64,000 nt of DNA from Thermoplasmatota archaeon (GTDB taxonomy: Archaea; Thermoplasmatota; Thermoplasmata; UBA10834). Of this stretch, positions 1 through 64,000 are shown piece after piece. The translations under genes were made by a program, and so were the position numbers. Positions within the stretch are counted from its first letter, which is position 1. Each line of letters starts with the position of its first letter. Under the pieces are notes generated by a model. That model searched no databases and had not been told where the DNA came from. It saw nothing but the letters and a program-made list of their open reading frames with translations. The DNA is taken from positions 128,001 to 192,000 of the forward strand of contig JBFMHR010000004.1 of the NCBI GenBank assembly GCA_040751795.1. Reading direction: 5' to 3'.

Positions 1-1
1 G

Positions 2-556
2 TTCGTGAACGAGACCTACGACAAGGTCTGGTACGCGACGAAGGGCCCGGTTGCGACCGTGGCTGACTGGTCCGACGACCTCGTCCTCCACCAGTGGAAG
101 GCGGGGCAGCAGGTCAGGACCGAGGTCATCCTGAAGGTGCCGGGGATCGAGTCGTCCGTGTACACCATCAGGGCGCACTTCACCATCGAGCACGTGGCCG
201 ACGCCGCGGGCCTGGTGGTGCTGCACGGGGTGTACGACGGGAACGTCTCCGAGGGCCTGTACGCCGACGGCCCGACCGACGCCTACACGGCTGAGGTCAA
301 CCAGCTGGGCATGCTCCTGTTCGGGTACAACTGGGACACGAAGCACGTGGACACCGAGAAGGGCTTCTACAAGCTCACCTTCAGCATCGAGACCGACTGC
401 TGGGTCCCCGCTGCGTTCCCGTACGCCATCGAGGAGTGGTGCGGCCTGACGATCGTCGATGTCGAGGACTACGAGTACGTAGCGGAGGGCGCCGCCTACA
501 CGACCGCCATGACGCACGACTCGCTGTCGACGTCGATAGTCATCCAGCTGCTCTGA
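2..556 (+). CDS. Hypothetical protein, 5'-truncated by the window edge
   Basis: Frame is open from the window start, with strong GC3 codon bias; acidic, beta-rich sequence; no family recognised. Confidence 0.7.
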   Translation, partial: FVNETYDKVWYATKGPVATVADWSDDLVLHQWKAGQQVRTEVILKVPGIESSVYTIRAHFTIEHVADAAGLVVLHGVYDGNVSEGLYADGPTDAYTAEVNQLGMLLFGYNWDTKHVDTEKGFYKLTFSIETDCWVPAAFPYAIEEWCGLTIVDVEDYEYVAEGAAYTTAMTHDSLSTSIVIQLL

Positions 557-590
557 GCCAGACGCCCGCGGAAAGCAGAGAAACATGAAA

Positions 591-640
591 GGACAGGCGC
601 CGTCGGGGCGCTGTCCCAAACTCCTTAATTTTCCTCTCTG
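591..640. terminator. Hairpin plus pyrimidine tract between convergent genes
   Basis: GGACAG-GCGC...GGCG-CTGTCC stem (591-616) followed by CAAACTCCTTAATTTTCCTCTCT. Confidence 0.45.
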
Positions 641-648
641 GGCGCTTC

Positions 649-1020
649 TCAGTGCTTCTTGCAGATGTCGCAGCCGCTGAGGTTCGCCGAGATCCTGTGG
701 AGCCTGCAGAACCGCTCGTCGGCCCTTATCTCGTTGCAGGCCTTGCAGAGGACCCCGTACCACTGGTACTTCGACTCCCCGGCGACGATCCTCTTCGATA
801 TCTCGTCAGCGTACTTGATGATCTGGGGGAAGTCCTCTAACAACTTCGTGCTCCCCCCCCTCGTCGCGCTCAGATACTGGCTCACGGACGCCTGGGTGAT
901 GCCGAGTTTCTTGGCGATGTCGGACTGCTTCATCCGGTACCTGCTCGATAGCTCCCTTACCACCGACGCCCGCAGCGTCGGCAATATCTTCCCGACCACT
1001 AGTTCGCATGGTGTCTTCAT
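649..1020 (-). CDS. Archaeal HTH transcriptional regulator with C-terminal Cys cluster
   Basis: MKTPCE..ILPTLR start, HTH QSDIAKKLGITQASVSQY, C-terminal CxxC..C..CDIC. Confidence 0.8.
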   Translation of the reverse strand: MKTPCELVVGKILPTLRASVVRELSSRYRMKQSDIAKKLGITQASVSQYLSATRGGSTKLLEDFPQIIKYADEISKRIVAGESKYQWYGVLCKACNEIRADERFCRLHRISANLSGCDICKKH

Positions 1021-1133
1021 TTAATACACCGCTACAATGTTCGTGCCCTCGTCTATCAGGCCGTTAATTCCCCTATACCGAGCCTGAAAGGGGGAACGCG
1101 ATATAAACCTATCAATCGTCAGTCAGGAGGGCG

Positions 1134-1204
1134 GGCCGGGGAGGAGATTTGAACTCCTGTCTGCGGATCTGCAGTCCGCCACATGGCCGCTCTGTCACCC
1201 CGGC
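1134..1204 (-). tRNA. tRNA-Cys(GCA), no encoded CCA
   Basis: Cloverleaf: acceptor GCCGGGG/CCCCGGC, anticodon stem GCGGA/TCCGC with loop CT-GCA-GA, T arm AGGAG-TTCAAAT-CTCCT. Confidence 0.93.
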
Positions 1205-1330
1205 GCAGCCAGCCGATTATGCTCCCCCGCCTCTTTATTGTTTGCCCGAGTTGGGCCGAACGTTGGGCGAATCACCGCTAGCCGCCCCATCCTGGAACAG
1301 ACTAAATAGTCAGCACTTGATTTTGCCGCC

Positions 1331-2536
1331 GTGAGGTTCTCGGCCGTCAGCCCCTACAACGCCGCCTCGAAGGCGCCACTGCCGGAGAGGATACTGGTCT
1401 ACGACAGCACCCTCAGGGACGGGGAGCAGATGCCCGGGGTCCACTTCACCCTGGAGCAGAAGGTGTCCATCGCCAGGAAGCTGGACGAGGTCGGGGTGCA
1501 CCAGATAGAGGCGGGCTTCCCGGCGGTCTCGGAAGCCGAGAAGGACGCTGTCAAGAGGGTCGCGTCCATGGGCCTGGACGCGGACATACTCTGCCTGTCC
1601 CGGGCCCTGGAGCAGGACATCGACGCGGCCATCGACTGCGACGTCGACATGGTCCTCCTCTTCATCGCCACGAGCGACCTCCACCTCAGGTACAAGCTCA
1701 AGATGTCGAGGGAGCAGGTCCTCTATAAGGCCGTCAAGGCGGTCGAGTACGCCCACGCCCACGGGCTGAAGGCCAGCATGAGCTCGGAGGACAGCACCAG
1801 GTCCGACATCCAGGTCATGGCCGAGATGTTCGGGAGGTGCGAGGAGGCCGGCGCGGCCAGGCTGGGGATAACCGACACCCTCGGCTGCGGAGGGCCGGAG
1901 TCCATACGCCACGTCGTCTCGAGGCTGAGGGGGGCGACCAGCCTCCCGTTGTCGGCCCACCTCCACAACGACTTCGGCCTCGCGACGGCCAACTCAATCG
2001 CCGCGCTGGCCGGCGGGGCGGAGGCGATCGCCACCACCGTCGGCGGCATAGGGGAGCGGGCCGGCAACGTCTCCCTCGAGCAGTTCGTCATGGCGCTCAA
2101 ACACCTCTACAAGAGGGACATCGGCGTGAGGACCGAGGGCCTCACGGACCTCACCAGGACAGTGTTCGAGGCGGCGAGGCTCCCGGTCCCGGCCAACCAG
2201 CCATGGGTGGGGCCCAACGCATTCTCCCACGAGTCCGGGATCCACGTGGCGGCCGTGCTGAGCTGCCCCATGACCTACGAGTGCGTCGACCCGGAGGAGG
2301 TCGGGAACAGGAGGAGGCTCGTCCTGGGGAAGCACTCGGGCACCCACATAGTGAAGAGCCGCCTGGACGAGAAGGGCGTCACGGCCACGCAGGAGCAGAT
2401 ATGCGACATGGTCCGCGCCATCAAGCGGGCCGGCGAGGCGCGCGGAAGGGTCTCCGACGACGAGTTCTGGTCCATAGTGAAGGATGTCATGGACAAGGGG
2501 CTGCCCAACCCGGACTGCGTTGAGAAGAAGGGTTGA
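1331..2536 (+). CDS. Homocitrate synthase / isopropylmalate synthase family (DRE-TIM) enzyme without C-terminal regulatory domain
   Basis: Motifs DSTLRDGEQ, HLHNDFG, GIGERAGN, HESGIH, LGKHSG; about 400 aa. Confidence 0.9.
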   Translation: MRFSAVSPYNAASKAPLPERILVYDSTLRDGEQMPGVHFTLEQKVSIARKLDEVGVHQIEAGFPAVSEAEKDAVKRVASMGLDADILCLSRALEQDIDAAIDCDVDMVLLFIATSDLHLRYKLKMSREQVLYKAVKAVEYAHAHGLKASMSSEDSTRSDIQVMAEMFGRCEEAGAARLGITDTLGCGGPESIRHVVSRLRGATSLPLSAHLHNDFGLATANSIAALAGGAEAIATTVGGIGERAGNVSLEQFVMALKHLYKRDIGVRTEGLTDLTRTVFEAARLPVPANQPWVGPNAFSHESGIHVAAVLSCPMTYECVDPEEVGNRRRLVLGKHSGTHIVKSRLDEKGVTATQEQICDMVRAIKRAGEARGRVSDDEFWSIVKDVMDKGLPNPDCVEKKG

Positions 2537-2596
2537 TCGGGCCCCGGCCGGGCCCGATGGTGTGGTGGGTTTGTAACGGGTTTGCGTACGCGCGAT

Positions 2597-2749
2597 TCAG
2601 ACCTTTCCGAAGGTCTTGGTCAGGTTCTTCTTCAGCCTGACCTGCCTCTGGCAGTTCGGGTATGTGCACGGGTTGCAGTGGTACTTGACCCTGCACGACG
2701 TCTCGATCTGCTCGTACTTCTGGTTCCATTGTGCGACGGTTTCTGGCAG
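2597..2749 (-). CDS. Small Cys-rich basic protein (50 aa) with probable CTG start; absent from the ORF track
   Basis: (M)PETVAQWNQKYEQIETSCRVKYHCNPCTYPNCQRQVRLKKNLTKTFGKV*; host-like GC3 bias; GAAGGGA just upstream; TTTTTAA box about 40 nt upstream; AAACCC x2 downstream. Confidence 0.65.
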   Translation of the reverse strand: MPETVAQWNQKYEQIETSCRVKYHCNPCTYPNCQRQVRLKKNLTKTFGKV

Positions 2750-2912
2750 TTTATCCCTTCTTGTGGACTGGCTTATCGCCAGGTGTTAAAAAGGGTTTCG
2801 CAGGTGAAACTCCGATGGTTGCCGGCCTTGCCCGGACCATCTGGCATGGCCGTTTTGAGGCCCGCCTAAATTCGAAAACCAGACCGCGCGTACGAAAACG
2901 GCACCGGACGGA

Positions 2913-3695
2913 TCAGATGCCGACCTTCCTGCCGGACCTGTCGAGCTTGGTCCTGCCGAGTTCGCTCAGACGTCCGAGCTCGGCGAGGTCGAAGACCGGC
3001 CCGTCCGTGCAGACGTGCCTCCCGTCGATGGCGCAGGAGTCGCACACCCCGATCCCGCACTTCATGATCCTCTCGACCGAGGCCTGCAGCGGGAGACCCT
3101 TCTCCCTGCACAGCGCCACGACGCCGACCAGCATCCTCTCCGGCCCGCAGGCGTACACCTGGTCGTACCGTCCCTTGGCGACGAGCTCCGCTGCGAGCTC
3201 GGTCGCGAGGCCCCTGCGGCCCCTGCTCCCGTCGTCCGTCGAGACATGGACCGCGGCGCCCGCGTCGGCGCACCTCCTCTCGAAGACCAGCTCCCCCGCC
3301 GAGCGCGCCCCAAGGACCAGGTCCACGGACGCGCCCTTCTCCACGGCGGACTCCACCAGCGGCGCCGTCGGCGCTATCCCGGCCCCTCCGGCCACCACCA
3401 GTATCCTCTGGCCCTTCAGCTCGAAGCCGCGCCCGAAGGGCCCCCTGATGCCGATGAGGCCCCCCTCCGCCACCCTGGAGAGCGCCCTGGTGCCCTCCCC
3501 GACCACCTGGTAGGTGACGCCGAACATCTCACCCATGTACGACAGGGACATCGGGAACTCGTCCACGCCCGGGACCCAGACCATCAGGAACTGCCCGGGC
3601 AGAGCCTCCATGGAGCCTCTGAAGCGCATGGTCTTGGTGGAGGCCGTCTCGGCCCTGTTCTCCGCCACCCTCAGCATCCTAATGCCTGGTGGCAT
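2913..3695 (-). CDS. pyrK: Dihydroorotate dehydrogenase electron transfer subunit
   Basis: PGQFLMVW, GPFGRGF, AGGAGIAP, ACGP and CGIGVCDSC..VC 2Fe-2S motif; overlaps the pyrD stop. Confidence 0.93.
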   Translation of the reverse strand: MPPGIRMLRVAENRAETASTKTMRFRGSMEALPGQFLMVWVPGVDEFPMSLSYMGEMFGVTYQVVGEGTRALSRVAEGGLIGIRGPFGRGFELKGQRILVVAGGAGIAPTAPLVESAVEKGASVDLVLGARSAGELVFERRCADAGAAVHVSTDDGSRGRRGLATELAAELVAKGRYDQVYACGPERMLVGVVALCREKGLPLQASVERIMKCGIGVCDSCAIDGRHVCTDGPVFDLAELGRLSELGRTKLDRSGRKVGI

Positions 3696-4596
3696 GAGCC
3701 GCACCCACCATGTCGCCCACCTTGGCGTAACCGTGCTCGTCCATGAACCCGGAGACCTCGTCGCATATCGTCCTGAAGACGCCCGGGCCGCGGGTCCAGA
3801 CGGCGGTGCCGACCTGCACCGCGCTGGCGCCCGCCATTATGTACTCGAGGGCGTCCCTGCCGCAGGAGATGCCCCCCACTCCCACGACAGGTATCTCCAC
3901 CGAGTCGTGTATCTCGTAGACGCACCTGACCCCCACGGGCCTTATCGCCGGGCCGGAGAGCCCGCCGAACCTGTTGGCCAGGATGGGCATCCGCGCCTCG
4001 GGGGATATGGCCATGCCCTTGAGCGTGTTGATCGCAACCACCGCGTCCGCCCCGCCCTCCTCCGCCGCCCTGGCGAGGCCGGCGATCGACGACGTGTTCG
4101 GCGTCAGCTTGGCGAAGAGCGGGACCTTGAGCCGGTCCTTGGCGGCCCCGCACGCGCGCCTCACGTCCTCGGGGGTGGAGCCGAGCTCGGTCCCCAGCCC
4201 CTTCGCGTGGGGGCAGCTCAGGTTCAACTCCACCGCATCGGCCCCCGCGCCCGCCATCAGGGCGGCGACCTCGGCCAGCTCCTCCGGCGTCCCGCCTATG
4301 ACGCTGCCTACGACCGTCGCGCCCTCCCTCTTGACGGCCGCGACCTCGTGCGAGAAGTACTCGATGCCCGGGTTGGGCAGGCCCATCGCGTTGAGGAGCC
4401 CGACGTCCAGCTCGACGACGCACGGGTTGGAGTGCCCCTCCCTGGGAGAAATGCCGACGGACTTGGTGACCACGGCGCCGGCCCCCGCCCGCGCGACCTC
4501 CACCATGGTCCTGGCCGTCTCGTCGAGGACGCCCGAAGCGAGCATTGTGGGGTTCCGAAGCCTGAGACCGCACAGCTCCACGCCTAGTTCCGCCAT
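3679..4596 (-). CDS. pyrD: Dihydroorotate dehydrogenase, family 1B catalytic subunit
   Basis: NPTMLASG, LLNAMGLPNPG, ELNLSCPH, KLTPN, GGLSG, GVGGI. Confidence 0.95.
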   Translation of the reverse strand: MAELGVELCGLRLRNPTMLASGVLDETARTMVEVARAGAGAVVTKSVGISPREGHSNPCVVELDVGLLNAMGLPNPGIEYFSHEVAAVKREGATVVGSVIGGTPEELAEVAALMAGAGADAVELNLSCPHAKGLGTELGSTPEDVRRACGAAKDRLKVPLFAKLTPNTSSIAGLARAAEEGGADAVVAINTLKGMAISPEARMPILANRFGGLSGPAIRPVGVRCVYEIHDSVEIPVVGVGGISCGRDALEYIMAGASAVQVGTAVWTRGPGVFRTICDEVSGFMDEHGYAKVGDMVGAAHATRH

Positions 4597-4657
4597 GGGC
4601 GTCGCTTCTGATACCCCGTCGTCATAGAAGTACTTTGCTGGGCCCTGCGGTCGCTCG

Positions 4658-5035
4658 TCAGGCCTTCGCGGCCCTCTTGGCCTCGTAGTCCTTGATGGCC
4701 TCCCTGAGCGCGTCCGCGGCCAGGTTGGAGCAGTGCATCTTCTGCGGGGGCAGGCCGTCCAGGGAGGTCGCCACGTCGGCCCTGGAGATCTTCTTCGCCT
4801 CGTCGAGGGTCTTCCCCTTGGCCATCTCGGTGATCATCGAGCTGGTGGCGATGGCCGCGCCGCACCCGAAGGTCTTGAACTTGATGTCGGTTATGATGCC
4901 GTCCTTGACCTTGATGTACAGCCACATAACGTCCCCGCACTGGGGGTTCCCCACCTTGCCTATCCCGTCGGCGTCCGGTATCTCCCCGACGTTCCTCGGG
5001 TTGGCGAAGTGGTCCATCACCTTCTCACTGTACAC
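4658..5035 (-). CDS. iscU: Fe-S cluster scaffold protein IscU/NifU
   Basis: YSEKVMDHFANPRNVG, GNPQCGD, FGCGAAIA, LPPQKMHCS. Confidence 0.96.
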   Translation of the reverse strand: MYSEKVMDHFANPRNVGEIPDADGIGKVGNPQCGDVMWLYIKVKDGIITDIKFKTFGCGAAIATSSMITEMAKGKTLDEAKKISRADVATSLDGLPPQKMHCSNLAADALREAIKDYEAKRAAKA

Positions 5036-6236
5036 AGCTGCCGCCCTCCCCGCCCGCGCCCCTCGCCTCGTTGAAGGGGGATATCTCCCTCAGCCGCGAG
5101 ACGATGCCGGGCAGTACAGCGAGGAAATGGTCTACGTCCTCATAGGTGTTTTCCCTTCCCAGCGTGAGGCGCAGGTTCCCGTGCGCCTGCTCGTGGCTGA
5201 GCCCGAGGGCCATCAGGACGTGCGAGGGCTCCAGGGAGCCAGTGGAGCAGGCCGAGCCGGTGGACACGGCCACCCCCTTCATATCGAGCTGGAGCATGAG
5301 CGCCTCCCCCTCGATGAAGTCGAACCTGAAGTTGACGTTGTTGACCAGCCTCCGCGCCCTGTGGCCGTTGAGGTAGGCCCTCGGGACCAGTTCGGGGACC
5401 CGCTGGATGATCCTGTCCCTCATGCCGCGCATGGCGGCCGTCGTGGAGTCGAAGTCCCGCCTGGCTATCTCGGCCGCCTTGCCCAGGCCGACTATCCCCG
5501 GGACGTTCTCGGTCGAGGACCTGAGGCCCCGCTCGTGCCCTCCCCCGTGGATCTGAGGGTCGACCTTGGTGCCCTTGCGGACGTAGAGCGCGCCGATGCC
5601 CTTGGGGCCGTGGAACTTGTGCGCCGACAGGGCGAGGAGGTCGATGTTGTCCCTCCTGACATCTATCGCCATCTTCCCTATGGCCTGGACCGCGTCCGTG
5701 TGGAACGGTATCCCCCTGGACTGGGCGATGGCGCCTATCTCCCTGATCGGCTGGACGGTGCCGATCTCGTTGTTCGCGGCCATGACCGACACCAGCACGG
5801 TGTCGTCCCGGATCGCCCTCTCCGCCTCGCCCACGTCCACGATGCCCTCGCCCGACACCGGGAGCACCGTGACCTCGAAGCCCAGCCGCTTCAGGTGCGC
5901 GCAAGACTCGAGGACCGCGTGGTGCTCGATGCATGTGGTGACTATGTGCCCCTTCGACCGCCCCTTGTACGCGGCGACCCCCTTGACGGCGAGGTTGTCC
6001 GCCTCCGTCCCGCCCGAGGTGAAGACGATCTCCCCAGGCTCGGCGTTTATGAGGGCAGCGAGGTGCTTCCTCGCGTGCTCCATGGACGCCCTCGCCTCGC
6101 GCCCGAACGAGTGGAGGCTCGACGCGTTCCCGAACCTCTCGGTGTAGAATGGCGCCATCGCCTCGAAGACCTCGGGGAGGACCCTCGACGTGGCGCTGTG
6201 GTCGAAGTAGACCCGTCTCATGGGACTGGCGGTCAT
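5025..6236 (-). CDS. iscS: Cysteine desulfurase, group I (IscS/NifS)
   Basis: YFDHSAT, FTSGGTE, SAHKFHGPKG, STGSACS; coupled to iscU; true start may be 6221. Confidence 0.95.
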   Translation of the reverse strand: MTASPMRRVYFDHSATSRVLPEVFEAMAPFYTERFGNASSLHSFGREARASMEHARKHLAALINAEPGEIVFTSGGTEADNLAVKGVAAYKGRSKGHIVTTCIEHHAVLESCAHLKRLGFEVTVLPVSGEGIVDVGEAERAIRDDTVLVSVMAANNEIGTVQPIREIGAIAQSRGIPFHTDAVQAIGKMAIDVRRDNIDLLALSAHKFHGPKGIGALYVRKGTKVDPQIHGGGHERGLRSSTENVPGIVGLGKAAEIARRDFDSTTAAMRGMRDRIIQRVPELVPRAYLNGHRARRLVNNVNFRFDFIEGEALMLQLDMKGVAVSTGSACSTGSLEPSHVLMALGLSHEQAHGNLRLTLGRENTYEDVDHFLAVLPGIVSRLREISPFNEARGAGGEGGSCVQ

Positions 6237-6333
6237 GACAAGCGAGGGTGATGAGGGGCATTACCATTAAACTTGCCGTCGTGATGGGGCCGCCCCGGTG
6301 ATGGAAAGGACTTATACGGCCGATGGGCATGCG

Positions 6334-7572
6334 ATGCCGACCAGCATGGACGTCGAACGGGTGAGGCGGGACTTCCCTGTGCTCTCCAGGGAGGTCGACG
6401 GCAGGCCGATGGTGTACCTCGACAGCGCCTGCCAGACGCTCAGGCCGAGGCAGGTCATGGAGGCGATGTCGGAGTACTACGAGTCCTTCCCCGCATGCGC
6501 CGGCAGGAGCGTCCACAGGCTCGCGACCGAGGTGTCCCTGAGGTGCGACGACGTGAGGGCCAAGGCCGCCGCCTTCCTCGGGGCCGGGGACCCGTCAGAG
6601 GTCGCCTTCGTCAAGAACACGACCGAGGGCCTGAACACGGTGATACTGGGGCTCCCGTGGGCGAGCGGGGACGAGGTCGTCACCACCGACTACGAGCACA
6701 ACTCCGTCCACGTCCCGGTCCTCAGGGCCAGGGAGCTGCACGGCATAAGACACAGGGCCGTCCGGTCGACCGGCGAGCTTACCTTCGACCTGTCCGCCTT
6801 CGAGGAGGCGATGTCGAAGAAGGTGAGGCTGGTCGCGATGTGCCTGACCTCCAACGTCACCGGCCACACCCTCCCCGCGAGGGAGGTCGTGGACATAGCG
6901 CACTCGTACGGGGCGAAGGTCCTGTTCGACGCCGCCCAGGCCGCCCCCAGCATGGCGCTGGACGTCGGCAAGCTGGGCGTGGACTTCATGGCCGCGTCGG
7001 CCCACAAGATGCTGGGCCCGTCGGGCGTGGGCCTGTTCTTCGCCAGATCCGACTCCGTGGGCGACCTCCCCCCGATGATGTTCGGCGGGCACGGGGTGGC
7101 GGACACGACCCAGGCGTCGTTCAGCCTCCTTCCTCCTCCCGAGCGCTTCGAGACGGGCCTCCAGAACTACTCGGGGATAATCGGAACCGGGGCGGCCCTG
7201 GACTACCTCTCCTCGCTGGGCATGGACGAGGTGAGGGCCCACGAGGCCGCGCTCAACTCGCGCATCTCACGCGCGCTCAGGGGGGTGGAGGGCGTCGAGG
7301 TCATCGGACCGCCGGACCCGAACCTGAGGGGAGGGGTCTACAGCTTCAACGTCAGGGGCCTCTCCCCGCACGACGTCGCCATGATCCTCGACAACTCCAG
7401 GGGCATCATGATGCGCTCGGGGATGCACTGCTGCCACCCGCTCTTCCACAAGCTGGGCGTCGATGGGTGCGCGCGCGCGTCGGTGTACATATACAACACC
7501 GCGGCCGAGGCCGACATGTTCTCGGAGTCGGTCAGGGGCCTCGCCGACGGCTTCAAGGGGAGACGGAGCTGA
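6334..7572 (+). CDS. Cysteine desulfurase, group II (SufS/CsdA-like)
   Basis: VRRDFPVL, YLDSA, SAHKMLGPSG, RSGMHCC; CTTATA box at 6311. Confidence 0.88.
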   Translation: MPTSMDVERVRRDFPVLSREVDGRPMVYLDSACQTLRPRQVMEAMSEYYESFPACAGRSVHRLATEVSLRCDDVRAKAAAFLGAGDPSEVAFVKNTTEGLNTVILGLPWASGDEVVTTDYEHNSVHVPVLRARELHGIRHRAVRSTGELTFDLSAFEEAMSKKVRLVAMCLTSNVTGHTLPAREVVDIAHSYGAKVLFDAAQAAPSMALDVGKLGVDFMAASAHKMLGPSGVGLFFARSDSVGDLPPMMFGGHGVADTTQASFSLLPPPERFETGLQNYSGIIGTGAALDYLSSLGMDEVRAHEAALNSRISRALRGVEGVEVIGPPDPNLRGGVYSFNVRGLSPHDVAMILDNSRGIMMRSGMHCCHPLFHKLGVDGCARASVYIYNTAAEADMFSESVRGLADGFKGRRS

Positions 7573-8032
7573 CGGACGCGAAGAGCACGGGCTCCTCCGA
7601 ACCGTCCAAGGTGACCGTCACCATCCTGAGCGATAGCGTGTCCCCGGAACGAGCGGTCAGGACGGGGGAGGCCAGGTCGCGCTCGGCCAATTCCGTCGAG
7701 TTCAGGGGCAGTCCGTCCCACCCCCACGTGTGGGGAGGCGGATGGACCTCCGCGGACCGCGACTCCGTCCCGGACCTCGCGCAGGCGGCCCCGCCCCCCA
7801 CCGACAGCTCCACGGGCCCCCCCGACGGCAGCGACGGCACGGGCCACTCGAGGGAGCATTCGCCCCTCAGCTCGGCCAGGGACGACACGTCCCCCTGGAG
7901 GTCCGCCAGGATGCCGGCGAGGTCGCCGCCCGGGTCGGGCCCCGTTGAAGTGCTCACGATCTCCGAGAGGCACCCCGCGACGAGGAGCGCGCACACGGAC
8001 ATCGCGACCTTGGAGACCACGAAGTCCGTCAC
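7553..8032 (-). CDS. Pilin-associated / minor pilin-like membrane protein
   Basis: GTG start overlapping the upstream stop (GTGA); N-terminal hydrophobic segment; last gene of a 3-gene operon. Confidence 0.55.
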   Translation of the reverse strand: MTDFVVSKVAMSVCALLVAGCLSEIVSTSTGPDPGGDLAGILADLQGDVSSLAELRGECSLEWPVPSLPSGGPVELSVGGGAACARSGTESRSAEVHPPPHTWGWDGLPLNSTELAERDLASPVLTARSGDTLSLRMVTVTLDGSEEPVLFASVSSVSP

Positions 8033-8502
8033 GCCACCCCCGCCACGACTATGCACCCGTCCCCGGAGGCCTGCGCCTCCAGGCGCAGGGAGAACCTCTC
8101 CGACTCGACGACGAGAGCCTCGAGGGACGCGGAGCACAGGCTCACGGGCGGGTCGCTCGCCAGGCTGATCAGCCTCCCCCCGGACGAGAGCTCCAGCACG
8201 AGGGCGCTCGCATATGCCCCGCTGGGCGCGTCCCCGACGCGCAGCCTGAGCGCCCGGAGGCCCCCCTCGGAGGAGAGGTCGACGTCGACCGTGCGCGCCG
8301 CCCCCGGCCCCTGCATGGAGAGCATCTGGGCGACGTGCACGACCCTGTCCATCGCCAGCCTGGCCCTCGACACGAAGTCCCTGTCCTGGAGCGCCTCCAG
8401 GGCGCTCGCGGCCGGCGCTATGGACATCGCGGCGACGACCGCCACGATCAGAAGCCTCAGGGGGAACGACTCGAGCGCGGCCGCGTCCCTTCTCAGCCTC
8501 AT
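8029..8502 (-). CDS. Type IV pilin-like protein (class III signal peptide-like)
   Basis: MRLRRDAAA|LESFPLRLLIVAVVAAMS: basic leader then hydrophobic helix; resembles the N-terminus of the upstream gene. Confidence 0.6.
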   Translation of the reverse strand: MRLRRDAAALESFPLRLLIVAVVAAMSIAPAASALEALQDRDFVSRARLAMDRVVHVAQMLSMQGPGAARTVDVDLSSEGGLRALRLRVGDAPSGAYASALVLELSSGGRLISLASDPPVSLCSASLEALVVESERFSLRLEAQASGDGCIVVAGVA

Positions 8503-8507
8503 GGGGC

Positions 8508-8999
8508 TCAGTCCGGGACGACCGGGATCTCGTAGCTCGAGTCCACGCCGTAGTCGCCCTTGGCGACCGTGACGGTTATCGTGGAGAGGCCGGAGCCGAA
8601 CTGCTCGACGCACACCTCCTCGAACACGACCTGGCCGTTCTCGTTGGTGACCCCGCGAACGGGGTCCCCGGAGGCGGTCCTCACGTTAGCCCCCTCGAGC
8701 AGGACGGTGGCCCCGGCGAGCCTGTCCCCGTCCTGGTCGGTGACTATGACGCTCAGAGTCAGCCCGTCCCTCGTGTACAGCCCGTCGCCGTCCTCGTCGT
8801 GGACGAGTATCTCCCCCGGGGTCACGAAGACCTCCCCTATGGACTTGGGCGTCGATATCGAGCCCATCCAGCCCATGACTATCGTGAGGCCGAGCCCCGC
8901 GACCACGACCATTATCAGCAGCTGCAGCGGCAGCCCCTCTATCCCTCCGTCCACATCGCACCTGACAGACGCTCTTCCGCCCCTCTTCCTCATGCTCAC
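8508..8999 (-). CDS. Type IV pilin-like protein with Ig/carboxypeptidase-regulatory-like C-terminal domain
   Basis: ..DVDGG|IEGLPLQLLIMVVVAGLGLTIV, then VTDQDGDRLAGATV..TNENG. Confidence 0.65.
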   Translation of the reverse strand: MSMRKRGGRASVRCDVDGGIEGLPLQLLIMVVVAGLGLTIVMGWMGSISTPKSIGEVFVTPGEILVHDEDGDGLYTRDGLTLSVIVTDQDGDRLAGATVLLEGANVRTASGDPVRGVTNENGQVVFEEVCVEQFGSGLSTITVTVAKGDYGVDSSYEIPVVPD

Positions 9000-9189
9000 A
9001 CCCGCCTCGGCTCATCGGCGGCCATGTGAGGAAGGGGAGGGGTATTCTCCGATGCGGCTACATGCAGCCTAACTGCGCGCCAGTGGGGCTCGGACGGGCC
9101 CCGCCCGCGTGCGTTATCATGCCTGATATCCACGAAAGCACGTACTTATACGCTCGAGGGCGGTTGTTCCCTCATAAGGAGCTGCGAGG

Positions 9190-10071
9190 ATGGCTGGTTC
9201 CAAGTGTCCGAAGTGCGGCGAGAAGCCCCACTACGTCGAACACATCTCCAAGTGGTACTGCTACGACTGCAACACCTACATGGAGGCCGAGGTGAGCGAG
9301 GTCGAGCCGGTGGCCGAGGCCGCGTCCGCCGGGCCGAAGGTCGCCCCCCACGGCGACTTCATGGACTACTCTGACGATCACGAGGCCGAGGCCGCGCCAG
9401 CGGCCGCCGAGGAGGCCGCGGAGCCGGTCAAGCCGGCCCCCGCGGTGCCCGTGGCGGCGCCGGAGCCGAGGCCCGCGCCGGCGGCGAAGGCCGAGCCCGG
9501 GGTGCGGATGTGCCCCACGTGCGGCCAGGCCATGAAGTGGATCGAGAAGTACCAGAGGCACTACTGCTACGGCTGCAAGAAGTATGCGCCGAAGGAGGAC
9601 AAGCCCAAGGAGGAGCCGAAGGCGGCTCCAGCGGCTGAGATGAAGACGTGCCCCGAGTGCCACGGCGCGCTCAAGTACGTGGACAAGTACAGCGAGTGGT
9701 ACTGCTACAAATGCAAGAAGTACCCGCTGAGGAAGAAGAAGCAGGAGGCGGCGAAGCCGGCCGAGGTCAGGCCGGCGGAGCCGAAGCCTGTCGAGCCCAA
9801 GCCGGCGGAGGCCAAGCCGGCCGTGTCCACGCCCGCGCCCCCGGCCGAGAAGGCCGAGAAGGCGTGCCCGAAGTGCGGGAAGCCGCTGAAGTGGATCGAG
9901 AAGTACGAGAGACACTACTGCCACGAGTGCAAGGCATACGCCCCGAAGGAGGCGAAGGTGTGCCCGGCGTGCAACGAGCCCATGAAGTTCGTGCCGCAGT
10001 ACAACGAGTGGTACTGCTACAAGTGCAAGAAGTACTCGCTGAGGCCGAGCAAGCCGATCCTCCTTCTCTAA
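9190..10071 (+). CDS. Protein with five zinc-ribbon repeats and Pro/Ala/Glu/Lys linkers
   Basis: Five CPxC-x~12-(W/H)YCxxCxxY units. Confidence 0.85.
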   Translation: MAGSKCPKCGEKPHYVEHISKWYCYDCNTYMEAEVSEVEPVAEAASAGPKVAPHGDFMDYSDDHEAEAAPAAAEEAAEPVKPAPAVPVAAPEPRPAPAAKAEPGVRMCPTCGQAMKWIEKYQRHYCYGCKKYAPKEDKPKEEPKAAPAAEMKTCPECHGALKYVDKYSEWYCYKCKKYPLRKKKQEAAKPAEVRPAEPKPVEPKPAEAKPAVSTPAPPAEKAEKACPKCGKPLKWIEKYERHYCHECKAYAPKEAKVCPACNEPMKFVPQYNEWYCYKCKKYSLRPSKPILLL

Positions 10072-10201
10072 ACCCTTCCCAAACCCCGTCCCACCCCTTT
10101 CTCGACCCAAACCATATCCCCAGGGGGTTCCCTGGAGGAGCTTTATTATCCGACCGACGATTCACGGTCAGCGTCTTGGACGACCTGCGGGGGTTCATGG
10201 A

Positions 10202-10702
10202 GTGGCCGAGAAGAGGGTCGGGCTCATACCTAGAGTGCTACAGCCAGGCGGGTCGAGCGCCTATTCGGTGCTCGTGACCAGCGAAAGGATCCTGTTGATA
10301 CCCGACAAGCCCCCCGAGCCGCGTCCGATGGAGGCGCTCCGGATGATGTTCTCCGAGAGGGGGGAGGCGCCGGCGCTCAGTCCCGTCGACTATCGGACCG
10401 ATGATCTGGACGAGATAGCGGCCAGGGATGGCAGCGTGGCGATACCCCTCATTGCCGTGAAGAGGGCGATGGTCGAGAACGTGCTCGGTACCTACATGAT
10501 GACCATCGAGCAGGCGCACGAAGGCGGCAAGAGCCTGTCCAACATCATAGTCCTAGCCCCTCCTTCCGAGCTAGTGAAGGAGAACAAGGGGGCGGGCCTC
10601 TCGGCGCGGGAGACCAAGCTCAGGTACGCCCGCAAGTGCCAGGAGCTGGTGCGGCGCGTCCTGACACCTACAATCATCTCAGAGGGGAAGTGGTTGGATT
10701 GA
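10202..10702 (+). CDS. Hypothetical protein (possible PH-like fold)
   Basis: 166 aa ORF with YSVLVTSERILLI and VAIPLIAVKRAMVE; TTTATTAT box upstream. Confidence 0.6.
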   Translation: MAEKRVGLIPRVLQPGGSSAYSVLVTSERILLIPDKPPEPRPMEALRMMFSERGEAPALSPVDYRTDDLDEIAARDGSVAIPLIAVKRAMVENVLGTYMMTIEQAHEGGKSLSNIIVLAPPSELVKENKGAGLSARETKLRYARKCQELVRRVLTPTIISEGKWLD

Positions 10703-11259
10703 GGCTCGCCGGCGTCCTCTTCATCGCGGGCCTGATATTGTCCGCCGTCGGGGCCGCCCTCCTATTCACGATAGAGAACATCGAGCTAGTCGGGGACGAG
10801 GTCCTCGTCGTGCCGGAGGGCCAGGGCGGGTACGCGTACCTCGAGGTCGACATGGGCACCGGCGGCCCCATAGAGGGGACGTACGAGAGTCTCAACGGTA
10901 CCCCGGTCCAGGTCAGCGTCATGGACCAGGGTCAATTCGAGGACTTCCTGGACGGGCTCGATGGCGGGTCGCGGACCACAGTCATTGGCCTCTCAGGCGA
11001 CTTCAACGTCGAGCAGGTGGACATGGAGACATGCCACATCTTGGTGCAGCATGCCGCTGGGATGGAGGCCGGACAGTGGGTGAGGGTCGAATACACTGTC
11101 ACGAACACGGACTACCCCATGACGTTCGCATCCACCGCCGTCTTCATGGCAGGCGGTGTGATGGTCGCCTTCGCGTTCCACCCCAGGCTCAGAGGAAGGG
11201 CCAAGACACAGCGGCCTGCCGCCACCGGCCCCATCGACGTGATGTTCTTCGACGAGTAG
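10699..11259 (+). CDS. Hypothetical membrane protein (TM - beta domain - TM)
   Basis: TTG start overlapping the previous stop (TTGA); two hydrophobic segments flanking an acidic beta-rich domain. Confidence 0.6.
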   Translation: MRLAGVLFIAGLILSAVGAALLFTIENIELVGDEVLVVPEGQGGYAYLEVDMGTGGPIEGTYESLNGTPVQVSVMDQGQFEDFLDGLDGGSRTTVIGLSGDFNVEQVDMETCHILVQHAAGMEAGQWVRVEYTVTNTDYPMTFASTAVFMAGGVMVAFAFHPRLRGRAKTQRPAATGPIDVMFFDE

Positions 11260-11279
11260 GTTCCAGTCGCAGCGGGAGG

Positions 11280-11352
11280 AGCCACCGGGGAGGTTCGAAC
11301 TCCCGACCTGCTGATTACAAATCAGCTGCTCTTCCGGCTGAGCTACGGTGGC
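11280..11352 (-). tRNA. tRNA-Thr(TGT)
   Basis: GCCACCG/CGGTGGC acceptor, GCTGA-TT-TGT-AA-TCAGC anticodon arm, GGGAG-TTCGAAC-CTCCC T arm. Confidence 0.95.
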
Positions 11353-11519
11353 GTGGGTGCGGCCTGCTGAGTAATCAGGCAGCCCACATATAGCTTTTCA
11401 CGGGGCTGCGTTGCCAGCGGGCCGCCTAGCCAGATGGTTACCGCCGGTCCCCGCAGGGCATAACCTTTAAATGGTGGCGCTGTATCCGCAGACATCGCGC
11501 TTGAAGCGGTGATGAGCCA

Positions 11520-12377
11520 ATGACCGAGAAGGAAGGTGCCAAGAAGCACCACGCCAAGGACGAGGAGAAGAAGGAGGCCGGGGCCAAGGTCGAGGCCGGC
11601 GACATAGTGATGGTGGAGTACGAGGCCTGGGTGGAGGACACCAAGGAGCTCTTCGACACCACGAGCGAGTCCGTCGCCAAGGACAACGGCATATTCAACG
11701 AGAAGATGGTCTACGGGCCGCAGCCGCTGATCGTGGGCAAGGGGAGGCTCTTCCCTGGCCTGGACGAGCACATGGCGAAGGCCGAGGTCGGGAAGGACTA
11801 CGAGGTCCTCATACCCCCGGAGAAGGGCGCCGGCGCCAGGGACCCGAAGCTGGTCGAGCTGCACCCGGTGAGGGAGTTCCTGAGGCAGGAGATCGAGCCC
11901 AGGGTCGGGCTCGAGGTCACGGTCAAGAACAGGCCGGGCTACATCACGGCCGTCACGGCGGGCCGCGTCAGGGTCGACTTCAACAACAAGCTCGCCGGCC
12001 GCACGCTGAGGTACAAGTACAAGGTCGTGGAGAAGCCGACGAAGCAGAAGGAGGTCGCGGAGCTCATACTCAAGATGGCCTACGGCACATCGGAGGGCTT
12101 CGACGTCGAGCACCACGGCAAGGAGTACAAGGTCAAGCTCCCCGACTCGTGCAAGTACGACCAGAGGTGGATCCTCGCCAAGTACGGCGTGGTCAGGGAC
12201 CTCAGGGAGGTCCTCGGGGCGGAGACCGTCTCCTTCATCGAGGAGTACGCCAAGCCCGAGAAGAAGGAGGAGCCCAAGGAGGAGCCGAAGGCGGAGAAGC
12301 CCGCCGAGGCCGCCCCCGAGGGGAAGGCCGAGGAGAAGGCCCCCGAGGAGCTGTCGGAAGAGGACAGGAAGGAGTGA
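11520..12377 (+). CDS. slyD: FKBP-type peptidyl-prolyl isomerase, long archaeal SlyD type
   Basis: GDIVMVEY, LFDTT, VGKGRLFPGLD, IPPEKG, VRVDFNNKLAG; acidic tail. Confidence 0.9.
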   Translation: MTEKEGAKKHHAKDEEKKEAGAKVEAGDIVMVEYEAWVEDTKELFDTTSESVAKDNGIFNEKMVYGPQPLIVGKGRLFPGLDEHMAKAEVGKDYEVLIPPEKGAGARDPKLVELHPVREFLRQEIEPRVGLEVTVKNRPGYITAVTAGRVRVDFNNKLAGRTLRYKYKVVEKPTKQKEVAELILKMAYGTSEGFDVEHHGKEYKVKLPDSCKYDQRWILAKYGVVRDLREVLGAETVSFIEEYAKPEKKEEPKEEPKAEKPAEAAPEGKAEEKAPEELSEEDRKE

Positions 12378-12436
12378 GCCCACTCCGGCACATATATATC
12401 CGCAGGCGCCCAGTGACGGGCGGCCTGCCCACACGC

Positions 12437-12511
12437 GGGCGCGTGGCCTAGTCAGGATATGGCACTTGCCTCCTAAGCAAGCGGTCAAGGGTTCGAATCC
12501 CTTCGCGCCCG
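12437..12511 (+). tRNA. tRNA-Arg(CCT), integration target (attL)
   Basis: GGGCGCG/CGCGCCC acceptor, CTTGC-CT-CCT-AA-GCAAG anticodon arm, AAGGG-TTCGAAT-CCCTT T arm. Confidence 0.96.
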
Positions 12512-12514
12512 CTC

Positions 12515-13648
12515 TCACGCATAACCAGTATAATCGGCTCTCGGTTCAATCAGGGGGGAATTGAGCCTCGGAGCTGGTGCCGGCTTCTCGAAGGCTCGGA
12601 CGATTTCGAGCCTCGCGGAGTCGGCGTCTTTTCGGCAATAGTATCTCTCGGTGGTAAGGGTCGAGGAATGCCCAAGAGCGAGTGAGACACTCTCAAGCGA
12701 GACGCCCCGGTTCAGCAGGTTCTGTCCATAGGTCCTGCGGAGAGTCCTCAGCTCGAAGCGCACGCCTGACCGCTCTTCGACTTTCCTCTTCACCCTTCTC
12801 AAGTGGTTTGAGCTGTAGAACCCCGTAGGGTTCTCCAGCGGACAAACAAGCGGCTTTGCCTCAAGCAGCCCTCGCTCTGCAAGCATCTGTTCCCTTGCCT
12901 TGAGGTACCTTGCCACAGCGGACCTGAGAGGTTGGGGGATTGCCACGATTCGGTGGTCTCCGTATCTCGATTCTCCCTTGGGGTGCCGCACCTTCAGAGT
13001 CCACTGGACCGTATCCAGGTCCGAGAACTCCGCCTTCCTAAGCTCGCCAGGCCTGAGGCCCGTGTATGCATGGGTGGCTATCAGGAACCGTGCAATCTCC
13101 CCGGTCCAGCCACCTAGATTCGCTGCTGCCTTGAGAGCACTCTCAAGCTCTTCGACTGCAAGGCTCGGGCCTCTTGTTGAGACCCTCTTGGGGAAAAGGT
13201 GAGGCTTGCATGATTTCATCCTGTCCAGAACACCGTTCCCTGAGAACCTAAGCAGGGCCTGCAGGTTCTCGACCTCCTTGGATTGTGTTCCAAGAGACCA
13301 TTGACGTCTCCTGATGTCCAGCAGGATAGCCGAAACCTCTCGTTCTCCCCAGTTGCATGGATTGCGTTCCAGCAGAGGGTCCCCTCGGCAGAGCTTCTCA
13401 TATCGGCTAGCGAATGCTCTAAGCTTGCGTCCTCGCTCTGTAAGAGTCGCCTCAGCCAGGTACTGCTTGTTTGCGTCCATGTACTTCTCTATGGCCGTTC
13501 TCAGAGGGTATCGTCCCATTGACCGACACCCCCTCTTGCGTCCACGCCTCTTTTTATCCACCGAGAGAGTACCATTGCGACATTGCCGAGTCGCATTGTC
13601 TCCCTCGGAAGGGACATTGACGGGACGGGACGTTAAGTTATCGGACAT
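12515..13648 (-). CDS. Tyrosine recombinase / integrase
   Basis: YTGLRPGEL (R), HPKG (K), RTLRRTYG, LGHSS, TTERYY (Y); alternative start MGRYPL at 13519; stop codon lies inside the 24-bp att duplication. Confidence 0.95.
   Translation of the reverse strand: MSDNLTSRPVNVPSEGDNATRQCRNGTLSVDKKRRGRKRGCRSMGRYPLRTAIEKYMDANKQYLAEATLTERGRKLRAFASRYEKLCRGDPLLERNPCNWGEREVSAILLDIRRRQWSLGTQSKEVENLQALLRFSGNGVLDRMKSCKPHLFPKRVSTRGPSLAVEELESALKAAANLGGWTGEIARFLIATHAYTGLRPGELRKAEFSDLDTVQWTLKVRHPKGESRYGDHRIVAIPQPLRSAVARYLKAREQMLAERGLLEAKPLVCPLENPTGFYSSNHLRRVKRKVEERSGVRFELRTLRRTYGQNLLNRGVSLESVSLALGHSSTLTTERYYCRKDADSARLEIVRAFEKPAPAPRLNSPLIEPRADYTGYA
12521..12575 (+). repeat. Left-arm motif of the element, within the integrase 3' end; inverted relative to the right-arm copies
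   Basis: ATAACCAGTAT-N13-TTCAATCAG-N6-ATTGAGCC-T-CGGAGCT is an imperfect reverse complement of 23014-23066. Confidence 0.75.
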
Positions 13649-13651
13649 TTC

Positions 13652-14305
13652 CTAAGCCTTCGGTTCACCGACCAATTCACTAGGGGCCTCGACCCCCTCC
13701 TTATTCAATCGCGCCCTAGCCGTTACATACGAAACGCCAAACCTCTTCGCAATCTTCCTGTATCCAAGCCCCTGGGACCTTAGTTCACGCGCTAGAGCCA
13801 TATCGATGGCCTTCCTGGGCCTCCCCAATGACCTCCCCTCTGACTTCACCCTCTCAAGGCCTGCTTTGGTCCTTTCAACGATAAGGGCCCTCTCGAACTC
13901 CGCTATCTCGCCTAGAATGCCAACCAGAAGCCTACCCGTCGGAGTATTGGTCGAGAATGGCTGGTCCGAGCACTCGAACTTGATGCCCCGTTCCTCGAGC
14001 TCCCCGATAATCTGCTTGAGATTCAGGGATGAACGGGCAATCCTGTCGATCTTGGTGGTGAGGACCAGCCCGAACCTTCGAGCCCTAGCGTCATTCATCA
14101 TTCGTTTCAGGTTAGGACGATTAGGGTCTGCGCCCGAAGCCACGTCTTGATAGGTACTGTAAACGTCCCACCCCCTGGCGTGGGCGTACTCCCTTAACCG
14201 GATGAGCTGGTTCTCATTGGTCTGCCCGTCGGCCGTCGACACCCTTGCATAGAGAGCGACTTTCAGTCTCCTGTCATCCTTTGCCGTATTTCCTGATTCA
14301 TCCAT
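13652..14305 (-). CDS. Small serine recombinase (resolvase/invertase) with C-terminal HTH
   Basis: VALYARVST, RPNL, KIDRIARS, AEFERALIVERTKAG, LGRP, HTH GYRKIAKRFGVS; ATG overlaps the upstream stop. Confidence 0.93.
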   Translation of the reverse strand: MDESGNTAKDDRRLKVALYARVSTADGQTNENQLIRLREYAHARGWDVYSTYQDVASGADPNRPNLKRMMNDARARRFGLVLTTKIDRIARSSLNLKQIIGELEERGIKFECSDQPFSTNTPTGRLLVGILGEIAEFERALIVERTKAGLERVKSEGRSLGRPRKAIDMALARELRSQGLGYRKIAKRFGVSYVTARARLNKEGVEAPSELVGEPKA

Positions 14306-15239
14306 ACGAAATGTCTCCCCCGTCCTTCCTGTGCTCATAGGGATATTCCCCGTCAATTTGCCCTCCGAGAAGGCGTAGCAGGAGCTCCATCGTCCTGGCC
14401 TCGCTCTCTGCCAGCTTCTCGATAATCTCCTTGACATCGTCAACCGCTTTGCTGAGCTTATCAAGAACATCGAGAATCCTGACGTTGAAGTCGGCCTGAT
14501 TCACTAGACCTTTGATTCCATCTCTGATATTGTGGTCAGATTTTTGACACCTTATGTCCATCTCAGCAGGATAATGGGACGAACCGAACTGTGTTGGTCT
14601 ACCCCCGATTGTGAGCCTTTCCCCTTTGATGTCGACCGGCAAACAGAAGTCTGTCCTGGCCCTCCCCTCGCTCATCAACTTCAGTAGATACTCTAGGAAC
14701 TCCTTCCCGAAATGACGTTCAACCGCTGCCCTCCAGTATGGTCGATAGAAGAACTGCCCTCGCCTAGACCTGCCGTTGACAGTTAGCGTGAAGGACTGGG
14801 TCCTCAGGGTATACTGGTCATTCCCCCTCTCGCCCTTCGCTATCAGAGTATCCATCCATTCGGCGGTGAGGTCGACTAGCAGGTAGGTCCTGTGCTCGTC
14901 GTAATCAGTGAATTCATTACCGGGAAGGGAGGGGGTTACCATTATCCAGGGTTTGTCAGAACTCCCCTCGATGTAACTGATTGCCCATTCCCTGTTCTTG
15001 ATTCTATATAGTCTGTGCCCCTTCGAGTTTAGTCCCGGACTCGTCGCGATGCCCAATTTGACAAATCGTCTCAGGGCCTTCTCGATTGATGCCTTCTTAG
15101 TACCCCTCTTCTTGAACTCTGGACATTTGATGATGTCGTCGGCTGTGAACCCCCGAGATGATGAATACTGATTGCACAACGTTAGTAAGCGTTGGAGAAC
15201 GATAACCTGAGCCGACCGAAGCCTTCTCAGATGACACAC
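14298..15239 (-). CDS. Hypothetical protein with N-terminal winged-helix; candidate replication/maintenance protein
   Basis: FTADDI..SIEKALRRFVKLGIA..RLYRI resembles wHTH; lies between the RHH and resolvase genes; the Rep role is inference only. Confidence 0.6.
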   Translation of the reverse strand: MCHLRRLRSAQVIVLQRLLTLCNQYSSSRGFTADDIIKCPEFKKRGTKKASIEKALRRFVKLGIATSPGLNSKGHRLYRIKNREWAISYIEGSSDKPWIMVTPSLPGNEFTDYDEHRTYLLVDLTAEWMDTLIAKGERGNDQYTLRTQSFTLTVNGRSRRGQFFYRPYWRAAVERHFGKEFLEYLLKLMSEGRARTDFCLPVDIKGERLTIGGRPTQFGSSHYPAEMDIRCQKSDHNIRDGIKGLVNQADFNVRILDVLDKLSKAVDDVKEIIEKLAESEARTMELLLRLLGGQIDGEYPYEHRKDGGDISYG

Positions 15240-15358
15240 CCTCTAGGGCGAGAGACATAGGGACTGTCCGTCGGTCCTGCACACTGGCTCAGTCAATGAG
15301 TGGGGGATGAGGGTAGGGAGTAACGTCCTCGCTCTCACCTTCATGACATTTGGGTCGA

Positions 15359-15565
15359 TCATTGACCGCCCCCCGACGCTTGGTCCTTGCGGTATAGCTC
15401 GTAGACCGCTTCTCGCACAACACTCGCTTTTGATGACCCTAGCGCCCTGCTCCTCTTGGTTACCCAGTCGGCCAGGTTCGGTGGCAACGTGAAGATAAAT
15501 CGTTCGCCGGGTCCATCATCAACCGCGCTCACATTGGGGTTTGCTCTTGTTTTTCTCTTGAACAT
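15359..15565 (-). CDS. Ribbon-helix-helix (CopG-like) regulator
   Basis: RFIFTLPPNLADWVTKRSRALGSSKASVVREAV RHH pattern; AGGAG upstream. Confidence 0.75.
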   Translation of the reverse strand: MFKRKTRANPNVSAVDDGPGERFIFTLPPNLADWVTKRSRALGSSKASVVREAVYELYRKDQASGGGQ

Positions 15566-15622
15566 TGTTGTTCTTCTCCTTTGTTGTTGTTCTTCTCCGG
15601 GGTTCCATGTCCATCCTCCTCA

Positions 15623-15695
15623 GGACCCCGACCCTCGGGGTCCCGTCTTCCTGCTTCTCTCCGCTTGTTAGATGCGTGCTTTTGATATATAAGTG
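15623..15695 (-). promoter_or_regulatory. Promoter of the core operon with a perfect palindrome in the leader
   Basis: TTATATAT box near 15685-15692; GGACCCCGA-CCC-TCGGGGTCC at 15623-15643. Confidence 0.5.
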
Positions 15696-16055
15696 TTCCA
15701 GTATAATATAGGCCATATACTAAACGCCATCATCATATATCCGAAGTGCCATCACCCCCAACAGCCATAACTGACGAGCTTGAGTTGTACGCTGTTCTGG
15801 TGGGCTACCTGGTCTCGAAAACGGTCATTGAATCCGGCGTCGGGCGAGGGCGATAATTGACCTAATTCGACTATCTGGACGTTTCCCGGACCGTCGCGGA
15901 GATTGTCTCAAGTCGCATTTCTCGCGGGTCTAAATATATAGTATTAGTATGGGTAACGGTCCTTTTCTGAAAATGGATGCGAAGCGCGGCTCGAGAGGCA
16001 AAGAGACTAATCGGAGAATGGCCATCCGACTCTAGAGTGGGGTGGTTCAACGGCG

Positions 16056-16367
16056 GTGGAAGAAGACTTCGCGCTCTGTTGCACTGGGCTCATAATTATC
16101 GTGATTATCGCCGTGGTCTTGTGGGTCCTTGCGAAGGGCGCGGGAATCCTAGGGTCTCTCGGGCAGTGGAGGACAGGGTCCGCCCTTAAGCACATGTCTC
16201 GAGACGGTGTCACGATCCGGCAAGAGCCGCAATATCAACAGCCTCAGCAGGTGCACGGCTACCCGCCGCCCCAGGTGCAGGGTGCTGCCCGATTCTGCCC
16301 TTTCTGCGGGGCGCCAAGAATCGGTGGCGCAGCCTTCTGCCAGGGGTGCGGGAAGAGGATGCCATGA
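16056..16367 (+). CDS. Single-TM protein with C-terminal double zinc ribbon
   Basis: Hydrophobic IIIVIIAVVLWVLA; FCPFCG..FCQGCG. Confidence 0.75.
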   Translation: MEEDFALCCTGLIIIVIIAVVLWVLAKGAGILGSLGQWRTGSALKHMSRDGVTIRQEPQYQQPQQVHGYPPPQVQGAARFCPFCGAPRIGGAAFCQGCGKRMP

Positions 16368-16721
16368 CAATCGATACGGGGGGCTCAAGCTGGGCCTCCT
16401 GATAGGCTTCTCGCTCCTTGCTGGATGGGCGATAGCCTTGACCATATTCGGATGACCGTGCTCGAGCCAATGGCTTCGTCGTCGCGAAGGGTTCCCCTTC
16501 TTAGTATGTAATAGAATAACGGGACTGAACACCGAACACCGGACTTGATTGCGTGCATTGTGCGCTGTGCGCCTACATCAGAATAGTAGGAATAGTAGTA
16601 CTATGAGATTGACCAGGCGCATATCGCGCTTGAGAATTCTCGGTTTTGGGTGGCACCAAGACATATGTTATTTAATAGCGAAGTCTACCATCTATTCACC
16701 GCTGGTCTGGAGGAGACGCGA

Positions 16722-17906
16722 TTGAACGTGAATACCCACGACCCATTGAAGAAGACCCTCGGCTTGCTTGGCCCGTCATTCACTTGTGCCGTAATCACGG
16801 GACTATTCGTCTACGTAATGGTGACGCCAGACCTAATGGCGCTGATTATCTCAATCCTCGCAGGGTGGGTGTTCACGATGGTGATAATACTGTCCTGGTT
16901 TTTGGGTATCAGGGCAAAGACTAGCGGCCTGAAAAATGTCGCATACGGCCTGTTTGGCATACCAATGATAAAGCTCCCTGAGGACAGGATGGGGGAATCT
17001 GACAGAATCTATCGTGCGGGCCTGGAGACCCTGGAGGCGGATCGGGAGATTAAGGAAATCGATTTGCATCATCTACAATCCAGACTCGAAATACTCAACG
17101 CGGTAATCAAAGCCGGGCCGTATGCAATCATGTCATCGTTTGTTGCCGCAGGTTGGGCAGTCCTATCGGGTGAATCGACCGCACTGAATTCACTGCTTCT
17201 GCTCGCGGCATTCATTGTCATGCTGGTTGTGGGATGCAATCGGAAAGCCAAAGAGGCAGAAACAACACTTGGCACCCTGAAGCTCAACAAGAACAAGACA
17301 GAGGAACGATACAGAGTCAGAGAGGAGGAAGTCAAGGCAGACGCCCAGAAGGCGAAGGACGCGGCATCGGACGTCTTTGACCATTACTTCAGAGTCACGT
17401 TCAGCAGAGAGTTCTTCGACCAGCAAAGGAAGACGGCGCACAGCATGCTACCAGAGTCGACAAGTCTTAGGTCTACCAACTTGGCGTTTCGTCACAAAGA
17501 GTGCTTTAGACTAGCTACTGAGCTGAAGAAAAAGACAATCGAGTTCATTGACTGCGCCGAGGCCTGGAGGAGCCTGGTCGGCAGTATGGTCAAGTCAATC
17601 CAACCCGGGGCTCCCCACTTGGACCCCGGAGACCAGGAACGTAGGGTAGACGAGTTTTCTAGGTCTCTCATCTTCTGCATTTCCGAAAACATCGTCAAGC
17701 CGACCCAGATAGGACCCGTGTTGGACCGGAAGAAAATCGACGGTTCGTTCATCAAAGGTATTACTACCGTTCTTGAGCCACCTATCAGGTCGCTTCTTGA
17801 AGACCCTGGCCTGAAAGCGAAAGCGAGAGAGTTAGAAGGCTTAATGACCACAGGGGCAGAGCTAAAACGGAGCCTCTTGAGAGAGGTGTCAGTGCTTTAC
17901 GGATGA
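16722..17906 (+). CDS. Hypothetical 4-TM membrane protein with coiled-coil/helical C-terminal domain
   Basis: Two TM hairpins followed by a charged helical region; GGAGG at 16709 and TTATTTAATA upstream favour a start near 16722-16728. Confidence 0.7.
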   Translation: MNVNTHDPLKKTLGLLGPSFTCAVITGLFVYVMVTPDLMALIISILAGWVFTMVIILSWFLGIRAKTSGLKNVAYGLFGIPMIKLPEDRMGESDRIYRAGLETLEADREIKEIDLHHLQSRLEILNAVIKAGPYAIMSSFVAAGWAVLSGESTALNSLLLLAAFIVMLVVGCNRKAKEAETTLGTLKLNKNKTEERYRVREEEVKADAQKAKDAASDVFDHYFRVTFSREFFDQQRKTAHSMLPESTSLRSTNLAFRHKECFRLATELKKKTIEFIDCAEAWRSLVGSMVKSIQPGAPHLDPGDQERRVDEFSRSLIFCISENIVKPTQIGPVLDRKKIDGSFIKGITTVLEPPIRSLLEDPGLKAKARELEGLMTTGAELKRSLLREVSVLYG

Positions 17907-18076
17907 GCGTTGTGGTGGCAACTCAGGATCGCAAGTATTCCCGAGAAGCGCCTATAAGCCGCCGACAACGCTCAGATTGAGAAAAGTAAAGGGTTTAGGG
18001 GGTACTTTCGGGCCCCTCCAAGAACGCGATAAAACAGCAATTATGTACCTTTCAAGGTCGAGCCAGTCATTTTAGC

Positions 18077-18096
18077 GGGTTCAAATCCGGTTGAGC
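18077..18096 (+). repeat. tRNA T-arm-like relic site
   Basis: GGGTTCAAATCCGGTTGAGC, 19/20 identical to 20063-20082. Confidence 0.6.
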
Positions 18097-18130
18097 CTAC
18101 TGACAGAGTGAAGACCATAGGAGAGAAGAG

Positions 18131-18159
18131 AAGCCCTTAAGCCACCGACAGCGATTCGG
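18131..18159 (+). promoter_or_regulatory. Shared cassette promoter motif, copy 1
   Basis: CCCTTAAGCC-N7-GCGATTCGG; same spacing at 20798 and 21134. Confidence 0.65.
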
Positions 18160-18176
18160 ATGCGGAGGGAATCGGC

Positions 18177-18551
18177 GTGAATTGTACTCAATGTGGGTCG
18201 GAGAATCCGTCGAACGCGAGATTCTGCATTGCCTGCGGTTCGTCCTTGGCGAGAACGGCGTTTGGGATGCAGGCAGTTGCGGGACTGAGTGAAACACAAC
18301 GAATCGAAATCGTATCTGACAACGTAACCAGCAAGACCGAGAAACTTGCCTGTAGGGTACTGGGAGGCACCGCATGGATAGTCGTTTCTGCTGGGACATT
18401 CATAATCGCCATTGCATGGCTCAGTCTCATGGACATGAACTACTATGACGACGAACAGTTGATGCTCAAGATGATTGGCTACGGAGTGGTTGCATACGGA
18501 ATCTCAGCCATCCTCTTTGGGTTCAGAGCCTTCATCAGGACTCCGAGATGA
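18177..18551 (+). CDS. Zinc-ribbon + 2-TM protein
   Basis: MNCTQCGSENPSNARFCIACG; two hydrophobic helices. Confidence 0.8.
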   Translation: MNCTQCGSENPSNARFCIACGSSLARTAFGMQAVAGLSETQRIEIVSDNVTSKTEKLACRVLGGTAWIVVSAGTFIIAIAWLSLMDMNYYDDEQLMLKMIGYGVVAYGISAILFGFRAFIRTPR

Positions 18552-18735
18552 CATACAGGCGCATCGAAAGCGTCTAGGACGCGTTTCCTTCGATGGCCGT
18601 AACGCAACCCGTCGTCAGAGGTATCTTACCCCTGCCGAGACGTGTTAGAGGCGAATCCTCGGCTATTCCTGAATAGACCTGCATCTGAAGGCGCGAAAAG
18701 ACCATATGACGGCATGAGTATTCGCGGGGGAGGAC

Positions 18736-19287
18736 ATGGCGATCACCTGCTCCAACTGCGGCGCGAAAGGTCTGCTCGAGGGCGACCGATTCTGTAAATG
18801 GTGCGGCAACGTACTCCACATACTAGGGCCGGACCCGGAGGAAACAGCCACTCGGTGGCACATAGAGACCAATAGAACGACACACACGCGATTGAACTTC
18901 TGGTTGATAACCGAGGGCCTCTTGCTCACTGCATATGCAGCCGCGTCAATCGAACCGTCAGGCGATGCTACCGCTTATGTTCGCATCGTGATGTCTGCAA
19001 CGGGAGTGTTCTTCACGGTGGCTTGGTACCTTCTTTATGTTCGCTCGTGGCGGTACACTACCTGGTATTTCGAAAGGGCAAGGGCCATGAGTTGGTGGAG
19101 ATATGGGGGTTGGAAACATGGCACACCTGGTAATCCGCGCGACATACCTCCTTGGTCCGTGTATCCTCCCGAGGAACAGTGGTCTGTCTGGTCAGGAGGC
19201 GGTCTTGGCGCGGGCATAGGCGCAGGTTTGTTTCTAATTGCCTTCTTGTCAATATGGATTACTTTGATGGCGGTGTCGTTCTCCTGA
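18736..19287 (+). CDS. Zinc-ribbon + 3-TM protein
   Basis: CSNCG..FCKWCG; RLNFWLITEGLLLTAY helix; GGAGG RBS. Confidence 0.8.
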   Translation: MAITCSNCGAKGLLEGDRFCKWCGNVLHILGPDPEETATRWHIETNRTTHTRLNFWLITEGLLLTAYAAASIEPSGDATAYVRIVMSATGVFFTVAWYLLYVRSWRYTTWYFERARAMSWWRYGGWKHGTPGNPRDIPPWSVYPPEEQWSVWSGGGLGAGIGAGLFLIAFLSIWITLMAVSFS

Positions 19288-19371
19288 GTCAGAGAGAGCG
19301 GAGGGAAGAGCGGAGAGATTCAACCTCGTCGCCAATCGTCCTGAACCTTGGCTATTCGCGTGCAGAAAAGG

Positions 19372-19482
19372 GAAAGGGGTTTGGGTCCGTGCTCAATTTC
19401 CGTTGATTGACGACTAAGCCCGACATACTGGCTTGCTAGCAGAGCGAATCCCTTCGCGCCCGCTCTCAACCATATCCAGCAT
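19372..19482 (+). repeat. attP-like junction: right arm + 24-bp tRNA core + truncated left arm
   Basis: GGGTTT..CTCAAT-N5-TTGATTGAC-N13-ATACTGGCT-N11-CGAATCCCTTCGCGCCCGCTCTCA (core identical to 12494-12517), then ATATCCAGCAT at the same offset as the left arm. Confidence 0.85.
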
Positions 19483-19835
19483 GATCAGTTGTTTCTCCAC
19501 CCCATGACTGGTTCGGTGCTCGGAGAAGGAGAAGTAAGGGTGGAGGGCCGCAGAAAGGACAATATAGGCTCACGGATGTCTTCGGTTCATATGAGTGCGA
19601 CAGACAGGGAGGGCCCCACCACGAGCAATGAGCATCATTCGCGCCTCCTTCTATCCAAGGGATGATGGGTTGCGATACTTGCTCTTGCATCCGCACCATT
19701 GGCATTCATCTACATAGTGACCGAGGGGAGCGTAGGGCGATGGGTGGCATGGCTAGCCATTCCGCCTCTGCTTGTCGCCCTCTTATACTTCTATTATGTC
19801 TCCTACAGGGCTGTGTTCGGGGGCTCCAGACCTCG

Positions 19836-20033
19836 CTAATGGAACATGATTGGTTGGAGACTCAAGAGAGTGGATGTCTGGTCCCCTGATAACTCCTCCA
19901 TTTCCTGTCTTAGCTTGACCCGAGCCCTGTAAATCCTCATGTAGCAGGTCCAGCATAGCTTCTTTGTCTTCACAGGAACTCTCCCACACTGAATGCACGC
20001 ATGTCCAGGGCGGTACTTCCTGGGGTGCTTCAC
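19836..20033 (-). CDS. Small zinc-finger protein, possibly 5'-truncated at the tRNA fragment
   Basis: CIQCG..LCWTCY; candidate GTG start directly abuts the tRNA fragment at 20034. Confidence 0.45.
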   Translation of the reverse strand: MKHPRKYRPGHACIQCGRVPVKTKKLCWTCYMRIYRARVKLRQEMEELSGDQTSTLLSLQPIMFH

Positions 20034-20074
20034 TGGCACTTGCCTCCTGGGCAAGTGGTCAAGGGTTCGAATCC
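20034..20074 (+). pseudogene. tRNA-Arg(CCT) internal fragment (anticodon arm to T loop)
   Basis: 38/41 identical to 12460-12500. Confidence 0.85.
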
Positions 20075-20129
20075 GGTTGAGCACACCCCACTGAGACAAG
20101 CCCAAAATAGGGAACGGGAAAAGGGTCCG

Positions 20130-20660
20130 TTATGGAGAGAGCGACTCGTAGACTTTGTCGACCGCCTTCTCTATCTCGTCAAAGCAGACGTCATCGTTGC
20201 AGGCATTCAGTTTGCCCTTCAGGTTCTTGATCTTTATGCTCAAATCTGTCTTCGTCGATGAATAGGACAACAGTGAGTCCTTGGCGTAGCCGATGATGCC
20301 ACCGGTTCCCGAGACGCCGGCAACCACAGTGGTGATTGCGCCCAAGGCATCAGACCATGTGATGGCACCTATTGCGGTCAGGGACGTGATGACCGAAGAA
20401 GCAATGACAATGGCCATCTGGGTCCTTATGTGCCGGAGTTTGAGCTCCACAGCTTCCTCTAAGCCACTAATTCTGATTCCGATGTCCACCTTCCGGTTTA
20501 CTATGCTCCTTCCTATACTCTTCCTTATGTTCTTGGCCGAGCGTGCACTTGACGATACTGCATGCGCCCAAATCCAGTAGGCTATCTCTTTCCTAATCAA
20601 TCCATTCACCCTCTCTTCTCCTCGAACCACCGAGGCAGTACTGTGAATCAACCTGTGCAA
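20130..20660 (-). CDS. 2-TM hairpin protein with helical flanks (SLATT-like architecture)
   Basis: IVIASSVITSLTAIGAI and LGAITTVVAGVSGTGGIIG followed by a coiled coil; true start may be GTG 20609. Confidence 0.6.
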   Translation of the reverse strand: MHRLIHSTASVVRGEERVNGLIRKEIAYWIWAHAVSSSARSAKNIRKSIGRSIVNRKVDIGIRISGLEEAVELKLRHIRTQMAIVIASSVITSLTAIGAITWSDALGAITTVVAGVSGTGGIIGYAKDSLLSYSSTKTDLSIKIKNLKGKLNACNDDVCFDEIEKAVDKVYESLSP

Positions 20661-20691
20661 TATTAGTCGATTTCCTCAAGAATGGGTGAAG

Positions 20692-20778
20692 GAAGAGGGT
20701 TTGAGGACGAGCGAATTTTCCCTCTGATTGAACTGGCATCGCGACTTACTGGCTCTGTGAAGGTGCGAATCCCCTTCG
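20692..20778 (+). repeat. Degenerate right arm + tRNA core (att copy 2)
   Basis: GGGTTT..CTGATTGAA-N13-TTACTGGCT-N11-CGAATCCCCTTCG, same spacing as the other copies. Confidence 0.75.
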
Positions 20779-20797
20779 GTTCAATTCATAAGAGACA

Positions 20798-20823
20798 CCC
20801 TTAAGCCGACGAGAGCGATTCGG
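20798..20823 (+). promoter_or_regulatory. Shared cassette promoter motif, copy 2
   Basis: CCCTTAAGCC-N7-GCGATTCGG, then GGAGG and ATG. Confidence 0.65.
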
Positions 20824-20842
20824 GCAGGGAGGAGACGGTGAG

Positions 20843-21085
20843 ATGGTCATGCACTGTGCTAATTGTGGGTTCCCACTTGAGCCGAATGCGAGGTTCTGTC
20901 CAAGGTGTAGCTCGGTCTCTCTGGCAATCAGCCAAAGGGAACCTAGTCTAGAAAGAATCGCACTCGCAATTGAGCGGAATGCGACTGCGACCGAGAACAT
21001 ATACAACCTTATGCTCGCCGCGGCTGCCGTGACCGTTATCGTCGGCATACTTCTCGGAATTGTAGTAACTGGAGGTTGGCCCTAA
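20843..21085 (+). CDS. Zinc-ribbon + 1-TM protein
   Basis: HCANCGFPLEPNARFCPRCS; C-terminal TM. Confidence 0.78.
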   Translation: MVMHCANCGFPLEPNARFCPRCSSVSLAISQREPSLERIALAIERNATATENIYNLMLAAAAVTVIVGILLGIVVTGGWP

Positions 21086-21130
21086 ACGTAGGATGAGCGT
21101 CCAGGTCCGGGCTCGACTTCCTGCTGACGC

Positions 21131-21157
21131 AAGCCCTTAAGCCCTCTAAGGCGATCC
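21131..21157 (+). promoter_or_regulatory. Shared cassette promoter motif, copy 3
   Basis: AAGCCCTTAAGCC-N7-GCGATCC, then GAGGAG and ATG. Confidence 0.65.
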
Positions 21158-21174
21158 AGACACGAGGAGATGGC

Positions 21175-22023
21175 ATGGGTGGAACCCTTTCCCGTGTGTG
21201 TCTAGTGTTAGTAGTGTGCGCAGCGACACTTCTGATGTCCCTGGGTGCGTGTTGTGCGGCTCCAACCTCGACGACCGACAGTCGAACAGTGACTTTCTCA
21301 ATAGATCGACCAGATCTATGGCTTGACGCGAGGCTTCCTGTTGTCGCTACGTGGACTGACAGCTTCACGGCCTCAAAGGATGATGTCCTCGCACTCTCGT
21401 ACACGCTAGAATCTCAGGCAGCGAGCGTCGAGCTGACTCTTCCTCTCAGCGACTACCTTTGGTGGCTAGGCGTCGATGATGTTACTATCGATGTTCCTCT
21501 GGGAAACACTCCGTTGGTCGCGGAGTCAATCTCTCTAACCTCACTTGCAGGAATACCCTCTTGGGCAGCCTCACTGGACCTCAGGTTGAGTGGGTCCGTG
21601 CGTATGCACGACCTCTGCTGTGTCTCGGGTTCGGCGCTCATTCAAACGCCCGCTTCGGCGGTGACGTGGAGTACTTGGTCGACAGAGACGGCTCAGGTTA
21701 TTGCTCCGGAAAGCCCTGGTGCGTCTGTTCGCGCAACCCTCGCCTATGCGCTGGGGATAGGACTCACCCTGTCAGTCCTTGGAGCTGATGTCTACGATAT
21801 CATTCCTTCCTCTACGGTCTTGAGTGTGGTTGGCGCTCCGAGCCTTGAGACAGAGATTGATGTGCCGACACCAGCATCCGCAATGTCAATAGTCATGATT
21901 GGAGTTGCCATAGCTGCTGTCGTCGCGGTTGCTGCAATTCTGCTCATGGTCTTGCGACGCAAGAGAGGCAGTTCTGGGGCAGCCGAGACTGAATCGCCAC
22001 CTGAGGAACCGGAGATGCCATAA
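21175..22023 (+). CDS. Secreted, C-terminally membrane-anchored surface protein
   Basis: Signal peptide, Ser/Thr-rich beta region, TM followed by RRKR. Confidence 0.75.
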   Translation: MGGTLSRVCLVLVVCAATLLMSLGACCAAPTSTTDSRTVTFSIDRPDLWLDARLPVVATWTDSFTASKDDVLALSYTLESQAASVELTLPLSDYLWWLGVDDVTIDVPLGNTPLVAESISLTSLAGIPSWAASLDLRLSGSVRMHDLCCVSGSALIQTPASAVTWSTWSTETAQVIAPESPGASVRATLAYALGIGLTLSVLGADVYDIIPSSTVLSVVGAPSLETEIDVPTPASAMSIVMIGVAIAAVVAVAAILLMVLRRKRGSSGAAETESPPEEPEMP

Positions 22024-22379
22024 GACGCGTTCTTCTCGGTGGCCGTAACGCGAAGTGCATTCGGAGGCATCGAGCCCTTGCCGAGAGGAGACCCCCCTCG
22101 AATCCCAGGGATAGATCGGACGACATGGCCCTTTCTTCTCTACTGCGCCCTCGCATGAAATCTTTGAGGGGCATCCTTTGGCGATTGCGAGGAGAATCTC
22201 CTGAATCTAAGGTCTTGTCATGCTGGGCTCCATAAGGCCTTGTAGCGCAAAGGAAGGCCAGATAGGCAAAGGGTTCGAAGGAAGATTGGACGGCTAGGTC
22301 AATTCAGCGGTCATGACTTAGAATCTTCGGAGCAAAGATTTATCGCCTCTAATGCATTAAGGATTTTCGGAGGAAGACT

Positions 22380-22976
22380 GTGGGTGTTAAGAATTGTCCT
22401 TACTGCGGAACTGCGAACCTTCTCAATGCAGTGCAATGCGTGAGATGTGGAACTATGCTCGCGCTACCGACTCCTCCAAGACCTCCTTCTCATGCTGGTG
22501 CGATAGCAGCTGGTGTTGTTGCCTTCATAGTGGTAATAGTGGTTGTCCTTGCCTATACTAGCATCCTTTCAGTTCCTTCTGGAGACGGTGGTGTCGTCGA
22601 CCCAGTAGGCACAGTAACGACAAACATCCGTACTGATGAGAAGAATTGGTTTGACTTTGAATCAGGAAGCCAGAACGTCCCAAACTGTGATTTCTATGTA
22701 GATAGTACGCTTAATTTCTATACTTCCGTTGCTATAGGAGATTCGATGTTTATCTCCGATGTCGGCCCCGTGAGCGGTCTCGGTCAGGTTACGATTATTC
22801 CAACTTCTGGCTGGACTGAAGCATGCTCAATTATCTTGGGACACGGATATGTCGTTCAGACTACGGATAATCACTATTACGGGATGTATGCCGTTGACTG
22901 GATGACGGACGCAGTTTTTGGCGGAGTGATTGGCCTTCAATTCAAATGGTATTTCATGGGAGATGTTGCAGTTTAG
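22380..22976 (+). CDS. Zinc-ribbon + TM + extracellular beta-domain protein
   Basis: NCPYCGTANLLNAVQCVRCG, Pro linker, TM, aromatic-rich C-terminal domain; GGAGG RBS. Confidence 0.8.
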   Translation: MGVKNCPYCGTANLLNAVQCVRCGTMLALPTPPRPPSHAGAIAAGVVAFIVVIVVVLAYTSILSVPSGDGGVVDPVGTVTTNIRTDEKNWFDFESGSQNVPNCDFYVDSTLNFYTSVAIGDSMFISDVGPVSGLGQVTIIPTSGWTEACSIILGHGYVVQTTDNHYYGMYAVDWMTDAVFGGVIGLQFKWYFMGDVAV

Positions 22977-23002
22977 ACGACACCGGTTAGAGAAGAAGCC
23001 TT

Positions 23003-23091
23003 GAAAGGGGTTTAGCTCCGGCCTCAATCCGGTCTGATTGAATGGTTCTCCCGGCATACTGGCTATTCAAAGGTTCGAATCCCTTCGCGCC
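23003..23091 (+). repeat. Outermost right arm + attR
   Basis: AGCTCCG..CTCAAT-N5-CTGATTGAA-N13-ATACTGGCTAT then TCAAAGGTTCGAATCCCTTCGCGCC (24/25 identical to 12485-12509); GC rises downstream. Confidence 0.88.
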
Positions 23092-23250
23092 AGCCATTTC
23101 CATCCTTGAATGGCGCGAGGGCGTTTGAGATCCCTTCTGCCTCGGGCCACAGGCCCGAGGGTCGGGCGTTCATCCTGCTGGTTGGCTCACCGGGAGCAGT
23201 GGGGACTGCCGTGATAAGGTATATCCCCCCTGACTGGAGTGCGCTTCTGC

Positions 23251-23709
23251 ATGGCGACGCTGAGATGCCCTAGGTGCGGCAACATCGATAGCAGTTTCCA
23301 GTCACGGTTCTGCAACCTCTGCGGGGCGGCTCTTGTGGATGCCCAGGCGAAGGAGGAGATGATTGACGCGAAGCATTGGGAACTGCCGTTCATCCTCTCG
23401 ATTCACAGGGGGGAGTTGATCGTGAGGCCCGGCTCGGAGGACAGCTTCATCGAGTCCAGACGCAAGATCCTCGGCGCGAGAGCGGTGGTTGTGCATTCGA
23501 GAGCGACCTGGATCCGCAACAACGTCGTCATGGCCCTCTACTTCTTGATCGTCGCCGTCCTGCTCACTGCGGTCATGGCTTCCGCCGGGCTGCCGTGGAT
23601 CGGGGTATCAATCGGACTGTTGATGTTTGCGGTGTACTCACCCTACCTAGTGATGTTCATCTGGTCGCTGCAGCCGATAAACGACAGGAACAGATACTAC
23701 GGGCCTTGA
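23251..23709 (+). CDS. Zinc-ribbon + 2-TM protein (outside attR)
   Basis: RCPRCG..FCNLCG; two C-terminal TMs. Confidence 0.75.
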   Translation: MATLRCPRCGNIDSSFQSRFCNLCGAALVDAQAKEEMIDAKHWELPFILSIHRGELIVRPGSEDSFIESRRKILGARAVVVHSRATWIRNNVVMALYFLIVAVLLTAVMASAGLPWIGVSIGLLMFAVYSPYLVMFIWSLQPINDRNRYYGP

Positions 23710-23984
23710 GTCACGGCGGACATGGCAACCTGATTGGGCGCCCGGAGAGCCGTGAGGGGGAACGGAGTCCGGCTCCCGGCCCGGAAACCCCCCTCATCGA
23801 GTCACATCCCAGGTCTGCCGGCCTCTCAAGGCCTCGGCCCCCTTCGCCTTCGCTCCCCCCTCCGCCAGTGGTTGCTGACTAATATAACGACAAGTTTTTA
23901 TATAATCCCTACTCAAATATACCCTGGACGGGGGAGAGGCACCGGGACGCCCCGGGCCGACCCCCTTTGGATGAGGTGTAAGAG

Positions 23985-24449
23985 ATGGGAACACCACAGC
24001 AACCCAGTTCTAGGATGTGCGTCCAGTGCGGGAAGCCTATCGCCCAGGACGCGAACGTGTGCCCGTACTGCGGCAAGGACTACCGTGTCCAGGCAGCGCC
24101 GGCGGCCAAGAAGAAGACCGTGATGCCCCTGGTGGGCGGCATCCTGATCGTGGTCGGCGGCGTCCTCGCCCTGCTGGCAGGCATAGGCCTGGTGGCCAGC
24201 GTCGGGGCCTTCGACTCCCTGATGATCGTCGACGTCGAGGGCGTGGACATGCTCGAGGACCTCCTGACGGCCTGCGGCATACTGTTCATAATATTCGGCC
24301 TGATAGGACTCCTCGGAGGAGTGTTCGCCATAATGAGGAAGCACTTCGGCCTGGCGATACTCGGCGGCATATTCGCCCTCTTCGGGTGGTTCCTCCCGGC
24401 GCTGATCGGGCTCATCCTGGTCGGGATGTCGAAGGAAGAGTTCGAGTGA
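23985..24449 (+). CDS. Zinc-ribbon + multi-TM membrane protein with host codon usage
   Basis: CVQCG..CPYCG; Gly-rich TMs ending SKEEFE; TTTTATATA box and GAGGTG upstream. Confidence 0.85.
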   Translation: MGTPQQPSSRMCVQCGKPIAQDANVCPYCGKDYRVQAAPAAKKKTVMPLVGGILIVVGGVLALLAGIGLVASVGAFDSLMIVDVEGVDMLEDLLTACGILFIIFGLIGLLGGVFAIMRKHFGLAILGGIFALFGWFLPALIGLILVGMSKEEFE

Positions 24450-24515
24450 CCGGGTTCCCCGGCCGACGGACCTGAAACCCCTTCCAAGCCTTTGGTTTCC
24501 ACTCATATGCGCAGG

Positions 24516-25046
24516 TCACCCCCTGCGCGCCCTCCACCGCCTCTCGAACTCCGCCTCCCACCACGAGGCGTACCTCCTGACCCCCCTGCGCCGCATCCGG
24601 AGCGCCTCCACGGCGACCTCGTGGGCCAGTGCGGCCGCCTCCTCAGACCACGAGCCCCTCAGACCCCTGGGCACGACCAGGTAGGTCGGCGACTCGTCGA
24701 TGTACCTCGGGGGGACCCTCGCGAGGGCGTGGACGTCCGCGGCCCTCTCGCCGCCGGGGATGCCCTTCGAGTTGAACTGCGCGAGGTGCATCAGCTCGTG
24801 GGCGACGGTCCAGTGGGTGGGGTACCTCCAGCCGCCCCGTCCCCTCCTCACCTCGAGCATGAGCTTGGCGAACCCGTCGTCCGTCTGGAAGACCGCGCCG
24901 TCGTAAGCCCTGGTGATGCCGACGGCCAGCTCTCTCCTCATCTCGGGGAAGTAGCGGCCGAGGGCCCGGAGCCTCCTCTCCACCTCCCCCCGCACCTCGG
25001 GGGGCAGCTTCTTGGCCGTCCTGGTCCAGGAGATCGTAAGCGGCAT
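24516..25046 (-). CDS. Hypothetical protein with HExxH zinc-metallopeptidase motif
   Basis: TVAHELMHLAQ..GERAAD. Confidence 0.65.
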   Translation of the reverse strand: MPLTISWTRTAKKLPPEVRGEVERRLRALGRYFPEMRRELAVGITRAYDGAVFQTDDGFAKLMLEVRRGRGGWRYPTHWTVAHELMHLAQFNSKGIPGGERAADVHALARVPPRYIDESPTYLVVPRGLRGSWSEEAAALAHEVAVEALRMRRRGVRRYASWWEAEFERRWRARRG

Positions 25047-25089
25047 ATCGCTGCTCTATGGCGTCCGTCCCTCTTATCGGATGCGCCCC

Positions 25090-25836
25090 TCACTCCTCGA
25101 CGAGGACCTTCCCCTCTATGGAGACGACATACCTCCTGACGGGGATGTCCTTCCCTGACCTCCTCAGGGCCTCCATGGTGAGCCTCATGAGCCCCTGGCA
25201 GCAGGGGACCTCCATCATCACGACCGTGAGGCTCCTCGGGGAGGCGTCCCTGAAGAGCGCTGTGAGCTTGTCCAGGTAGGCCTGCTGCTCGTCCAGCTTC
25301 GGGCACCCTATGATGACGGGCCTCCCCCTGAGGAACCTCCCGTGGAAGTCCCTGTAGGCGAAGGGGACGCAGTCCGCAGCGAGGAGCACGTCCGCCCCCT
25401 TGAAGAACGGCATCGAGGGATGCACGAGCCTCCACTGCACCGGCCAGTTGGTCAGCTCCGGCGGCAGCGTCCCCGCGTCCGCCTGGGGCTGCGCCGGGGC
25501 CCTGGGCATCCCCTGCCCCGCCCTGAGTATCATGGGGTTGGACGAAGGGCAGCCGCACGGCTCCGTGGCCGCGTGCTCCGCGACGTGCTCCTCCCCGCCG
25601 TGGAGGTGCCTCTTGACGGCCTCCTCGTCGAACTCGGGTGCGTCCCTCTCGACGATCCTGAGGGCGCCCTGCGGGCACTCCCCTATGCACGCCCCGAGCC
25701 CGTCGCAGAACACGTCGCTCACGACCTTGGCCTTGCCGTCGACGATCCTGAGGGCCCCCTCGGCGCACGCAAGGGCGCACTGGCCACAGCCGTCGCACTT
25801 CTCCTCGTCTATCTCGATGATCTTCCTGAGGACCAT
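25090..25836 (-). CDS. 4Fe-4S dicluster ferredoxin-domain protein
   Basis: CDGCGQCALAC, CDGLGACIGECP, LTNWPVQ, AADC, GCPKLD, MEVPCC. Confidence 0.88.
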   Translation of the reverse strand: MVLRKIIEIDEEKCDGCGQCALACAEGALRIVDGKAKVVSDVFCDGLGACIGECPQGALRIVERDAPEFDEEAVKRHLHGGEEHVAEHAATEPCGCPSSNPMILRAGQGMPRAPAQPQADAGTLPPELTNWPVQWRLVHPSMPFFKGADVLLAADCVPFAYRDFHGRFLRGRPVIIGCPKLDEQQAYLDKLTALFRDASPRSLTVVMMEVPCCQGLMRLTMEALRRSGKDIPVRRYVVSIEGKVLVEE

Positions 25837-25911
25837 GCCTTCACCCGCCTGGTCACCATGACGGCCCCGGGGGTATCAAAAGGCATCGCCGGACACCGCC
25901 GGTGCCCCAGG

Positions 25912-26793
25912 TCACGGCCCGTTGTGCCTGAGCCAGTTGTCCCTGGCCCTTGAGGTGTTGAGCCTGTCGCCTATGACGCTCGCCACGAACGCCGTCGGCG
26001 GCAGGAGGAACATGAACGTCCCCCCGAGGGAGACGAGCTTGGTGGACCTCTTCATGGCGAAGAGCGCCCGGGAGTACTCCGTGTCCTCGGGGACCGCCCC
26101 CCGGAGCATGGACCGGGCTATGACCCTCTGTATGTCCAGGACGAGGAGGGTGGTCATCCAGACCACGTTCCGTATGGTGGTGTACTCGCCGCCGTAGCCG
26201 GTCCTGCGGGCCACGATGGCCTTCCTGAGCTCCTCCGCGGTCGTGCCGTCGAAGGTGGTGACGCCGTCCCCGACCATCATGGGGGCGTGGGCGTCGCTCC
26301 CGCCGGTGAGGGCCTTCCCCGAGCCGGAGCACTTGCCCAGGGCGAGGTCGTTGGAGTAGCGGTCCCTGTGGAACGCATTGAAGACCTCGACCCCGTCCAG
26401 GTCGAGGGAGAGCACCCTGTCGCCGAGGGCCGCGCAGTGGGCGCTGAAGGGGTGCGGGGCAACGGCGACGCCCCCCATGCCGTGTATGATGTCTATGGTC
26501 TCCGCGGCGGTGAGCCCGGCCGGGACCCCCTCCGTCAGGAAGAGGCCGAGGACCTCCCCCTCGGAGGTGAGGACCTCCTCGCCCACGACCACCTCCACCT
26601 CCTTGGCGTGCTTCCTCGCCTCGAGCCCGCCCCGTATGCCGTTGTGGTCGGTGACGCAGAGCACGTCGAGCCCCCTCGCCTCGGCCGCCCTGACGAGGTC
26701 CATGGGCTCGGTGACCGAGTCGGGGATCTTCAGGAAGAGCACCCGCGAGAGCCCTGAGTACTTGGTGTGGGTGTGGAGGTCGGCCGTGCCCAT
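25912..26793 (-). CDS. PHP-domain phosphoesterase
   Basis: DLHTHT, VTDHN, GEEV, PHPF, GGSDAH. Confidence 0.9.
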   Translation of the reverse strand: MGTADLHTHTKYSGLSRVLFLKIPDSVTEPMDLVRAAEARGLDVLCVTDHNGIRGGLEARKHAKEVEVVVGEEVLTSEGEVLGLFLTEGVPAGLTAAETIDIIHGMGGVAVAPHPFSAHCAALGDRVLSLDLDGVEVFNAFHRDRYSNDLALGKCSGSGKALTGGSDAHAPMMVGDGVTTFDGTTAEELRKAIVARRTGYGGEYTTIRNVVWMTTLLVLDIQRVIARSMLRGAVPEDTEYSRALFAMKRSTKLVSLGGTFMFLLPPTAFVASVIGDRLNTSRARDNWLRHNGP

Positions 26794-26842
26794 CTTATCC
26801 GTCCAGGCATGCGACTGGGGGGTTAAAAGGAATCCCCCCTCC

Positions 26843-27286
26843 TCACTTGGCGAAGTTCTGGGCGGTCTCCTCCCTGTCCATGGACTCCCCCAGGACCTGG
26901 CCGAGGATGACCCCTATGAACCCGCCCAGGACTATGACGAGGAGGGGTATGACGGTCATGTTGACGAAGAACATGAAGTAGAGGCCCGGGAAGATGATGG
27001 AGAAGTCGTATATCGTGAACGGGGCCGAGTACGCGGCGACGGCTATCGCGTAGCCGATGGCCACGTACAGCAGGACGGTGACTATGGCGAGGTCGGTCCT
27101 CCTCGTCAGGTACCCGGACGGCATCCCGAACATGATCGCCAGGAGGAAGAGCACGAGCATGTTCTTGTCCAGGGAGGGCGTGGTCAGGTTGGGGAAGATG
27201 AAGTCGAAGAAGACGAATGCGACCCCCGGGGCGCTCATGAGCGCCATCACCAGCATCCTCCTCCAGTCCTCGCCCCTGACCCTCAC
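26843..27286 (-). CDS. 4-TM membrane protein at the end of the Opp operon
   Basis: GTG start overlapping the upstream stop; four hydrophobic helices. Confidence 0.7.
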   Translation of the reverse strand: MRVRGEDWRRMLVMALMSAPGVAFVFFDFIFPNLTTPSLDKNMLVLFLLAIMFGMPSGYLTRRTDLAIVTVLLYVAIGYAIAVAAYSAPFTIYDFSIIFPGLYFMFFVNMTVIPLLVIVLGGFIGVILGQVLGESMDREETAQNFAK

Positions 27287-27885
27287 AGGTACTCGCCCCC
27301 GTAGTAGGTCCTCTCGATCCTGACCAGGTCGTTGAGGTAGAGCTCCCTGTAGTACTGGTAGTCGTGGTCGAAGCCGCCGGTGAAGGCGGTCATCCTGAAG
27401 TCGTGGACGAAGGGCATCGTCTCCAGGGTGTAGTCCTCGCCCTGGCCGGCCGAGTAGGAGATGAAGTCGAGGAGCCTCTGTAGGGTGGCGCCCGCCGGCA
27501 CCACGGCCCTGTACGAGACGGTGGTCGTGCTCTCGGCGGGGAACACGACCCCTTCGCTGGAGCTGTTGTAGGCCGAGGCCACGAACACGAACGAGGGGAC
27601 GTCGTCGGTCGAGTTGTCCACCCTGACCGCCCAGCTCATGGAGTGGACCGCCAGGTCCTTGTCGGACGGGTTGTAGACGTCGATCGACAGCGACACCATC
27701 AGCGAGCCGTTGTCCAGCTCCTCGGCCGCCTCGACCGCGTCCCTGAGCTCGACCCCCTGCCTCGCCTCCATCACGTCGGCGTAGGTCAGCGTGGAGTACA
27801 CGAGCGCCCCCGTGAAGAACAGGGCCGCTGCGACGGTGAGCGCGCTGACGAACCACCGCTTCCTCAGGTCCGATACCACTCCCAT
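27283..27885 (-). CDS. Membrane-anchored beta-domain hypothetical protein in the Opp operon
   Basis: N-terminal TM; VSLSIDVYNPSDKDL. Confidence 0.7.
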   Translation of the reverse strand: MGVVSDLRKRWFVSALTVAAALFFTGALVYSTLTYADVMEARQGVELRDAVEAAEELDNGSLMVSLSIDVYNPSDKDLAVHSMSWAVRVDNSTDDVPSFVFVASAYNSSSEGVVFPAESTTTVSYRAVVPAGATLQRLLDFISYSAGQGEDYTLETMPFVHDFRMTAFTGGFDHDYQYYRELYLNDLVRIERTYYGGEYL

Positions 27886-27913
27886 TCCGACGACCCCCCT
27901 CGGCCGGGCGGCG

Positions 27914-30037
27914 CTAGGGCGCCTGCCCGTAGAGGTAGCACGCCACCTCGTGGCCCCCGCCGGTGTCGAACTTGGGGGGCTCCTTGACCGTGATGAACTT
28001 CACCGCGACGGCGACCTTCGGGCCCTTGGCCGGCCTCTGCTGCACGCCCGCGACCGCCTTGGCGCACCTGTCCCCCGCGGCCGCCCTCTCCTTGAAGTAG
28101 GCCTGCAGGGCGGCGCCCAGCCTCCTCCAGTCCTCCTCGGGGCCCATGACCCTGACGAGGACCTTCTTCCCGTCCACCTTGACGGGCATCATGGCCCTCC
28201 CGAGCTCGGGGCTGTGGTCCCGGGCGAACTCCGAGCGCACCTCCCCCGCGATGTCCATGGCGACCTTCTTCGCGGGCTCCTTCGCCCCCCCGCAGGTGAC
28301 CGTCACGGTCCTCTTCCCCGGGTCGCCGACGATCCCCTTCACGCCCTTGAACTCGGGCCGGTTCTTGCGCCTGTGGTGCCTGACGAGGTCCTTCATGAAC
28401 GCCTGCGCCACCTCCACGTTCTCGGCGGCCGTCTCCGCGACCTCCAGGACGCACCTGCCCGCCTCGGCCCGTATGTCGGTCACGACCCCGTGCATCGGGT
28501 GCTTCGGGTCGCCGTACTTGACGGCCGCGGCGAGCTGGGGGCGCACCCTCTGGGGGTCATCGCAGCGCACGACCACGAGCTTGGCCGTCTGGTCGACCGC
28601 GACGTCCGCCGCGCGGGCTATGCCCGGGACGTCCTGGCGCTTCGCGCCCCTGACGAGCCTCCTGACGAAGGCGGCGGCGGCCTCGAGGTTCTTCCTGGAG
28701 GACATGCCGACAGTGATGGTTATGGTGCTCCCCCTGCGCGTTATGTCGGAGATTATCGCGTGCATCGGGTGGTCCGGCTCCCTGTACCTGGCCACCGACT
28801 CCAGGAGGGAGAAGAGCTCCCTGGCCAGGTCCTCGGAGGTCAGGGACGCCTGCCCGCAGGCTATCTCCACGACCCTGTCGCCCATGACGGTGTCGATGGC
28901 CTCCACGGCCTCGAACATGGGCACGGTCGCCCTGAGCTGGGACGCCCTGTCCCTGAGGTACGCCAGGATGTCGTCCGGCCTGGCCCCCTCCCTGAGGTGG
29001 AACCCGAGGACGAAGCCGTCGGGGTGGACCTTCTCGACGTCCCTGCCTATCGTGGCGTCGGGCTTCATGGCCCCCTGCGACTCCAGCCACTCGACGAGGT
29101 CCTCCCCCTGCCACCCGCAGGCCCTGAAGGCCTTGGGGCACCTGGGCCTGAACCTGCAGCCGAGGGGCACGTTGGCAGCGCTCGGTATCTCGCCCTTGAT
29201 CTTGATCCTCCCGTGCTTCGCCTCGGGGTCCGGCACGGGCACCGCGGACAGGAGCGCCTGCGTGTAGGGGTGCTTCGGCTCGAATATGACCTTGTCCGTC
29301 TCCCCGAGCTCCACGATGCTCCCCAGGTACATGACGCCGAGGCGGTCGCTGACGTACCTCGCGACGGCTATGTCGTGCGTGATGAAGAGGTAGGGTATGC
29401 CGTACTTGTCCCTGAGGTCGAGCATGAGGTTCAGGACGCCCGCCCTGATGGACACGTCGAGCATGGAGACGGGCTCGTCCGCGACTATGACCTTGGGCTT
29501 GATTACCAGCGCCCTGGCTATGGCGACCCTCTGCCTCTGCCCGCCGCTGAGCTCGTGCGGGAACCTGGCGAGGTACTCCTTCGCCGGCGCCAGCCCCGCG
29601 TCCTCCAGCGCCTGGACGACCATCTCGACCCTCTCCTCGAAGGTGTCGCCTATGTTGTGGTTCAGGAGGGGCTCCATTATGGTCTGGAGGACCGTGGTCC
29701 TCGGGTTGAGGGACTCGTACGGGTCCTGGAACACCATCTGGATGTTGCGCCTGAAGATCTTGACGTCCTCGCCCTCGAGGAGGGCGATGTCCCTGCCGAG
29801 GAAGAAGACGAACCCGTCGGTCGGGTCCTCGAGCCTCGTGAGGAGCCTCCCGGTGGTCGTCTTGCCGCAGCCGCTCTCGCCCACCAGGCCGAGGATCTCC
29901 CCAGACCTTATGTCGAAGCCGACGTCGTCCACGGCCTTGACCACGGGGACGTCCCTGCTGAACGACAGGAAGCCCTGCTTGAGCTCGAAGTACTTCTTGA
30001 GGTCCCTGACCTTGATGATGACCTCCCCCGCGGGCAT
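27914..30037 (-). CDS. oppF: Oligopeptide ABC ATPase OppF with ~375-aa insertion
   Basis: [32 protein letters not shown]; final HEVAC motif displaced by the insertion. Confidence 0.88.
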
Positions 30038-31356
30038 CAGGCACCCCTCCTGAGCCTGTCCCAGAGCTCGGCGGCGAAGTGGCAGAACGAGGTGTGGCCC
30101 GGCTCTATCTCCACGCCCTTCGGCCTCTCCAGCCTGCACCTCTCCTGGGCGTACTGGCACCTCGGGTGGAACGGGCAGCCGCTCGGCGGGTTGACGAGGT
30201 CCGGCGGGAACCCGGGTATGGACGCTAGCCTCCTCTTCGGCCCCTTTATGGAGGGGAAGGAGTTCAGGAGGCCGGCCGTGTAGGGGTGGGCGGTGTTCTT
30301 GAAGACCTGCGGGGTCCCGCCCAGCTCCATCATCATGCCGGCGTACATGACGCCTATCATGTCCGAGACCTCCGCCACGACCGAGACGTCGTGGGTGATG
30401 ATCATCATGGCCATGTTCCACTCCTGCTGGAGCTTCTTGATCTCGACCAGGATGCGGTCCTGGGTGATGACGTCGAGGGCCGTGGTCGGCTCGTCCGCGA
30501 TGATGAACGAGGGGGACAGGGCCAGCGCGAGGGCGATCATGGCCCTCTGCTTCATCCCCCCGCTGAACTCGTGCGGGTAGTTGCCTATCCTGTCCGGGTT
30601 TATGCCGACGAACTCGAATAGCTCCTTGGCCCGCTTCTCGGCCGCGGCGTCGTCGACCTCCTCGTGGAGCTGGATGGCCTCCTTGATCTGGTCCCCGACC
30701 TTGAAGACGGGGTTGAAGGCGTTCATGGCGCCCTGGAATATCATGGATATCTCGGTCCACCTGATCTTGCGGATGTCCTCGTTGTAGTCGTCGAGGGTGC
30801 CGTCCTTGCGGATGGAGAGGGAGAGGAGGTCGTGCCTGTTCTCCAGGGCCGCGAGCCTGAGCTTCGCGTCCCCTGCGTCGGGGCCGCCCGCGCCCGCCTG
30901 GGCCCGCACCCTCCTCAGCTCCTTGTCGTGCGCCTTCCTGATGCCGCTGAGCCGCGAGGCCTCCAGCTTGTCGAGCTTCGCGTGGAGCTTCTCCTCTTCG
31001 GCCTTCGTCGCGCCGCCCTTGCCCCTGGCCACGAGCTCGGCCAGGGCCTTCGTCGCGTCGGCGATCTGCCTGCTGACGGCCTCCTGCGACGCCTCGAACC
31101 TCGCCTCGTACTCGCGCCGGTACGCGGCGACCTTCTCCGGCTCCTTGTAGAAGATGTGTCCGCCCTTGATGTGCCCGTTCGGGGGCAGGAGCTGCGTTAT
31201 GGCGTACGCCGCGGTGGTCTTGCCGCAGCCGCTCTCGCCGACCAGGCCCATGGTCTGGCCGGAGTCGATGCTGAAGCTGACGCCGTCAACGGCCTTGACC
31301 CAGCCGTCGTGTATCTTGAAGTGCACCCTCAGGTCCTTCACTTCGAGCAGGGCCAT
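30037..31356 (-). CDS. oppD: Oligopeptide ABC ATPase OppD with ~100-aa helical insertion
   Basis: [32 protein letters not shown]. Confidence 0.9.
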
Positions 31357-31360
31357 GTCG

Positions 31361-33625
31361 TCACCTCTTCCTCAGGCGCGGGTTGACTACCTCGTCGAAC
31401 GCCCGGCCTATCAGGTAGAACGCGAGGGAGAGGAGGGTGATGGCTATGCCCGGCGGCAGGAGCCACCAGGGCGCGTCCAGCGAGTGCCCGCTGATCTGCA
31501 GGTACTGGAGCATCATCCCCCAGGTTATGTTCGTCGGGTCCCCGAAGCCCAGGAACGCCAGGATCGCCTCCGTGACTATGGCGCCGCTGATGCTGAAGGT
31601 CATGTAGAGGAAGGTGAAGGGCAGGACGTTGGGGCCTATGTGCCTGAATATGAGGCGGCTGTCGGAGGCGCCCGACACTATGGCCGCGTCGACGAAGGCC
31701 CTCTCCTTTATGGAGAGGGTCACGGAGCGGATGACCCTCGCTATGCCCGCCCACGACAGGATGGCGAATATGATGACTATGTTCATCAGCGAGGGCCCGA
31801 AGGCGGCCGCGAAGAGGAGCATGATGACCAGGTAGGGCAGGCTCAGCATGACGTCGGTGGTCCTCATCAGGAGGTCGTCAATGAGGCCGGAGTAGAAGCC
31901 GGCCACGAGGCCGACTATGGTGCCTATGACCACGGAGAAGAACGCCGCGGTTATGCCCACCATGAGCTCCGCCCTGGTGCCGAACATGACCTGGGTGAGT
32001 ATGTCCTGGCCCTCCCAGTCGGTCCCGAGCGGGTAGTAGTTGCCCGACGGGTACGTCCCGGGCTCCAGGGGCGCTATGTTGACGCCGGTGAGCGTCTCCA
32101 CGAACAGCTTGTTGTCCGCCGTGACGACGCCGAAGTAGTTGCCGCCCCTGGCCGTCTCGATGTAGATGTTGCCCAGGAACGACACCGGCGTCACGGCCCC
32201 CCCGCCCGGCGCGGCGAAGGTGGCGTTGACCTTGAGCAGCGAGTTGGCGAGGTATATCGCACCCTCGTCCGTGCTGAAGACGTACATCAGCTGGCCTATG
32301 ACGTACTCGGGGTCGCTGTTGAGGAAGCCGTCGACCGTCGTGTACATCGTGTTGTTCTCCTTCACCCTGCCCGTCACCTTGTCGAGCCCGGCCACGAGGC
32401 CCATGGTGTCGACCTTCCCGACCGCCACTATGAAGTCGGGGGAGGAGTGCAGCGATGTTATCTCGAAGTCCCTGAGCCCCGTCATCAGGAGCTTGTTCGA
32501 CCAGGTCGTGCTCCCGTCCACCCTGTCGAAGGCAACGACCTCCTGCTCGGTCGAGGCCACGACGACGTACTCCTTGCCCAGCTCGGTGGTGGGCATGGAC
32601 GGGTACGGGAACGCCATCATGTTGTTCCCGGTGACCGGCTCGAAGGTCCTGTTGTCGATCGTGTAGTTGCGCGACCAGGCCATGTCCCCTATGGTGATGT
32701 TGGTGACGGTCCCCGTGAGGCCCGACGCGGTGATGTTCAGGGCGTAGGCACGCACCCCGAGGTCCGTCGGGACGAACACCATGCTCCCGTTGTCGAAGTC
32801 CCCGTCCACCACGAGGGGGTTCCCGATGATGGTGGCGTTGCCGAAGGTCATCCGGTTCACGAAGTCGACCGCGTCGACCCCCGCCTCGAAGACCGTGCCC
32901 GGGCGCTTGCTGAGCATCCAGAGGTCGTGGTCGTCGGCGAACGCGATGGCCAGCCTCGCGCTCTGGACCACGAAGGAGAACCCGTTCCAGAGGTTGGAAC
33001 GGTACTCGGGCTCGAAGGGGAGGTCGTAGGTCTCTATGAGCTGGAACGGGGCGGCGGTCGGCGTGGCGATGTACGAGCTGTACTGGTAGAGCTTGGTGCC
33101 GTCCTCGGTCGTGTTCATGATGAACAGGAACGAGGTCGAGTAGTGGACCTGCTCGATGTAGCTCGCGTTCGCGGGCAGGCGTATCGTTATCGGGTTCCCG
33201 ACGACTATGCCCAGCTGCCCGGAGATCACGCTTATGCCCTCGGTGACAGGGTAGACGAGGCACGTGCCATCCTCGGAGTACGCCAGCACCCTCTCGAGCG
33301 GGTGGTCCCTCAGGTTCGAGGTGAGGCCGATCACCTTGGTCCAGTTGCCCTCGGCCGTGAGGTTCATGGACGCGTAGTCGGCTATGAAGGTGTCTATCGA
33401 CGGGGCCTTGAAGTCCTCGTCGTACGGCGCGAGCCAGGGCGCGAAGACCGCCACGATGCAGAACCCGAGGACGATGGCCAGCCCGGCCAGGCCGGTCTTG
33501 GACTGCCTGTAGAGCTTCCACGTGTTCGCGAAGCCCCTGCCGAACTTGCGGAGGGCCTTCTGCCCCATCTCCTGGAGGTCGGCCGCCTCCTGAGCCTTCG
33601 GTGCCGGCCCCTTGTCCTCGGTCAT
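31361..33625 (-). CDS. oppC: Oligopeptide ABC permease OppC with large extracellular (beta-propeller-like) domain
   Basis: N-terminal TM with FAPWLAPY, ~450-aa insert, then PLGTD..GQD, EAA-like loop, WWLLPPG. Confidence 0.88.
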   Translation of the reverse strand: MTEDKGPAPKAQEAADLQEMGQKALRKFGRGFANTWKLYRQSKTGLAGLAIVLGFCIVAVFAPWLAPYDEDFKAPSIDTFIADYASMNLTAEGNWTKVIGLTSNLRDHPLERVLAYSEDGTCLVYPVTEGISVISGQLGIVVGNPITIRLPANASYIEQVHYSTSFLFIMNTTEDGTKLYQYSSYIATPTAAPFQLIETYDLPFEPEYRSNLWNGFSFVVQSARLAIAFADDHDLWMLSKRPGTVFEAGVDAVDFVNRMTFGNATIIGNPLVVDGDFDNGSMVFVPTDLGVRAYALNITASGLTGTVTNITIGDMAWSRNYTIDNRTFEPVTGNNMMAFPYPSMPTTELGKEYVVVASTEQEVVAFDRVDGSTTWSNKLLMTGLRDFEITSLHSSPDFIVAVGKVDTMGLVAGLDKVTGRVKENNTMYTTVDGFLNSDPEYVIGQLMYVFSTDEGAIYLANSLLKVNATFAAPGGGAVTPVSFLGNIYIETARGGNYFGVVTADNKLFVETLTGVNIAPLEPGTYPSGNYYPLGTDWEGQDILTQVMFGTRAELMVGITAAFFSVVIGTIVGLVAGFYSGLIDDLLMRTTDVMLSLPYLVIMLLFAAAFGPSLMNIVIIFAILSWAGIARVIRSVTLSIKERAFVDAAIVSGASDSRLIFRHIGPNVLPFTFLYMTFSISGAIVTEAILAFLGFGDPTNITWGMMLQYLQISGHSLDAPWWLLPPGIAITLLSLAFYLIGRAFDEVVNPRLRKR

Positions 33626-34611
33626 ATCCTCACCCTCGGGTCGAGATAGCTGTAGAGCATGTCGGCGACGAAGTTGCCCAGCAGCACCATGAGCGTTATG
33701 ATGTAGAGAGTGGCCTCGGCCACGGGGAAGTCGAGCTGGAACAGGGCCTGGATGTAGAGGGCACCCATCCCGGGGAAGCTGAACACGTTCTCGAGCACCA
33801 CGGCCCCGCCTATGGCGAACACGAAGGCTATGATGAACGAGGTGACCACGGGGAGCATCGCGTTCCTGGCCCCGTGCCTGAAGAGGACCTTCCTCTCGGG
33901 GAGGCCTATGGCCTTGGCCGTGATCATGTAGTTCTCGCCTATCACGTCCAGCATCGCCGTACGCATCAGGAGGACGGTGCCCGCCAGGGACAGCAGGAGC
34001 AGCACCAGCATGGGCAGGAACATGTGCCACGTGATGTCCAGGACCTTGAACAGGGTCGACCCGGGCTCGAGGCCGAATATGACGTCGGTCTCGTCGTACC
34101 ACCCCGTGAGCGGGAACCAGTCGAGCTCGGACGCGAAGACGACCAGGAATATGAGGCCTATCCAGAAGGAGGGCATGTTGTAGAACACGAGGCTGACCAC
34201 GACCGTGCTCCCGTCCAGGACGCCGCCCCTCTTCCACGCTATGAGGGCGCCGAGGTATATGCCGATGAGGTAGGCCAGTATGGTCGCCCCGCCGAAGAGG
34301 AGCATGGTGCGGGGTATCCTGTCGCCCAGGATGTCCCACACGTCCTGCGCCCTGCTGAAGGATATCCCGAAGTTGAAGGTCAGCATGTTGTACATGTATA
34401 TGCCGTACCTCGTCAGCGTGGTCTCGTTGTAGCCGTAGAGGTTGGACATGTACTCTATCTGCGAGGGCTGGATGTTCGGGTTGGTCCTCAGGAGGTCCTG
34501 CGGCCTCGCCGGCAGGGACTCGAACATTATGAAGATCAGGGTGAGGATTATCAGGAGGGTTATGAAGGTCTGGATGCTCCTTGCGATTATGTACCGGCTC
34601 ATCCCTGCCAA
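33622..34611 (-). CDS. oppB: Oligopeptide ABC permease OppB
   Basis: RYIIAR, FGISF, PSFWIG, TAKAIG, RNAMLP, DPRVR. Confidence 0.92.
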   Translation of the reverse strand: MAGMSRYIIARSIQTFITLLIILTLIFIMFESLPARPQDLLRTNPNIQPSQIEYMSNLYGYNETTLTRYGIYMYNMLTFNFGISFSRAQDVWDILGDRIPRTMLLFGGATILAYLIGIYLGALIAWKRGGVLDGSTVVVSLVFYNMPSFWIGLIFLVVFASELDWFPLTGWYDETDVIFGLEPGSTLFKVLDITWHMFLPMLVLLLLSLAGTVLLMRTAMLDVIGENYMITAKAIGLPERKVLFRHGARNAMLPVVTSFIIAFVFAIGGAVVLENVFSFPGMGALYIQALFQLDFPVAEATLYIITLMVLLGNFVADMLYSYLDPRVRI

Positions 34612-34773
34612 CGCGTCGCCCCCAAGCGAAAAGAGTTTGCCGCTTTGTGAACATTTAGTGTGCTATTAAAGCTTTGGTCAGTGGTGGTACGGGCTGGGCG
34701 ATGGCCCTGCCCCGCCATCAGGAATGAAAACCGCGAAAAGGTTTGCGGGAAGGGGTTTCGCGTCTCGGCCCGT

Positions 34774-37700
34774 CTACGCCTCAGGCTTCTCCTCGGGCGC
34801 CTCGGCCTCCTCGGCCGGGGCGGCTGGCTTCCTCATCTTCATGAGGAGCAGCACCGCGAGGACCACAGCGACGACCAGCATGGCTATGGCGACGATCCAC
34901 GGGAGCATGTCCGTCTCGGCCTCCTCCTCCGCCACGAGGGTGAAGGTCACGGAGACCTCGCTCTCCTGGCCTAGCGAGTCGGTGGCCGACACGACGACGG
35001 TGTGCTCGCCCTCGGCGAGGTCCTCCAGGACCTCCTCGATCGCCACGACGGTCGCGCCTGCCTCATCGAGCAGGTCTATCGGCGTCCCGCCGTCGACCGT
35101 GAGCGTCGCCTCGGAGAGCCCGTTCATGTCGTACACGCTGCCCAGAACCGTCGCGTTCGTCCCTGCGACCTCCTGGTCATCGGCCGGTACCGCGACCGCC
35201 ACCGTCGGGGCCTTGTTCACCATGGCGACCATCGCCCTGGCGCCGGAGGCCTCGTACGTTCCCTCGGTGGTGAGCTCGACCGCGACGAACGCCGCCGCCA
35301 CGTCCGACACCTCGGAGGTGTCGAGAGCGAAGGTGACGGTGCCGTCATCGGCCGTCACGGCCTCCGCGTTGAAGGCCATGCCGCCGCTGGTCGCTATCGT
35401 CACCGGCAGGCCGGCGACCGGGTCGCCGTTGAGGTCGACCACCGTCGCCGTCACCGTCGAGACGAACCCGAGCGGCTGGGGCGTCACTACCGCCTCGAAC
35501 GAGCCGAAGGCCACCCTGACGATGGGCTCGAACACGAGCTTCGTCTGGCTCAGCAGCGAGATCGTGCCGTCGACGTACGCCCTCATGTACAATATGGGGA
35601 CCGTCTCGTAGACCGGGATGTCGTACTCGCCGGAGGTCGTGTTGTAGGCCGCGCAGATTATCTCCCACTCCGCGGCCCCGTCCGCACCGGTCGCTATGGT
35701 GCTGTCAGGCGAGAGGCCGAAGTACCTCCAGTTCGCCTGGTACGCCGCAGCCTCGGCACCCTCCACGAGGTCGTTGTTCTCGTCGTAGACCCACATGTCG
35801 AGCGTGGTCGTGTCGAAGTCCGAGGTCTTGGCCTGCAGCACCGGGTCGGCTATCTCCCACCGTACCGCGGTGAACGCCATGGACCTGCCGTAGCCGTAGG
35901 AGCTCGATATGGTCGTCTGGCCCATGATCACGTGGTTGTAGGTGTTCCAGTCGAAGTCGGCCGTCGAGTCGGGGCAGAGGTAGACCATGAGCGCCTGGTC
36001 GAGGTGCGCAAGGTCGACGCCCTCGATGGTCATATCGTAGACACCGGCGACGATGTCGACGCCCTGCGCGTCGAGCGCAACGTAGTCGCCCACGTCGTCG
36101 TCCCAGACCCATCCGTCGAGGTACTCGGGCGCGGAGTACGACCCGGCCGACACTATGTTGACGCCGTCGGCATCGGTCAGTATGTTCATGCCCGCGTAGT
36201 CCCAGAGGGTGTTGTACTCGGAGCCGGACCAGTCCGTCATCTGGCCGTAGTCGGTGGCCGCGACGAGCACGCTGCCCGTGACCCCGTCCGCCGCGACGCC
36301 GTCAGAGTCGAACACGTGGAAGGTCAGGTCGACCGAGCCCAGCGCATCGATGAACTTCGAGGTCGCGTACTGCGCGTACCCTCCGAACATCGGCGCGGCC
36401 GGCGGGTCCGCCGGGTCCACGTAGGTGAAGGTGACCGTGTCCTCGATCACGTTGGGCTCGGTCAGCTTCCCTATGGTGACCCTCAGGGCGCCGGAGGCTC
36501 CGGTGTCGTCCATCGTGACGGTCAGGTCGGCCGTCCCGTCGGCTGCGGTGGTTATCTCGAAGTCCGGCGAGACGACCATCGCCTCGTCGCTGTAGACGAC
36601 GTCGAGCGTCTCACTGCCTATCGCCGTCCCTTCCACGTCCGTCAGGCTCACCGTTATGGTGGCCGAGTCGGTGGTCGGGCTCAGGGCGGTGGTTGTCACG
36701 GAGTCCACGCTCACGAGCATCCAGTCCGGTGCATCGTCGTTGTAGACGACCAGGCCCGCGGACGCCACGTTCGTGTACAGGTACCCTTCCATCGAGACGG
36801 AAGCGGATATCGACACGAGCATGTGCTGGTTGAGCAGGTCGGCCTCCGGGGCGGTGTACTGCATCACCACGGTGCCGTCTGCTCCGGTCGTGGCGATCTC
36901 GGGGTCGATCGTACCGTACCCTAGCAGGTACTTGTCGATCATGACCTCGGCCCCCTCGACCGGCCCGTCGGCATTGCCGACGAAGCACGTGACGTCTATC
37001 GTCTCGCCAGCGACCACCGATGTCTGATCGGGTGTCACGACGACACCCAGCCCGCCCTTGGTGTAGGTCCTGATCATGGCGGAGTCGGAGTCGGACGATG
37101 TGCCCATCGTGACGTCGGCCCTCACGGTCGACTCGCCGATCTCGGTGCCCGTCACGTCGAAGGTGAACACGCCTGCCGCGTCGGTCGTGCCCGAGGCGGG
37201 CGCCACTGTGACGCCTCCGCCGGTCACGTTGACCGCGACGGTCGCGCCTTCGACGACGTCCCCGAGGTTGTCGATGACGACCACGGTGGCCTCGACGGTC
37301 TCACCGGACCGGACCTTGCCCGGCAGGGTGAGCCCGGCGCTCACGTCCGTGACGGCACCGCCGCCGGAGGTCTCGCCGGCGCCGGCGTAGTCCAGCATGG
37401 CCAGGTTGAAGCCGTTCATGAGCGTCCCGTCGAACTGGGTCCAGTTCGTCCAGGCCCTGTTGTGGGCCTCGACGTTCACCCTGTAGTACAGGACGTTGCA
37501 CGGGATGGCCTGGGCGATGATCTCCTGGCCCTGCTTGGTCAGGTCGATCTGGTCGGCGGTTATGAAGCTGGCCCTCGCATCCTGCTCGATCTCGAAGAAC
37601 TCGTCGGCAAGTGCGATGGTCGCCTCGTCAGCGAGCGTGCTCACGCCGCCCAGCTCAGCGTACCAGGGGTTCTCGTGCGTCGGGGACCAGAAGGCCCACG

Positions 37701-39168
37701 AGTTCGAGCTCGCCATCGGGCCGTATATGTCGAACAGCACGCTGACGCACTCCGTGTAGCCCGTGAAGCTCCAGCCGAGCTCGAGCATCTGGTAGTCGAA
37801 CGCCGTCAGCTTCGCCACGAGGGTGTTGAAGTCGATCGGCTTCGCCTCGACGTTGATGCCGGCCGCCCTCATGTTGGTGGACAGCATCTCCCCCGCCTTG
37901 ATCCTGATCGGGTCGTAGTCCGCGGGCGGGGTCATCAGGGTGATCTTGTCCATCAGGCTGCCGTCGGGCATGTCCCTCCAGCCGTCCCCGTTGGAGTCGA
38001 TGTACCCTGCGTCGTCGAGCAGGTCGTTGGCGATGTCCATGTCGAAGGCGTACTTGGTGACCGCCGGGTTGTGCCACTCGCCGAAGAACGGCGAGACGGC
38101 CGCGGAGCCGGGCGTGCCGAAGCCGCCCATGTACACGTCGACGATCTGGTCCTTGTCTATCAGGTGCGAGACCGCCTTCCTGAAGGTCAGGTTGTTCATG
38201 GGCTCCTTCTTCATGTTGAACGCCAGGTAGAAGTAGCCTGCGTCGGACATGTACTCGAGCTGGATGTTCGGGTCGCTCTGGAGCGACGGGACACGGCCCG
38301 CCGTCACGGCCCAGGCGATGTAGTCGACGTCGCCGCCCTGGAGCGCCAGTATGGCGGTGTCGATGCTCGTGTAGATCTTGTAGTACACCTTGTCGAGCAC
38401 CTTCGGGAACAGGGGCATGCCCGCCGGGCTCATCTCGTCCTTGCCCCAGTAGTCGGGGAAGGTCGCGATGACCCTGTGGGAGTTGTCCACGCCGCTGTCG
38501 TACATGAACGCGCCGGTGCCGATGAGCATGAGCGGGTCGCTCACGGTCACGATGACCTTGTCGTCGACGTCGGTGAACCCGAGCCCGCTGATGTCGTCGT
38601 CCCATATCGCCTGCGGGACGATCGGCACGGAGAGCGTGCTCGAGAAGAACTGACCGTATGGCCTTGCCATTATGAACCTCACGGTCTCGTCGTCCACCCG
38701 GATGACGCTCGCGTCGAACTCGGCTGTGTCGACCGACCCGTCCTCGTCGATGTCGAACGCCTGCACGATCCTGTCCGAGTAGGTCGTGCCGTCCCTGGCC
38801 ATCCTGTAGGAGTAGATGACGTCGTCCACGGTCATCGTAGTCCCGTCATGGAACAGCACATCCTGTCTCACGGAGACGTCCACCGTCAGGGTGTCCTCGT
38901 CGAAGGTCCACCCGGTCGCCAGCAGCGGGAACGTGCTCAGATCGTAGTCAGTGGATGCAAGACCCTCGTAACAGTAGCTTATCACGTGGGCCTTCCATAC
39001 GCTGTTCGATCCGAGGTTGTAGTTGTTGAAGTCCGTCAGATCCGCCTGCATGGCAATATAGAAGACGTCTTCCTCTGCCGCCGCCGCTGCCGCCGGCGTC
39101 GCTACCGCGAACGCCGACAGAACGGTGACGAGCATCGCAAATCCTGCTATAATTGCCCTGTGTTTCAT
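34774..39168 (-). CDS. oppA: Family-5 solute-binding protein fused to Ig-like domains and a C-terminal TM anchor
   Basis: Signal peptide; FHDG..TVDDV, IGTGAF, FRKAVSHLIDK, D.NGDGWR; ~800 aa of TDAAG-type Ig repeats; TM followed by KMRK. Confidence 0.88.
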   Translation of the reverse strand: MKHRAIIAGFAMLVTVLSAFAVATPAAAAAAEEDVFYIAMQADLTDFNNYNLGSNSVWKAHVISYCYEGLASTDYDLSTFPLLATGWTFDEDTLTVDVSVRQDVLFHDGTTMTVDDVIYSYRMARDGTTYSDRIVQAFDIDEDGSVDTAEFDASVIRVDDETVRFIMARPYGQFFSSTLSVPIVPQAIWDDDISGLGFTDVDDKVIVTVSDPLMLIGTGAFMYDSGVDNSHRVIATFPDYWGKDEMSPAGMPLFPKVLDKVYYKIYTSIDTAILALQGGDVDYIAWAVTAGRVPSLQSDPNIQLEYMSDAGYFYLAFNMKKEPMNNLTFRKAVSHLIDKDQIVDVYMGGFGTPGSAAVSPFFGEWHNPAVTKYAFDMDIANDLLDDAGYIDSNGDGWRDMPDGSLMDKITLMTPPADYDPIRIKAGEMLSTNMRAAGINVEAKPIDFNTLVAKLTAFDYQMLELGWSFTGYTECVSVLFDIYGPMASSNSWAFWSPTHENPWYAELGGVSTLADEATIALADEFFEIEQDARASFITADQIDLTKQGQEIIAQAIPCNVLYYRVNVEAHNRAWTNWTQFDGTLMNGFNLAMLDYAGAGETSGGGAVTDVSAGLTLPGKVRSGETVEATVVVIDNLGDVVEGATVAVNVTGGGVTVAPASGTTDAAGVFTFDVTGTEIGESTVRADVTMGTSSDSDSAMIRTYTKGGLGVVVTPDQTSVVAGETIDVTCFVGNADGPVEGAEVMIDKYLLGYGTIDPEIATTGADGTVVMQYTAPEADLLNQHMLVSISASVSMEGYLYTNVASAGLVVYNDDAPDWMLVSVDSVTTTALSPTTDSATITVSLTDVEGTAIGSETLDVVYSDEAMVVSPDFEITTAADGTADLTVTMDDTGASGALRVTIGKLTEPNVIEDTVTFTYVDPADPPAAPMFGGYAQYATSKFIDALGSVDLTFHVFDSDGVAADGVTGSVLVAATDYGQMTDWSGSEYNTLWDYAGMNILTDADGVNIVSAGSYSAPEYLDGWVWDDDVGDYVALDAQGVDIVAGVYDMTIEGVDLAHLDQALMVYLCPDSTADFDWNTYNHVIMGQTTISSSYGYGRSMAFTAVRWEIADPVLQAKTSDFDTTTLDMWVYDENNDLVEGAEAAAYQANWRYFGLSPDSTIATGADGAAEWEIICAAYNTTSGEYDIPVYETVPILYMRAYVDGTISLLSQTKLVFEPIVRVAFGSFEAVVTPQPLGFVSTVTATVVDLNGDPVAGLPVTIATSGGMAFNAEAVTADDGTVTFALDTSEVSDVAAAFVAVELTTEGTYEASGARAMVAMVNKAPTVAVAVPADDQEVAGTNATVLGSVYDMNGLSEATLTVDGGTPIDLLDEAGATVVAIEEVLEDLAEGEHTVVVSATDSLGQESEVSVTFTLVAEEEAETDMLPWIVAIAMLVVAVVLAVLLLMKMRKPAAPAEEAEAPEEKPEA

Positions 39169-39394
39169 TCCTCTCTCATCCTCCGTTGTTGCCCCCAAAT
39201 CTACGGGGAGAATCTAGGCCCTACAAACGCTTTCACGGATATATCAATTTTGTTGGGCGCGCGCGCGAGTGACTGGATATATATACGCTCAGCGATGTTA
39301 AAATGGTCGGGTGTCCACTGACCGCGGGCCCCCGTCAGGACCCCCCTCCGCGCCCCCGCAGGGGGGCCGGCCTCCCCGCCCCAGGTTCGCCGTC

Positions 39395-39580
39395 TCACGC
39401 GCCTTCCCGGGCGGCCCTCTCGACCGACCGGGGGTCGGCGCAGTTCCACTCCCCGCAGAAGGGGCAGCGGGACTGGTTGTCGTCAAGGTCGATGTCCTCG
39501 ACCCTGCCCTCGTAGGTCACGTCCGCGGGGTAGGCGTTCCTGCACTTCCTGCAGACGTACTCGAGCTCCACCTTGGGCAT
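39395..39580 (-). CDS. Small zinc-finger protein (61 aa)
   Basis: MPKVELEYVCRKC..RCPFCG; TTTATG box upstream; host codon bias. Confidence 0.7.
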   Translation of the reverse strand: MPKVELEYVCRKCRNAYPADVTYEGRVEDIDLDDNQSRCPFCGEWNCADPRSVERAAREGA

Positions 39581-39693
39581 CGGGGCTCCGAGCCCCCTCA
39601 TCGGCCATAAACCTATACCGGCACATGTCCGGCCCCCGCCCCGAAGTTTAATCACCGGAGAGCCCGTTACCCGGCTTGGAGCGTGGACTGGCG

Positions 39694-40761
39694 ATGGCAG
39701 GGGAGGCGGTCGGGAAGGCGCTGCGCGAGGTGTCGGCCTCGGGCAGCCACTACAACATCGGTTCATCGATCGGGAAGCAGTGCAGGGACCAGGCCCTCAG
39801 GACCCAGAAGAGGTTCAAGGCCGCCCTCGACCGCACGCCCGGGATGACAGCCGAGAAGGCCAAGGCGGCCGGGAGGCTGAGCCTCCCCATCAGCAGGGAG
39901 TTCTGCCCCGAGTACGTCGAGGAGATGGAGGGGTACGCGGACGGCGCCGGGGTCGACTTCGACCTCCTCTACGCGGCGTTCAGCGACCTCCCCCTGGGCG
40001 GGGGGAAGGGGTGCACCGACATAGCGGTGAACGCGCAGTGGACCAAGGACGACGTCGTGTTCGCGGCCCACAACGAGGACCTGGAGCCCTACAACTACTC
40101 GGAGCTGTGCATCGTGAGGGTGTCGCCCAAGGACGGCCCCGGGCACATCGGCGTGAGCTACGGCGGCATCTACCCGACGGTCGGCATGAACTCGGCGGGC
40201 ATCAGCCTGACGGGGAACGCCCTGGTCCCGAACGACACCCGGACCGGGATCCCCAAGGTGTTCCCGGTCAGGAAGGTCCTGATGGCGAAGGGGCTCAACG
40301 ACGCCCTGACGTGGTCCATGCCCCCGGGGAGGGGGCACAGCTTCAACAACATCGTGTGCGACGCGAACGGGGAGATATACAGCATGGAGGGCTCGGCGAC
40401 CGAGTTCGACGCCCTCTACGGGCACGAGGGGTACCTCGTGCACACGAACCACTACCTCTCGCCGAGGATGTGGCGGTTCGAGGCGGACCTCCACACCCGG
40501 ATGTCGTCGATCATTAGGTACAACAGGGCCTCGAAACTGTTCAAGAGGCACCTCGGCCAGGTCGACGTCACGGCCTTCAAGGAGGTCTTCTCGGACCACG
40601 TGGGCTTCCCGGAGTCGATATGCAGGCACCCCGACCCGAGGCTGGGGGAGGAGGAGCAGGCCGCGACCATATTCTCGGCGGTCTTCGACCTCACCAGGAA
40701 GGCGATGTGGGCCTGCGCGGGGAACCCGTGCGAGGGGGAGTACAGGAAGTACGAGCTCTGA
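39694..40761 (+). CDS. Peptidase C45 family (Ntn hydrolase, isopenicillin-N acyltransferase-like)
   Basis: G|CT autocleavage site, AHNED, GMNSAG, HTNHY, SICRH, GNPC. Confidence 0.88.
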   Translation: MAGEAVGKALREVSASGSHYNIGSSIGKQCRDQALRTQKRFKAALDRTPGMTAEKAKAAGRLSLPISREFCPEYVEEMEGYADGAGVDFDLLYAAFSDLPLGGGKGCTDIAVNAQWTKDDVVFAAHNEDLEPYNYSELCIVRVSPKDGPGHIGVSYGGIYPTVGMNSAGISLTGNALVPNDTRTGIPKVFPVRKVLMAKGLNDALTWSMPPGRGHSFNNIVCDANGEIYSMEGSATEFDALYGHEGYLVHTNHYLSPRMWRFEADLHTRMSSIIRYNRASKLFKRHLGQVDVTAFKEVFSDHVGFPESICRHPDPRLGEEEQAATIFSAVFDLTRKAMWACAGNPCEGEYRKYEL

Positions 40762-40767
40762 GCCCCG

Positions 40768-42414
40768 TCAGGGGTACCGGTGCCTCAGCACCTCCCCCGC
40801 CCTGGCCTTCGTCTGCCTGCCCTTGTCCACCGCGAGCTCGCCGTTCACCACGACGTAGGGTATGCCCTCGGGGTACCTGTGGGGCCAGTTCTCGTAGGGA
40901 TACCCGTGGGGCCACCTGTTGGTGGCCCTGTCCTTGACCCTCGGCAGGTCTATGATTGCGATGTCGGCCCTCATCCCGGGCCTGAGGAGGCCCCTGTCGA
41001 GCAGCCCGATCTTCTGCGCGGGGAAGCTCGTCATCTTGCGGATGCACTCCTGCAGCGTGAATATCGGCTCGTCCCTCACGTACCTCTGTATTATCCCCGG
41101 GTACTCCCCGAAGGCGCAGGGGATGTACGGCGGCGGGTCTGTCATCGGCCCCTCGGTCGACCACGTCGAGCAGTCGGACGAGACCATCATGAGGGGGTGG
41201 ACCATCAGCGCCGCGATGTCGTCCTCGCTTATGTAGTCGAATATCGCGATGACCTCGTCGTCCTCCTCGACCATGATGTCGAAGTAGGTGTCGAACGGGT
41301 CCTTCCTCCTCGCCAGCGCGACCTGGGCGACGGTCTTCCCCTCGAGCTCCCTGTGCTTCGGGCAGTGCATGAGGAAGATCCTGTCGAAGGCCCCGTGCTT
41401 CAGCAGCCCCGACGGCCCGAAGGCCGGGAGCCGGTCCTCGATTATCTCCGCCCTGATCCTCGCCCTGTTCGCGGGGTCGGACACGTGGGCCATCCTGTCC
41501 TTCTTCTCCATCTCGTGCAGGTACTGCGGGAGGGCCCCGCTGAGGTTGGGGGCGAGGTCGGTGTGCATGTCGTTGTCTATGGTGACGTCGAGGCCGCGCC
41601 TCATGGCGTCCTCCACGAGGCCCAGGGTCTCCCCGGTCCTGCCCCACGCCCCGTACTTGGGGCAGTTGTGGGATATCTGCACCCTGGCGCCGCTCCTCTC
41701 GCCTATGAGTATGGCCTCCTTGATGGCCTCGGCGATGGTCTCCCTCTCGCCCCTGATGTGCGAAGTGTACATGCCCCCGTGCTTGGCGACCACCTTGCAC
41801 AGTTCGACGATCTCGTCGGTCTTCCCGAAGCAGCTCGGGGGGTACACCAGGCCCGTGGACATGCCGAACGCCCCGGAGGTCATGGCCTCCTCCACCAGCC
41901 CCTTCATGTCCCTGAGCTGGGCCTTCGAGGGCTCGCCCCTGTCGGCGCCCATGACGGCGGTCCTGACGGCGCCGTGCCCGACCAGCGCAGCGATGTTGTG
42001 GCCGACCCCGCTCCTCTCGAGGGTGCGCAGGTACTGGCCGAAGGTGCGCCATGCGGGCCTGCTCATCTTCCCGGCCCACTCGCCCCAGTACCTCATCATC
42101 AGCTCGACGTTCGGCTCCCTGAGGGGGGCGACGGACGAGCCGCAGTTGCCTATCAGGTGCGTGGTCACGCCCTGCCTGACCGTGCTGTCGCAGCCCGGGA
42201 AGACGAGTGCCGTGAGGTCGGAGTGGGTGTGTATGTCGATGAAGCCGGGGCAGACGTAGAGCCCCTTCGCCTGGACGGACCTGGCGCAGTCGCCCTTCTC
42301 TATCCTGCCGATCTTGGCGATCCTCTTCCCCGATACGCCTATGTCCGCCCTGTACCAGGGGTTGCCCGCGCCGTCGACCACATGCCCGCCGAGGATGCCC
42401 AAGTCGTACTTCAT
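40768..42414 (-). CDS. N-acyl-D-amino-acid deacylase (D-aminoacylase)
   Basis: VVDGAG, PGFIDIHTHSD, GNCG, STGLVYPP, SHIRGE, RKMTSFPA, DRGLLRPG. Confidence 0.9.
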   Translation of the reverse strand: MKYDLGILGGHVVDGAGNPWYRADIGVSGKRIAKIGRIEKGDCARSVQAKGLYVCPGFIDIHTHSDLTALVFPGCDSTVRQGVTTHLIGNCGSSVAPLREPNVELMMRYWGEWAGKMSRPAWRTFGQYLRTLERSGVGHNIAALVGHGAVRTAVMGADRGEPSKAQLRDMKGLVEEAMTSGAFGMSTGLVYPPSCFGKTDEIVELCKVVAKHGGMYTSHIRGERETIAEAIKEAILIGERSGARVQISHNCPKYGAWGRTGETLGLVEDAMRRGLDVTIDNDMHTDLAPNLSGALPQYLHEMEKKDRMAHVSDPANRARIRAEIIEDRLPAFGPSGLLKHGAFDRIFLMHCPKHRELEGKTVAQVALARRKDPFDTYFDIMVEEDDEVIAIFDYISEDDIAALMVHPLMMVSSDCSTWSTEGPMTDPPPYIPCAFGEYPGIIQRYVRDEPIFTLQECIRKMTSFPAQKIGLLDRGLLRPGMRADIAIIDLPRVKDRATNRWPHGYPYENWPHRYPEGIPYVVVNGELAVDKGRQTKARAGEVLRHRYP

Positions 42415-42470
42415 CGGAGTCCCCGTGCCCCGTATGCTGCGGGCCGTATTAGAGCCATTTCCCCGACGCG

Positions 42471-43718
42471 TCAGAACAGGTGGAGGAGCGTCCCCGACCA
42501 TATCTTCGGGAAGAAGTAGGTCGACTTCTGGGGCATCTTCTCCCCGGAGGAGGCGACCTCCATCACCTGGGCGGGGGTCGGGGGCTTGACGAAGAAGCAG
42601 GCCTGGTGCTCCCCCGAGGCCATGGCCGCCAGGGAGGCGTCGGTGCCCTTGACGTACTCTATGCCGACCTTCCCGTCGAGCATCTCCTGGGTGTAGCCGA
42701 GCATGCCCTTGAGCACCCTCTCCTGGAGGACCTGCACCGAGAGCCTCCCGAGCGGGTCGGCGGCCTCCTCCCTGGGGGTCGCGAGGACTGCGAGGCCGCT
42801 GCCCGGCGCCCACGCCCCGACCGCGTCCGGACGGGCCTGGGCGAGCGCGTCCGCGACCCCCTCGGGCCCCTCCTGGTCGGCGAGGTCGAAGGCCTCCCCG
42901 AGCTTGGCCCTGAGCCCGCCGAGGGCGGCGCCGTCCAGGCCGCGCACCAGCCTGTGGGTGGGGTAGATCACGAGGCCGGGGTTCCTGAAGCTGATGAGCG
43001 TGGCCATGATGAAGTCGTAGGGCATCTCCCCGTCGGGGCGCTCCTCCGCCCTCCTCGTGTCCCTGTACCTGAGGGCGGTCTCGTACCTGTGGTGGCCGTC
43101 CGCGATGAGCAGCCTGAGGGGCGCCAGCAGGGAGGAGATCCTCTCGACGTGCGCCCTCTCGCCGACCTTGAGGATCCTGTGATGAACCCCCTCCGGGTCG
43201 ACGAACCTGAGCTCCTCCCCGCGCTTCCTTAGCTCGAGGATGAGCCTCTCCAGATCGCCCGAGGGGTCGTCGTAGAGCATGAAGACCTGCTCGGCCTGGC
43301 CCCTGACGGCCTGCATGAGGGCGAGCCGGTCCGCCTTGTGCTTGGGGATGGTCCTCTCGTGCGGGAGCACCACCCCCTTCGAGAAGTCCTCGAGCCTGAC
43401 GAGGCCTATGATCCCTGTGCGCACCACGGGCGCCCCGTCCGGTGACTCGAACGTCTGCTCGTACAGGTAGAACGCGTCGTCCCCGTCGGCGACGAGGACC
43501 CCGTCGTCGAGCCAGGTGCGGAGGCGCTTCGCCGCCGTCGCGTAGGAGTCGCCCTCGTCCCCGAGCGTCACGTGGGTGATGTTCAGCCGGTCCTCCTTCA
43601 GGGCCTTCTCCGCGGGGCCGTCTATGACGTCGTAGGGCGGGGCCACGAACCTGGTGACGTCCTGGCCGAACCTGGACGTGTTGTAGCGGACGGCCTTGAA
43701 CGGGACGACCTTGGCCAA
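42471..43718 (-). CDS. DUF1015 family protein
   Basis: PFKAVRY, APPYDVI, PHERT, IADGHHRY, MPQKSTYFFPK; TTG start. Confidence 0.9.
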   Translation of the reverse strand: MAKVVPFKAVRYNTSRFGQDVTRFVAPPYDVIDGPAEKALKEDRLNITHVTLGDEGDSYATAAKRLRTWLDDGVLVADGDDAFYLYEQTFESPDGAPVVRTGIIGLVRLEDFSKGVVLPHERTIPKHKADRLALMQAVRGQAEQVFMLYDDPSGDLERLILELRKRGEELRFVDPEGVHHRILKVGERAHVERISSLLAPLRLLIADGHHRYETALRYRDTRRAEERPDGEMPYDFIMATLISFRNPGLVIYPTHRLVRGLDGAALGGLRAKLGEAFDLADQEGPEGVADALAQARPDAVGAWAPGSGLAVLATPREEAADPLGRLSVQVLQERVLKGMLGYTQEMLDGKVGIEYVKGTDASLAAMASGEHQACFFVKPPTPAQVMEVASSGEKMPQKSTYFFPKIWSGTLLHLF

Positions 43719-43783
43719 CGAGGCAGCTCTCCTGGAGGGCCTTGATGCGGCCCGCGCATCAAAAAGGTTGGCCTCTTCCAGGC

Positions 43784-44272
43784 TCAGCCTTCCAGTATGG
43801 GAACATAGCCGAACCACGAGCCGTCGTTCTCGAGGTAGTGGAGGTTCTCCTGGAGGAGGCGGAGGTGCTCGCGCTCCATCCTCTCGAGCCTCCCGAAGAC
43901 CTCCTTCACCCCCGGCCCCGCGGCCGAGGCGTTCTCGGAGTAGTACTCTATGGAGCGCTCCTCGGTCCTGATCCCCAGCTTGATGGCGGATATGGAGTCC
44001 TTCACGGTCAGCTTCTTCTTCCTGCCTCCCTCGGGGAAGATCTTCGCCAGGCCTTTCTCGAGGTCCTTCTTCGCAGGGGCCTCAGCCTTGCCGCCGAGGG
44101 CCTGGAGCTGCCTGGTGAGTATAGCCGCGTGCTCCTCCTCGTCCGAGGCGAGGCTTGCCATTAGGGCCTTGGCCTCCTTGTCGGCCACGAGCTCCTTGAA
44201 CCTGAGGTAGTACTCCGCCCCGAACTTCTCGAACTCCACAGCTGCCGAGATAACCTTCCTCGCGTCGGCCAT
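43784..44272 (-). CDS. Ferritin-like / rubrerythrin family protein
   Basis: E..Y and EEEH; E..Y and EREH diiron pattern. Confidence 0.85.
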   Translation of the reverse strand: MADARKVISAAVEFEKFGAEYYLRFKELVADKEAKALMASLASDEEEHAAILTRQLQALGGKAEAPAKKDLEKGLAKIFPEGGRKKKLTVKDSISAIKLGIRTEERSIEYYSENASAAGPGVKEVFGRLERMEREHLRLLQENLHYLENDGSWFGYVPILEG

Positions 44273-44409
44273 CCGAATCCTCCGACTCGGAGTCGGTCGG
44301 TCGATAGATAACGGTTGCGCCGTATCCGGCCCGGGCGGAGGCCAGTCGGCCGCGGGGCCCCGCCTCCCCCTGGGCGGCCCTGAATAGCGTTTTAATAGCG
44401 GCGAAGTCT

Positions 44410-46941
44410 ATGCCTGCCGGGGAGCGCCGGGCGAGGGAATTGGCACGGAGCAGGCGCCGGTCCGGTCCCCGAGTGGTATGTCGCTTGTCGGGCTCGAAAC
44501 CGGCCTCATCGTCGCGTGAGGACCCGCAGGGGTCCATCGGCAGGGACGTCGTGTCGCGGATACACAAGGTGCTGGAGGCCGTGATGAGCAACAAGCCCAT
44601 CGAGGACGTCGTGAGGGCGACGGTGTCCACGATGCAGGCCGCCTTCGGGCTCCGCGGCCTCAGGTTCGTCGCCCACACCCAGGAGCTGGGCGCCGTCCAG
44701 GCGGCGGTGGAGAGGGATGGCCAGCGGGCGCCCGAACCGCCGCACCTGCGGGAGGGCGACCGCGTGTCGCCCAACGGCTACTTCACCCGCGCCGAGGACA
44801 TGCTCAGGTCCTTCGGGGGCGAGGCCTCGGACCCCGTGGCCCTCTGGCGCGAGGACGACTCACTCAGGTTCGTGATAAGGGGCCGCTCGGGCGAGGCCGT
44901 CGCATGCATCCACGCGTCGGGCACGCAGTCCGGGAGGCTGCCGTCGATGGCCGACGTCGAGTGCGCGGACCTCCTGACCCAGCTGATAGGGCTCGCTCTC
45001 CACAAGGAGCAGGAGCGCGCGGAGAGGGAGAGCAAGTCGTCGAGCATCGTCAGGAGGAGCGACCTGCTCGAGGACATCCTCAGGATCGCGTCGTCGGTCG
45101 TCTCGGAGAGGGACCTGGGGAAGGTCTCGGAGATGGTGCTGTCGTCGGTGTCGTCGCTCTTCGGCTTCGAGAGGGTCACCCTCGTGACCTACGACGAGGG
45201 GGCCGCCGCGTTCAAGTGGACGGCGCTGTTCGGCTACCCCGAGGACGCCGCCAGGAAGACCCGGCTCAGGACCATCCCGACGGAGGTCGTCCTCGAGGAC
45301 CTCAGGGAGAGCCGCAGGATCGCCAAGACGGTCTACTTCACGCCGGTCGAGGACCTGCCCAGGCGGAACATAGAGTACTTCGTCAACCCGGCCGAGTACG
45401 AGCGCGCCCCCGAGGACCCGCGCCCGAGGTCGCAGGGGGAGTTCAGGGAGGGCGACACCCTCGCCTTCGCCCTCCACGACTCCACGGGGAGGGTGGTCGG
45501 CGTCATATACACCTCGAAGCCGAAGGACGGGAAGGTCCCGGACAGGGAGACCCTCGACATGGTGGAGGTCTTCACCTACCTCGCCGAGGTGGCCATAGAG
45601 AACGCCAGGCTGGCTCACGACAGGGAGCAGGCCCTCAGGCTCAGCAGCCTGCGCATGGAGCAGATGTCCAGGATATTCGAGATCACATCGAACGTGCTCT
45701 ACCTGCGCGACATGGACGAGCTACTGCACGACGTCCTCAAGACCCTCGCGCAGCTCCTCGGCATAAGGAGGATGGTCCTCGGCCTGAGGTCCGAGGACGG
45801 CTCCGTGTTCAACGTCAGGGCCGTGTACGGCTTCACCGACGAGCGCGCCGCGGAGATAAGGAGGTACAGCTACCCGTACGAGAGCGTCGACCAGATCATC
45901 AACCCGGAGAAGTACAAGACCTCGAGCAGGCCGGTGAAGTGGAGCAAGAAGGTCGGCAGCATGACCTACTACATGCCCGCCGAGAGCCTGAAGCTCGAGA
46001 CCTGGGAGATGGTGTACTACCCCGACCCGGAGCTCCTGAGGCTCCCGAGGAGGACCAAGGAGCACTGGCACGAGATCGACTACATGGACACCTACATCAG
46101 GGACAGCGAGGGCTCCGTCGTCGCGTACATCGAGATACTGAAGCCCAGGGACGACCGCATCCCCGACCAGGAGACCATAGAGGTCATAGAGATCTTCGCG
46201 AGCCTCGTGGGGATAGCCCTCGAGAACTCGCGCATGGTCCAGGGGCACATAGAGAGCAGGAGGAACGCGGAGTTCTACACGGACCTCCTCTCTCACGACA
46301 TCAAGAACTTCAACCAGGCGATCATGGGCTACCTCGACCTCATCAAGGCCGGCCTCACCCGGCCGGACCAGGTCACCTACATCGAGAAGGTGAACGAGCA
46401 GGTCATGAACATCAACAGGCTCGCCGCGGACGTGAGGACCATGTCCAGGCTGACCTGGGGCGGGTCGAAGCTGGTGCAGGTCGACCTCGGGAGGACGCTC
46501 CTGGACGCCATGGCCGGGGTGCAGCAGTACTACCTCTCGCGCAACATCGCCTTCCACCACGCTGTCGAGGTCGGGCACCACCACGTGATGGCCGACGAGC
46601 TGGTCAGGGAGCTCTTCGTCAACATACTCACCAACGCGGTCAAGTACGACCCGGGCAACCCCGTGGAGGTCGACGTCTCCATGGAGAGGGTCGAGGGGAA
46701 GATCGGGCACAGGCTCCTCGTCTCCATCGCCGACCACGGCAGGGGGGTCCCGGACGACCTCAAGGAGGAGATCTTCGAGAGGTTCAACAAGGCCCCCAAG
46801 AAGAAGGGGACGGGCCTCGGCCTGCACATCGTCAGGACGCTGGCCAACAGGTACCACGGGAGGGCATGGGTCGAGGACAGGGTCCCGGGGGACCACTCCA
46901 AGGGCGCCGTGTTCAAGGTCGAGCTGCCCTCGGTCGACTGA
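44410..46941 (+). CDS. Multi-GAF sensor histidine kinase
   Basis: Repeated GAF-like units ending AIENA/ALENS; H-box SHDIKN, NAVKY, DHGRG, GTGLGL; start uncertain (TTG 44485 possible). Confidence 0.9.
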   Translation: MPAGERRARELARSRRRSGPRVVCRLSGSKPASSSREDPQGSIGRDVVSRIHKVLEAVMSNKPIEDVVRATVSTMQAAFGLRGLRFVAHTQELGAVQAAVERDGQRAPEPPHLREGDRVSPNGYFTRAEDMLRSFGGEASDPVALWREDDSLRFVIRGRSGEAVACIHASGTQSGRLPSMADVECADLLTQLIGLALHKEQERAERESKSSSIVRRSDLLEDILRIASSVVSERDLGKVSEMVLSSVSSLFGFERVTLVTYDEGAAAFKWTALFGYPEDAARKTRLRTIPTEVVLEDLRESRRIAKTVYFTPVEDLPRRNIEYFVNPAEYERAPEDPRPRSQGEFREGDTLAFALHDSTGRVVGVIYTSKPKDGKVPDRETLDMVEVFTYLAEVAIENARLAHDREQALRLSSLRMEQMSRIFEITSNVLYLRDMDELLHDVLKTLAQLLGIRRMVLGLRSEDGSVFNVRAVYGFTDERAAEIRRYSYPYESVDQIINPEKYKTSSRPVKWSKKVGSMTYYMPAESLKLETWEMVYYPDPELLRLPRRTKEHWHEIDYMDTYIRDSEGSVVAYIEILKPRDDRIPDQETIEVIEIFASLVGIALENSRMVQGHIESRRNAEFYTDLLSHDIKNFNQAIMGYLDLIKAGLTRPDQVTYIEKVNEQVMNINRLAADVRTMSRLTWGGSKLVQVDLGRTLLDAMAGVQQYYLSRNIAFHHAVEVGHHHVMADELVRELFVNILTNAVKYDPGNPVEVDVSMERVEGKIGHRLLVSIADHGRGVPDDLKEEIFERFNKAPKKKGTGLGLHIVRTLANRYHGRAWVEDRVPGDHSKGAVFKVELPSVD

Positions 46942-46944
46942 GGC

Positions 46945-47868
46945 TCACAGGTAGGCGTGCCCCTCCATCATGCGCACGACCGACCCGCCGACCATCACCT
47001 GCTCTATCCGGTCCCCGTCGCTGACGACCTCGATGTCGATCCGGCTCGGCCTGCCGATCTCGTACCCCTGCTCGTTGACCACCTTGACCGACCTCCTCCG
47101 TGGGACGAGGCCGTGGTGCACCAGGTACGCGCCGAGGCACCCGCTCGCGCTCCCCGTGGCAGGGTCCTCCACGACGTTCCTCGCCACCAGCGAGAAGCCG
47201 CGCGAGTGGGTCGTCGACCCCCTCTTCAGCGGCTCGAGGCAGGTCACGTATATGTCGACCACGTTCCTCGGCAGCCCGCTCACGGCCTCCGCAAAGGCGG
47301 TGGCGTTGCCCGCGGCCCTCTCCACCGCCGCCTTGCTCCTGACGGGGGCGATGAGCCAGGGCAGGCCCGTGGACACGAGCCTGACGGGCATCCGCTCGGG
47401 GTCGAAGTCGGCCTCGTCGAGGGACAGGGCCCTCGCGACCACCCCGATGTCCTTCAGGGGCGGCCCGAACTCGGGCCTGTTCTGGTGGGTGACGACCCTC
47501 GTCACCTTCCCCTTCGTCGAGTGGATGTCCACGGGCATGACCCCGGCGATGGCCTCCATCCAGGCCCTCGTCACGGGTCCCTCGAGCTCGATCCTGCCCT
47601 CCTCCGCCAGGACGTAGAAGGTCCCGATCGTGGGGTGCCCGGCGTAGGGTATCTCGTTGTCCGGGACGAATATCCTGACCCTGAAGTCCGCCTTCGAGCC
47701 CCTGCTGGGCCTGACGACGAAGGTGGTCTCCGAGAGGTTCATCTCCTTGGCCAGCAGCTGCATCTGCCCCTTCGTCAGGGAGTCGGCCTCCGGGAACACA
47801 GCGAGGGGGTTCCCGCAGAAGGGCCGCTCCGAGAAGACGTCGACCCTGACGTACCTTGCCTTCTTCAT
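46945..47868 (-). CDS. PhzF family isomerase/epimerase
   Basis: VDVFS, GNPLAV, NLSETTF, AGHPT, STG, EDPATGSA, EQG. Confidence 0.92.
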   Translation of the reverse strand: MKKARYVRVDVFSERPFCGNPLAVFPEADSLTKGQMQLLAKEMNLSETTFVVRPSRGSKADFRVRIFVPDNEIPYAGHPTIGTFYVLAEEGRIELEGPVTRAWMEAIAGVMPVDIHSTKGKVTRVVTHQNRPEFGPPLKDIGVVARALSLDEADFDPERMPVRLVSTGLPWLIAPVRSKAAVERAAGNATAFAEAVSGLPRNVVDIYVTCLEPLKRGSTTHSRGFSLVARNVVEDPATGSASGCLGAYLVHHGLVPRRRSVKVVNEQGYEIGRPSRIDIEVVSDGDRIEQVMVGGSVVRMMEGHAYL

Positions 47869-47887
47869 GGGGATCGCTGACCGTAAC

Positions 47888-48532
47888 TCATTCCCTGCAC
47901 TTAACCAGAGTGCAGAGGTGCCCGCGCGCCCTCCCCTTCCCGAGGTCGAAGGCCCTGAGGTTCACGTCGACGGCCTTCCTCGGCACGTTCTCGGCGACCG
48001 ACGCCCGCAGGGCGTCCTCCGGGACGGGGAACGCCCCGACGGTGCCGAGCGCCCCGAGCATCACGATGTTCTCGGCCATGGGGCTACCCGCCTCCCTCGC
48101 GAGGGCCAGGGCATCCAGCACGGACACCTTGTCCGTGACCTGCAGTAGCCTCGACCTGACCTCCTCGGCGGAGAAGTACCTCGCCTGCTTGTCCCTCATG
48201 TGCCCCGCGGTCTCCGAGACAGGGTGCTGGACCCTGGAGTTCATCAGGACTATGCCGCCCGGCCTGAGGTACTCCACGTACCTCAGAGCCTCGAGAGCCT
48301 CCAGCGCGAGGATCGCGTCCGCCCCCCCGATCGGGATCAGCGGGGACCTCACCCGCTCCCCTATCCTCATGTGCACGTTTATCGAGCCGCTCCTCTGGGA
48401 CAGGCCGTGCTGCTCCCCGGTGATGGCCCTGACCCCCGCGCGCGCGCAGGCGGCGCCTATTATGTTCGAGAGCAGGACCAGCCCCTGCCCTCCCACGCCG
48501 GACATGTACACGCTGAACTCCCCGTCGGCCAT
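47888..48532 (-). CDS. iorB: Indolepyruvate:ferredoxin oxidoreductase beta subunit
   Basis: GVGGQG, HGLSQRSGS, ENIVMLGA. Confidence 0.92.
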   Translation of the reverse strand: MADGEFSVYMSGVGGQGLVLLSNIIGAACARAGVRAITGEQHGLSQRSGSINVHMRIGERVRSPLIPIGGADAILALEALEALRYVEYLRPGGIVLMNSRVQHPVSETAGHMRDKQARYFSAEEVRSRLLQVTDKVSVLDALALAREAGSPMAENIVMLGALGTVGAFPVPEDALRASVAENVPRKAVDVNLRAFDLGKGRARGHLCTLVKCRE

Positions 48533-48534
48533 GC

Positions 48535-50424
48535 TCAGCCCCCCTCCCTGCGCCTGATGGACCCGAACGGGCACAGCTTCGCGCACACATCGCACCTGTC
48601 GCACAGCTCCTGCGAGATGACGGTCTTGCGGTCGCCGTCGTCGATGGATATCGCGGGGCAGTGGAAGTCGCGGACGCAGGTGTAGGGCCTCCTGCAGGCC
48701 TCCTTGCTGACCTCGTTCGACTCGATCCTCTCGCCGCGCCTCCTCTTCAGCCTGTCGGAGTGGAGGGCGCACGCCCTCCTCATGATCACGACGTTCGGCC
48801 CCTTCCTCGACAGCGCCTCCTTGAGCTTCGATGCGGCGCCCTTGACGTCGTACGGGTCCGCGATGGTGAGGTCCTCGACCCCGAATCCCCTGACGACGTC
48901 CTCGAGCACGAGCGGCTTGGCCGGCCTGTCGCCGGCGTCCACCGAGGAGCCGGGGTTGGGCTGCTGGCCGGTCATGGCCGTGACCTCGTTGTCGAGTATC
49001 AGGAGGGTGAAGTCGTCCCCGTGGTGCACCGCGTTGACCAGCCCCGGGAGGCCCGCGTGGTAGAAGGTCGAGTCGCCGATTATGGCGACGACCTTCCTGT
49101 CGACCGCGTACTGGAGGCCTGCCGCCACCCCGAGGGACGCCCCCATGCACAGGAGGGTGTCGCCGTAGTTGACCGGGTCCAGGAAGCTCATGGAGTAGCA
49201 CCCAATGTCCGTGGCGACGACGTGCTTGACCCCCTTGAGAGCCTGCCTCAGGGCGTGCAGGGACGCCCTGTGCGGGCAGCCGGGGCAGAACGTGGGCCAC
49301 CTCTCGGCGAGCCCCTGCTTCAGCTCCTTGGCCTTCGCCATGACGGCCGCGTGGTCCACGGGGGGCGCCACGCCGAGGGCCCTCGCGATGCCGTCGACGA
49401 CCATGTCGGGGCTGTACTCGAACGCCTCGCTGAAGTGCCCGGAGGACTTCCCGACCACGCGGACCGACGGGTTCGCGTCCTTGGCGATGGCCGTGACGTG
49501 GAGCTCCAGGTAGGGAGACAGCTCCTCGACCACGATCACCGTCCTGAGGTCCTTCAGGAACCGCGCGATGAGCTTCCTGGGGAGCGGGTAGGTGGTGCCC
49601 AGCTTCAGGACGGACGGCTCGATGCCGAGCTCCCTGCACGCGTCGACCGCGTAGTTGTACCCGGCCCCGCTGGTGACCACGCCCGTGTCGGAGCCGGTGC
49701 CGCTGAGGGCGTTCAGGTCGGAGCCCTCGAACTCCCCCTCCAGCCTCCTGGCCCTCTCCAGCATGGCGAGCTTGAAGTTGCGGGCGGACTCCGCGACGGT
49801 GACGAACCTCCCGGGCGGGTGGTCCCACGGGACCTTGGCGAAGGGCCTCCTGGAGACCGGCCCCATCTCGACGACCCCGCTCTGGTGGTTCACCCTCGTA
49901 GTGGTCCTGAGGAGGACGGGCACGCCGTGCCTCTCGGAGATGTCGAAGGCGGCCTTGACCATCCTCATCGCCTCCGTAGGGTCCGAGGGCTCGAGCATCG
50001 GGACGTACGCGGTCGGCCCGAAGTACCTCCCGTCCTGCTCGCTCTGGGAGGAGTGGGCCTGCGGGTCGTCCGCGACGGCGATGACCAGCCCCCCCTTCAC
50101 GCCGGTGTAGGCGAGCGAGTAGAACGCGTCGGAGGCGACGTTCAGGCCGACGCTCTTCATGCTGGTGATGCTCCTCAGCCCGGCCATCGACGCGCCCGCG
50201 CAGGTCTCGAGGGCGACCTTCTCGTTGGCGGAGATCTCCATCCTGTAGTCGAAGGAGGGCGCGATGGCGGAGAAGGTGTCGAGGATCTCGGTCGTGGGGG
50301 AGCCAGGATACGCGGACACGACCTTGACGTCCGCCTCGATCGCTCCCCTGACTATGGCCTCGTTGCACAGCATGAAGGCCCTGGCGGGCCCATCCCTGAC
50401 GACATCGGACGCTACCACGCTCAC
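48535..50424 (-). CDS. iorA: Indolepyruvate:ferredoxin oxidoreductase alpha subunit
   Basis: NEAIVRGA, YPGSPTTEI, NEKVA, SSQSEQD, CPGCPHR, DIGCY, GDST, TAMTGQQ, C-terminal ferredoxin. Confidence 0.94.
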   Translation of the reverse strand: MSVVASDVVRDGPARAFMLCNEAIVRGAIEADVKVVSAYPGSPTTEILDTFSAIAPSFDYRMEISANEKVALETCAGASMAGLRSITSMKSVGLNVASDAFYSLAYTGVKGGLVIAVADDPQAHSSQSEQDGRYFGPTAYVPMLEPSDPTEAMRMVKAAFDISERHGVPVLLRTTTRVNHQSGVVEMGPVSRRPFAKVPWDHPPGRFVTVAESARNFKLAMLERARRLEGEFEGSDLNALSGTGSDTGVVTSGAGYNYAVDACRELGIEPSVLKLGTTYPLPRKLIARFLKDLRTVIVVEELSPYLELHVTAIAKDANPSVRVVGKSSGHFSEAFEYSPDMVVDGIARALGVAPPVDHAAVMAKAKELKQGLAERWPTFCPGCPHRASLHALRQALKGVKHVVATDIGCYSMSFLDPVNYGDTLLCMGASLGVAAGLQYAVDRKVVAIIGDSTFYHAGLPGLVNAVHHGDDFTLLILDNEVTAMTGQQPNPGSSVDAGDRPAKPLVLEDVVRGFGVEDLTIADPYDVKGAASKLKEALSRKGPNVVIMRRACALHSDRLKRRRGERIESNEVSKEACRRPYTCVRDFHCPAISIDDGDRKTVISQELCDRCDVCAKLCPFGSIRRREGG

Positions 50425-50527
50425 CACTTCCTTCCCGGGGCTTGAACGGTCCCCGGGTTGATTGCGTTTGCGGTGATGGGGGTGCGTGGGCGCCCCTTTT
50501 CCCCGAACCACTCAGGTGGGGGCGGCG

Positions 50528-51091
50528 TCACAGCTTCGGCTTGACCCTCGTGTCCATTACCTCTTGGATCTTGCTCCGGACCTTCAGAGGGTCGGGGACC
50601 GCCTCCCACTTTATGGTGCCGGTCCGTCCCTGCATGCTCTGGGTCGCGAAGTTGATCGTCCCGTACCCGAGCATGCGCTTGCCGATCGACTGGGAGACGT
50701 TCATGTTGGTGACCATCCCCAGGGGGATGTCCTCGTAGCTCTTGTTGAGGATCCCCTTCTGCGTGATGATCCTCTCGTCGGTGACGGCGTAGACCGTGCT
50801 GCCCCACCTGAACCACTTGACGATGAAGTACAGGAGGCACAGGACGAAGATGCCCAGGGCGACCCACTCGATGTACTGCCCGTACTCGCCGTCCAGGTAC
50901 TCCTGTATGTAGGGCAGGTCGGGCGCGTCGGGGATGTACCTCCAGAGGTACACGAGCAGCGCGAGGAGCCCGATGACGATCGCCACGGACGCGGATATCA
51001 TGTAGATGATCGCGCTCGGGCGCGACTCGTACACCATGCGCTCGTCGCTGGAGAGCATGCTCCTTGTGATGTGCTTGGCCTTCTTCGCCAT
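50528..51091 (-). CDS. Membrane protein with bacterial PH (bPH_2) domain
   Basis: Two TMs, YAVTDERII..GIL, QSIGKRMLGYGTI. Confidence 0.85.
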   Translation of the reverse strand: MAKKAKHITRSMLSSDERMVYESRPSAIIYMISASVAIVIGLLALLVYLWRYIPDAPDLPYIQEYLDGEYGQYIEWVALGIFVLCLLYFIVKWFRWGSTVYAVTDERIITQKGILNKSYEDIPLGMVTNMNVSQSIGKRMLGYGTINFATQSMQGRTGTIKWEAVPDPLKVRSKIQEVMDTRVKPKL

Positions 51092-51301
51092 GGTAAGGAC
51101 CAGTTGGGTGCAATGCCCGTGGAGGGTATTAAGACTTGACCGGGGGGCCCGCGCGCGCCCGCGCGCACTTGCGCCTGGCGTGGCCACGGGGCGGAATCAG
51201 GAAATCATATATATAGCGGCCAAACGCCTATCCATCCAGAAGCGGCCCGCCAGTGTACCCCCGAGGCGTAGCCGTTGACAACGAGCTAGAGGAGATTCTG
51301 A

Positions 51302-54300
51302 ATGTACGCTAGAGAGCGCTTTATGGGAGCAGTCTTGGCCGTGGCGCTGTGCGTCGCGATGTTCGCCGGCGCCATGGTGATCGTGCCTGATGGGACGGAA
51401 GCCCTGCCCGAGGATGCCTGGGTCAGGGGCGTGGTGGACGACGGCACCGACCCGTTGGCCGACGTCTACATCAAGGTGATGATGTTCACCGCCGGCGCGG
51501 TGGACGCTGGCTACGCGTTCACCGACGCGTCCGGCGAGTACATGATCGGCCTCCCGGGAGGCTTCGACTACATGGTCATCGCCGCGAACGGGAGCTACTA
51601 CATGAGCATGGGCATGGTCTCCGTGGACATCGGGGAGACCGCCTGGGCCAACTTCACGCTCGACCCGATCTCGCCGGCCGTGGCTGACATCACGATCAAG
51701 GGCTATGTCAAGGACGAGTACGGCGTCCCCGCGACCGGCGGGCACGTGCTCGGGATATCGAACGACCCGATGAGCGGGGACATGCCGATGTACGCGAACG
51801 TCACGGCCCCGGACGGCACGGGCTACTTCGAGGTCAACGTCATCGAGAGCACGGCCGGCGGAGGCGCGGTCGCGTTCGACAACCCAGGGTATTCGATGGT
51901 CGACAACACCACCGAGACCGCGATCCTGAGCGGTGAGACCTACTGGTTCAACATCACCCTCACCTCCACGTCGTCCATGGACGACGCCAGGATATACGGA
52001 CAGGTGACCGATGCGGCGACAGGGCTCGGCATAGAGGGCGTCTTCGTCAGCGCCGAGATCTGGAGCGAGTCCCTGGGCACCGGGTACTCCAACTTCACCT
52101 TCACCGACTCAGAGGGCAACTACGAGATGAACGTCACCAGCGGCGAGGGCAGGATCACGATGGTGAGGTCGGGCTACACGATGGCGATGTTCGAGGACGA
52201 GGTCATCGGGCCTGGCGACGACCTCCAGTACGACGCGGCCCTCAGGCAGCTCAACTGCGTGGTGAGGGGCAACGTGACGGACCTCAAGTCCGCCCTGCCC
52301 CTCGAGATGGCAAGGGTCGTCCTCATGGACATGGAGGGCAGCATGGCGATGACCTCCACCGACTCCTCCGGAGCATACGAGCTCGACGCCTTCGACGGGG
52401 AGGACATGTACCTCTTCGCCCAGGCCGACGGCTACTCCCAGAACTTCACCGTCGTCACGCTGTCGCCATCGGAAGAGGCCTGGTACGACTTCGGCCTCCT
52501 CCCGGTGTCCGCATGGCTCGAGGGCACTGTCACCGACGCCGTCACCGGCCTGCCGGTGGAGGGCGCGTGGGTGAACGCGCAGATGGACTCGGGAGGGTAC
52601 TCCGACGATGACCAGACCGACGCATCGGGCGCCTACAACATCTCCCTCGTCCCCGGGCACTACAGCGTCTACGTGAACGCTATGGACTACCGGCAGACCG
52701 AGGCGGAGGTCGACGTCGCCGACGGGGCGACCGTCGTCCAGGACTTCTCCATCGTCCGGTGGGACGTCGAGGAGACGTGTTTCGTTCACGGGTTCGTCAC
52801 GGACTCCGGCTCCGGCGACCCCATAGTCGACGCCTGGGTCACTGTCGCCTTCGGGGACCTCTCGTACCAGAACCGGACGCAGACCGATGACGCTGGCCTG
52901 TACGAGGTGTACGTGCCCCCGGTCGACGGGATGCTCATCGGCGCCACGGCCTACGCGCACGCGCCCGCCTACGACGCCCTCGACTGCTTCGGCCTGGCGG
53001 ACCTCTCGCTCGACATGCAGTTGGACCCGGACCCGTACTCCCCGAACCTCACGTACGTCCAGCAGCCGCTCGAGAACGTCAGCTGGACCAACCCGATGAC
53101 CATCGACGCCGAGGTCGAGGACCTCTACCTGAGGCAGATGATCCTCTTCAACTTCATGCACTGGTACACGAACAGCACCCACGAGGTCCTGTACATGATG
53201 GAGGGGGCGTCGGTCTCCTTCGACCCGTTCTCGCCGTCCGAGGGCCTCGAGTACGTCCAGGACGGGGACAACTACACGGTGCACGACGAGTTCAACGGGA
53301 CCATTGACGACGCCTCCATGATCGCCGGATGGGTCGGGGACGGCGTGGCGGACCCGTCCTACGTCGCCGCTTACAAGCAGTGGTGGGGGCCCGAGCTCCA
53401 GTACGGCATCAGGGCCTACTACTCGAACGACACGCTCACCGACATGCCTGGCGGGGCGTACTTCGACGCGGAGACGGGCGAATACCTGCTGTTCCACTTC
53501 GACTGGGGCATGGAGGAGGCCTACCCCGAGGACACCTCGGGCGTGGTGACGCTGATGGTCAACCAGATGTCCATCAACCTCACCAACCCCAGTGAGTGGA
53601 GGTGGGAGGGGCAGACGTCCATCGGGGACTACGGCGTCGCAGGCCTGACGTTCTCCGAGGACCCATTGGTCCCGAGCGTCGGGTGGGCGACCCTCTTCGG
53701 CGTCAACGACTTCGGCGACCAGGGCCAGTGGTTCGTGACGCAGTTCACCGTCGACAACGGGGTGCCGGCCGCAGACGCCGGCGCCGACCAGACCGTCGTC
53801 GTGGACACCGTCTGTGGCATCGACGGGAGCGGCTCCTCCGACGACGTGGGCATAGCGAACTACACGTGGGAGTTCGAGGACGATGGCGTCCCCGTCGCCC
53901 GGTACGTGGAGTCGTTCGACTACACCTTCACCGTTGTCGGGAGCTACGACCTGACGCTGACGGTCACCGACGGGGCAGGGCACACGTCCTCCGATTCCGT
54001 CACCGTGGAGGTCCTCGCGGACGGGGCGCCTTCGGCCGACGCGGGCCCGGACCAGACGGTCGACGAGGACACGCTGGTCACGTTCGACGGGGCCGGGTCG
54101 ACCGACGACATCGGCATAGACAACTGGACGTGGACGATAACCGACCTGTCGGCCGAGATGTACGGCGGGTCCCCGGAGTACACGTTCCCGGAGCCGGGTG
54201 AGTACACGGTCGAGCTGGTGGTCACGGACACGGTCGGCCAGGAGTCCGCACCGGACTCGATGGTCGTCACGGTCCTCGACGTGACTGACCCGGTCGCGGA

Positions 54301-55261
54301 CGCGGGCGCCGACCAGGACGTGTCGTTCGGCGACCTCGTCAGCTTCGACGGGTCCGACTCCTCCGACAACGTGGCCGTAGACGCGTACGTGTGGAGCTTC
54401 GACGACGGCGGGACGGTGACCCTCACGGGCGTGTCGCCGTCCCACACCTTCACCGCGCCGGGCGAGTTCACGGTGACCCTCACCGTCGACGATGCCGCCG
54501 GCAACGAGGACTCGGACACGATGGTCGTGACGGTGGTCGACGACGAGGCCCCGGTGGCCGACGCCGGCGCTGACCCGGTCGGCGTGGTGGTGGGCGACCT
54601 CGTGGTGCTGGACGCCTCGGCATCGAGCGACAACGTGGGCATAGACAACTACACCTGGAACTTCACGGACGGGGACGAGGTGTTCCTGTACGGCGGCACG
54701 GTCAACCACCTCTTCGAGAGCTCCGGCGAGTTCACCGTCACCCTGACGGTGACCGACGCCGCCGGCCTGAGCGACACCGACACCGTGGTCGTAAGGGTCT
54801 CCGAGGAGGCCAACGAGGGCCCCGATGCGGACGCGGGCGACGACATAGACGCCGAGGAGGGCGACACGGTCGCCTTCGACGGCTCCGGCTCGTCGGACGA
54901 CGTCGGGATCGAGGACTACACATGGACCTTCGAGTACGACGACGAGGTGCGGACGCTCACCGGCGTCTCCCCGGAGTTCGTGTTCGACATCGCCGGCACC
55001 TACATCGTCACGCTGAACGTGACGGACGCCGAGGGCGAGTGGGACACGGACACGGTAGTGGTGATAGTCGGAGAGAAGGCCTCGACGTTCTTCACCGAGT
55101 ACTGGTGGCTCCTGGCGGCCGTGGCGGCGATCGTGGTGATAGCGGTCCTGGCGCTCCTGATGAGGGGCGGCAGGGCCAGCGCGGCCTCCACCAAGCCCGA
55201 GGACGAGGGCGACGAGCTCGAGGAGGAGGAGCTGCCCCCGCCCGACGACGAGGAGGTCTGA
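51302..55261 (+). CDS. Large cell-surface protein: carboxypeptidase-regulatory-like repeats, five PKD domains, C-terminal TM
   Basis: G.VTD..TG.P..GA.V repeats; five P.ADAG.DQ..D..GS.D..W units; TM plus acidic tail. Confidence 0.9.
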   Translation: MYARERFMGAVLAVALCVAMFAGAMVIVPDGTEALPEDAWVRGVVDDGTDPLADVYIKVMMFTAGAVDAGYAFTDASGEYMIGLPGGFDYMVIAANGSYYMSMGMVSVDIGETAWANFTLDPISPAVADITIKGYVKDEYGVPATGGHVLGISNDPMSGDMPMYANVTAPDGTGYFEVNVIESTAGGGAVAFDNPGYSMVDNTTETAILSGETYWFNITLTSTSSMDDARIYGQVTDAATGLGIEGVFVSAEIWSESLGTGYSNFTFTDSEGNYEMNVTSGEGRITMVRSGYTMAMFEDEVIGPGDDLQYDAALRQLNCVVRGNVTDLKSALPLEMARVVLMDMEGSMAMTSTDSSGAYELDAFDGEDMYLFAQADGYSQNFTVVTLSPSEEAWYDFGLLPVSAWLEGTVTDAVTGLPVEGAWVNAQMDSGGYSDDDQTDASGAYNISLVPGHYSVYVNAMDYRQTEAEVDVADGATVVQDFSIVRWDVEETCFVHGFVTDSGSGDPIVDAWVTVAFGDLSYQNRTQTDDAGLYEVYVPPVDGMLIGATAYAHAPAYDALDCFGLADLSLDMQLDPDPYSPNLTYVQQPLENVSWTNPMTIDAEVEDLYLRQMILFNFMHWYTNSTHEVLYMMEGASVSFDPFSPSEGLEYVQDGDNYTVHDEFNGTIDDASMIAGWVGDGVADPSYVAAYKQWWGPELQYGIRAYYSNDTLTDMPGGAYFDAETGEYLLFHFDWGMEEAYPEDTSGVVTLMVNQMSINLTNPSEWRWEGQTSIGDYGVAGLTFSEDPLVPSVGWATLFGVNDFGDQGQWFVTQFTVDNGVPAADAGADQTVVVDTVCGIDGSGSSDDVGIANYTWEFEDDGVPVARYVESFDYTFTVVGSYDLTLTVTDGAGHTSSDSVTVEVLADGAPSADAGPDQTVDEDTLVTFDGAGSTDDIGIDNWTWTITDLSAEMYGGSPEYTFPEPGEYTVELVVTDTVGQESAPDSMVVTVLDVTDPVADAGADQDVSFGDLVSFDGSDSSDNVAVDAYVWSFDDGGTVTLTGVSPSHTFTAPGEFTVTLTVDDAAGNEDSDTMVVTVVDDEAPVADAGADPVGVVVGDLVVLDASASSDNVGIDNYTWNFTDGDEVFLYGGTVNHLFESSGEFTVTLTVTDAAGLSDTDTVVVRVSEEANEGPDADAGDDIDAEEGDTVAFDGSGSSDDVGIEDYTWTFEYDDEVRTLTGVSPEFVFDIAGTYIVTLNVTDAEGEWDTDTVVVIVGEKASTFFTEYWWLLAAVAAIVVIAVLALLMRGGRASAASTKPEDEGDELEEEELPPPDDEEV

Positions 55262-55305
55262 GCCGGTCCAGGCAGGGAAACCCCGCAAACCCCTTGCAGC
55301 GTTTT

Positions 55306-56163
55306 CTACCGCTTCGCCAGCATGGGCACCAGCTCGTCGAGGCTCAGCGGGCGCCTCCTGGAACCGTCGTCGAGGCCCAGCTGCCTGAACAGCTTGGCGA
55401 CCGTCGGGAGGTCGAGCCCGGCCGACGAGAGCAGCGCCTCGTCGTAGAGGATCTCCTCCGGCCTCCCCTCGGCGACTATGCCCCCTCCCTTGACCACGCA
55501 CACCCTGTCCGCCAGCCTCGCGGCCATGTCCATGTCGTGGAGGGCTATGACCACGCTGATCCCGTGCTCCTCCTTGAGGGACCTCAGGACCGCCTCGATC
55601 CTGCGGGAGTTGGAGGGGTCGAGGTCGCCCGTGGGCTCGTCCACGGCGAGTATCCGCGGCTGCATGGCGAGGATGCCCGCGATGGCGACGAGCCTCTTCT
55701 GGCCGCCGCTCAGGTAGTGCGGGATCTTCCCCGTCTCGCCCATGCCGACGACCCCTAGGGCCCACTCGGCCCTCCTCCTCGCCTCCTCGGCGGGGAGCCC
55801 GAGGTTCATCGGCCCGAACATCACGTCCTCGAGGACCGTGGGAGAGAAGAGCTGCGAGTCCGCGTCCTGGAAGACGAGCCCGACGAGCTTCCTGATGTCC
55901 GAGACGTTCCTCTTGTCGATGTCCTTCCCGAATATCCTCACGCGCCCGACGTCGGGCATCATCAGCCCGTTCAGGTGCTCGACGAGGGTGGACTTGCCCG
56001 CCCCGTTGGGGCCGCAGAGGGCGACTATCTCCCTGGGGTAGACCCTGAAGCACATCCTGTGGATGCCCTCGGTCCCGTCGGGGTACCTGTGCGTGACGCA
56101 GTCGACGTGTACGATGGCCTCCCCGGCCTCCGGGCAAGATACGCAGTTCTCATCCTGTGCCAT
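55306..56163 (-). CDS. cbiO: ECF transporter ATPase (CbiO/NikO)
   Basis: GPNGAGKST, VFQDADSQLF, LSGGQKR, DEPT. Confidence 0.88.
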   Translation of the reverse strand: MAQDENCVSCPEAGEAIVHVDCVTHRYPDGTEGIHRMCFRVYPREIVALCGPNGAGKSTLVEHLNGLMMPDVGRVRIFGKDIDKRNVSDIRKLVGLVFQDADSQLFSPTVLEDVMFGPMNLGLPAEEARRRAEWALGVVGMGETGKIPHYLSGGQKRLVAIAGILAMQPRILAVDEPTGDLDPSNSRRIEAVLRSLKEEHGISVVIALHDMDMAARLADRVCVVKGGGIVAEGRPEEILYDEALLSSAGLDLPTVAKLFRQLGLDDGSRRRPLSLDELVPMLAKR

Positions 56164-56165
56164 GT

Positions 56166-56996
56166 CTACCACCAGACCATGAGGTCCCCGTCGAAGTACC
56201 TCGAGTATACCGAGAGGGCGACGGCCGCACCCGCGAGCGCGAGAACGGCGACGCCGCCGGCCGATGGGCGAGGCGTCCTCTCGGCGACCGGGAACTCCCC
56301 GGTGAACGCGCGCGACTCCATCGCCTTCGAGATCCTCTCCGCGCGCTCGAACGCGTGGATGAACGCGTGCCCGAATATCCCGGCGAAGAGCCTCGACTGG
56401 CGGGTCGCGCCCTTGACCAGGCCGCCGTTCCTCGCGTGCATCGCGTCGAGGACGTCGGTCACCTCGTCCGAGGTGACGAAGAGGAACCGGTAGGAGAGCA
56501 GGAACATGGTTGCGAGGGGGCGTGGCAGGGTCCTCTGCGCGATGCCGGCTATCTGCGCGTACCTGGTCGTCATGAAGACCGTCAGGGAGAAGGTGACCAC
56601 CGCGAGGGCCCTGAGCAGCAGCTTGGCCATGAGGACCAGCCCGTTGTCGGTCACGGAGACCCTGGTCCCGCCCAGGGTCAGCCCTGCGACCTCCGTCCCC
56701 GGCTCAGTGAACACGAAGAGCAAGGTCAGGGTGACCACGAACATCGCCGGGAGCGTGTACCAGCCGATTAGGACCCGGAGGGGGAGCCTGGCGAGCGCGT
56801 ACACGGCCAGCATCGCCACGAGGAGCAGCGCGAGGGACAGGATGTCGGTCAGCACGGTCGCCAGCGTGACGACGGCCCCGAGCAGGGCTGCCTTCGTCCA
56901 CGGGCTGGCCGAGTGGACCGCGCTCCTCCCGGTCTCCCCGAAGTGGGTCACGAGCCTGAAGTCCGGTATGTGCCTGGAGTAGGACCGCCTGGACAT
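56166..56996 (-). CDS. cbiQ: ECF transporter T component (CbiQ/NikQ)
   Basis: SPWTK, YRFL, AMHAR, AMESR. Confidence 0.88.
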   Translation of the reverse strand: MSRRSYSRHIPDFRLVTHFGETGRSAVHSASPWTKAALLGAVVTLATVLTDILSLALLLVAMLAVYALARLPLRVLIGWYTLPAMFVVTLTLLFVFTEPGTEVAGLTLGGTRVSVTDNGLVLMAKLLLRALAVVTFSLTVFMTTRYAQIAGIAQRTLPRPLATMFLLSYRFLFVTSDEVTDVLDAMHARNGGLVKGATRQSRLFAGIFGHAFIHAFERAERISKAMESRAFTGEFPVAERTPRPSAGGVAVLALAGAAVALSVYSRYFDGDLMVWW

Positions 56997-57002
56997 GGCA
57001 CC

Positions 57003-57215
57003 TCACGCCCCCTCCCCCGGCCTCTTCGCCAGGTAGACGAACGAGACCAGCGCGACCACCGCCAGCGCGCCGCCCACGACCGCCACCTTGACCAGGTCCC
57101 CCGCGATGAGCCCCTCATCCTCGTGCTCCTCCCCCATGGCGAGGTAGGCGACGGCCCCCGCGACGACGGCGACCCCTGCGGCGAGGTATATGACCGCCCT
57201 CGGTCCGAGCCCCAT
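57003..57215 (-). CDS. Small 2-TM accessory subunit (CbiN/NikN-like position)
   Basis: Two TMs with an EEHEDE loop; lies between cbiM and cbiQ. Confidence 0.65.
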   Translation of the reverse strand: MGLGPRAVIYLAAGVAVVAGAVAYLAMGEEHEDEGLIAGDLVKVAVVGGALAVVALVSFVYLAKRPGEGA

Positions 57216-57219
57216 GCGC

Positions 57220-57906
57220 TCACGCCCCCGCCGCCGGGGTGCCCTCCGGCTCGGGGTCCCCCTCGGCCTCGCCCAGGAGGTCCGGCCTCACCCTGCCGAT
57301 GAACCTCACGATGTAGCCGGTGACCACGCCCTCTATGACGCCCACGGCCACGTTGACCACGGCGATGACGGCCATGTTGGCGAGGATCTCCTCCTTCGTC
57401 TGCTCGGAGTCCTGTATCCCCGACACGGCGACTATGGCCACGATCGCGAGCGCGCTCACGGACAGGGCGGCGATGGCAGCGCCCAGTCCGGACGTGAAGC
57501 GGTCGAGCCTGAACCTGTTCCTGACCAGCCTGTAGACGTAGTAGGCCACCACGACCTCGGTCATGTTGACGACGGTGTTCGCGCCTATCATGCCCCACCC
57601 GCCGTGGCCCACGGCGGCGCTGAAGAAGTTGATGAGGAGCACGGCGAGGCTCCCGAGCCCCGGCCCCGCGAGGATGCCTATGATCGGGGTGAGGTTGAGG
57701 TGGATCCCGCCGAAGACCGGGATGCTCACCTGGAAGACGGCGAAGCCCACGGACGTGCACATGGCCGCTATCGCGAGCTTCCTCGGGGAGGCCTCCCTCC
57801 TCCCGACCAGGAACAGCGCCAGGGCGACCAGCCCTGCGGCCGCGAGGGACCATACGATGACCCAGAACGGGGAGAACGCCCCGTCCTCCAGATGTATGTG
57901 CGCCAC
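57220..57906 (-). CDS. cbiM: ECF Co/Ni substrate-binding component CbiM/NikM
   Basis: HIHLEDG, GIHL, GHGG, GAN, IEGVVT. Confidence 0.88.
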   Translation of the reverse strand: MAHIHLEDGAFSPFWVIVWSLAAAGLVALALFLVGRREASPRKLAIAAMCTSVGFAVFQVSIPVFGGIHLNLTPIIGILAGPGLGSLAVLLINFFSAAVGHGGWGMIGANTVVNMTEVVVAYYVYRLVRNRFRLDRFTSGLGAAIAALSVSALAIVAIVAVSGIQDSEQTKEEILANMAVIAVVNVAVGVIEGVVTGYIVRFIGRVRPDLLGEAEGDPEPEGTPAAGA

Positions 57907-57934
57907 TTGACTCCGCCAATCCACCGCGGATTTG

Positions 57935-57995
57935 TTTAATAAAATCTTCGTCGCAGTTAATAACCACCTGGGCGGCAGGCGGGGCCGTTAATAAC
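57935..57995. promoter_or_regulatory. Three phased TTAATAA boxes in the divergent cbiM promoter region
   Basis: TTAATAA at 57936, 57957 and 57988; the last two sit in GTTAATAAC. Confidence 0.5.
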
Positions 57996-58055
57996 GCGCA
58001 TGAGGCGAAACAGAGAGATACCCCTGGGGCCAGTATCCTTACCCAGGTCCTGCAG

Positions 58056-58583
58056 ATGCTCACCCCGACGCACCTCATGGTGGTTGTACTCGCGGCGATG
58101 GCCATGAGGCTCAACAGGGACGAGTGGTTCATCGCGCTGATGTTCGGCGTCGTGGTCGATGCCGACCACCTCTTCGCCCTGCCCAGGTACGTCTCCGACA
58201 ACGGCTGGGACGCGGTCCTGAGGCAGTCATGGGACGACGCCTCCGGCCTCCCATGGAAGTCCTGGTTCCACTACCCAGTTTCGGCCATCGTCGTCGGGTA
58301 CCTCTCCGTGGGGTGGAGGCTGGCCCTCCCGCTGGCGTTCTGGTCCGCGCACCTGGGCATGGACTGGCTCCAGCTGCAGCTCGCGGGCTACAACACCGTC
58401 GGGGAGTCGGCGATCCTCGCAGGCTCGACGGCAGGGGCATTGTACATCGGCTACTCCAGGTGGTCCGTCAGGACGGGCGGGTCCGGGCTCCCCGGGTACG
58501 CGGGGAGCCTCAGGGAGTCGGCGAGGTCCTCGGTCTCCGGGCTCGGGTCCGTCATCTCCGGGCTCGTCTGTAGAAGCCGCTGA
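58056..58583 (+). CDS. Putative membrane-bound metal-dependent hydrolase-like protein
   Basis: TH, DADH, FH, HLGMD motifs. Confidence 0.65.
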   Translation: MLTPTHLMVVVLAAMAMRLNRDEWFIALMFGVVVDADHLFALPRYVSDNGWDAVLRQSWDDASGLPWKSWFHYPVSAIVVGYLSVGWRLALPLAFWSAHLGMDWLQLQLAGYNTVGESAILAGSTAGALYIGYSRWSVRTGGSGLPGYAGSLRESARSSVSGLGSVISGLVCRSR

Positions 58584-59448
58584 GGAATATCACCCAGACG
58601 ACCTCGAACACGATGCATATCGTCGCGGGGACCGCGACCCTCGGCTCGAAGAGGGCGATGGCCAGCGTCGCCGTGAGCCCGAGGTTCTTGTAGCTGGCGA
58701 AGAGCACATTCGCTATCCTGTCCTCCTTGGGGACCTTCATGGCCCTGAGGGCGTACTCCGTCCCGAGGCCCGTCCCGAACGTCCTGACCATCGAGGCGGC
58801 CGCCACGGCGAGCACGACCCATGGCTCGTCGAAGAACGCCTCCCTGTTCGAACCGGCCACGGCGAAGATGAGGATCGCGAACGAGAGGTTCATCGCCACG
58901 GACTTCGTCCGCTTCTGGATGTCCACGCGCATCACTGCCCGGGAGAGCGCCATCGGGAGGACGATGAGGACCAGGAGCGAGACGACGAGGCTGTCCACGG
59001 AGACGGCGGAGCCGATGAACGCGAGCGAGACCAGGGGCATCAGGCCCAGGGCGGCGATGTAGTTAACCGAGGTGGAGAAGAGGGCCTTGGAGGTCCTCCC
59101 GCCCAGGATCGAGGTGAACGGCACGACCGACACCGCCGACGGGGCCGCGGCCATCAGCACCCAGCCCCACCAGAGGTCGTCGGAGAACATGCTGCCCAGG
59201 AGCAGTATGACCGCCGTGAGCATCCCGTAGTTCAGGGCGAGAGCCACGGCGGCGTCCTTCGCGTGGTCCCTGCTCCTCGCCTCGCTCAGCCTCACGTTGG
59301 AGAGGGAGAGGGTCATGAGGACCGCGAGGGAGGCCATCGAGACCTCCTTGGTCAGCACGGGCAGCCCCCCGGAGGCCACCCCGAGCGCGAGCCCCAGCGC
59401 CATCATGGCGCTGTAGCTCTCCAGCACCTTCGTCAGGCCCATCGCCAT
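58552..59448 (-). CDS. Bile acid:sodium symporter (BASS)-like transporter
   Basis: About 9-10 TMs, AAPSAVS, SYKN.GL..LA. Confidence 0.75.
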   Translation of the reverse strand: MAMGLTKVLESYSAMMALGLALGVASGGLPVLTKEVSMASLAVLMTLSLSNVRLSEARSRDHAKDAAVALALNYGMLTAVILLLGSMFSDDLWWGWVLMAAAPSAVSVVPFTSILGGRTSKALFSTSVNYIAALGLMPLVSLAFIGSAVSVDSLVVSLLVLIVLPMALSRAVMRVDIQKRTKSVAMNLSFAILIFAVAGSNREAFFDEPWVVLAVAAASMVRTFGTGLGTEYALRAMKVPKEDRIANVLFASYKNLGLTATLAIALFEPRVAVPATICIVFEVVWVIFLSGFYRRARR

Positions 59449-59535
59449 TCCGAGCACAGTGCCGGTACAAATATGCTTCCCGTCGCGCGGGAGGGCACCT
59501 AATGGTTTTTATGCAGGCTCCCTCATCGGTGGGCG

Positions 59536-60201
59536 ATGAGCCTGGTGGAGTGGGGCACCGACCTCATACTCGACTGGATATCGACCCTCGGCTACCCGGG
59601 CATAGTCCTCCTGATGGCGCTGGAGAGCGCGTGCATGCCGGTGCCGAGCGAGATCGTCATGCCCTTCGCCGGGTACCTCGTCTACCAGGCCGAGCTGCCA
59701 GGGTACGACGGCACGGTCATGTCGCTGGTCGGGGTGTCCCTCGCAGGCGCGCTCGGCTGCACGATAGGGTCGGTCCTCGCGTACGCGGTGGGGAAGCACT
59801 GGGGCAGGCCGTTCATCCTGAGGTACGGGAAGTACATCCTCATCCGCAAGAAGCACATGGACATGGCCGACGCGTGGTTCGAGAAGTACGGGGACGTCGC
59901 CACCTTCGTCGCAAGGCTCCTCCCCATAGTGCGCACGGTGATATCGCTCCCCGCCGGCATCGCCAGGATGAACTTCAAGAGGTTCGTGTTCTACAGCTTC
60001 GTGGGCTCCCTCCCCTGGACCGCCCTCCTGGCCTACATCGGCTACTGGCTCGGCCCGAGCTGGGAGGACATAATAGAGTGGTTCCACGGGCTGGACGTCG
60101 TGGTCGTGGCGGTGGTGGCCGCGCTGATAGTCTGGTACGCCTACAAGCTGAGGAAGGACAACGGGTCGGACGATGCGCGGAGCGGGCCCGCTCAGCCGTA
60201 G
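59536..60201 (+). CDS. DedA family membrane protein
   Basis: MALESACMPVPSE, MPFAG, FEKYG, RLLP.VRT.ISLPAG. Confidence 0.93.
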   Translation: MSLVEWGTDLILDWISTLGYPGIVLLMALESACMPVPSEIVMPFAGYLVYQAELPGYDGTVMSLVGVSLAGALGCTIGSVLAYAVGKHWGRPFILRYGKYILIRKKHMDMADAWFEKYGDVATFVARLLPIVRTVISLPAGIARMNFKRFVFYSFVGSLPWTALLAYIGYWLGPSWEDIIEWFHGLDVVVVAVVAALIVWYAYKLRKDNGSDDARSGPAQP

Positions 60202-61958
60202 TAGTACTCGCCCCTGTTCTTCTGCTCCCGGTCGAGCCTCGAGTCCTTCTTGTTGATCCTGGGCCTCGAGGTGTCCTGGTCGCGCCTGAAGGTGATGTCC
60301 ACGTCCTTCAGGAACCTGTTCATCCCGTCGCGCATCTCCATCGGGCCGTTCGCCTGGCCTTTCGAAGAGGCGACCCCGGAGAACACCATGAGCGAGTCGG
60401 ATATGAGGTCTATCATGTAGACGTCGTGGTCCACGACCACCGCCGACTTCCCGAGCTTCTCGATGACCCTCCTGATCGTCTTAGAGGTCGTCATCCTCTG
60501 GGACGAGTCCAGGTACGCGGAGGGCTCGTCGATGAGGTATATGTCCGCCTGGCGGCCGAGGCACTCGGCGATGGCGACCCTCTGCAGCTCCCCGCCGGAG
60601 AGGGTGTCGACGTCCTTGTCCATGAGGTACTTGAGGCTGAGCGGGTGGGCGACCTCCGCCTGGAAGAAGCCCGCCTCGAAGTCCTTGCCCAGCGAGGTCC
60701 TCAGCATGTCCCTGACCGTCCCCTCGAACTCGGGCTTGATGTACTGGGGCTTGTAGCTCACCGCGGCCTCGCCGGTGACCTCGCCGGAGCTGGGCGCGAT
60801 CTCGCCGGCGAGGACCTTGACGAAGGTGGTCTTGCCGGTCGCGTTCGGACCGACGGCGCCGACCACCTCGCCCCGCCTGATGGCGCCCGGCGACACATGG
60901 AGACTGAAGCTCTTGAAGCGTTTGCTGAGGGCGGTGAACGTGACGAGCGCATCCGACTGCCAGTCGCTCCTCGGCGGCCTCCTCTCGAACTTGATCTCGG
61001 TGTCCCTGAACCTGATGTTCTCCTCCCTGAGGTAGCCCTCGAGGTAGACATTGATCGCGGTCCTCACGGGCCTCGGTTGCGCCATGACGCCGTAGGCTCC
61101 CTCCGACCCGTACATGATGTGGACGAGGTCGGCGAGGAAGTCCATGATGGCGAGGTCGTGCTCTATCACCACGACCTGCTTCCTGGTGCTGAGGTCCTGC
61201 ACCACGTTCGCGACCTTGAGCCGCTGGAATATGTCGAGGTACGAGGACGGCTCGTCGAAGAAGTAGACGTCCGCGTCCTTCAGCATCGTGGCCGCGATGG
61301 CCACCCTCTGGAGCTCCCCTCCCGAGAGCTTCGCGACGTCCCTGTTGAGTATGTTGGATATGCCGAGGAGCTCGGCCGTCTCCCCGAGCCTCGGGGAGTC
61401 ATCCACCTTCGCGAGGAGCCCCCTGACCTCGCCCTTGTGGACCGCCGGGAGCTTGTCCACGTACTGGGGCTTCAGGGCGGTCCTGGTCTTGCCGTCCGCG
61501 AGGCCCTTGAAGTACTCGTGCAGCTCCGTCCCCGCGTACTTCGCGAGCACCTTCCCCCAGTCGCCCGGCCCCTTGAACTCGCCGAGGTTGGGCACGACCT
61601 GCCCCGAGAGGATCGATATCGCCGTGGTCTTCCCGATGCCGTTCGGTCCCAGGAGCCCGATGACCTGCCCGGCCCTCGGGGCCGGGAGCCGGTACAGCCT
61701 GAACGCGTTCTTGCCGTACTGGTGGACGAGCTCGCCCTCCAGCTCCTGCGGCAGGCCGATGATCTTGATCGCCTCGAAGGGGCACTTGTGGACGCAGATG
61801 CCGCAGCCGACGCAGAGGTTCTCCGCTATGACGGGCTTGCCGGAGTCGCCCATGGCGATGGCCTCGACGCCCGTGCGCACCGGAGGGCAATAGCGTATGC
61901 ACTCCTGGCTGCAGCGCTTGGGCTGGCACCTGTCCTTCAGGAGCACCGCGATCCTCAT
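60192..61958 (-). CDS. rli1: Ribosome recycling ATPase ABCE1 / RNase L inhibitor
   Basis: N-terminal Fe-S motifs, two NBDs with LSGGELQR, FRRD..RPRINK. Confidence 0.96.
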   Translation of the reverse strand: MRIAVLLKDRCQPKRCSQECIRYCPPVRTGVEAIAMGDSGKPVIAENLCVGCGICVHKCPFEAIKIIGLPQELEGELVHQYGKNAFRLYRLPAPRAGQVIGLLGPNGIGKTTAISILSGQVVPNLGEFKGPGDWGKVLAKYAGTELHEYFKGLADGKTRTALKPQYVDKLPAVHKGEVRGLLAKVDDSPRLGETAELLGISNILNRDVAKLSGGELQRVAIAATMLKDADVYFFDEPSSYLDIFQRLKVANVVQDLSTRKQVVVIEHDLAIMDFLADLVHIMYGSEGAYGVMAQPRPVRTAINVYLEGYLREENIRFRDTEIKFERRPPRSDWQSDALVTFTALSKRFKSFSLHVSPGAIRRGEVVGAVGPNATGKTTFVKVLAGEIAPSSGEVTGEAAVSYKPQYIKPEFEGTVRDMLRTSLGKDFEAGFFQAEVAHPLSLKYLMDKDVDTLSGGELQRVAIAECLGRQADIYLIDEPSAYLDSSQRMTTSKTIRRVIEKLGKSAVVVDHDVYMIDLISDSLMVFSGVASSKGQANGPMEMRDGMNRFLKDVDITFRRDQDTSRPRINKKDSRLDREQKNRGEYYYG

Positions 61959-62001
61959 CGGGTTGGGTTAAGGCGGGGTCCGTTCAAAAACATATCTGAG
62001 G

Positions 62002-63498
62002 CTAGTCCTCGAGGCCCGCCTCGATCTCCTGCACCAGGGGCTCGATGTCGAGCTCTATGAACCCGACGGTCTGCACCAGCTCGTCCGCCCTGAACTTCTG
62101 CCCGTAGGACCAGAGCTCCCTCAGGTAGCCCCCGGCCCTCTCGTCCGCGAACCACTCCTCCCCGAACTTCTCCTTCATGGCGGCCCTGAGCTGCCCCTCG
62201 AACACCCACGCGCGCAGGTACTCCGCGCAGTAGAACCCGTCGTCGACGTCCTCGAGGAAGTGCTTCTCGGTGTGCCGGAACCTGAGCCCCCTCTGGAGGG
62301 TGGTCCTGTATACCTCCGCGAGGTCGGGCGACACCCTCCCCTGGTGCAGCTTCATCTCGTAGACGAGCTTGCACGCGTACCTGCGCAGGAACATGAGCTT
62401 GTTGAGCAGGGCGAAGCGGACGAAGGGCTTGGGGTCCCCGAGGCCGAGCCGCCCCTTGAGCCAGTTCGGGTCCGTGACGAGGTAGTTGAAGAGGAACGCG
62501 AACGCCTCGGTCACCGAGTTGTCCCCGAGGTACCTGTACTCCGCCGGGAGCTGCCTCTTCGTGCTGCCGAAGTGCCACGCGTGCCCGCCCTCGTGGAAGA
62601 AGGACTCGTAGTCCCTCCATCCGCCCATGGGCTTGATGACGAGCTTGACGTCCTCCGGCACCCTGACGGGCGCGCAGAAGGCCCTCGGGGTCTTCTTCTC
62701 GCGGTCCTCGGTGTCCATGGTGATGTTGGTATAGGAGCCGGGGTCTATCCCCATGCCCTTCAGAGTCTCCCGGAACGCGCCGACCAGCCGGTCCTTCGAG
62801 AAGTAGGCGTCGTACTCGTCCCCCTTGAACGCGTAGGGGATGTCGCAGCTCCAGGCGTCGGCCAGGGGCAGCTTCGCCCTCTCCTGCAGCACTGAGTCCA
62901 TCTCCCGCACGTACAGCGCCTCGGTCCTGTGGAGGAGCTCCTCCATCCCCGCCTCGAAGGCCTTGTAGTCAATCCCCTTGAGCGTCGAGCACATGTCCCG
63001 GTAGCTCTTGAAGCCGAGCTCCGCGGCGGTGTCGTGGACCGTGCCCATCCTCTCCATGAGGATGGGGTTCAGCTCGGCCATCGCCTCGACCTTCGCCTCA
63101 AGGAGCCGGTGCCTCGCGCCGGCGACGGCCTCGTTCCTGAGCCTCACCGGGACCATCCTGTACGGGATGTCCTCGCCGTCGAACCTCACGACGGCCTTCG
63201 CCTCCCAGGTGTTGACCCTGTCCGTGAGGGACTTCACCGCGCTGTCGACGTAGCCCATGGTCGAGAAGGCCCTGAGGTACCTCTGCCAGCGCATGTCCCC
63301 GTCCGTCGCCTCCTCCTCGGCGGCGCCCGCGACAGCCTCGATGGCCTCGGCGGTGAACAGGTGGGCGTACTTCTCGTAGATGGGGACGGTGCTCAGGTCG
63401 TCCTTCAGGCCGGCGTAGTTGCCGTAGAACTCCTCCATGAGCGCGCTCTGGAACGGCTCCAGATCTCCCCTGACCCGGCTGAGAAGGGGCGAGGCCAT
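62002..63498 (-). CDS. M3/M32-like zinc oligopeptidase-family protein
   Basis: PRAFC, FHEGGHAWH, TEAFA. Confidence 0.75.
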   Translation of the reverse strand: MASPLLSRVRGDLEPFQSALMEEFYGNYAGLKDDLSTVPIYEKYAHLFTAEAIEAVAGAAEEEATDGDMRWQRYLRAFSTMGYVDSAVKSLTDRVNTWEAKAVVRFDGEDIPYRMVPVRLRNEAVAGARHRLLEAKVEAMAELNPILMERMGTVHDTAAELGFKSYRDMCSTLKGIDYKAFEAGMEELLHRTEALYVREMDSVLQERAKLPLADAWSCDIPYAFKGDEYDAYFSKDRLVGAFRETLKGMGIDPGSYTNITMDTEDREKKTPRAFCAPVRVPEDVKLVIKPMGGWRDYESFFHEGGHAWHFGSTKRQLPAEYRYLGDNSVTEAFAFLFNYLVTDPNWLKGRLGLGDPKPFVRFALLNKLMFLRRYACKLVYEMKLHQGRVSPDLAEVYRTTLQRGLRFRHTEKHFLEDVDDGFYCAEYLRAWVFEGQLRAAMKEKFGEEWFADERAGGYLRELWSYGQKFRADELVQTVGFIELDIEPLVQEIEAGLED

Positions 63499-63652
63499 GT
63501 GCCGATAATCACGCTCATCCGGTATATTCGTTTGCCTCTGGGGGCCCCCTGGCACGTGCTGGCCGACGGTGGCCGCGTCAATATCATCAAATATCCACCC
63601 AGGTCTTACTCAGGCGGCGGTCGGCCAGAGGGCCGGGCTGGTGCTTCGAGAG

Positions 63653-64000
63653 ATGGACACAATCACGACCTTCATCGCGATCGGTGCCATCATCTTCATA
63701 GGCTTCTTCGGGAACGTCCTGTTCAACAGGTACAGGATACCCGATGTCCTGATCCTGATCTTCCTCGGGATGGCGATCGGGCCGGACATCCTGGGCGACA
63801 GGTTCGGCTTCGTCGACACGGGCACGCTGAACTACATCAACACGTTCAGGGACGTCTTCCTCTCCGCCGCCCTCGTGATCATACTCTTCGACGGCGGCCT
63901 CTCCCTGGACGTCAGGGCCGTGATCGAGTCGATGCGGCTGACCGCCCTCATGTCGGTGCTCACATTCGTCATCGAGATGTCGGCGGTCGCGGCCCTGCTG
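63653..64000 (+). CDS. Cation:proton antiporter (CPA1/NhaP type), 3'-truncated
   Basis: RYRIPDVLILIFLGMAIGP, ALVIILFDGGL. Confidence 0.85.
   Translation, partial: MDTITTFIAIGAIIFIGFFGNVLFNRYRIPDVLILIFLGMAIGPDILGDRFGFVDTGTLNYINTFRDVFLSAALVIILFDGGLSLDVRAVIESMRLTALMSVLTFVIEMSAVAALL

What the first reader, a model, noticed from the sequence alone, without database searches (positions are those of the whole stretch)
12437..23091. Integron-like cassette accretion platform at tRNA-Arg(CCT): one recombinase core serving a serial array of att-bounded cargo modules
Seen: a single intact tyrosine integrase sits at the tRNA 3' end. Three att-like repeats (19372-19468, 20692-20778, 23003-23091) share the same fixed architecture: GGGTTT, then TGATTGA(A/C)-N13-(A/T)TACTGGCT-N11-CGAATCCC, with GGGTTT 68-69 nt before the core. 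They divide the island into a recombinase-bearing module and two recombinase-free cargo modules of about 1.3 and 2.3 kb. Spacer sequences have diverged while motifs and spacings are kept, which suggests selection on the sites. Established: tRNA-targeting tyrosine integrases can form tandem arrays. Inference: the distal modules are minimal non-autonomous cassettes that the resident integrase can excise, reorder or capture, giving an archaeal gene-capture system without attC sites.
Basis: partly seen in the sequence, partly recalled or inferred. Interest (0 to 1): 0.85.

Follow-up and report, generated by a model that had tools for sequence, protein, structure and literature searches.

The report
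Stacked mobile elements at tRNA-Arg
About 11 kb of foreign DNA beside an arginine tRNA gene of an uncultured Thermoplasmata archaeon is a stack of one intact and several decayed integrating elements, which is a known way for genomic islands to grow and not a demonstrated integron-like gene-capture machine.

Summary
The three repeats are real and far beyond chance. The full motif occurs 3 times in the 2.05 Mb genome, all here.

- a fourth, inverted copy inside the integrase 3' end
- a serine recombinase beside the integrase
- a second arm type ("X", 17976-18101)
- a tRNA-Arg/tRNA-Val hybrid fragment (20034-20082)
- a fourth module

A relative's empty site sets the island at 12513-23856.

The repeats are the right arms of an element family found across this Thermoplasmata family. 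Each arm is followed by a displaced tRNA 3' end. I counted 129 motif hits against 10 for a reversed control in 36 related genomes. Related arms sit next to the ends of other tRNAs.

The middle repeat's core fits tRNA-Ala better than tRNA-Arg, so the stack was not built by serial capture at this site alone. The integrase-less modules have decayed or missing left arms. Their cargo was not found elsewhere.

Best reading: tandem or nested accretion followed by decay, as with CIMEs (integrase-less remnants that keep their att sites). The resident integrase may co-excise distal modules.

A true trans-mobilised cassette system is not excluded. Compact integrase-less modules recur next to tRNAs in relatives. 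No circles or reshuffled cassettes were seen.

The parts
12437..12512 (+). tRNA-Arg(CCT), the integration target. Its last 19 nt (12494-12512) are the shared core.
   Evidence: ARAGORN; Rfam tRNA 66.2 bits. The locus tRNA-Thr(TGT)/gene/tRNA-Arg(CCT) is syntenic in 18 of 18 further family genomes fetched.
12515..13648 (-). Tyrosine integrase, 377 aa, apparently intact. Its last ~20 codons (12524-12571) double as the left (P') arm.
   Evidence: Pfam and PHROGs. Closest solved relative is XerA, 2.8e-08. Catalytic R, K, R, H and Y are invariant. nhmmer ARM1 hit at 12524-12571 on the - strand.
13652..14470 (-). Small serine recombinase (resolvase/invertase type, catalytic domain then HTH), directly upstream of the integrase. 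Together they form a res-int operon.
   Evidence: Pfam Resolvase 3.1e-40 and HTH_7; PHROG DNA invertase 1.3e-50. 10 of 16 family hits lie directly upstream of an integrase hit (coordinates).
14298..17906 (.). Module-1 genes of unknown function: a 313-aa ORF at 14298-15239 (-), a 103-aa Zn-ribbon membrane ORF at 16056-16367 (+), and a 418-aa membrane ORF at 16650-17906 (+).
   Evidence: No Pfam or PHROG family. Atlas hits were all below usable scores.
17976..18101 (+). X arm: a second, more conserved kind of right arm, ending in a tRNA-Val-like T-loop and 3' end (18077-18096).
   Evidence: Alignment with 5 relatives; nhmmer 9e-32; core 1-2 mismatches from tRNA-Val ends; no conserved RNA fold.
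18108..19287 (+). M motif plus D1 gene-start elements (18108-18168) and two Zn-ribbon membrane-protein genes (18177-18551, 18736-19287).
19366..19468 (+). Right arm 1 (ARM1) plus core. This is attR of module 1: a 24-nt perfect repeat of 12494-12517.
19464..19486 (+). Decayed left-arm remnant of module 2 (19 of 23 nt match 12513-12535). No integrase follows it.
   Evidence: Repeat D8, 88%; alignment; tblastn negative.
20034..20082 (+). Hybrid tRNA fragment: the tRNA-Arg(CCT) D-arm-to-T-loop part, fused at ..GAATCC to the same Val-like 3' part as the X core.
   Evidence: Repeats D7 (93%) and D12 (95%); 95% to relatives' tRNA-Arg; three-way alignment; not called as a tRNA.
20130..20660 (-). Module-2 cargo: a 176-aa membrane protein of no known family.
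20688..20784 (+). Right arm 2 plus core. The core is Ala-like (AATCCCCTTCGGTTCA). Only 8 nt are identical to the tRNA-Arg core.
20790..22976 (+). Module-3 cargo: D1 elements (20790, 21126), an 80-aa Zn-ribbon membrane protein (20843-21085), a 282-aa secreted/membrane protein (21175-22023) and a 198-aa Zn-ribbon protein (22380-22976).
   Evidence: The only family homologues of the 282-aa protein outside G000 are distant: one 31% identical in G004 and one partial, 39% identical, in G016; 3 of 46 genomes had a match, G000 included.
23002..23094 (+). Right arm 3 plus tRNA-Arg core (20 nt exact, then 1 mismatch).
23095..23856 (+). Module 4: one Zn-ribbon membrane-protein gene (23239-23709), ending in a decayed tRNA-Arg 3' end (23843-23856). 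This is the true right border of the island.
   Evidence: Empty site of G003 aligned; X1 joints 12516/12518 to 23880 and a loose end before 23856; sequence; Pfam.

Best explanation
Window 12513-23856 is a composite genomic island at tRNA-Arg(CCT). It was built by site-specific integration of members of one family of integrative elements that is widespread in this Thermoplasmata family.

**The complete element.** A full element carries a res-int operon (small serine recombinase, then tyrosine integrase) next to the tRNA. Its attachment site has two inverted arms of about 55 nt flanking a tRNA-derived core. The left arm is the last ~20 codons of the integrase gene. Module 1 (12513-19463) is such an element and is apparently intact.

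**The other modules.** Modules 2, 3 and 4 are integrase-less leftovers of related elements. They keep their right arm plus a displaced tRNA 3' end.

**Where strands exchange (inferred).** Crossover seems to occur at the conserved T-loop sequence RAATCC. That explains why family members sit at several different tRNAs and why hybrid cores exist. The foreign cores inside the stack (Val-like, Ala-like) imply that parts of it arrived as ready-made composites, by accretion elsewhere and then co-mobilisation.

**Likely present-day activity (inferred).** The integrase can excise module 1 between the 24-nt repeats. It can possibly also excise module 1 together with distal modules, using the distal right arms (cis-mobilisation). 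Modules 2-4 on their own are probably inert or nearly so.

**Shown versus inferred.** Shown: the anatomy, the family-wide arms, the empty site, the decay series and the heterogeneous cores. Inferred: integrase binding to the arms, the crossover position and any present-day excision.
For: **Anatomy**
- The integrase abuts the tRNA 3' end, and a 24-nt perfect direct repeat bounds module 1.
- The left arm aligns as an inverted copy of the three right arms.
- GC is 0.46-0.60 inside the island against 0.62-0.72 outside.

**Family-wide arms**
- The arm motif gives 129 hits against 10 for the reversed control in the 36 other family genomes (my addition of the rows).
- Arms precede the 3' ends of several tRNAs: Arg-CCT, Arg-TCG, Ala-TGC and others.
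- Complete right-arm/core/left-arm junctions occur in relatives: L028, L035, L018 and L050.

**Empty site**
- In G003 the right flank starts 25 nt after the tRNA and aligns to window 23857 onward.
- X1 contigs join the tRNA end to about 23856-23880.

**Decay series at this same tRNA**
- G022 keeps integrase residues 240-377 (83% identical).
- G024 keeps residues 264-377.
- G007 keeps 59 aa (85% identical) in a 1.75-kb element.
- L050 keeps 19 aa.
- Many C-terminal-only integrase fragments that reach residue 377 occur in relatives.

**Remnants and foreign cores in the window**
- A left-arm remnant follows att2.
- The internal cores are heterogeneous, and there is an Arg/Val hybrid.

**Module 1 as a separate unit**
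- A 5285-nt contig in run X2 is a module-1 variant. Its integrase part differs at 79 of 1170 positions and its right end at 10 of 895 positions. It ends at both cores and module 2 is absent there.

**Evolutionary breakpoints at the cores**
- Homology between G004 and G010 stops right after a core.

**Literature**
- Accretion and CIMEs (passages of PMC5704250).
- Successive integrations pushing older elements outward, and degenerated remnants (passages of bioRxiv 10.1101/2020.12.28.424599).
- Tandem arrays in archaea (passages of PMC6563490 and PMC8371274).
Against: - No excision product, circle or go-back joint was seen. All 10 joints listed are skips. The runs hold only 0.10-0.15 of the sampled words, so this is a weak test.
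- Simple decay does not obviously explain why compact integrase-less modules recur directly after a tRNA or a fossil core with no trace of a left arm, starting with the same gene-start motif. Examples are G017 (9 nt after tRNA-Arg), G010/G004 at tRNA-Arg(TCG), and L050. Also, 8 of 13 X arms are followed by the motif within 5-13 nt.
- In the orthologous integrase-less module of G004 and G010 the arm plus core shows 1 difference in about 85 nt, against roughly 5-8% nearby. This hints at constraint, but it is a single case.
- The Ala reading of the att3 core is not certain. A 37-nt deletion plus two 1-nt indels in an Arg core plus left arm would give nearly the same letters (my reading).
- No replication, virion or excisionase gene was recognised in module 1, so its autonomy is assumed, not shown.
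Confidence: 0.68

Rival explanations
1. Integron-like cassette system. Small non-autonomous units of the form [gene-start motif, one to three genes, right arm, T-loop core] would be mobilised in trans by a family integrase. They would be inserted at any T-loop core, whether a tRNA or a resident arm-plus-core site, and would build arrays. The right arm would play the part of attC and the tRNA T-loop the part of attI.
For: - Compact integrase-less modules lie directly next to tRNAs with no left-arm trace in at least three independent loci (G017, G010/G004, L050).
- Co-oriented arrays of arms 0.3-4 kb apart, without integrases, occur in several relatives (L013/L014, L019, L018, L023).
- Arms far outnumber close integrase homologues.
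- Homology blocks between species start or stop at cores or inside arms.
- Paralogous modules occur within one array.
- Hybrid cores show that different T-loop sites do recombine with each other.
- The arm of an orthologous integrase-less module is almost unchanged between two species.
Against: - No circle or reshuffled order was seen.
- The cargo of modules 2 and 3 was found in no other context in 40 relatives by DNA. By protein there were only two distant homologues (31% and 39% identity) among the 45 other family genomes.
- Module 2 carries a left-arm remnant, so it was once a full element.
- Graded integrase truncations at the same locus document decay.
- Module 2's Ala-like core sits on its right side. 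That is where integration at a tRNA-Ala puts it, not where in-situ capture would (my inference).
- Deletions between the repeated gene-start motifs, or partial excision via internal arms, could also produce the compact modules.
- The arms do not fold like attC.
Confidence: 0.2
2. The serine recombinase, not the tyrosine integrase, acts on the repeats (or on the X arm or the M motif). The arrays would be its resolution, inversion or shuffling substrates.
For: - The res-int operon is conserved: 10 of 16 resolvase hits lie directly upstream of an integrase.
- The role of the serine recombinase is unexplained.
- The X arm lies about 400 nt from res in G022:C55.
Against: - The arms are an inverted copy of the integrase 3' end and flank tRNA-derived cores. 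That is the classic geometry of tyrosine integrases.
- Arms occur in many genomes without any resolvase hit. The resolvase was found in 11 of 46 genomes, while the motif was found in 33 of the 36 family genomes searched.
- All arms in an array are direct repeats, and no paired inverted sites typical of invertases were seen.
Confidence: 0.05
3. The repeats are not recombination sites at all. They would be transcribed or regulatory elements (a small RNA, terminators or promoters), or local duplications of the integrase 3' end.
For: - The arms begin with a conserved AAAGGGGTTTAG box.
- In relatives they are often preceded by the same motif that precedes genes.
Against: - No Rfam family matches.
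- There is no excess folding of either strand and no covariation in the X arm.
- Each repeat ends in a displaced tRNA 3' end, and the island border matches an empty site.
- The three copies are only 63-75% alike while the outer cores are 95-100% alike, so they are not recent local duplications.
Confidence: 0.03

Closest known systems
Tandem accretion of integrative elements with cis-mobilisable elements (CIMEs), e.g. ICESt1-related elements of Streptococcus (passages of the review PMC5704250 read; the primary papers of Pavlovic 2004 and Bellanger 2011 seen only as its references)
   Same: An element with an integrase sits in tandem with derivatives that lost their recombination genes but kept att sites, at the 3' end of a tRNA gene. 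Co-excision through distal att sites is possible.
   Different: The host is archaeal and no conjugation genes are recognised. The left arms of the integrase-less modules are mostly gone, so they meet the CIME definition (attL and attR both retained) only in part. Internal cores derive from other tRNAs. The recombinase module is a res-int pair.
Tycheposon islands of Prochlorococcus (passages of bioRxiv 10.1101/2020.12.28.424599 read)
   Same: tRNA-targeting tyrosine-recombinase elements integrate repeatedly at the same tRNA, push older ones outward and leave fragmented integrases and partial tRNAs. Cargo stays behind as island genes.
   Different: The domain of life and the integrase lineage differ. 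No replication module was recognised here. Activity was shown there by experiment, and none is shown here.
Arrays of integrated tyrosine-recombinase elements in archaea (passages of PMC6563490 and PMC8371274 read)
   Same: One integration site is re-used to give tandem elements. The integrase is lost after integration. Tandem elements exchange modules.
   Different: In the passages I read, these papers do not describe long inverted arms with one arm inside the integrase gene, a res-int operon, or Thermoplasmata elements. PMC8371274 says archaeal serine recombinases were never fully investigated.
Integrons, including those reported in Archaea (bioRxiv 10.1101/2022.02.06.479319; search listing and start of abstract only)
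   Same: A tyrosine recombinase sits next to an array of short modules that each end in a conserved recombination site.
   Different: There are no attC-like folded sites. Modules carry their own gene-start or promoter-like elements. The sites end in tRNA 3' ends. The integrase is nearest to XerA-type enzymes among solved structures. New and old modules are whole or decayed elements.
SSV-type 'suicidal' archaeal integrases (PMC7253208; search listing and start of abstract only)
   Same: Part of the attachment site overlaps the integrase open reading frame.
   Different: Here only the arm lies in the gene's last codons, not the crossover core. Integration therefore leaves the gene whole.

Membership tests
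tRNA-integrated genomic island made by a tyrosine integrase | A tyrosine integrase gene at one end, next to the tRNA | tested here: met
   Integrase at 12515-13648 with its stop codon 3 nt from the tRNA end; catalytic residues conserved.
tRNA-integrated genomic island made by a tyrosine integrase | A direct repeat of the tRNA 3' segment at the far border | tested here: met
   A 24-nt exact repeat at 19445-19468, a 20-nt exact repeat at 23072-23091, and a decayed copy at 23843-23856.
tRNA-integrated genomic island made by a tyrosine integrase | An unoccupied site in relatives, with flanks that match | tested here: met
   In G003 the right flank (82% identical to window 23880-27443) starts 25 nt after the tRNA. 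X1 contigs show the same joint.
Tandem accretion with CIME-like derivatives | Derivatives that lost integration genes but keep both attL and attR | tested here: inconclusive
   No integrase or resolvase remnant in modules 2-4. Right arms are intact. The left arm is a 23-nt remnant in module 2 and absent in modules 3 and 4.
Tandem accretion with CIME-like derivatives | Excision of the composite by the neighbour's integrase | not testable with these tools
   The runs found hold only 0.10-0.15 of the sampled words, and no go-back joint is listed.
Integron | attC sites: imperfect inverted repeats that fold as single strands (feature recalled from general knowledge) | tested here: not met
   Six folds (three arms, both strands) give z-scores from -0.48 to +0.49 against shuffles.
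Integron | An IntI-type integrase with its characteristic extra segment, plus an adjacent attI and a cassette promoter (recalled) | not tested
   Only the generic Phage_integrase match and an XerA-like nearest structure were obtained. No IntI-specific model was run.
Integron | The same cassettes found in different orders or contexts | tested here: not met
   The cargo of 17900-23300 has no DNA match in 40 relatives; only arms, motifs and tRNA pieces match. The 282-aa protein has only two distant family homologues, at 31% and 39% identity.
SSV-type integrase elements | The integrase gene is split by integration | tested here: not met
   The gene is whole in the integrated state.

The most novel reading that the evidence does not exclude
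This Thermoplasmata family hosts a tRNA-T-loop-based analogue of the integron. A res-int recombinase module mobilises in trans small units, each with its own gene-start motif, of the form [gene-start motif, genes for small membrane or zinc-ribbon proteins, ~100-nt arm, T-loop core]. It stacks them at any tRNA or resident arm site, which gives the co-oriented integrase-less arrays seen in many relatives. The window's island would be one such platform caught with its recombinase still present.
Probability: 0.2. Interest if true: 0.8.

Novelty: new variant of a known kind. Interest (0 to 1): 0.42.

Why it matters
For this window the result is mostly sobering.

At the family level several things are worth a specialist's look:
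- This is an element family I did not find described in my four literature searches.
- It has a conserved serine-plus-tyrosine recombinase operon.
- It has long inverted arms, one of which is coded inside the integrase gene.
- It has two arm dialects.
- Hybrid tRNA cores point to strand exchange in the universal T-loop, and so to promiscuous use of many tRNAs.

Recurrent integrase-less mini-modules make the question of decay against trans-mobilisation directly testable. Only three components need cloning: the integrase, the resolvase and about 100-nt sites.

The cargo is almost wholly small zinc-ribbon membrane proteins of unknown role.

Tried and rejected
**Searches that found nothing useful**
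- Rfam at E up to 1 over 11000-25000 found only the two tRNAs.
- A viral-contig scan with the integrase and a second with a six-sequence alignment both returned no relatives. The element is therefore not represented there. This does not show that it is not a virus.
- ESM Atlas look-ups for the 313-aa and 418-aa proteins gave no usable hit.
- PHROGs and Pfam gave nothing for the cargo beyond zinc ribbons.

**Ideas tested and dropped**
- I tested the X arm as a structured RNA. It gave 7 predicted pairs and none with a compensatory change, so I rejected this.
- I tested whether the right arm encodes a peptide homologous to the integrase tail. The frames carry stops and lack starts in the window copies (my reading), so I rejected this.
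- I first read the att3 core as an Arg core with a deletion into a left arm. I now prefer the tRNA-Ala reading but cannot exclude the first.
- I first took the motif after the cores to be a conserved left end of mini-elements. It turned out to precede most genes of such islands, so by itself it marks gene starts, not element ends.

**Limits of the tests**
- The metagenome scan for complete right-arm/core/left-arm junctions found only 2 stretches, which are two copies of one locus. No free circular form was obtained.
- The sequencing runs held small shares (0.15 and 0.10). The raw-read runs X3 and X4 laid reads almost only on the neighbouring tRNA-Thr and gave no depth on the island. They say nothing on excision.
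- The automatic classification flagged only 2 left arms as integrase-side, although by eye at least 4 more rows are (L028 13370, L029 9043, L035 1247, L050 2602). I therefore give its ARM1 counts as approximate.
- Supplementary files of the papers were not opened. Those of the tycheposon preprint and of PMC6563490 may hold examples of integrase-less tandem modules that bear on novelty.

Full report
**1.

ARAGORN and Rfam place tRNA-Arg(CCT) at 12437-12512. A 377-aa tyrosine integrase lies at 12515-13648 on the minus strand and ends 3 nt from the tRNA. Pfam Phage_integrase scores 5.5e-14. The nearest solved relative is XerA. R199, K224, R304, H327 and Y337 are invariant in an alignment with five relatives.

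tblastn finds no integrase or resolvase remnant in the two distal modules.

**2.

- A small serine recombinase (13652-14470, Pfam Resolvase 3.1e-40) lies directly upstream of the integrase.
- The half motif TGATTGA-N15-TACTGG has a fourth, inverted copy at 12525-12552 inside the last codons of the integrase. About 45-55 nt of that region align as an inverted copy of the right-hand repeats. The attachment site of the free element would therefore read right arm / core / left arm, with the left arm coding the integrase tail.
- A second, better conserved kind of arm (X, 17976-18101) ends in a tRNA-Val-like T-loop and 3' end.
- At 20034-20082 a piece of tRNA-Arg(CCT) is fused at ..GAATCC to the same Val-like tail. 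The piece is 95% identical to relatives' genes and 93% to the window's own.
- The core of the middle repeat shares only 8 exact bases with tRNA-Arg. It matches the tRNA-Ala(TGC) end at 15 of 16 positions.
- The island does not end at 23091. In relative G003 the tRNA is followed after 25 nt by sequence 82% identical to window 23880-27443. The G003 tRNA end aligns with a decayed copy at 23843-23856. Contigs of run X1 show the same joint.

The island is therefore 12513-23856, with a fourth module of 0.76 kb. GC content agrees with these borders.

**3. The repeats belong to a family of elements, not to this locus**

With up to 1 mismatch, the arm motif is found 129 times in the 36 other genomes of the taxonomic family. 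The reversed control gives 10 (my addition of the rows). In the window's own genome every arm lies in this island.

In the fetched loci the right arm reads GAAAGGGGTTTAGCTCCGG..CTCAATCC..TGATTGAA-N13-GACWTACTGGCT. It is followed after 8-12 nt by the 3' part of one of several tRNAs: Arg-CCT, Arg-TCG, Ala-TGC and others. The left arm is always the integrase tail (..IE...D[YF]TGYA, then stop), followed by the reverse complement of a tRNA end. Complete right-arm/core/left-arm junctions occur between tandem elements in relatives.

So the pattern of kept motifs and spacing with diverged spacers is the family signature. Any three independent members would show it, and it does not show selection on the sites in place.

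The three window arms are 63-75% alike while the outer cores are 95-100% alike. That fits independent arrivals and not local duplication.

Records of relatives are titled Thermoplasmata archaeon MAGs.

**4. The same tRNA in relatives**

The tRNA-Thr(TGT)/gene/tRNA-Arg(CCT) neighbourhood is syntenic throughout the family. I examined 23 loci: 18, plus the window, G007, G022, G024 and one metagenome contig.
- Six show arms or integrase pieces of this family: the window, G007, G022, G024, G017 and L050.
- Only the window has a whole integrase.
- The others give a graded series. Integrase residues 240-377 survive in G022, 264-377 in G024, the last 59 aa in a 1.75-kb element in G007 (same genus), and 19 aa in L050.
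- Within the genus the space between tRNA and flank ranges from 25 nt (G003) through about 0.3, 1.2 and 2.7 kb to 11.3 kb in the window.

This is a fast-turnover integration hot spot with abundant decay. However, what varies is which elements are present, not the order of shared cassettes. The cargo of modules 2 and 3 has no DNA match in 40 relatives. The 282-aa protein has only two distant family homologues, at 31% and 39% identity.

**5. How the stack was probably built**

Module 1 is bounded by a perfect 24-nt repeat and has both arms, so it is the candidate active element. In run X2 a 5285-nt contig is a variant of it. It carries the integrase (79 differences in 1170 positions), about 3.2 kb of other DNA, and the right end (10 differences in 895 positions). 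It ends at both cores, and module 2 is not present there. Module 1 therefore exists as a separate unit.

After the first right arm and core comes a 23-nt remnant of a left arm (19 of 23 identical to that of module 1). Module 2 thus began as a complete element.

The Ala-like core to the right of module 2, the Val-like core of the X arm inside module 1, and the Arg/Val hybrid cannot arise by serial integration into tRNA-Arg alone. They point to earlier integrations at other tRNAs, and to transfer of composites or recombination between different T-loop sites.

All junctions between element-derived and tRNA-derived letters fall at or just after RAATCC. From this I infer that strand exchange takes place in the conserved T-loop. 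That would also explain the family's many tRNA targets. This step is inference.

The review passages on CIMEs describe the same logic in bacteria: integration, then decay to an att-bounded remnant, then accretion of a new element, with occasional co-transfer (PMC5704250). The tycheposon preprint describes incoming elements pushing older ones outward and leaving fragmented integrases and partial tRNAs (10.1101/2020.12.28.424599). Tandem arrays are also noted for archaea (PMC6563490, PMC8371274).

**6. What keeps the bolder reading alive**

- In relatives, compact integrase-less modules lie directly after a tRNA with no left-arm trace. They often begin with the gene-start motif GAAAAGGCCATAGG. 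In G017 it starts 9 nt after tRNA-Arg(CCT). G010 and its orthologue in G004 show the same at tRNA-Arg(TCG). L050 is a further case.
- Eight of 13 X arms are followed by that motif within 5-13 nt.
- Co-oriented arrays of both arm types without integrases occur in several genomes.
- Between G004 and G010, homology of 92% runs through the tRNA, module and arm and stops right after the core. Each genome then continues with a different left arm.
- Between G015 and G018 a 98% identical module changes partner inside the arm spacer.
- The G004/G010 arm plus core has 1 difference in about 85 nt, against roughly 5-8% around it. This is one case only.

These facts fit trans-mobilised mini-elements. They also fit partial excision through internal arms, deletions between the many repeated gene-start motifs, and replacement of neighbours at the cores. 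I put the cassette model at about 0.2.

**7. It is not an integron by membership**

The arms do not fold (six folds, z-scores from -0.48 to +0.49). Modules carry their own gene-start elements. The sites end in tRNA ends. I ran no IntI-specific test.

**8. Literature and limits**

- Four searches gave the comparators above. None of the listed papers appeared to describe this element family, but I did not search by sequence and read passages only.
- No RNA data, no circles and no biochemical evidence are available.
- The autonomy of module 1 is assumed, because no replication or excisionase gene was recognised.

Noticed in passing
window 13652-14470 with 12515-13648; relatives: A small serine recombinase is encoded directly upstream of the tyrosine integrase. 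This res-int order recurs: 10 of 16 resolvase hits in the family lie directly upstream of an integrase hit. Its role (multimer resolution, directionality, or its own sites) is unknown.
   Followed up: partly
window 18108-18121 and 18695-18708; many copies in L013, L014, L019, L022, L046: A conserved motif GAAAAGGCCATAGG(GGCGGAA) precedes most genes of these islands, with a GGAGG-like box and the start codon 12-22 nt later. It also directly precedes several right arms. With up to 1 mismatch there are only 3 copies in the whole G000 genome, so it is element-specific and not a general host signal.
   Followed up: partly
window 17943-17985, 18126-18168, 20790-20832, 21126-21168: A four-copy repeat (GCCCTTAAGCC..GCGATTCGG) lies 35-50 nt upstream of the starts of small zinc-ribbon membrane-protein genes. 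It is probably a shared promoter or leader. It is also seen after the tRNA in G017 and after the X arm in G022:C55.
   Followed up: no
window 18575-18640 and 22021-22086: A 66-nt repeat (71% identical) sits just after the stop codons of genes in modules 1 and 3. The breakpoint of the run-X2 variant of module 1 falls at its start (18574).
   Followed up: no
window 18077-18096 and 20063-20082: A 20-nt direct repeat (19 of 20 identical) of a Val-like T-loop and 3' end brackets about 2 kb that spans the first right arm and core. The left copy follows the X arm and the right copy follows a tRNA-Arg piece. The event that produced this arrangement is unexplained.
   Followed up: partly
window 16056-16367, 18177-18551, 18736-19287, 20843-21085, 22380-22976, 23239-23709, 23985-24449: Seven small proteins with a zinc ribbon (N- or C-terminal) plus transmembrane segments lie in or just beyond the island. 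This is the dominant cargo type and its function is unknown. The last gene (23985-24449) lies in a stretch (23857 to about 24535) that is missing next to tRNA-Arg in the other three genera, so it may be an older, fixed layer of the island.
   Followed up: partly
G000 contig C1:390679-391740: A second integrase of the same broad family (36% identical) is interrupted by 1 TGA and 2 TAG codons. No arm motif lies near it in the genome-wide scan.
   Followed up: no
window 19836-20105 (-): An 89-aa ORF carries a CxxC..CxxC motif and a basic tail, and its 5' part is antisense to the hybrid tRNA fragment. It has no family match. It may be a small DNA-binding protein or may not be a gene.
   Followed up: no
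L019 (G010:C46) about 3756-3990 and 9878-10100: An X arm plus core, the gene-start motif and an ARM1 arm plus core follow each other with no gene between them, like an empty slot between two sites.
   Followed up: no
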